Position numbers and translations under genes: made by a program. The notes beneath the pieces are model-generated. The model had not been told where the DNA came from, searched no databases, and saw only the letters and a program-made list of their open reading frames with translations. Positions 1-27,191 of a stretch of 27,191 nucleotides of DNA are shown here, piece after piece. The stretch comes from a virus (taxonomy: Duplodnaviria > Caudoviricetes), in IMG/VR virus record IMGVR_UViG_3300020215_000128, positions 1-27,191 of that record; one strand, 5' to 3'. Every line of letters starts with the position of its first letter. Positions within the stretch are counted from its first letter, which is position 1.

Positions 1-130
1 TATCCAGGAAGGCTCTGTTGGTTACGTGGGGTAAGAGGCTCTTCAAGGCCTCACGTAGCTCAGGGGTCTGTACCTTATCCTCTTTAGATAGAGGAATAAG
101 AGAGTCTAGGTATGAGAGGGAGTGCATAGA

Positions 131-526
131 ATGGACGCGATAGACGATGTTTCTGGGCGCGTGCCAGGGGCACCGGGCTCTCGTCCTTCGGACCAAGCCC
201 CTGCGGGTCTTGGCGGTTCCCGCTTCGATCCCTCGCGCTTCGAGCCTGAACGTTACGATGGCAAGCCTCGATGGCTTCCCAAGAACGAGCGCAGGCTACT
301 TCGCGTTTTGCTCGACGTCGTTGAAGAACGGATGGCGCTCATGAGCGACCGGGAGCAAACAGAGCTGCTATGTGGTTGCCTCAACGTGTCGCCCGTCAAC
401 TGCGCATGGGACGAGTACGCGCTGGCGGGTATCATCTACCACTCGCTCAGCCATGATGTAGCGAACCGCGATAGGGATAGTCGCCGAATGGCCGAGACCG
501 AAGGGCTCGGGGCGAAGCCCGACTAG
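131..526 (+). CDS. Hypothetical protein whose two ends are encoded by the inverted structured elements
   Basis: ORF with ATG at 131 (alternative GTG at 122) preceded by GAGAGGGAG. No recognisable domain. Reads through elements 154-237 and 467-550. Confidence 0.5.
   Translation: MDAIDDVSGRVPGAPGSRPSDQAPAGLGGSRFDPSRFEPERYDGKPRWLPKNERRLLRVLLDVVEERMALMSDREQTELLCGCLNVSPVNCAWDEYALAGIIYHSLSHDVANRDRDSRRMAETEGLGAKPD
154..237 (-). repeat. 84-nt multi-hairpin element, left (inverted) copy
   Basis: Reverse complement reads CGCGA-GGGAT..CGG(GAA)CCG-CCAAG-A-CCC(GCA)GGG-G-CTTGG-TCC(GAA)GGA..AGCCCGG-TGCC(CCT)GGCA..CGCCCA. Same layout as 467-550. Confidence 0.75.
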
Positions 527-550
527 CCCGGTGGCGTAGCCAATCGCCCA
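467..550 (+). repeat. 84-nt multi-hairpin element, right copy
   Basis: Pairings GCGAT/ATCGC (468-472/543-547), TAGTCG/CGACTA (478-483/520-525), CCGAG/CTCGG (492-496/506-510), plus hairpins GGC-GAA-GCC and TGGC-GTA-GCCA. Confidence 0.75.
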
Positions 551-568
551 ACCTTTATCGGAGTCCCC

Positions 569-751
569 ATGCCCAAGAAGTACCACATAACCGGCACAGA
601 CACTTATGGAGACCTCCACACCTTTTCCACTGATGATGAATCAAGAGCAACAGCCATGCTTCATCAGATGAGAGAAGACCTGGAGAACGTATCCATGCGT
701 GAGGGCGATGAGATCGTCTGGATACCGAGGATGGAGATGAACCCGAAGTGA
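569..751 (+). CDS. Hypothetical protein, 60 aa
   Basis: GGAG RBS before the ATG. Stop overlaps the next start (GTGA). Confidence 0.6.
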   Translation: MPKKYHITGTDTYGDLHTFSTDDESRATAMLHQMREDLENVSMREGDEIVWIPRMEMNPK

Positions 752-1098
752 TCGCTGCCGCCCTGTTCCTATGTACAGTATCGGCCGTGACGGATGGCGA
801 CTCTCTGCGCTGCACTGACGGCACCCGCGTTCGCCTGCACGCGATCGATACGCCTGAAATGCCGGGAGCGTGCCGGCAAGGCCGTGTCTGCGCCCCAGGC
901 AATCCGCATCAAGCTAGGGCGGCCCTGGTGAAGCTCGCTGCTGGCAAGACGCTCAAATGCCAGAAGACCGGAACCAGCTGGGAGAGAGTAACCGCCTATT
1001 GCTCGGCCGATGGGAGGGATCTGAGCTGCGCCATGTACCGCGGTGGATATGCGGTAAGGCTGGAGCAGTTCGACCGTAATCGGCGGCTGTGTCGTTAG
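748..1098 (+). CDS. Thermonuclease (staphylococcal nuclease-like) family protein
   Basis: Motifs VTDGDSL, VRLHAIDTPE, DLSCAMYRGGYA. Short hydrophobic N-terminus, Cys-rich. Confidence 0.88.
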   Translation: MIAAALFLCTVSAVTDGDSLRCTDGTRVRLHAIDTPEMPGACRQGRVCAPGNPHQARAALVKLAAGKTLKCQKTGTSWERVTAYCSADGRDLSCAMYRGGYAVRLEQFDRNRRLCR

Positions 1099-1421
1099 AA
1101 GATACCGAGGAACTTCGGCCGAGCCTTCTTTGCCGCGGCGGCGTCCCTTGCTTCACACCGCTCGACAAGAGCAATTGTGTCCTTCGTGCGGCCGTTAGCC
1201 ACCTCGAGCTTTCCCGTCTGAGCCTCCCCGAACGATAACCACTCGCCCACGCTATCGCCAGCAGGCAAGGGAACAGGCGCGACACCTTCCCTCCAGCTAC
1301 CGGGGATTAGCGACGAGCAGCCGGCAGCGCTCGCTGTCACGATATGCGTCCCTCCTGCACAGCCCGCGGAGAGTAGCAACAGACACGTGGGGATGGATTT
1401 GCACATCAGCGCCAGTCGCAT
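1095..1421 (-). CDS. o-spanin (Rz1-like outer-membrane lipoprotein)
   Basis: Lipobox LLLLSAG-C, Pro-rich segment. 5' part overlaps the i-spanin in another frame. Last gene of the lysis cassette. Start at 1421 or 1406. Confidence 0.8.
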   Translation of the reverse strand: MRLALMCKSIPTCLLLLSAGCAGGTHIVTASAAGCSSLIPGSWREGVAPVPLPAGDSVGEWLSFGEAQTGKLEVANGRTKDTIALVERCEARDAAAAKKARPKFLGIF

Positions 1422-1674
1422 TGCGGATTTCCTTCTCATTCTGGACGGTAAGCTCGTCTGATGCTCTCTCGCGCTCCTGGGCGGCTCCCTGAGTGGCAAT
1501 CGCATCCTTGGCGGACTCCACGACCGCTTTGCCCTGGGCGCGCTCTAGGCGGCTCTCAGCGGCCTTCTGCTTCGACCGCTGGCAGGACTGGACCTGAAGG
1601 AGCCCCAGCACGCAGATGACGAAAACGACGGCCACGACAATGCGTGTCGCCATTGTGGATAGACCGCAGATCAT
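1297..1674 (-). CDS. i-spanin (Rz-like)
   Basis: Single N-terminal TM segment (IVVAVVFVICVLGLL), coiled-coil-like periplasmic region, C-terminal cysteines. Overlaps the lipoprotein gene. Confidence 0.8.
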   Translation of the reverse strand: MICGLSTMATRIVVAVVFVICVLGLLQVQSCQRSKQKAAESRLERAQGKAVVESAKDAIATQGAAQERERASDELTVQNEKEIRNATGADVQIHPHVSVATLRGLCRRDAYRDSERCRLLVANPR

Positions 1675-2096
1675 GGGACAACCTCCAAGAAACGGTGGCG
1701 CATTGCCGACCAGTCCACACCGCCGATGATGGGGCGTTCAGCAGCTCGGGCGAAGCGCTGGAGGCTTTGCGCCATCAGCTCCTCGTATGCGGCCTCATGG
1801 GCAGGGATTGGCTTATCGTGCGCCAAGCCCCAGAGGATCGGGCTAGGCCTATCCAGCAGGAACTCGCTTACGACGTGGTGGGCAATCTCATGCTCAATGC
1901 AGTATCGCCACTGGTCGAAGCCGTAGCCGCACCTGTGAGCAATCACGCTGTAGCAGTGGTCCCAAGGATGGGGCACGGCGGGAACGCTGGTCCCGTCGAG
2001 GAAGCGGGAGGTGCAGCCCCAATCGTGCGCTTCTACCGACGCATAGCGAAGAATGATGACCGGCTCCGCAGCGGGAGCCATGTCCATCACGTTCAC
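1671..2096 (-). CDS. Hypothetical protein with HExxH motif
   Basis: EHEIAHH motif. Coupled to both neighbours by GTGA and ATGA overlaps. Confidence 0.7.
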   Translation of the reverse strand: MNVMDMAPAAEPVIILRYASVEAHDWGCTSRFLDGTSVPAVPHPWDHCYSVIAHRCGYGFDQWRYCIEHEIAHHVVSEFLLDRPSPILWGLAHDKPIPAHEAAYEELMAQSLQRFARAAERPIIGGVDWSAMRHRFLEVVP

Positions 2097-2272
2097 TTCT
2101 TCTCCACCACCTCGGCAATGCCGGATGCCTGGACAAGCTCAATCGAGCGTTCAGCATCGATGCGCCTGCTGTAGCTTTCGCCTGATGCGATTATCTCGCC
2201 GTTGTCAGCACGCAGACGCCATGCCCATTTCTTGCCGCCGAGCGTCAGCTGGCGATACAGTTCAAAGTGCAT
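2093..2272 (-). CDS. YegP/DUF1508 family protein, 59 aa (absent from the ORF track)
   Basis: Manual translation MHFELYRQLTLGGKKWAWRLRADNGEIIASGESYSRRIDAERSIELVQASGIAEVVEKK matches the W-R-L-x-A-x-NGEIIA-x-GE-x-Y pattern. Fills the gap after the endolysin. Confidence 0.88.
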   Translation of the reverse strand: MHFELYRQLTLGGKKWAWRLRADNGEIIASGESYSRRIDAERSIELVQASGIAEVVEKK

Positions 2273-2275
2273 GGT

Positions 2276-3109
2276 CTATCCCCACTGCCCGGCGCCGAGC
2301 GCCTTCTGGAAATCCAGGGCGTACCCAGCGATAAGCTCGTCCTTGTCGGTGCCGTTGATGATGCGGCGAGCGTTCTTGAAGGGACCGACGCCCGCGTAGC
2401 CGACCCTCGGCAGGTAATTGGCTAGGCTCTTTCCAGTGAACCAAGCACCTTCCATGCCTTTGACCATGATGTCGGCCGCAACATCGGGCTGCAGGGCGAG
2501 GTCAGGATTGCCGACGAGGTCGATGCCTAACGCCTGCCCCGCCTTCATATAGTTTCGGCGGCCCGTTATCTGGACGAACCCGCGTCCACAGAACCGGCAG
2601 CCGTCACCCGGCTCGGTGTTACCGAGTTCCTTTGCTTTGTCCGGTCGCTGGCCTTCAATTCCATAGCGGCGCGTGAAATAGGCTTCCCCGCCATATTCCT
2701 TGATGGGCTGCATTGTGTGCGCTGTCTCGTGGTAGGCAGTCGCGAGGGCATAAGCCGTCCAGCTGATTGGCCAATTCGCAGCGCCACATGCGGAGGTGAT
2801 TGCTGAGCAGCCATCCACCTCGTCGGTGGAGAGCGAAGGCCCAAGCATCTTGTTCGTGCGGAGCGCGTCGAAGAAGCCTTGGGCGAAGCGGAGGCCGGTT
2901 TGTTTCTCACGAACACCCGTTTCGTGAACAACAACGGGATTTGTGTTTAACGGGTGATCATCAACCGCCCCGTCAATGGTGACGGAAGCCCCTGTCCTGA
3001 AAGCCTCGTCAATGGCGGCGTCAAGAACCCGCACTTCCGCCAGTGTGAAGGGATGCCCGTTCCGCAGCACCTTCACCGCGGCGAAGATTTTGGCCCGGTC
3101 GATTTTCAC
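2276..3109 (-). CDS. Endolysin, glycoside hydrolase family 19 (chitinase/lysozyme-like)
   Basis: Motifs AYALATAYHET, PIKEYG, GRGFVQITGRRNY, ARRIINGTD. Lies next to holin and spanins. Confidence 0.9.
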   Translation of the reverse strand: MKIDRAKIFAAVKVLRNGHPFTLAEVRVLDAAIDEAFRTGASVTIDGAVDDHPLNTNPVVVHETGVREKQTGLRFAQGFFDALRTNKMLGPSLSTDEVDGCSAITSACGAANWPISWTAYALATAYHETAHTMQPIKEYGGEAYFTRRYGIEGQRPDKAKELGNTEPGDGCRFCGRGFVQITGRRNYMKAGQALGIDLVGNPDLALQPDVAADIMVKGMEGAWFTGKSLANYLPRVGYAGVGPFKNARRIINGTDKDELIAGYALDFQKALGAGQWG

Positions 3110-3498
3110 CGGGCGTACTCGGGGAGTTCTTCGTCAGGCCACGGCGTAGGATGAGGGACGGCCTCGATGACGTTGGCAGGATTCTCAGGCGGGTTAACCA
3201 CCTCGACTTGCTGCGGTCCCGTCGCCGCACTCGATGCCAGCGCTGCCGTTGCTGTGGCGCTCTCATGGACGATGGTGGCGTTCTTCTCTGCCAGTTCGCC
3301 GCCGTTCTTGGTTGAGGCGTAGGCCCAAGCGATAAGGCCGCCGACCAGACCATTGGAGATGATTACAGTCGCGATCGTCTGGAAGAACTCGTCTTCCCGC
3401 AGCGACCTGTCTTCCTTCATCATCCAGAGCAGCATGATGCTGATCGCGAACACGCCGATCCCGATCCATCCGCGGGCGTCAGGCCATTGTGGTTTCAT
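3106..3498 (-). CDS. Probable holin with two TM segments
   Basis: Two hydrophobic helices and a polar C-tail. GGGGAGGGG RBS before ATG 3498. GTGA overlap with the endolysin. Confidence 0.7.
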   Translation of the reverse strand: MKPQWPDARGWIGIGVFAISIMLLWMMKEDRSLREDEFFQTIATVIISNGLVGGLIAWAYASTKNGGELAEKNATIVHESATATAALASSAATGPQQVEVVNPPENPANVIEAVPHPTPWPDEELPEYAR

Positions 3499-3511
3499 CT
3501 TCCCCTCCCCC

Positions 3512-3916
3512 TCAGATGTCAGCAAGCCAGAGGCAGATGGCCGACCAGGCAAGGGTGATTGCGCCCATGCCCCACAGCCAGCGTGGCTTTGGACGCTCTA
3601 GGTCGGCAAGCCAGACCATCATCACTTTCGCCCCGAGAATGACGGCTAGACCAAAGCCGATTACCAGCCCCTCCCATCCGAACAGCTGGCGGGAGAGGCC
3701 GTAATGGATGTTGCCCCATGCCCGAGCTCCAAAGAGCACGACCGAGCCGATTGAGTTGAAGCCGAGCGCCGCAGCGAGCCAGAAATAGCGGTCGTGCCGC
3801 CAAGCTCCGTCTATTGCCGTGAGACGATGAGCAGCGAGACGTGTCCAGAAGATACTCAGGAACAACCCGGTGACGGTGAGCATCCCATAGAGAAAGAAGA
3901 ACAGGAACTCACGCAT
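3512..3916 (-). CDS. Integral membrane protein (about 4 TM), lysis-region associated
   Basis: Four hydrophobic stretches. ATG 3916 overlaps the upstream gene end. Confidence 0.7.
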   Translation of the reverse strand: MREFLFFFLYGMLTVTGLFLSIFWTRLAAHRLTAIDGAWRHDRYFWLAAALGFNSIGSVVLFGARAWGNIHYGLSRQLFGWEGLVIGFGLAVILGAKVMMVWLADLERPKPRWLWGMGAITLAWSAICLWLADI

Positions 3917-4124
3917 TACGATCACCTACAAGCTGGCGGATTGCTTCATCGACGGTCTTTGCAGGGACCGCGGCTTCCTCTTCGGCTAGGACGGACTGAA
4001 GACGATCGATGGCGGCTGCGGCCCGGTCGGTTGGCGTCTCCCGGCGCATCCGCTCGTCGGTGCCGAAGGCCGTCTTCAGGACAGCTTTCATGCTCATCCA
4101 AAAGCCCCTTTCATCTTTCGGCAT
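3909..4124 (-). CDS. Hypothetical protein, about 71 aa
   Basis: Overlaps both neighbours. GGAG upstream of ATG 4124. Confidence 0.6.
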   Translation of the reverse strand: MPKDERGFWMSMKAVLKTAFGTDERMRRETPTDRAAAAIDRLQSVLAEEEAAVPAKTVDEAIRQLVGDRNA

Positions 4125-4455
4125 AGGTCGTGCTCTCCACACGAGCCGAGACGGCTCGGAGCACAGCTAACTCGGTCTTAAGCTCCCCCATTGCTTCACC
4201 GAGCTTGTCCGCAGCGTCTCCGAACTTGTCGGCAACGGCCCACATTTTTTCGCGCTCTTTGCTCATGTTCCAGGCAGCGAGGCCGCGTTCCACGATCATC
4301 ATGGCGATGACGACCATGAGGAAGTAGAGCGGGATCTGATCTTGAGGCAGGCCAGCAGCTGCCCGCCCAACCTCTGCCACGTCGGGCATTGCTGAAGGCG
4401 GCGCTGAAGCCCCCAAGGACAACAGCAGGCCCAGCGGCAAAACAAGCCGAACCAT
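4111..4455 (-). CDS. Membrane protein with signal-like N-terminus, one TM and coiled-coil tail (holin/antiholin-like)
   Basis: GGAGG RBS before ATG 4455. Segments MVRLVLPLGLLLSLGASA and IPLYFLMVVIAMMIV, then a heptad-like C-terminus. Confidence 0.65.
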   Translation of the reverse strand: MVRLVLPLGLLLSLGASAPPSAMPDVAEVGRAAAGLPQDQIPLYFLMVVIAMMIVERGLAAWNMSKEREKMWAVADKFGDAADKLGEAMGELKTELAVLRAVSARVESTTYAER

Positions 4456-4511
4456 CCCCTGCCTCCGCTCATAAGTCCGTGTGTGCGGGCAGCAGAACCC
4501 CGCGAAGCTAT

Positions 4512-5315
4512 CTAGGGCTTGGCGCCGACCGTGTTGTTCTCGGCCTTCACCGACCCGCCAACGATGTTGATGCTCACCCGGTGCTTGGAGCCGGGAAGCG
4601 TCACAACACGATTTCCCGCCACCTCGCAGTTGCGGCACTCGTAGAGGCCGATGCCCTGCGGATAGGACCCGGTGATTGAGTTGTTCCGGATCACGATGCG
4701 ATCGTAGCCGCCGTCATTGACGCCGTTGCGAACATGATTGCCGAAGAAGATGCCCTGGACGCCGGCGCCGTTCAGAGTGACCTTTTCCACCAGGATATCG
4801 GAGGTGATCCCGCCTGGACGGGACCAGCCCTGCACGCAATCGGGATGAGCTTCTCCCGTCGTGAAGCCGTCGCAGACGACGTTTGAGACGGTCACATGCT
4901 GCGACGATGCGATATTTACCCCGTCGATAATCATTCCGGAAAAGCGGGAGTGGCTGACCTTCACCCGTTGCGAACGGTCGATGACCAGGCCGCGTTTGCT
5001 CTTCACGAATGCCGACTTGTAGAAGGTCACGTCCTTCGACGCCTGGACCTGAGCTGCATATCCCGAACCGTCCATGCTCGGCCCGAAGGTGCCTCCGTTG
5101 ACGTGAATCCCGCTGGAGTTCTGGATGACCAGCCTGAGCCGCGCACCGAAAGCGTTGAGCGTGACCCGCTGCGGCCAATGACGGTTTCTGATGATAACCG
5201 TTCCATAGTCGCCAGGCGCCAACGTGATCGAGTCGCCGGGCTTGGCTTCCGACAGAGCGGATTGGATGGTCGTCGGTGTGGCTGAGAGCGCCGCTAGGGC
5301 AATCAATTCTAACAC
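4512..5315 (-). CDS. Right-handed parallel beta-helix protein (pectin/polysaccharide lyase-like)
   Basis: TIQSALSEAKPGDSITLAPGDYG capping motif, repeated beta-helix rungs, HPDCVQGW. GGAG RBS before GTG 5315. Confidence 0.8.
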   Translation of the reverse strand: MLELIALAALSATPTTIQSALSEAKPGDSITLAPGDYGTVIIRNRHWPQRVTLNAFGARLRLVIQNSSGIHVNGGTFGPSMDGSGYAAQVQASKDVTFYKSAFVKSKRGLVIDRSQRVKVSHSRFSGMIIDGVNIASSQHVTVSNVVCDGFTTGEAHPDCVQGWSRPGGITSDILVEKVTLNGAGVQGIFFGNHVRNGVNDGGYDRIVIRNNSITGSYPQGIGLYECRNCEVAGNRVVTLPGSKHRVSINIVGGSVKAENNTVGAKP

Positions 5316-5391
5316 GCGTTTCTCCAAAATGGACGCAATTGCCGGCTCTTACGGTATTGTTTTAAGAATGTTCGCCGTTCAGCCTTCGGCT

Positions 5392-5487
5392 ATGAAGGCA
5401 CTGAACTGGAAGTCCGCGCTCGCGATCATCGCCATAGTCGCGTTCATCATCTTCGGCATGATGTTGGACAATCCGCCGCCCTATTAG
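5392..5487 (+). CDS. Small single-TM peptide (31 aa; 39 aa if started at 5368)
   Basis: MKALNWKSALAIIAIVAFIIFGMMLDNPPPY occupies an otherwise empty gap. Its stop overlaps the convergent stop at 5484-5486. Confidence 0.5.
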   Translation: MKALNWKSALAIIAIVAFIIFGMMLDNPPPY

Positions 5488-7703
5488 GCGTAGGCACCTG
5501 CCGTGTCGTTCGAGGTAGTCCGGGCAGTACCTGCGAGATCGTGAGACAGGACCGCGGCCGAAACCATGCTCTTGGCCGGCGAACCGCTCTGCACCGTGTA
5601 TGTGCCGCCTCCAGCGCCAGCAACATAAGCAGAGCCGTTATGGGTCGTGTGAGCGGGTGTCGTGAACTTCGGATCAAAGTTCGTCGATCCGTCGCTGTAG
5701 CTCAGCTCACTGACGTTGTTGAACTTCGCACCAAGACCAGGATATTCCTGAGCCTCATTACCACCGAGAGCCGTCGCAGCGCGGAAGGGTGACAGTTCCC
5801 CCTGACAGCCGACGCCATACTCGTAAGGCCAGTTGCCCTGCCTCGCCCCGTTCAGCGCGAAAACGTCGCTCTTTGTGAAGACGCCGACGTGGATGTTGCC
5901 CTTGCACGACATGAGTTTCGAGGTCCGGGGCGTTGTGCCTTCGTCGTAGAAGATGTTGCCGCGTCCACAGAGCCCCCAGCCCGCGAAAGTGTTGTTGTGA
6001 AGAATGACGTGGCTGTTACTGCCGATCGCATTGTCCGAAGAGATGCGAATGGCTGGACCTGTTGCGGCCGAGGTCCATTCGAAGACGTTCTGGAGAACTG
6101 CCGCGCCATTCACGTCCACGAGCGTTCCTGTCGTGTCCGACCCAAGCTGGACCGGGCCGAGAGGCGAGGATGCCGCGCCAATCCTTCCGAAGCGGTTGAA
6201 GGCAATGATAGACCCAGTGAGAGTCCGTCCGCCCCGCGGAAGCTGGCTCGGCCTCTCGATCGAGCTGCCAACTATCAGCCAGCCTTCAACGGGACTGTGC
6301 GCGGCGAAGGTGATGTCCACCCCGCGGAAAATACGATGCTCGAAAGAGGCAGAGGCATTCAGGGTAGAGGCGCCCATGTTCGAACAGGTGGCGCCATACC
6401 AATAGCCATGCGCGTTCGTGAACATCGCCGCGTTTGACGTAGCGCCGTTGTCGTATGTGATATCGTCGAAGATGACCTCGAGTTGCGCTGGCGCTGCTTC
6501 GCCGACAATGCTGAGCGTCCCCGTCCTGATGACACCAACGTCATGGAATCGCAGCGCGCCATTCGTCAGGGGCGCGGTGATCGAGCCGCCGAGGCGAGGC
6601 CTGAACGCCGCAGCCCCGAAGGACACCCGGGCGTTTGCACGCGCAACGGTCGGATCGCGAGTGATCGTGATCGCGGCAACCTTCTGTGTCCGCGTGGCTG
6701 CCGTGGAGCCGAGGACGAACGGAGTCCCCCCGTCATCACCGATACGGATCTCGGCCATGTCGACGCCGGAAGTTGCCCCGAGGTCGGTATGCGCCTTGTT
6801 GATCGCCGCAAGAATGGTGGCGAAAGGCGTGCCCGAAGCAGTGGCAGCGTTCGTGCTGCCGGCACCAGTCCCGTCATTGCCACCGTTCGCGGCTGTCTTG
6901 ACGTAGTAGAGAGTTTTGGCACCCGTATTCTTGAGGAAGTAGCGAGGGCTGAACTCACGAGCGACCGAACTGTCCGCGCTGTCCAGAACCGATGCGGCTG
7001 CACCGATCCAGGGATAGACCTTGGCATTGCAGGTGATGAGGCCGGCAGTCAGCGTCGATACGTCTAGGGAGGCCTTGTAGCTGACGACGGCATTCCGATC
7101 CCCGGCGCGATTGGAAACGGCAGTAGCGGCGACGGTCTGCGTGACGGTATTCGTGCCATCGGTTGCGCGGAAAACGACGCAAGCCACCTGCTTGCCGGAC
7201 CTGGCGTTTCGATGGGCGGCAATGACCTCAAGTTCGATCGTATTACCTACCACCAGACGATGTGGCATGATCCAGTTGGCAACTGGCTTGGGGCTCGTTT
7301 CGGTGCTGTTGTTCGCCACCGTAAGGATCGTGTCGGTGGCGTAGACATAATCCGAGAGAGCGACGCGAGCGGCCGTAATGGTGGCCTGGTTCGGGTAGGC
7401 TTCCCGAACCCGCTGCGTGATCGTCAGCGTCTCTGAATATGTCGTCGCCGCGCCCGTCGCGTCAAACCCTTGTCGGCTGACCGTCTCAGACGTGAGGGGG
7501 TTGAGTGATGGAGGCGTACCGTCATGCTGCGCCGACCAGCCATCCGAATTAACCGACGAGAGCATGGTCGTCGGTGGAGGCGGTGGCGGGGGCGGTGGTG
7601 GCGGAGGGGGCGGTGGTGGAGGCGGAGGAGGTGGCGGCGGAGGTGCCGCGCCAATGCCACCGGCCATGAGCCTGCCCCAGTAGAAGAGACCGACGCCGAT
7701 CAT
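5484..7703 (-). CDS. Putative head fibre/depolymerase: short N-terminal anchor, 24-Pro linker, beta-helix body
   Basis: YYVKTAANGGNDG..GTPFATILAAIN motif, HVILHNNTF-type rungs, and a C-terminal DPKF..YTVQSGSPA..DLAGTAR..TAGAY (choice-of-anchor-Q-like). ATG 7703 lies in a TGATG overlap. Confidence 0.7.
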   Translation of the reverse strand: MIGVGLFYWGRLMAGGIGAAPPPPPPPPPPPPPPPPPPPPPPPPTTMLSSVNSDGWSAQHDGTPPSLNPLTSETVSRQGFDATGAATTYSETLTITQRVREAYPNQATITAARVALSDYVYATDTILTVANNSTETSPKPVANWIMPHRLVVGNTIELEVIAAHRNARSGKQVACVVFRATDGTNTVTQTVAATAVSNRAGDRNAVVSYKASLDVSTLTAGLITCNAKVYPWIGAAASVLDSADSSVAREFSPRYFLKNTGAKTLYYVKTAANGGNDGTGAGSTNAATASGTPFATILAAINKAHTDLGATSGVDMAEIRIGDDGGTPFVLGSTAATRTQKVAAITITRDPTVARANARVSFGAAAFRPRLGGSITAPLTNGALRFHDVGVIRTGTLSIVGEAAPAQLEVIFDDITYDNGATSNAAMFTNAHGYWYGATCSNMGASTLNASASFEHRIFRGVDITFAAHSPVEGWLIVGSSIERPSQLPRGGRTLTGSIIAFNRFGRIGAASSPLGPVQLGSDTTGTLVDVNGAAVLQNVFEWTSAATGPAIRISSDNAIGSNSHVILHNNTFAGWGLCGRGNIFYDEGTTPRTSKLMSCKGNIHVGVFTKSDVFALNGARQGNWPYEYGVGCQGELSPFRAATALGGNEAQEYPGLGAKFNNVSELSYSDGSTNFDPKFTTPAHTTHNGSAYVAGAGGGTYTVQSGSPAKSMVSAAVLSHDLAGTARTTSNDTAGAYA
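7572..7643 (-). repeat. 24 consecutive proline codons
   Basis: (CCN)24 using all four Pro codons, counted from the sequence. Confidence 0.95.
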
Positions 7704-7741
7704 CAGCAAGCCACCATGTTTGAAGAGCAGGCGTCAGCCAT
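7703..7741 (-). other. 12-codon minigene MADACSSNMVAC (leader or gene remnant)
   Basis: GAAAGGT RBS 7 nt before ATG 7741. Its TGA overlaps the ATG of the 739-aa gene. Confidence 0.5.
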
Positions 7742-7785
7742 CGGTTGCACCTTTCGTCGTGCGAGTCTTGGAATTATCGGGAGCG

Positions 7786-8103
7786 TCAGAGCTCGGCCGC
7801 GGCTCGGAAGATGTTGTCGATCTGCTCGGGCGACATCGGAGGATCGAGCACCGCAGCCATGCTGTTCAGCATCATGTCGTCGCGGCGATACTCAATCGCA
7901 TTGTTCCAGGAGATCTGAGCGTCCCGCGGCACTGCAGGACTCGCAACGAAGGCTTCGATCCGGTCAAGGTCCCCCGAGGCGAGCAGTGCGAGTTTAAGCT
8001 GGCGCGGCGTGACGGAGTTAGGAACGGAAGGAGCCTGGTCGACGAGGACGAGGTCTTCGGCATCAACTTCGTGCCGCTCGCCGTCGATGATGATGGTGGC
8101 CAT
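7786..8103 (-). CDS. Tail-fibre-associated (assembly chaperone-like) protein
   Basis: VPNSVTPRQLKLAL..W..A.EYRRD..QIDNIFRAA pattern seen in small genes following phage fibres. Confidence 0.7.
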   Translation of the reverse strand: MATIIIDGERHEVDAEDLVLVDQAPSVPNSVTPRQLKLALLASGDLDRIEAFVASPAVPRDAQISWNNAIEYRRDDMMLNSMAAVLDPPMSPEQIDNIFRAAAEL

Positions 8104-8104
8104 C

Positions 8105-9358
8105 TTAGCTGCCCTTCCTTAAGCCGAAGATCCGGAACCGCGACCCAGCCGTGAAATCGATAGCGCTGCCTGCGAAGATGCGAAACGAGCTGAGCGCTCC
8201 AGCTGTTGAGCAATTAGCTGACCACAACCCAATTGAGTCGTGGGCCATGTCATGACGGCCTTTGAGGCGAGGACCGCTCATTCCCCCGCCCGTTCCCCGC
8301 GCATTCTCAATCATGATGATACCGGACACACTGGCGCCAGCAGCAAACAGCGGCCTCACTGACGCGAAAGAGCTCGCGGTGCCGGCGATCGCGGTCGGTG
8401 TAGCACCCGCGTTGGTGTACATGTGGCCGACATTATAGCTGTTGGTGGTGATGACCGTCCCACCGATGCCAAGCCTGAAAGCCAGTTCCTGCTGCGTGCC
8501 TCCGTTGGTCAGCGCATATTCGATCATGTAAGCTTCGAATTGCGTGTCGCTGAAGGGCACGGTGAAGTCGAAGGCGCTTGCGGTTGAGCCTGCGACAAAG
8601 TCCCAGCAAAGTGCCTCCCTGCTCTTTTCAACGAGCCATCCTGTTCCGGCAGCATTGCGCCGCAGCGTCACGTTCTCCCCGTAGATGATGAGGTTAGCTG
8701 CGGTTCCGTCGATGGTGTCCGAGCCGTTCCGCGTCAAAGTGACATAGCGGATCGTGCTCTGGTCGAAGGCGCGGTTGATGATCTTGATTGAGAATTCGGC
8801 ATTCACCGAGCTTGCAGCTGGAAGCGTGGCGGTGATTGGCGCCGCCATTGTCGTGACATCGTACATCTTGCCGGCATCGGCAGACGCAATTGTGAAGCTC
8901 GTTGCCTGGGCAACAACGGTATAGCCGGAAGCATTCAGCAGGGCTCTCTGCGCTGGTGCGTCAGCTGCCTCGATTAGAGCGAGGCCGGCAGCAGTGAGGC
9001 CGTCCAGGGTTTGGTTGTTGATCTTGATGCCGTCTGAAAAGGTCTTCAACCCTCCCACCGTCTCCGCACCCGTCTTGTGGACGAGATTGGCATCGTTGAC
9101 CGACGATGCTGCGGCTACTGCCTGGTCACGGGCGGCCTCAGCTGCGTCCTCAGCAGCCTGGGCGGCAGCCGCGTTCGATGCTGCAGCTGCGACCGCGATT
9201 GCGGTAAACTCCGAGACAAGCGCAGGGGCGAAGACATTCAATTGGTTAGAAAACGTGGTGACGGCATCCACCCAAGTGTCTGCATTCAGGACGAACTCTC
9301 CCGGCTCCTGTCCCCGCTGAGGCGGCGTCGGTAGCGGCGTCACGGTAGGTAGGGGCAT
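8105..9358 (-). CDS. Tail fibre / receptor-binding protein
   Basis: Pro-rich N-terminus, Ala-rich coiled coil, fibre motif LVHKTGAETVGGLKTFSDG, ITATLPAAS motif, beta-rich C-terminal head. Confidence 0.8.
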   Translation of the reverse strand: MPLPTVTPLPTPPQRGQEPGEFVLNADTWVDAVTTFSNQLNVFAPALVSEFTAIAVAAAASNAAAAQAAEDAAEAARDQAVAAASSVNDANLVHKTGAETVGGLKTFSDGIKINNQTLDGLTAAGLALIEAADAPAQRALLNASGYTVVAQATSFTIASADAGKMYDVTTMAAPITATLPAASSVNAEFSIKIINRAFDQSTIRYVTLTRNGSDTIDGTAANLIIYGENVTLRRNAAGTGWLVEKSREALCWDFVAGSTASAFDFTVPFSDTQFEAYMIEYALTNGGTQQELAFRLGIGGTVITTNSYNVGHMYTNAGATPTAIAGTASSFASVRPLFAAGASVSGIIMIENARGTGGGMSGPRLKGRHDMAHDSIGLWSANCSTAGALSSFRIFAGSAIDFTAGSRFRIFGLRKGS

Positions 9359-10401
9359 CAGGTAAGTCCCTCGATCTCGAGCAGGCAGATTGATTGGGTC
9401 GGATATTCAAAGGTCACGCTGAAGTTGCGGTAGAAGCCGAAGATCGTGGCGGCTGAATACTGACTGGCAGCGATCCAGACGGTTGGCGTGGCGCGCAGCT
9501 GCGAAAGGATGGACGTGACTGAGTCGACGGCCGAGTTTTCCACCACCACCCGCGCATCAAGCCGCTTTGCGAAAGCGCGCTCCACAAGCTGCGCGTTGCC
9601 GAAGTCGTCAGTCTCTTTGCGGCTGAAATCGATGATGCCGGCACCCATGCCAGCGAGCGTCATGCCCAGGTCCTTGGTCTGCCCGACAACCAAGACTCCG
9701 GTGCGAACTGTGCCGCCAGGACGGGAGATCGTTACCGTGATCGCCATGTTCGAGTAGTTCGGCATATCGGCGACCACGAGGTCTGGCTTGCGAACGATTT
9801 CCTCGAAAAAGTAGTCGTACCAGTCGGCGATCCCGGTGGAGGACGACATCGTGAAGCTCTGGTTGTAGACTTCCGTGGCGCCGATCGAAGCGACAACATC
9901 AACCGTCTCTGCTTCGATGTTGAGCAAAGCCAAGCCATTCACACGACCCGGAATAAGCAGCTGGACCTGGATCACCTCTTCGGCAGTCGTCTGGCTGCTG
10001 TTGCTCTGGTCGAACATGCGCCAACGGTTCGTCGGGCCAAGATCCAGCCACCACGTGGGGTCCGTCAGTGCATGATTGAGATTGCTCGCCTGTACACTCT
10101 CGTATGCCCGATGGGCCACGGGATCGATTACAATGGCACCCTGAGCGTAAGTGGTGACCGTTGAATAAGTGGAATAGGTTGTGCCGACTTCCGCCCACCA
10201 TGTTGGAGAAGAAGCTGGCGTGTGCCCGGTGTTCGAAGCCTGGAGGCTTTCGTAGACTGTCGCCACAGTGCCGCTGAAGACCGACACCCGAGCGCCCAAG
10301 GCGTAGGTCGTTCCCCCTGCGTAGGCAGCAGGAGCCGTCTCCGGGACGGTGCTGGCGGTCAGGGCGGCGTCGTTGATTGTCGCCGGCCGAATAATCCTCA
10401 T
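9358..10401 (-). CDS. Tail-tip (distal tail-like) protein with two small carbohydrate-binding-like modules
   Basis: Directly follows the tape measure. Duplicated Y..TTYA.G..V..YES.QASN..H....PTWW..G module. Dit-like C-terminal half. Confidence 0.7.
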   Translation of the reverse strand: MRIIRPATINDAALTASTVPETAPAAYAGGTTYALGARVSVFSGTVATVYESLQASNTGHTPASSPTWWAEVGTTYSTYSTVTTYAQGAIVIDPVAHRAYESVQASNLNHALTDPTWWLDLGPTNRWRMFDQSNSSQTTAEEVIQVQLLIPGRVNGLALLNIEAETVDVVASIGATEVYNQSFTMSSSTGIADWYDYFFEEIVRKPDLVVADMPNYSNMAITVTISRPGGTVRTGVLVVGQTKDLGMTLAGMGAGIIDFSRKETDDFGNAQLVERAFAKRLDARVVVENSAVDSVTSILSQLRATPTVWIAASQYSAATIFGFYRNFSVTFEYPTQSICLLEIEGLT

Positions 10402-13400
10402 TACGGCCAGACTTCGCGAGTGGCGATCACGTCACCGTCGAGGGTTCTGACGGGCAACGCATCGCCCTCAATCCGATCAATCCAGCGAACCACCTTGCCC
10501 AGCATCTCGGCGATTGAGGCGGCGTGAACTCGAGCGTCCGAACCGATATTCGAAAGCTGACTGACGACAGCCGTGTTATCCACCTGCACCGATTGGCTAT
10601 TGGCCATGAAAGCCGTCGAAGGAACCTGCGTGACCTGCGGTTGGACGATCCCACTGGAAGCCATTTCAGCCTCAAGCGCATCGATCGCATCGCGGACGGA
10701 AAGTACGCTCTGGTTAATTTCGATTAGGCCGGCGACTGACTGGTCCAGCGCGTCCAGCTGCGCCTGAGCATAGTCTACCGCCTCATCCGTGGAGCCGATA
10801 GCCTGGTCCACCGAGCGCATGACCCGAGCAACATCGCGCTGATAATCCTGAAGCGACCCCGCCTGGTTCTTGCTGGCAGTGAGAAAGTCCTGTGCAACGT
10901 TCTCCAGTTCGCCCAGAGCCTTCTCGTTGCCCATGCGAGCAAGTGAGCTTGTGTCGACGAAGCGGGCCTGTGCCTGGCGATAGATGTCGGCTGCACCGTC
11001 CGCCGTTGCCCCGAGCGTGCCGCGGAACTTGCGGAGGCTGTCCCCGAAGCCGCTGAACTTGTCGATGGTATCCTGAAGCGCCCCACTCTCGCGCTTGTAA
11101 GCGTCCGTCAGAACGTCTCTGGCCTTACCGACACGTTCGGCAGCCTCAGCAATGTCCTCCAAATGCCAGATGGACTGCTGGAGCGGTCTCAGACTTGCAT
11201 CCAGGGCAGCGAGCTCTTCCTGCCGACGCAAGGCCGTCGCCGCTGCTGCGTTGCCGCTTAGTTCGAGAAGGCGAACCTCCATTGACACACGGGCGCGGCG
11301 AAGATCCTCCGCGGCCCGTGCCCCGTCGTCGACTGAAGATGCGTAGTCCTGCTGAGCCTTAGCGGCATCCTGCGCTGCCCAGACATTCTGCTGCAGAGCA
11401 TGAAGGCTTGCATCCAATGCACTGAGCTCGGCAGCCCGCTCACGGGCAACCGCTTCGACTTCCTGTCCGGTTGCCCGCAGAAGCTCGATTTCCAAGATTG
11501 CTCGACGACGTGCAATCTCTTCCGCCCTTGCCGCCGCGTCAGCCTGAGCCTGTGCGAGAGCCGCATTGGCGACTGCTGCGTCCTGAGCGGCCCAGACTTG
11601 CTGTTGCAAGGCGTGGAGGCTGGCATCCATCGCCTCCAGTTCCATGCGACGGCGTGCGGTAAGGGCTTCAGTGGTGAGACCCTGAGCCTCCATCAGCTCA
11701 ATCTCTAGCGTGCGCCTTTGCTGAGCGAGGGCCAGGACAGCCGCAGCTGCTTCCTCCGCAACCTGCGCCGCTTGTGCCTCAGCCGCGGCGAGTGCTTCCT
11801 GTGCCGCCTTGTTGTCGAGAGCCGCCCAAATCTGTTGCTGAATAGGACGAAGGGAGGCGTCCAATGCGGCAAGCTCATCCTGGCGACGGGCAGCGAGGGC
11901 AGCCGTGCTGTTGCCCAGCGCTTCCATGAGCTGAATGTCGAGATCCCGACGTTGCCGGCTTAAGGCTTCCTGAGCCGCTGCCAGTTCCCGCTGTGCCTGT
12001 GCCGCATCCTGAGCCGCCCAGACTTGCGCCTGAAGGGCTCTCAGGGTCTCATCGAGCGCAGCAAGCTCATCAGCCCGCTTAGCATTCAAAGCGCCCTGTG
12101 CGTCGCCCTGTGCCTCCATCAGCTGGATTTCCAGCGAGCGGCGCTGCTTCTCGATTTGCGCCAGTTGCTCGGCAGTCTTGGCGGTGTTGCCCATTTCGCC
12201 GTTGAGCTTGGCCGTATATTCCACCGTCTTGGCGAAAGCTGGCGCCACGCTCATCAACGATGCGTACATGGACTGACCGGCTTCGGTGGACAGGTTGAGC
12301 CCGAGGACAAGGTTCTTGAACTCGTTTTTGGTATCCACACCCGACTGACCGAGCCGCGCCATCTCGGCACCGACGGCGGCGATAATCGGCGCCATCTGCT
12401 CGGCTTCGGAGAGGAAGTTTTCGCGGAAGAAGCTTGTCTGCTCTTGGAATGCGTCCAACCCACCAAACAAGTCGATGAGAGCCGCACGCGCACCGACCGA
12501 AGCCGTACCCACTGCGCCGAAGCTCATGCCGATGCTCTTCAGCGAAGAATCGATGGTCATGTACTCACGGGCCAAGCGGGCGAGCGTTTCGAACTGCCCT
12601 TCCCCGACCTTCTGGAACTCGGCCAGGCCAGCGACAGCAGCCGCTGCCATGTCGTCGCCGAGCTTGGAGAAGACCGCCGCAAGCTCCTTCTCGATCTCCT
12701 CGCCAGTCAGGTCCTTGAAGGAGATCTTGCCGATGTTGACGTTAAAGGCGTCCAGCATGGCTCCGGCGCCTTCGACACCAATGATGCCGGCTGCTTCGAC
12801 GATCGAAGTCCGCATGCTCCCCACGAGCAACGCAACTTGGCCGGTCAGGTCAGCGTCGGCCGCGCTCGTGCTCGTCTCGATACTCGTCTTGGTGGACTTA
12901 CCTAGACCGAGGAAGCCGCTCTTCTTCGAGGTCTTCAGAACCTGCTGGTAGAGGTCGGCAGTGATCCCATTGGCGATGATGGTGCCCACGGTGCCGGGAT
13001 CGAACTCAATGCCCTGGTCGTGGAGCTCGCGGGTGATCGTCTTCTTACCGAAGAGCGCGCCGATGAGAGCGCCGACAACCGGGACGCCACCAAGGAGCCC
13101 ACCCTTCGTAACCGTGCCGAGGTTCAGACTGGAAGCGTCCAACCCACCGCCGACGCCAAGCTGACGGGCAATGAGAGACGCGAGGTTGCCGATGCTGCTC
13201 TCTATGGCACGCAGCGAGCGAACCATCTGGTTGGAATATTCCAGGTCGCGGTTCGTGTTCTTGAGCATCAGGGCAAGCGAGTTCTCGATGCTGTTTGACT
13301 TGGCCTTGGTGTCGCCGAGGACAGAGCCGGTGCCCTGCCGCTCCTGAAGCTCTTCCGCCGTGGGAATGGACGGGCCTTTGCTGCCACCGCCCAAGCCCTT

Positions 13401-15764
13401 GAGGCCCATGCTCGCGAGCAGAGCAACCATTGCGGCAACAACCGGGAAGGCGAACGGCCCGAGGAAGGAGAACATTTTGGCCGCGCCGGCAGCTGCGTCT
13501 GCGCTTCCGCGGACACCTGCGTTCGCCACGCTCTTGGCCGTCATGCCCAGGTCGACCGCAATTGCCTTTATCATGTTGGCGATGCGAATGGCCGCGAGAA
13601 CCTTCTCGAGCGCGACCATCGCTTTGTAGCCGGTGCTGTTCTCCTTGAAGAGCCCCTTCGCCGCGCCAATCGCGTCGCCGTAGAAGCGCTCCTCAGCGAT
13701 CGTCCTTTCACGGGCAGACCAGATTGCTATGCGGGCGAGTTCTTCCTGATTGCTGCCAGCGGCCCTGGTCCGACGCTCCTCTTCGAGCGCAATCTGCTCC
13801 TGCTTGACCCCGTATTCGCTGAAGGTGACGAGGAGATCCCCAAGGGCAGCACCTGCACGACCGAACGCAGACTCCAGAACGTCCGCCATGATGTTGGCGC
13901 GCTCGTCGATCTGCTCCATCAGCCCTAGTTGAGCTTCGAGTGAGGCGTTGAATGCGTCTGCGGCCTCGCGGTTGTCCTCCTGGGCATTGGCGAGGTCGAT
14001 TTCCGACTTGATGAATGCAGCCCGCTCGTTCGGGTCTAGCCCAGGTCGCGACTTGAGCTTCTGCTCGGCAGCAAGTTGGGCGAGCCTGACTGCCCGTTCC
14101 CGGTTGCCAACGCCGAGAAGCTGCGTTTCTAGCTTGAGCTGATCAATCTGCTGCTTGTTCTTCTCGATATCAGATTGGGTCGCCAGCTGATTGGCAGAGC
14201 CGCGGTCGGCAACCCTTGCCTGCTTCATCAGGCCAATAATGCGCTCCAGCTCGACGGCTAGATCAGTGTACCCCCTGGCTTGGGCAGCAGCGAGCGCGGT
14301 GGCGATTGGCCTAAGCGCCATCTCGTCCTGAATGGCAGCGTTCGCCTCTTCGACTGTCATGGTGCCAGCAGCCACAGCGGTGTTCGCGAGTTCACGCGCC
14401 CGCGTGCTAGCCTGAAGGTCCGCTATCTGTTTGGCCGCGTCTTCGCCACGCTGGACGATATTCTTCCGGAGTTCCTGCGCGGCAGCCGCCTCTATGTCGG
14501 CGCCCCGCTTCATGGAGTTCGCGACTGAGTTTGCACGAGCCTCGGCAATCATTCCGGCCGCATCGCTCTCCAAGTAAGCGGCTGCCACTCGGCTTATTCC
14601 GCCAATCGTTGCTTCCGCAGCGGAGGACTCCAGAGCCAAGCGAGCCTCTATGCGTGCCGCAGCCTTGGCCTCCTGAGCCGCCCTGCGTTCTGCCGCCTTG
14701 GCTTCAGCGCGAGCTTTGGCCTCAGCCTTCTTGTCGGCAGCACGAGCAGCAGCTTCGGCGCGGCTTTGCGCCTTCTCGGCCTCTTTAACGGCTTCAACTT
14801 CGCGATCGCGGATGCCGGTGAGCTTCTGAAGCTCCCGCTGATAGCTGACGGCGTTCAACCGCCCTTCGCTGAAGCGGTTGGTAAGACCGGCCTCAGCTTT
14901 GTCGTAACGCAAGGTCGCCGCAGCAGCCTCGTCTGTTGCCGCAGTAACCTCACGCCTGATGAGCGGGATCTGGCGTTGGCGGATTGTCTTATCGGCCTCG
15001 CCAATCGCAGTATTCAGACGCTTGATGGCCATTTCGTGGAGACCGGTGCGAAGTGCTAGGGCGCCGCCAGCACCCGTCGCTCCCGGATCGCCGGGGCTTT
15101 GTGCAGCGTGCGCCTGCTGAGCGGATTGTGCTGCCTCCAGGTTTGCCTTCGCAAGATTAAGCTTTCGCACCGTCTCAACACGTGCCGCTTCGGCGCTAGC
15201 GAGGTGCGCCCTTTCCATAGCGTAACTGCTCTGGATAGCCTTCTCTGAGGCCTTCAGGTTTTCGTGAATCGCCGCAGTCAGTTCCGACGTGGTCATCTTC
15301 TGATACTGAAGCGCCGTCGTCAGACCATCGGACGCGCTCTTGGCGTCCTTCTTCCTCGTGATCAGCATCCCAAGCACGGTGACTGCGCCCATCACAGTGG
15401 CGCCCCAAGGTCCGGATAGGAAACCGATGAACCCTTTAGCACCGCCCTGCATCAAAGACAGTGACTGGACCACCTGGCTGCCCTGCTGAGCAAAGATGAG
15501 CATGGCCGGCGTACCGGAGGCGAATTGGGTGGCCACGTCGCCGATCTGATAGGAGAGTTGCTGCATTCCTGCGCGCTGCTGCCCAGCACTGGCAGTCACG
15601 GCGGTTTGACCCCGCACGAAGCGGGAGCTTGCAGATGCGGCCCTTTCCAGATCGGTGGTGACAGATCCCATCGCGCCACCGACCGACTTTTTGACCTGAG
15701 CCATCTCACTTTGTAAGCGAGAAATATTCGTCAAAATTTCGATCTCGAGGCTGCCAGCTTTCAC
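10401..15764 (-). CDS. Tail length tape measure protein, 1787 aa
   Basis: Very long Ala-rich helical ORF. N-terminal MQQLSYQIGDVATQFASGT..IFAQQGSQ tape-measure motif. AAGGAGG RBS before GTG. Follows the tail chaperones. Confidence 0.93.
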   Translation of the reverse strand: MKAGSLEIEILTNISRLQSEMAQVKKSVGGAMGSVTTDLERAASASSRFVRGQTAVTASAGQQRAGMQQLSYQIGDVATQFASGTPAMLIFAQQGSQVVQSLSLMQGGAKGFIGFLSGPWGATVMGAVTVLGMLITRKKDAKSASDGLTTALQYQKMTTSELTAAIHENLKASEKAIQSSYAMERAHLASAEAARVETVRKLNLAKANLEAAQSAQQAHAAQSPGDPGATGAGGALALRTGLHEMAIKRLNTAIGEADKTIRQRQIPLIRREVTAATDEAAAATLRYDKAEAGLTNRFSEGRLNAVSYQRELQKLTGIRDREVEAVKEAEKAQSRAEAAARAADKKAEAKARAEAKAAERRAAQEAKAAARIEARLALESSAAEATIGGISRVAAAYLESDAAGMIAEARANSVANSMKRGADIEAAAAQELRKNIVQRGEDAAKQIADLQASTRARELANTAVAAGTMTVEEANAAIQDEMALRPIATALAAAQARGYTDLAVELERIIGLMKQARVADRGSANQLATQSDIEKNKQQIDQLKLETQLLGVGNRERAVRLAQLAAEQKLKSRPGLDPNERAAFIKSEIDLANAQEDNREAADAFNASLEAQLGLMEQIDERANIMADVLESAFGRAGAALGDLLVTFSEYGVKQEQIALEEERRTRAAGSNQEELARIAIWSARERTIAEERFYGDAIGAAKGLFKENSTGYKAMVALEKVLAAIRIANMIKAIAVDLGMTAKSVANAGVRGSADAAAGAAKMFSFLGPFAFPVVAAMVALLASMGLKGLGGGSKGPSIPTAEELQERQGTGSVLGDTKAKSNSIENSLALMLKNTNRDLEYSNQMVRSLRAIESSIGNLASLIARQLGVGGGLDASSLNLGTVTKGGLLGGVPVVGALIGALFGKKTITRELHDQGIEFDPGTVGTIIANGITADLYQQVLKTSKKSGFLGLGKSTKTSIETSTSAADADLTGQVALLVGSMRTSIVEAAGIIGVEGAGAMLDAFNVNIGKISFKDLTGEEIEKELAAVFSKLGDDMAAAAVAGLAEFQKVGEGQFETLARLAREYMTIDSSLKSIGMSFGAVGTASVGARAALIDLFGGLDAFQEQTSFFRENFLSEAEQMAPIIAAVGAEMARLGQSGVDTKNEFKNLVLGLNLSTEAGQSMYASLMSVAPAFAKTVEYTAKLNGEMGNTAKTAEQLAQIEKQRRSLEIQLMEAQGDAQGALNAKRADELAALDETLRALQAQVWAAQDAAQAQRELAAAQEALSRQRRDLDIQLMEALGNSTAALAARRQDELAALDASLRPIQQQIWAALDNKAAQEALAAAEAQAAQVAEEAAAAVLALAQQRRTLEIELMEAQGLTTEALTARRRMELEAMDASLHALQQQVWAAQDAAVANAALAQAQADAAARAEEIARRRAILEIELLRATGQEVEAVARERAAELSALDASLHALQQNVWAAQDAAKAQQDYASSVDDGARAAEDLRRARVSMEVRLLELSGNAAAATALRRQEELAALDASLRPLQQSIWHLEDIAEAAERVGKARDVLTDAYKRESGALQDTIDKFSGFGDSLRKFRGTLGATADGAADIYRQAQARFVDTSSLARMGNEKALGELENVAQDFLTASKNQAGSLQDYQRDVARVMRSVDQAIGSTDEAVDYAQAQLDALDQSVAGLIEINQSVLSVRDAIDALEAEMASSGIVQPQVTQVPSTAFMANSQSVQVDNTAVVSQLSNIGSDARVHAASIAEMLGKVVRWIDRIEGDALPVRTLDGDVIATREVWP

Positions 15765-15787
15765 AAGAGCCTCCTTCCTCGGGGCGC

Positions 15788-15811
15788 AAAAAAGGCGCCG
15801 GGAAGGCGCCT
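15788..15811 (-). terminator. Intrinsic terminator after the lipoprotein moron
   Basis: Minus strand AGGCGCC-TTCCC-GGCGCCT-TTTTT. Confidence 0.75.
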
Positions 15812-15838
15812 GATAGATCCAACACTTTGGCTAAGCGG

Positions 15839-16066
15839 CTAGGGGCAGCCTTCGGCCTTCTCGAGCTTCTTTCGGTCAACCCAGCGGATATCGACCTCGC
15901 CTGAGTCTACTTTGGAGCGACGAGATAGAAGCTCGACATTTCGGATAGCCGCTTCTGCTTGGTCGCCCTTCACTTTGTCGACTATGATCAAGCCATTGTC
16001 GTCGCACTCGTAAGACCCGCAGCCTGCGAGCAGGGCAAGGGCGAGAGCTGTTAACACCATCCGCAT
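15839..16066 (-). CDS. Small lipoprotein (moron; superinfection-exclusion candidate)
   Basis: MRMVLTALALALLAG-C lipobox. Inserted between chaperone and tape measure with its own promoter and terminator. Confidence 0.75.
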   Translation of the reverse strand: MRMVLTALALALLAGCGSYECDDNGLIIVDKVKGDQAEAAIRNVELLSRRSKVDSGEVDIRWVDRKKLEKAEGCP

Positions 16067-16072
16067 CGGCAC

Positions 16073-16101
16073 ATAATGCGACAGCGTCAGCCTCGCCTCA
16101 A
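16073..16101 (-). promoter_or_regulatory. Sigma70-like promoter for a leaderless transcript
   Basis: TTGAGG-N17-CATTAT-N6-ATG, with no SD upstream of the ATG. Confidence 0.55.
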
Positions 16102-16572
16102 CCCCTCTGTCTTAGGCCCCAGCGCAAACCCGCTGAAGGCGGCACGGATTTTATGTTCAACGGCTTCACGGTTGCTGTCCACAATGTGTGTCCATGGCGC
16201 TGGGCAATCTGGCTTTTTCGCGCGATCCTTCTCAGCAAGCCAGTCACCTGACAGGCTTCGAAGCAGTTTTGCTTCCCAGGGCTGAAGCCGGATGCCTGTG
16301 CATTCCTGCCATGCCTGGAGGGTGCGCCATCCGATCGGCGCACCTTCTGGGTCCGCAGGACCAAGATCCATGAGCCATTCGATGTAGGAAGTTGCAGGAA
16401 GGATCGGCATGGGAGGGACAATGCCGTCCTCCTGCATCTTCTCGAGCCTAGTGACGGGTTCTGCCACCTGCTCTGAGTTAAGCGATTGCTTTTTTTCGTC
16501 CCGCGGCGCAGTGTTGAGCCACGCCAACTGACGGACCCCCAGGCTCAGCTCGTCGCCGAGCCTTTCGTGAAA
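16087..16572 (-). CDS. Tail assembly chaperone T part (reached by -1 frameshift)
   Basis: Open -1 frame from the slippery site: FHERLGDELSLGVRQLAWLNTAPR..IGWRTLQAWQECTGIRLQPWEAKLLRSLS. Only a TTG start without clear RBS. Confidence 0.78.
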   Translation of the reverse strand, partial: FHERLGDELSLGVRQLAWLNTAPRDEKKQSLNSEQVAEPVTRLEKMQEDGIVPPMPILPATSYIEWLMDLGPADPEGAPIGWRTLQAWQECTGIRLQPWEAKLLRSLSGDWLAEKDRAKKPDCPAPWTHIVDSNREAVEHKIRAAFSGFALGPKTEGLRRG

Positions 16573-16973
16573 TTTTCCCAGTCGCCGATATGCTCTTGCA
16601 CTTGGTCAGCGATGAAGCCCAGCTGACGGTTGCTATAGACGGCCTTGAACATCTCCACGCCGGTCTTGCCGGGGTATTCGAGGTTGTTGAAGCCCTTGGT
16701 GATGGCCGCCAGATACTCGGCGCCCTCAGTGGCCATGTCGTCGGCAGAAAGTTCCATGTTGCCCTTTTTGCGGAGCCGCTGGATGTTGCGGCTCGAACGC
16801 TTGGCATTCGCCTGGGCATGCTCCTTCGAGCCGGGGCCGTAAAGCTCAACCTCCACAGGCTTGCTGGGGTCGTCCCTGCCCTCAGCATCCTTCTCAAAGA
16901 GAAGATTGCCGGCCGCATCCTTCAGGTGCAGCGTAGAGGTTTCAGAGACAGCGTACTTCGTAATATCAACCAT
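16545..16973 (-). CDS. Tail assembly chaperone G
   Basis: Lies between tail tube and tape measure. Ends FIADQV..IGDWENF at the slippery site. AAGGA RBS. Confidence 0.82.
   Translation of the reverse strand: MVDITKYAVSETSTLHLKDAAGNLLFEKDAEGRDDPSKPVEVELYGPGSKEHAQANAKRSSRNIQRLRKKGNMELSADDMATEGAEYLAAITKGFNNLEYPGKTGVEMFKAVYSNRQLGFIADQVQEHIGDWENFTKGSATS
16569..16575 (-). promoter_or_regulatory. -1 ribosomal frameshift heptamer A AAT TTC
   Basis: X XXY YYZ in the G frame near its 3' end. The -1 frame continues into the downstream ORF. Confidence 0.82.
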
Positions 16974-16986
16974 GAGGGTTTATCCT

Positions 16987-17048
16987 TCGTGCGCGGATGA
17001 AAGGTGTACCGACCCGCCGCGACCGCACGAGAAGCGACGGGCCGATAC
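16987..17048 (-). promoter_or_regulatory. Structured intergenic RNA, candidate H-type pseudoknot
   Basis: 15-bp stem 17034-17048/17006-17020 with three G-U pairs on the mRNA strand. Loop TCGTGCG is complementary to CGCACGA at 16987-16993. Confidence 0.6.
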
Positions 17049-17077
17049 TCGTTGACCAGCTAGGTGCCGGAAGTTTG

Positions 17078-17542
17078 TTAGGCGGCGAGCGATTCCACGA
17101 CGCCGACGCCAGCTGTGCCGGCGCTGGTGATCTCGAGCGTGACGGTGCCTGCGGTGATGGTGTCCACCCCGCCGACCCCGATCTTGAAGCTCATCACCTG
17201 AGCGGGGAAGAAATACTTGTCCCCGTTCTGAAGCGTGATCTGGAAGTAATAGTCGCTGTCGCTCAGGCTGGCGGTGCGAAGCAGGATCTGGCCTGCGTCA
17301 TCGGTGTCGAGGCCCAGGGCGAGAGTGATCGCACCCTCGTTGTAGGAACCCTTCCGCTTGACCGTGGAACGATTGGCCACCGGGTTATGAGTGACGAGCG
17401 CATATTCACGCCCAAACTCTCCGAGGTCGGTGACTTCGCCGATGTTGGTGAACGTCAACGCGGTATAGCCAGCCGAGTTGAAAGTGGCGGGCGCCGCCGA
17501 CGAGATGCCGATGGTCGTGCCCGCAGAGGTACGAACTGCCAT
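17078..17542 (-). CDS. Major tail (tube) protein
   Basis: FTNIGEVTDLGEFG..VKRKGSYNEG..DDAGQ..YFFPAQVMSF pattern, plus position. Confidence 0.88.
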   Translation of the reverse strand: MAVRTSAGTTIGISSAAPATFNSAGYTALTFTNIGEVTDLGEFGREYALVTHNPVANRSTVKRKGSYNEGAITLALGLDTDDAGQILLRTASLSDSDYYFQITLQNGDKYFFPAQVMSFKIGVGGVDTITAGTVTLEITSAGTAGVGVVESLAA

Positions 17543-17562
17543 TAGAACGGTCCTTTCTGCAC

Positions 17563-17586
17563 AAAAAAGCCCGCGGAATTGCGGGC
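17563..17586 (-). terminator. Intrinsic terminator upstream of the tail tube gene
   Basis: Minus strand GCCCGC-AATTCC-GCGGGC-TTTTTT. Confidence 0.7.
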
Positions 17587-17621
17587 GCGTCTTTGCCTTG
17601 CGGGCAAATCAGGGGATGGGA

Positions 17622-17807
17622 TTACTTGCTGTCGGACGCCTTCTTCGGTTCATCGCTGCCAAGGTCGTCCTTGGAGGCGGGGCGAATGAGGCCGGCTGCT
17701 TCGAAGTCAGCGAACTGATTGGCTGGAAGGCCCTTCACCACATCGCCCTTGGCGACAGTGTTGTCTCCATACGAAAAACGCCGCAGCGCAACGCCACTCT
17801 TGCTCAT
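17622..17807 (-). CDS. Small hypothetical virion-module protein
   Basis: AAGGAG RBS, 61 aa. Confidence 0.7.
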   Translation of the reverse strand: MSKSGVALRRFSYGDNTVAKGDVVKGLPANQFADFEAAGLIRPASKDDLGSDEPKKASDSK

Positions 17808-17830
17808 CTTATGCTCCTTGCTTGGGTTTC

Positions 17831-18295
17831 TCAGCCAAACTCGCCGACATACTTGCCGACGAAGACCTGCGGCCTCTTGCTGTGGGAGGCGTGGACAGTG
17901 ACGTTCCAGTCGTCGCCAGCCATCTCATCGACGATCTGTCTCGCGGCTTCCTTTTGACCGATCTCAGGCCAATCCTCTTGGGCGGCGATGGCTTCGTTGA
18001 TCTCGCGCTCCAGGGCCTTGCGCCGATCTTCTACATTCTCGGACGTGATCGGTTCAGCGCCCCTGGCATTGACGGGGGAAGCAATCTGGACTGCGACAAT
18101 CCTGCTATCCGGATAAAGCCGATCGTAAGCGCCCTGCAGGTCCGGGAGGAAATCCGTCGGATGCGCCCAAAACAGTGTCTCGTTGGCCGAAACTTCAACC
18201 CTGCATCCAGTTGCCTTGGCAAGTGAGAGCATCTCCGGAAGCATTTGCTCACGCAGATCCATGCCCGGGGAGCCATGGGCCTTGATTGTCAGCAT
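17831..18295 (-). CDS. Hypothetical protein, 154 aa
   Basis: GGAG RBS. Fills the gap in the operon. No recognisable family. Confidence 0.65.
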   Translation of the reverse strand: MLTIKAHGSPGMDLREQMLPEMLSLAKATGCRVEVSANETLFWAHPTDFLPDLQGAYDRLYPDSRIVAVQIASPVNARGAEPITSENVEDRRKALEREINEAIAAQEDWPEIGQKEAARQIVDEMAGDDWNVTVHASHSKRPQVFVGKYVGEFG

Positions 18296-18308
18296 AACTG
18301 CTCCGGAT

Positions 18309-18713
18309 TCAGACGAGTTCGTTGTAGGAGACGAGCAAATCCTGGCTTCGTGTCCGGATGCCCGGAGGCTCGATCGTCACGTCGGGGCCTTGCCCGTCAG
18401 TGGTGATGGAAACCTCAGTCACTTCGTCTAGGTCTCCGATGAAATCGGCTGCAGCACGACGAACGAGACCGACCAGAAGGAGACGCTCGGAAGCGTCTCT
18501 GGCGAGCACCGCCACTTCAACACGATCAGTAACCCGACGCTTGTCGCCACGCTTGAGAACCTTGCGATCGACGGAACTGATCTGCGCTATTGAGATAGCC
18601 GGCAGATCCATATCGAGGGGCAAATCCTCCGCGACAATCCTGCTTGCTGGGACAACGGCGGTGAGCGGCGCATAAGCAACGAGAAGTTGCTGCACCACCG
18701 CTATCCCGCTCAT
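18309..18713 (-). CDS. Tail completion/terminator protein (DUF3168/gp17-like)
   Basis: LTAVVPASRI..LP..LPAISIAQIS pattern, plus synteny. Confidence 0.8.
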   Translation of the reverse strand: MSGIAVVQQLLVAYAPLTAVVPASRIVAEDLPLDMDLPAISIAQISSVDRKVLKRGDKRRVTDRVEVAVLARDASERLLLVGLVRRAAADFIGDLDEVTEVSITTDGQGPDVTIEPPGIRTRSQDLLVSYNELV

Positions 18714-19273
18714 TCTTCGTCAGGCTCCACAGCCACAGCTGGGGCTTGAAGTTGCCCCCAGCTGAGGCGAGCCCGGATATACTCTCCCATCGCGTTAACA
18801 GCCTCTGCGGCCTTCGCATCGAGAGCAGGACGCATGAACGGGAAGGCCCCGTGGCCGGGGTGTTGGACGTATGGGCCGACGAATTTCCCATTGATGACGA
18901 GACTACCGCGCTCCACCATCTTGTTCATTGTGCCAATGCCGACCTTGCGCTCCCCGCGACGCGTCATTGTGGTTGGCCGATCTTCATCAGATACTGAGAT
19001 AAGGTGCGGCTTAACCCCGTACTCGAGAAAGACCCCGACGAAGCTATGTGGCCCCTTCATCTTGACCTTCGCGATGACGAGATCGCCATCTATGCGCGAA
19101 CTAACCTTCAGGCTTTTTGCTGCCCTGCCAGAGCGGCGCCTGATCCTACTTTTCGCATCATTGCGGACGACTACTGCACCAGCCCTGCCGCCGCCACGAA
19201 CGGCATTCCGTCCGATCTTGGGCGGTATTTGATCCAGGAGAGCCAGAAGCTCAGGGCCGCCTTTCAGCTTCAC
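18710..19273 (-). CDS. HK97 gp10-like neck protein
   Basis: LKGGPELLALL, FLEYGVKPH, HPG..PFMRPALD motifs. Confidence 0.88.
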   Translation of the reverse strand: MKLKGGPELLALLDQIPPKIGRNAVRGGGRAGAVVVRNDAKSRIRRRSGRAAKSLKVSSRIDGDLVIAKVKMKGPHSFVGVFLEYGVKPHLISVSDEDRPTTMTRRGERKVGIGTMNKMVERGSLVINGKFVGPYVQHPGHGAFPFMRPALDAKAAEAVNAMGEYIRARLSWGQLQAPAVAVEPDEE

Positions 19274-19617
19274 GCTGTCGCCTCCCCGCTCGTGTACTCT
19301 TCGGCCATCAGCTCCATGTCGATGCGGTCTAGATCGGCAGGGCCTGCAACGATGTGCAGAACTCGCGTCCCGAAGATAATCCGCATGTCTGGAGTTATGT
19401 CACTTCGGCGCCGCAAACGGATGCGCGCCGGGCGTCGGGCGATGTTGATCGTCTGGTCGACGCGCTCCGAGCGGCTGGGGAGGATGTCCTGAACCTCAGC
19501 TGGGATGTTCTCGGCGTAATTCGCCCATCCGCCTTTCACCGCGGTACCAAGACGAGGATCTTTCGTAACCCCAGGCTTTTGGAACGTGATCCGATGTCGG
19601 AACCTGCCGGCCTTCAT
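19270..19617 (-). CDS. Head closure protein (SPP1 gp16-like)
   Basis: MKAGRFRHRITFQ..IRLRRRSDITPDMRI motif. Confidence 0.9.
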   Translation of the reverse strand: MKAGRFRHRITFQKPGVTKDPRLGTAVKGGWANYAENIPAEVQDILPSRSERVDQTINIARRPARIRLRRRSDITPDMRIIFGTRVLHIVAGPADLDRIDMELMAEEYTSGEATA

Positions 19618-20114
19618 ACGGAATACCGCATGTGCTTCTGAACCAGCGATCGGGCGGCCTCTTCCGACCTGTCGTAAGCCCCTTCCCTCTCAGCAAACAT
19701 TCCGCCGATGAGGACCAGCATCGCTTCAATCAGTCGCCGCGGTGTCTCATCGTCCGCCAACCCCGCCTCATAGGTGATCTCAAAGCCGTCCGTCGCTGAA
19801 GGCCAGTAGGAACCGGACAGCGCCTTCACACGACCGCCAATGACATGGTGGTCCGCGAACGTCTGCTCCACCCCATCGCTGTCGAGGTACTTAACCGATG
19901 TGATTGAAACGATCGGCCGCTTGTAGAGGTAAATATGGCCCGCGTGGCACGGCTTGTGCTGCTCAGTGAAGGAACGGCGGACCAGGATCAGCCCGGTCTC
20001 GTCCTCAACCCACTCCCGAGCGGCTGTAATCTTCTGGGCAATCAGGTCGTCGCGGTCAGTCTCGAAAAACTCGATCTGTTGTTTGACGAGCTCGACGCTC
20101 ACGGGCTCGGCCAT
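19614..20114 (-). CDS. Head-tail connector (HK97 gp6-like)
   Basis: EPVSVELVKQQI..DDLI..ITAAREWVE..AMLVLIGGMFAERE motif. Confidence 0.9.
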   Translation of the reverse strand: MAEPVSVELVKQQIEFFETDRDDLIAQKITAAREWVEDETGLILVRRSFTEQHKPCHAGHIYLYKRPIVSITSVKYLDSDGVEQTFADHHVIGGRVKALSGSYWPSATDGFEITYEAGLADDETPRRLIEAMLVLIGGMFAEREGAYDRSEEAARSLVQKHMRYSV

Positions 20115-20119
20115 GTCAG

Positions 20120-20380
20120 TCAGTCGTACACAGCCGCGACCGTGGCAGTCGCTGCGGTTAGGCGCCGAACCCGGTACGGAGGCACGAACCCTGGATAGAC
20201 GCCAGTAAAGGTAAGCGTGTCACCGTCAGCGTTGCCAGTCGGAACGATGGTCAAGTTGCCAGAGGTGAGGCAAACAATCGCCTTTGGGCCGCCAGCGATG
20301 TTGCTATCGCTCGGAACGATAACAGCGCCGCGGTTCCCCAGCCCGTTTTCAGTGGCTGGATAGATCGGATAACTGGCCAT
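20120..20380 (-). CDS. Head-spike base protein (RcGTA Rcc01079-like)
   Basis: 86 aa. IVPSD..KAIVCLTSGNLTI..DTLTFTGV.PG..PYRVRRL..TATVAAVY resembles that family. GAAGGG RBS before ATG 20380. Confidence 0.7.
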   Translation of the reverse strand: MASYPIYPATENGLGNRGAVIVPSDSNIAGGPKAIVCLTSGNLTIVPTGNADGDTLTFTGVYPGFVPPYRVRRLTAATATVAAVYD

Positions 20381-20396
20381 CTGATACCCTTCTGTT

Positions 20397-21215
20397 TCAA
20401 CCGCCGCGGATAACGGTAGCAAGGTCGTAGAGGTCGACTGAGAGCTCAGACCCGTCCTCTTTGGTGAACTTGAGCTTGAGTTCTTCCGTGTCGATGTGGC
20501 CTTCGAGGATGCCGAGGCCGGGACCTCCTTCAAGGCCTTGGAGACCACGCTCGCCCCTTTCCCCCCGTTCTCCGCGCTTGCCCTTGCTGGCCGAAAGCAT
20601 CCATCCTTCGCCCGGAAGAGGTCCTGGGTTGTCGACCTTGGCGCGCCATTCGGAACCGTTGAAACTCACAACGTCGAGCGCGCGATAGTCAGCCTCGGGA
20701 TCGAATAGGCCTTTCGCCTCACCGGGATAGGCATCCTTGCCGTCAAGGCCCCGTTCGCCCGGCTCGCCCCGTTCTCCCGGAGGACCCTGTTCGCCGCGCT
20801 CGCCCTGAGCACCAGGTTCTCCCTGTTCTCCGCGGGCTCCTGACAGCCCCTGTTCGCCTTGCTCGCCCTTTTCGCCAGCCGGGCCTGGTTCCCCACGCTC
20901 CCCTTGGGGTCCTGGCTCCCCGTCCTTCCCATCCAAGCCGCGCTCGCCTGGAATGCCTTGTTCTCCGCGCTCACCCGGAGGGCCTTGTTCCCCCTGCGGG
21001 CCAGGCTCTCCATCCTTTCCGTCTCTGCCGTCTTTTACGGACGCCAGGCGCTCCTCGATGCGGCGCATGAGAGATCCCATGGCTTCCCGCTGTTCCGCCA
21101 TGAAAGCGCGATGCTCGGCCTGCCTTAGTTGCTCGGACCTTTCTGCCTCTCGGTGTACGGTGGCGATCGCCTTAGCGACGGCGTCCGTAGCCGCGTCAGT
21201 GAAGGCTTTGAGCAT
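20397..21215 (-). CDS. Collagen-like protein
   Basis: Coiled-coil N-terminus, 33 Gly-X-Y triplets, a small aromatic beta module, then 8 more triplets. Start overlaps the portal end. Confidence 0.85.
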   Translation of the reverse strand: MLKAFTDAATDAVAKAIATVHREAERSEQLRQAEHRAFMAEQREAMGSLMRRIEERLASVKDGRDGKDGEPGPQGEQGPPGERGEQGIPGERGLDGKDGEPGPQGERGEPGPAGEKGEQGEQGLSGARGEQGEPGAQGERGEQGPPGERGEPGERGLDGKDAYPGEAKGLFDPEADYRALDVVSFNGSEWRAKVDNPGPLPGEGWMLSASKGKRGERGERGERGLQGLEGGPGLGILEGHIDTEELKLKFTKEDGSELSVDLYDLATVIRGG

Positions 21216-22587
21216 GTTTCGCGACGCCTGCGTCGATGGCTCTACTGAAGTCGACGAAAGCTCGCTCTGCATCTTCTTCCCCTTCTGGCGCAGCCGCTGA
21301 AGCGGGCGGGGCCACCGGCTCAGGAGGCTTCTCATTGAAACTCAACGGGACGAGCTGCATCTGAACGCGCGGTTCGCTGCCAGCACTTCCCCGAGTTGGC
21401 AGGCCCTCCTCTGCCGCAGCATCGTTCGGAGACAGGATTCCCCCCACCACGCCGGCCGCAAGGCCCTCCATGCGTTCCTTGAAGTTGCTACGCAGAAGGA
21501 TGGAGGTGTCGAGCTCGGTATATTCGGACTTGTAGGCAGACGCCTCGTCCGCAGTCGGAGAAAGCCCGAAAAGCTGGTCGAACGCGAGTTCGATATGATT
21601 AAGGCAAAAACCAAGGCCGGAAGCAATCCAGGACTGCATCAGGCTCTCAGTGGTCGAATAGGTGTTGTTGCCGATGCCCAGAACCTGAAGCGGCACCCGG
21701 TAGGCTAGGGCCACGTTCTGCTCAGTCATCTTCATGATCTCGGCGAACTGCGTATCCTTCGCCGTTGCCGTCATGGGGTTCCATTTGAGGCCGTGGGTCA
21801 GGATCGGTGTCCCGCCAGCATTCAAGCCTCGAGACTGCTCGTTCCAGCGTGCCCTCAGCGCTGCAACCTGCTCTTCCGACAAATGGCCATCGGTGTTGAG
21901 AGTGCCAGATGGCCGCGCTTGTCGGTCAAAGAACGAAATGGCCTGTCGTGCCATCGCATTGGAAGCTGCAAGATCCAGCATGGCAGCGGTCAGCGGAGTT
22001 TCGCCCTGCAACGGATGCCGCGGCGTCTCTAGCCTGACATGCAGCACTTCTCGGGCAGGCACACCGTTGAGAGCGTTAGCGCCAATCTGGCGTTCGATAA
22101 CTTCGTTGCCACTGAGAGAATAGAAAACGTCGCCAGTGACAGCGACCATCGCCTCGCCCTGGTTCATCAGGTGGAGCTCAGCGATCTCGAAGCGGTTGTT
22201 CCGGATCGCCAGCGCGTAAGCATTCCCTGTGCGGTAAAGCTTGCTCACCAGGTTCAGAGTGAAGTCGCTGGGTGTTTGATAGGCGTTCGGCTTGTGGAGA
22301 ACGCGGGATAGGGCCGAGTTCGTCACCCTTTCACGCCCACCGTCAGCCTTCACACGCCAATGAGATCCAGGACACATAGCCGTTGTTTGAGCGTATGCGG
22401 AGACGCAAGCTTGCACGATGGCTGAGCTTCCGCCTCCGTCTACGTCGTACCCCTGCTGCCAGAAGTTCCAGGCGCTTCCGGAAGGAAGCCAACCTCCGCT
22501 CGCAGGAAGGTAATAAGGCCCTTCCCGGTACTCGCCTTCATGGGACTTGATCCCCACAGCTGAGAGTACGCGGGACAGGAACCCCAT
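21196..22587 (-). CDS. Portal protein, HK97 family
   Basis: VQACVS, PNAYQT, GNAYA, EVLHVR, G.TPL, RPSG.L, VALAYRVP motifs. Confidence 0.95.
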   Translation of the reverse strand: MGFLSRVLSAVGIKSHEGEYREGPYYLPASGGWLPSGSAWNFWQQGYDVDGGGSSAIVQACVSAYAQTTAMCPGSHWRVKADGGRERVTNSALSRVLHKPNAYQTPSDFTLNLVSKLYRTGNAYALAIRNNRFEIAELHLMNQGEAMVAVTGDVFYSLSGNEVIERQIGANALNGVPAREVLHVRLETPRHPLQGETPLTAAMLDLAASNAMARQAISFFDRQARPSGTLNTDGHLSEEQVAALRARWNEQSRGLNAGGTPILTHGLKWNPMTATAKDTQFAEIMKMTEQNVALAYRVPLQVLGIGNNTYSTTESLMQSWIASGLGFCLNHIELAFDQLFGLSPTADEASAYKSEYTELDTSILLRSNFKERMEGLAAGVVGGILSPNDAAAEEGLPTRGSAGSEPRVQMQLVPLSFNEKPPEPVAPPASAAAPEGEEDAERAFVDFSRAIDAGVAKHAQSLH

Positions 22588-22596
22588 CGGTCGCGC

Positions 22597-22845
22597 TTAC
22601 GACTTCTTCGCGGTCGAAGCGCGGGTCTGGTAGGATGACGAGCCAGATGCAGAGGAGGATTTCTCTTCCTCGCCGCCGTCATCATCCTTGTTGTCCAGCT
22701 CGGACAGGCTGTCGACGCCAAGCTTCGCACGGTCATTCTCTTCCTGGCTCGGGGTAGGCCGGGCGTTCTCGGTGCGCGCAAGCTGCTCGGCGGTTTCAGC
22801 CGCGACGCGCTTTTGGCTGTCGGCCAGGGGATCGTTCTTCGCCAT
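22597..22845 (-). CDS. Small charged protein between capsid and portal
   Basis: GAAGGAG RBS before ATG 22845. Core RPTPSQEENDRAKLG. Confidence 0.7.
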   Translation of the reverse strand: MAKNDPLADSQKRVAAETAEQLARTENARPTPSQEENDRAKLGVDSLSELDNKDDDGGEEEKSSSASGSSSYQTRASTAKKS

Positions 22846-22871
22846 GACTGGCACTCCTTCTGATTGAGATG

Positions 22872-22899
22872 AAAAGAAGGGCGGCCAGAAGACCGCCCC
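22872..22899 (-). terminator. Intrinsic terminator after the capsid gene
   Basis: Minus strand GGGCGGTC-TTCT-GGCCGCCC-TTCTTTT. Confidence 0.7.
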
Positions 22900-22908
22900 T
22901 CCCCTGAT

Positions 22909-24852
22909 TTACCAGGTGACTGCGGTGCGCTCGACCACAACGCCCGTGCGGCGCATGGCCCAGTTCATCGGCAGGACCATCCGAAGCGCCAGACTGTCGG
23001 TCTGGAACATCGAACGTACCGGAGCGGCCACCGTGTTCGGTGCTCCGGTCGATCCGATCTGCAGCGGCGTGGTGTCCTCCATGTGGAGAGTCGCCTGGTC
23101 GCTGATGTCGAACCGCGGATCGTCGCCCGTCGCCGAGAAGAAGTCGGCGGCGTCGAGAAGGATCACGACGCCCGCAGGCACCGTGGTCGACTGGATGAGA
23201 CCGTATCCCCGGAAGCGCCCCTGATTGACCTCGGCCGCGAACGGAAATTCCCCGCCAGCGTTCTGGGTCAGGGTCAGGGCAAGCGCCTGCGCCGGATTCA
23301 TCAGCCACACCGGATTGCGGATGTTGCCGCTGGTGGATGTGATGAGAGAGCCGAGCATGCCTTTGAGATCCGCCACCACGGCAGCGATGCCGCCGCCTGA
23401 CGTGCCCGCCGCAGTGGTCACACCATTGCGGAGGCCGGCAGGACGGATGGTCGTTGCTGCGCCGTTGTCCAGAAGAACGCTGTCGATCGAAACCGCAGTG
23501 TCTTCCTGGATCGCATTGCGAAGCAGCTGCTCGATCGCGGGCGTTGAGCGCTCGGTGATCTCGCGGGTCATCGTCGTGATGACTGCCATCTTCTTCGGCG
23601 TCAGCGTGACGCTGGAGAAGCCAGCCCGGCGAACCGGAATGGCCGCACCCTCGCCGACGAAGCTGCCGGCCACGGTCGGCGTGGCATCGCGGGTCGGGAG
23701 GCTGATGGTGCCGTTCCGACCAAAGCCGAACCGACCGCCGACTGCCGCCAGGCTCGGATAGACCGACTGAGGAAGAAGGAGGTCGAAGAAGTCGCCGATT
23801 GCCGTCTGAACCAGCGCGCCGGCCCAAGCCGGGGTTGCAGTGTCAGCCGGAGCCACAGCGGCCTTGGTGATGCTGCCGGCAACCGCGCGGGTCACGACAT
23901 CCTCGCCGTAGCATTCGCGCATGACCTCTTCTTGAGGACGTCGCTCGACGTGCGACTTCACCATGACGGTGAGCGAGCGGAACACATAGTCCAGCGGCTC
24001 GACCTTCTTGGCAGGAACGGCGAATGGCTTGCGCGGATCGACGCCCTTCTCGATGGTGTCTGCCGCAGCGATCGTGACAGCATTGGCAAGGCGCTTCTCG
24101 GCGTCCTGCAGTGCCTTCAGGGTCGACTGAGCGGTTTCGATGCGCTCGTTCAGCTCTTCGGTCACGGTGTTGAAATTGTCATCCGGCTCCTCGCTGATGT
24201 TGGCGAGGTGCTTGGAGAGTTCGTCCTGGAGAGCGACCACGCGGGTTTGCGTGTCCTCAATTTTCTTGCTGATCTGATTGGACATCGGTCCATCCTTCTG
24301 AGGAGAGAGTGGCTTGGCGGCAGGCTTGCCAGTCGCTCGACGAACCACTTCCTCGTCTCCCCCGGCGGTCTCGCCAAAGACTAGGTTCATGGTTGCGTCT
24401 GAGATGTTCAGCGACTTCGCGATGCGAAGCGCGTTCGGGTTGCACGGGATGTTCACGACGGAACATTCCACGAGCTCTTGCTTCTTGTAGCGCCAGCCGG
24501 CGCCGGGGATTGGTTCACGCTCCAGCGGCCGAAAGCCGACTGAAACCGCGTTCAGGATCTTCTGGCGAACCAGGGCGATAATCTCGTCGATGCGCTGTGA
24601 GGTGCCCTTGGCAGCCAGCGCCAGACGGCCGACAAGCCGACGCCCCTCGATCCGGACATCCTTCCAAGTGCCGATCGGCAGCTTCTCGGAATCGTGCGAA
24701 AAGAGTGCGACCGGGTTCCGAAGGAAAGATTCCAGCACCCAGCCAGACGGCTCGATAACATCTCCCATGCGGTCTTGCGTCGCATCGGACATGACAAATA
24801 CGAGGTCATCGCTGACAGGCGACGCCGCCAACTTCATCACGAAGTCTTGCAT
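22909..24852 (-). CDS. Fused prohead protease + major capsid protein (HK97 fold), 647 aa
   Basis: Protease motifs DRMGDVI, NPVALFSHD, AVSVGF, ELVECSVV.IPCNPNA. Coiled-coil delta-like region. Capsid motifs FVGEG..IPV, LTPKKMAVI, WLMNP. GAAAGGG RBS before ATG 24852. Confidence 0.93.
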   Translation of the reverse strand: MQDFVMKLAASPVSDDLVFVMSDATQDRMGDVIEPSGWVLESFLRNPVALFSHDSEKLPIGTWKDVRIEGRRLVGRLALAAKGTSQRIDEIIALVRQKILNAVSVGFRPLEREPIPGAGWRYKKQELVECSVVNIPCNPNALRIAKSLNISDATMNLVFGETAGGDEEVVRRATGKPAAKPLSPQKDGPMSNQISKKIEDTQTRVVALQDELSKHLANISEEPDDNFNTVTEELNERIETAQSTLKALQDAEKRLANAVTIAAADTIEKGVDPRKPFAVPAKKVEPLDYVFRSLTVMVKSHVERRPQEEVMRECYGEDVVTRAVAGSITKAAVAPADTATPAWAGALVQTAIGDFFDLLLPQSVYPSLAAVGGRFGFGRNGTISLPTRDATPTVAGSFVGEGAAIPVRRAGFSSVTLTPKKMAVITTMTREITERSTPAIEQLLRNAIQEDTAVSIDSVLLDNGAATTIRPAGLRNGVTTAAGTSGGGIAAVVADLKGMLGSLITSTSGNIRNPVWLMNPAQALALTLTQNAGGEFPFAAEVNQGRFRGYGLIQSTTVPAGVVILLDAADFFSATGDDPRFDISDQATLHMEDTTPLQIGSTGAPNTVAAPVRSMFQTDSLALRMVLPMNWAMRRTGVVVERTAVTW

Positions 24853-24869
24853 TTTGGGTCCCTTTCGGG

Positions 24870-26570
24870 TCAGCCGATCATGGCCATCACGTTGTAGGCG
24901 TTCGCGGCCGTTGGATTCCGGCTCATCAGCATTGCTGCGTTGAACAGCGCGATCACCGGATCGATCTTGGCCTTCCCAGCGGTTTGTTTCGTCACGTAGA
25001 CGTTGTTCCCGCGGGTCTCTGCTTTGGCGTTCCCAACACTCCAAGCCATCAGGGCTTGCCCGCCATGCTTGAACGTCCCGTCCTTCAGCTTCCGCGGCAC
25101 TCCGGCCACAGCGCTGTTGAGGCGCCAGCCCTGCTGAACTGCCACGATTTGAGCCTTCTCGCCCTCAGTGGTGAAGCCACGGTGCGTTAGCTCGTCTACA
25201 ATGGCCGTGATGCCCGCGGCATCGACACCAATCGCGTGTTGGTCCGGTAGAAGCTCGGCATCGCGAACCATCTCAACGATGTCCGCCACGCCCTCCACGT
25301 CCTGAGTGGGTTCCTGACAAATCGTCAGCTCACCCGCCCTCTCGAAATCCTCTAGCGTCTGGGCAATCTCTTTCCGGCGCTCCAGAACATCCGGGTGAGC
25401 CCAGGCATGGCCCCAGTGCAGCCACTTCTGGGTTTCCTTGCATCGCCCAAGCACGGCGAGCCCGAGCAAGTCATCCAACCCGCCGCCGTCGACACCAACA
25501 ACCGCGACCTCTGAGCGCCGAAGCAATTCCTCCAGTGAGGCAAGCTCTGGGACGGTTGCCGCAAGCCAGTGCTTCACACCTGGCCAAGCGTCGTTTCGAA
25601 GCGCCAGGCCAATCTCAACATTGAAATGCTGAGAAGCCAGCAGGGCCAAAGCCTCAGCCCCGGATCTCTCTGCGACCGTCAGTTCGTTCCGCAGAAAGTC
25701 GATGCTTACCGACTGTCCAAGGTTCGGGTTGACCAGCCGCCAAGTGGCTTCGTTCCTCCAGTCCTCTCGGATATCTTCCGGCAGCTCGTACAGGACTGCG
25801 AGCCTTGCCGGGTTCAGTTCGATCTTGCCGTCGCGAATGTCACGCGCCAGCGCCAACTCCTGCTTGAACACCCCCGCTGGCGGCTCTTTCGACTGCGTGG
25901 TGATCTGGATGAGGAAGCCATCCGGCCGCGCCGCCAGAGCGCCCCTCACCTCCACAAATACCGCCGCCGCATTCGACTTCTTCGCAAACTCGTGCGTCTC
26001 GTCGATCAGCGTGTAAGTCGCCTTGCCTCCCGTGATCGCGTCGGTGTCGGCTGCCTTGATCTGCAGCGTGGCGCTCGTCACCCGGTCCTTGATCGTCCGA
26101 GTGTGCTCCTGGATGTGAAACTTCTTCTTGAGCTCGTCGTCGGCCCGAATGATCCCAGCCGCCTGGCTGAACGAGATATTCGCAATCTGCTTCGTCGGCG
26201 CGATTAACAGCGCCTCAGCCTGCGGGCGCTCGTTCATAATCATCGCAACCATCATGATCGCCGCAGCGCCAGATGACTTGCTGTTCTTCTTCGGCACCAA
26301 CAGGAACAGTTCCTGAATCAGCCGAACCCGCGTTTCCGGATCATAAGACCCGAACAGCACGCCGACTAACTCTCGGAGCCAATCCCGCATCGCGTCCCGA
26401 TTCAGCGGTTGGCCGTGAACATCGGGAATGCGGAGTCGGTCGAATATCCTTATCGCCTTCGCCCGCTGATCCTCGAACAGCGGCAAATCGTCAGGGATAA
26501 GCGATCGACCATCCCGGATTCTGTCTTCCCAGTCCGGAACGGCTGTGCTCCAGCCTGGGCGGTAGGCCAT
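24870..26570 (-). CDS. terL: Terminase large subunit
   Basis: Walker A-like LVPKKNSKS, Walker B LIDETH, nuclease VGVDGGGLDDL, C-terminal KIDPVIA. Confidence 0.95.
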   Translation of the reverse strand: MAYRPGWSTAVPDWEDRIRDGRSLIPDDLPLFEDQRAKAIRIFDRLRIPDVHGQPLNRDAMRDWLRELVGVLFGSYDPETRVRLIQELFLLVPKKNSKSSGAAAIMMVAMIMNERPQAEALLIAPTKQIANISFSQAAGIIRADDELKKKFHIQEHTRTIKDRVTSATLQIKAADTDAITGGKATYTLIDETHEFAKKSNAAAVFVEVRGALAARPDGFLIQITTQSKEPPAGVFKQELALARDIRDGKIELNPARLAVLYELPEDIREDWRNEATWRLVNPNLGQSVSIDFLRNELTVAERSGAEALALLASQHFNVEIGLALRNDAWPGVKHWLAATVPELASLEELLRRSEVAVVGVDGGGLDDLLGLAVLGRCKETQKWLHWGHAWAHPDVLERRKEIAQTLEDFERAGELTICQEPTQDVEGVADIVEMVRDAELLPDQHAIGVDAAGITAIVDELTHRGFTTEGEKAQIVAVQQGWRLNSAVAGVPRKLKDGTFKHGGQALMAWSVGNAKAETRGNNVYVTKQTAGKAKIDPVIALFNAAMLMSRNPTAANAYNVMAMIG

Positions 26571-27130
26571 CAGTTTACAGCGTGCGGCCCGAGATCATCG
26601 CCCCACTCAGTCCCAACGCCAGCCGACTTTGCATCTTCATGGGCCTGGGCCTTCTTTCCCTCTGGGGAGCCTGACTCCACGAGCGTTTTGAAGGCAGCAG
26701 CCAAAGCCTTGATGCTGTTGGCACGGCTGGGAAGCGAAACGGCTTTCAGCATCGCTTGGCGGCGGCGGTCGTCCCGATCTCCAGCCGTATCGCTGTCAAT
26801 AATTTCTTCCATCTCCCCCACACGGGAGGTTGTGACATCGAGTTCATCGAGCATCCGGAAGATCAGGTTTCGTCCCTTCCCGACGATCTCCTCAACTTTC
26901 GTCGGAAGCTCATGAGCCATCGCCGGACGGGGCTCAATACGCATCAGGGGCGCAGGCTTTGGTGGCGCGTACTCACTGCGTACCCAGCCCTCGGCCTTAG
27001 CCCGCTTTCGGATTGCACCCTCTGAGATAGAATACCACGCCGCCAGTTCGCGGTTGGACATCCTTCCTTCTGAGAAATCAGCCTGAATGGCAGGCCAGTC
27101 GATCTTCTGCTTCTTCGCAGCATTGGTCAT
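26570..27130 (-). CDS. terS: Terminase small subunit
   Basis: N-terminal HTH (DWPAIQADF..SNRELAAWYSISEGAIRKRAKAEGW), C-terminal GKKAQAHEDA. TGATG coupling to terL. Confidence 0.85.
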   Translation of the reverse strand: MTNAAKKQKIDWPAIQADFSEGRMSNRELAAWYSISEGAIRKRAKAEGWVRSEYAPPKPAPLMRIEPRPAMAHELPTKVEEIVGKGRNLIFRMLDELDVTTSRVGEMEEIIDSDTAGDRDDRRRQAMLKAVSLPSRANSIKALAAAFKTLVESGSPEGKKAQAHEDAKSAGVGTEWGDDLGPHAVN

Positions 27131-27191
27131 TTCTGTGCTCCGAAGTACGCACCCCGCGCTCTACAGCCCTGAAAAAATCCGCGCGTGGGGA

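Follow-up and report, generated by a model that had tools for sequence, protein, structure and literature searches.

The 27,191-nucleotide stretch of tailed-phage DNA analysed here (the window; IMG/VR record IMGVR_UViG_3300020215_000128) carries near its left end two inverted copies of a DNA element that belongs to a large and widespread family, absent from Rfam and common to tailed phages, inoviruses, conjugative plasmids and ICEs. Members of this family have a covarying fold and a strand bias, those of tailed phages are often arranged in pairs read in frame with the gene between them, and both the bracketed cores and the element bodies are exchanged, also at the window locus. As modelled from its relatives, the element is a structure of approximately 85-95 nt with six covarying helices and predicted DNA-type cGNAg loops. 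Its strand, position and neighbours favour a complementary-strand start signal, as far as sequence can tell. The reading that we prefer, at a probability of about 45%, is that the element is such a signal, read by the host, and that tailed phages use inverted pairs of it as sockets for gene exchange.

The window covers the structural arm of a temperate siphophage, with the terminase, capsid, portal, tail and lysis genes all on the minus strand. A longer contig that is identical to it (G001) supplied the left arm, and places the pair near the end of an early left operon encoding, in order, a repressor, PAPS reductase, ERF, HNH, exonuclease, NinB, excisionase, integrase and DNA methyltransferase, followed by small genes; three further element copies lie within this operon. 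The left copy of the window pair occupies 155..238 on the minus strand (model match 152-242, 90.7 bits) and the right copy 468..549 on the plus strand (464-552, 81.6 bits), both scores being those of copies that were themselves in the training set. Each has its 5' end toward the core (239..467, plus strand), which supplies about 75 codons to a small uncharacterized protein. The 131-aa cassette ORF (131..526, plus strand) begins with an ATG at 131, outside the left copy, whose antisense read supplies the N-terminal part of the protein, and continues through the core. The first-pass annotation had this ORF reading through both ends; it does traverse the left copy in full, but its stop codon (524-526) falls inside the right one. 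It is preceded by a purine-rich, probably ribosome-binding leader (114..128, plus strand), at the end of which (128) a second allele in run X1 diverges. The 3' end of an upstream 108-aa gene (3..143, plus strand; equivalent to L126:2858-3184 in the early left operon) overlaps the cassette start. The next small gene (569..751, plus strand, 60 aa) starts 19 nt after the right copy, and the last gene of the operon (748..1098, plus strand; phrog_18798, with weak nuclease matches) converges on the lysis genes. The core protein matched no Pfam or PHROG family, and a search of viral contigs for close relatives of the core and the next gene recovered G001 only; RQC-domain matches of the core in a protein atlas are a lead only. 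Other features of this phage include an unusual head gene order (window 21196-26570: terminase, a fused prohead protease-major capsid gene, portal and a collagen-like gene), a 741-aa ORF (5484-7709) that matches no PHROG and has a long stretch of prolines close to the N-terminus, and, in G001, an antisense element copy (L126:6126-6266) that opens the excisionase-like gene and is enlarged in one hairpin by about 48 inserted nt.

The inverted 84-nt pair first noticed at 154-237 and 467-550 is present as claimed, its members being 62% identical on the model alignment, and the four ordered hairpins with compensatory stem changes are as described. Comparison with relatives adds two helices, namely a basal stem (right copy, 468-472 with 543-547; left copy, on the minus strand, 238-234 with 161-157), in which two covarying pairs adjoin an invariant GCG/CGC part, and a further stem, in which an A.G mismatch is fixed. 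With these additions the predicted fold becomes a three-way plus a four-way junction, and not four loose hairpins. Two details required correction: the CGCGA listed among the shared anchors sits in a different register in the two copies, and the c-GNA-g type said to account for most loops is found in about five of the eight when they are read from the sequence. The most conserved block of the right copy falls at its three-way junction (525..532, plus strand), and the equivalent block of the left copy at 166..183 (minus strand). Folding energy is weak evidence for the structure (DNA z = -2.26 and -0.66 for the two copies). Among 53 seed sequences 91.9% of the cells pair and 15 of the 27 pairs change on both sides; none of 500 shuffles reached as high a value, and all slid controls were far lower. 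For 87 copies from cellular genomes outside the training set the figures are 92.3% and 18 of 27, in an alignment that was fitted to the model and thus leans toward it. Covariation is strong in both sets. cGNAg triloops are stable in DNA. A count over 315 distinct copies gives 549 of them for the element strand against 10 for its reverse complement, in agreement with the original suggestion of folded single-stranded DNA. In one alignment (A4) the middle G of the mismatch stem is kept by most upstream copies, whereas most downstream, C-terminal ones replace it by C and show the matching change opposite, so that there may be a left and a right subtype. Collapsed copies, reduced to the basal stem or missing the four-way junction, are seen in L445 (right cassette end) and L026 (944-1007); slippage across folded DNA would give such forms.

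The family was first recovered with a pattern of three blocks taken from the two window copies, which matched about 140 viral stretches in 120 loci. At 74 matches there is a full element that also has the upstream GGGAT-type block, absent from the search pattern; the pair is thus beyond chance. All 50 records behind the first matches contain the element, with 1-16 copies each. A pattern match in L443 was due to chance. A looser pattern returned about 1200 stretches, with a model match in 21 of 80 loci checked, and a third about 460 stretches in one-per-species genomes, mostly of Proteobacteria. At the gathering score Rfam 15 has no match in the window or in 14 relative loci, which agrees with the original proposal, and at E<=10 the one match was a chance snoRNA hit outside the element. 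A full-text literature search found no description of the element; its coverage stopped short of the original ssi and pKM101 papers, preprint supplements and motif catalogues that are not text-searchable. Two published candidates were set aside: the PBC-5 ssDNA motif is a different motif (PMC6429828, accessible part), and the IncN CUP sites are short ArdK-binding sites (PMC6289460, accessible part).

To characterize the paired arrangement we used 16 tailed-phage genomes picked for high copy number, so that the counts are not those of a random sample. Once one overlapping weak match is dropped, these genomes contain 137 copies, between 5 and 19 apiece. There are 57 cases of neighbouring copies spaced by 100-1000 nt, and in 36 of them the 5' ends point at each other as they do in the window pair; shuffling the strands gave a mean of 15.6 such neighbours and a maximum of 28 in 10,000 trials. 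A single frame is open across both copies in 20 of the 36 inward pairs (16 lack one), as against 1 of 21 neighbours of other types and 28.5% of random spans. The bracketed cores are unrelated to one another and include methyltransferase-like and many unknown genes. The predictions of inverted pairs around unrelated short cores, and of cores expressed from outside signals, the start and stop of the read-through ORFs lying outside, are thereby both borne out. Pair partners are at most 62% identical (median 54%, 36 pairs), barely more alike than copies from different genomes (51%), and therefore are not terminal repeats made by duplication. The cultured Sphingopyxis phage VSN-002 has four copies, including an inward pair inside gene_19. 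Element strands are both sense and antisense to the genes of tailed phages. Tail-to-tail doublets 45-89 nt apart account for 7 of 48 cases. Tandem cassette arrays, with tail-to-tail copies 49-88 nt apart, are seen in L245 (G017; 14102-17238) and L248 (G037; 8257-11007). In L024, L040 and L055 the translation-start region before the left copy is, by eye, loosely repeated after the right copy; these outer repeats resemble a long target duplication, of which there is none at the window pair.

Several lines of evidence show that cores and element bodies are exchanged, and the core is exchangeable as had been surmised. A second contig of run X1, possibly the source sample, matches the window at 98-127 and 527-567 with 554 other letters between; the last 30 of these, ahead of 527, correspond to the body of a different element variant, and the left junction falls outside the element. 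In runs X5 and X6, from other studies, a third variant is joined at 527 and followed by 114 and 54 matching letters, so that two different alternative bodies meet the window at 527 in three runs. In run X3 one contig departs from the window after 183 and passes into a different variant of the left copy. All these alleles are known from assembly pieces of low depth, whose source may be related phages instead of a single population. Relatives of the window core lie between other element variants and other flanks in L437/L438 and L442, and bare in L439; the bracketed forms join at the inner GCG of the element, at different codons than the bare form, and five database proteins combine the same core with element-derived ends of different kinds. 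Conversely, L437, L008 and L445 have a common leader and next gene around three unrelated bracketed cores. The L437-type slot is occupied by element-free genes in six other loci, and exchange at that slot thus does not need the element. In G037 one core occurs twice, 8.5 kb apart; the two versions are 82-86% identical, but their element bodies differ and their outer flanks are unrelated. An all-against-all BLAST of flanks found this duplicate, and few shared flanks among the phages compared. Empty or inverted alleles and excised circles, for which a check had been suggested, were absent from the assembled contigs examined, where rare forms would escape.

Junctions of this kind could mean that the element is a folded-ssDNA site, comparable to attC or REP, on which a site-specific recombinase or an HUH nuclease would act in trans, the pairs being true cassette ends. 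We think this somewhat improbable, though a serious rival. The joining of two alternative bodies at 527 and of bracketed cores at the inner GCG, at gene points that differ from those of the bare form, would be expected of it, as would the duplicated G037 core with its unrelated outer flanks, and the invariant basal triplets beside covarying pairs, together with two fixed A.G mismatches, resemble determinants of protein recognition. As established for integron cassettes, inverted sites invert rather than excise; such a site accordingly predicts inversion, and neither an inverted nor an empty allele was seen. Flank logos show nothing conserved past the terminal CC that could be a target, and the one fixed copy before inovirus rep is left unexplained. 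Nor do the 16 tailed phages share a recombinase, contrary to the expectation that one would co-occur: no ORF family is present in more than eight genomes, and the most shared ones (HNH/Ref-like protein, which is the most widely shared unknown ORF, NinB, ordinary integrases and methyltransferases) include no dedicated recombinase; one further shared cluster looks like an antisense frame. The integrases among the shared ORFs are of the ordinary phage type, not of the integron type, and their clusters span 7 and 5 of the 16 genomes; no HUH transposase is found among the families common to at least 5 of them, although a host might encode one. Recombination genes present are ERF, exonuclease, NinB and RusA in G001, ERF and YqaJ in VSN-002, and Rad52 in W01, with annealing proteins of the ERF or Rad52 type in all three.

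The occurrence of the element as a single copy in inoviruses and in same-strand copies in plasmids and ICEs indicates that it is not the phage-specific mobility end initially proposed. Inovirus contigs have one copy each, which lies on the strand of Rep or Zot in all 20 contigs with such a marker (26 loci examined; many of the 20 are close relatives) and 140-190 nt before the Rep_trans ORF in 12 of 12. The gene-sense strand of inoviruses we take, from Ff-phage biology, to be the virion strand. Element-bearing inoviruses encode different Rep families; as these differ and no ORF family exceeds 8 of the 16 tailed phages, the reader of the structure is probably a host protein. In Pf4-type prophages the element lies under the annotated gene PA0719 (e.g. 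AY324828, 3691-3777), and a model search of the Pf1 record NC_001331 and of Cf1c gave no copy. A PA0719 mutant with unaffected RF synthesis (PMC12328805, accessible part) had only the start codon changed and a marker inserted, and hence says little on the element. Two small contigs run against the strand rule: in L289 (1319-1418) and L293 (3515-3614) the single copy is opposite long ORFs, none of which is recognizable as encoding Rep or Zot.

Among 77 cellular loci searched, 12, of which two overlap, have more than one copy, and in each of these the copies share a strand; the same holds for five copies in W02, four in W03, two in F and three in R46. A scan of 130 neighbouring ORFs showed the element to be antisense to the leading-type neighbour in all 15 loci with such a gene (ArdC in 8, DUF3560 in 2, and DUF932, DUF736, DUF2958, RadC and ParB); counting against the strand rule is a TraI_2 C-terminal ORF in L351, on the element's own strand. 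The anti-restriction gene ArdC is the commonest identified neighbour, and the identified neighbours are largely mobile-element and defence-island genes. The element of plasmids is found antisense to leading genes and upstream of promoters, and since transcription of leading genes reportedly has the transferred strand as its template (bioRxiv 2023.02.15.528439, accessible part), it would lie on that strand. Judging by gene orientation, the folded strand would hence be the one that is single-stranded on entry in every marked inovirus (20/20) and leading-gene locus (15/15), and in F and R46. Cellular copies are GC-rich and often stop-free even where intergenic (46-76 of 91 per frame).

The neighbours of the element on plasmids include known single-strand signals. 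The two F copies, which are mismatched at the three-way junction, each follow an Frpo/ssiD stretch at a distance of about 90 nt on its 3' side. Their strand is antisense to the leading genes, and they occupy the flank where the converting polymerase approaches Frpo; the ssiD fragment as published stops roughly 90 nt short of either copy. ColIb-P9, with its three Frpo repeats, and R751 have no copy. In R46 the element lies beside a motif that is found in phiX174 at 2356. This motif, which was picked after the flanks had been seen and adjoins copies without lying inside them, precedes 10 of 84 cellular copies by 4-28 nt on the 5' side, where 0.12 would be expected, and follows none on the 3' side. 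Among inovirus copies 7 of 16 have it within 175 nt; its strand is always that of the element, and none of 138 tailed-phage copies has it alongside. Its position in phiX174 is in the F-G intergenic region, where the primosome assembly site also lies. The role of that site is described in PMC5778457 (accessible part). The model itself (R2, filters off) gives no match to phiX174, ColE1, G4 or M13. Leading-region spacers look like chains of ssDNA modules in varying combinations of Frpo, short hairpins, phiX174-like motif and element (L310:33477-34020 and 28089-28640; L121; L123; L454). Three candidate promoter windows in supplementary file 7 of PMC11541004 include the element wholly or partly, unnamed.

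These contexts suggest how a complementary-strand start signal might also serve gene exchange. The fold would act on strands that enter the cell single-stranded, i.e. the gene-sense strand of inoviruses and the plasmid strand antisense to the leading genes, and its neighbours (Frpo in F, the phiX174 F-G motif and the stretch upstream of inovirus rep) point to priming by host proteins. In a 5'-inward pair each strand would have a folded copy at its 3' end, and priming there would copy the enclosed gene from both sides, giving short pieces that end in element sequence. Annealing of ssDNA by phage proteins (ERF or Rad52 type, with an exonuclease) or template switching could then splice these pieces at the short invariant blocks, which would keep the ribosome-binding site, start and stop of the outside; the right-hand junction observed at 527 coincides with such a block. 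In a bolder version, which we hold to be rather doubtful, the element would constitute a third, so far unrecognised class of host-read single-strand origin (of inoviruses, F-type and IncN plasmids and ICEs) that temperate phages have adapted as an enzyme-free cassette system. A gene between inward-priming copies would then be a self-copying linear piece, able to plug in frame into other pairs, with the element itself translated as the ends of the protein.

Rather than a start, the fold might be a protective or timing device on incoming ssDNA, such as a roadblock, or a dock or decoy for a nuclease or sensor, with swapping as a by-product of homology. We consider this unlikely, though likewise a serious rival. 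The main evidence against a start signal comes from F: rifampicin abolishes early conversion behind both Frpo promoters, and late conversion is seen at a locus immediately 3' of the second copy (bioRxiv 2026.01.09.698686, accessible part). Primase-type priming by the F copies is thereby disfavoured, though these have the junction mismatches mentioned above, and a roadblock is compatible with the rifampicin result. A structural roadblock at another F promoter, ssp2, offers a precedent (same preprint, accessible part). The element lies on the polymerase's approach side to Frpo, and the frequency of ArdC next to it would suit protection. What this explanation leaves unaccounted for is the strong 5'-inward pairing and in-frame read-through in dsDNA phages, and a roadblock would presumably be costly on an inovirus genome. 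Still less likely is a selfish miniature repeat of the REPIN or MITE kind that inserts at gene ends and is functionless for its carrier. Up to 19 copies per phage and the tail-to-tail doublets would agree with such a repeat, and read-through of a GC-rich, often stop-free sequence is cheap; but the inovirus copy is single and fixed in strand and position, plasmids follow a strict same-strand rule, pair partners barely exceed the identity of unrelated copies, cellular neighbours are largely mobile-element and defence genes, and no transposase co-occurs. A structured RNA (riboswitch, ribozyme or mRNA element) is hardly credible, since, although covariation alone cannot tell RNA from DNA and the sense copy is presumably transcribed within cassette mRNAs, the 549 cGNAg triloops compare with 124 GNRA and two UNCG tetraloops in the same 315 copies, and the folded strand is sense in inoviruses, antisense upstream of promoters in plasmids and of both kinds in tailed phages.

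Among known single-strand initiation signals, Frpo/ssiD, the phiX174 PAS and the G4 and M13 origins share with the element a predicted ssDNA fold on the strand that enters the cell and repetition along plasmid leading regions, where the element adjoins Frpo in F and the phiX174-like motif. The element differs in forming inverted, protein-coding pairs in dsDNA phages; it lies outside the published ssiD fragment, is missing from ColIb-P9 despite its Frpo repeats, is not matched by the phiX174, G4, M13 and ColE1 sites, and its priming role is putative. IncQ RSF1010 has two hairpin sites of the priming type, ssiA and ssiB, close together on opposite strands. Element copies can be placed likewise, but form many pairs round cargo genes, with no cognate primase. 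Integron attC sites conserve structure over sequence, have an invariant basal triplet and a single promoterless gene as cargo, and are direct sites folding into one long hairpin. The element resembles them in the first three respects, but is mostly inverted and branched, has GCG/CGC as its basal triplet, is translated into the cargo protein, and is accompanied by neither integron integrase nor attI. REP/REPIN/BIME sequences with their RAYT, and IS200/IS605 ends, are ssDNA hairpins with fixed mismatches and inverted doublets. Both traits recur in the element, whose fold is much larger and branched and which is confined to mobile elements among the DNA examined; unlike MITE or IS ends, it lacks near-identical terminal inverted repeats. 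Rickettsia palindromic elements are structured repeats translated in frame within unrelated proteins. The present element is likewise translated as part of unrelated proteins, but at both gene ends, with a fixed polarity, in phages, and with a strand-specific life outside genes. Of known systems, it would appear to work most like the PeSLs of T4-type phages, structured repeats in hypervariable regions that mediate modular shuffling of small genes and are promoter-terminator units able to form mini-circles (PMC2839356, accessible part). As in PeSL cassettes, the genes between repeats are exchanged as modules; unlike PeSLs as described in that part of the source, the copies are inverted, lie inside the ORF, have a predicted six-helix DNA-type fold and occur also in inoviruses and plasmids.

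Taken together, a defined, covarying DNA structure of about 90 nt links three kinds of mobile element. It is present in the well-studied leading regions of F and R46 and in Pf4-type phages, for which the literature searched yielded no description of it, and it speaks to the question of how incoming ssDNA is primed or protected beyond a few E. coli models. For annotation it carries a warning, in that many small phage proteins have element-derived terminal peptides, and some called genes, such as PA0719, overlie the element. For temperate phages it would offer a concrete route to the mosaicism of small early genes, with marked sockets, mapped junctions and coexisting alleles.
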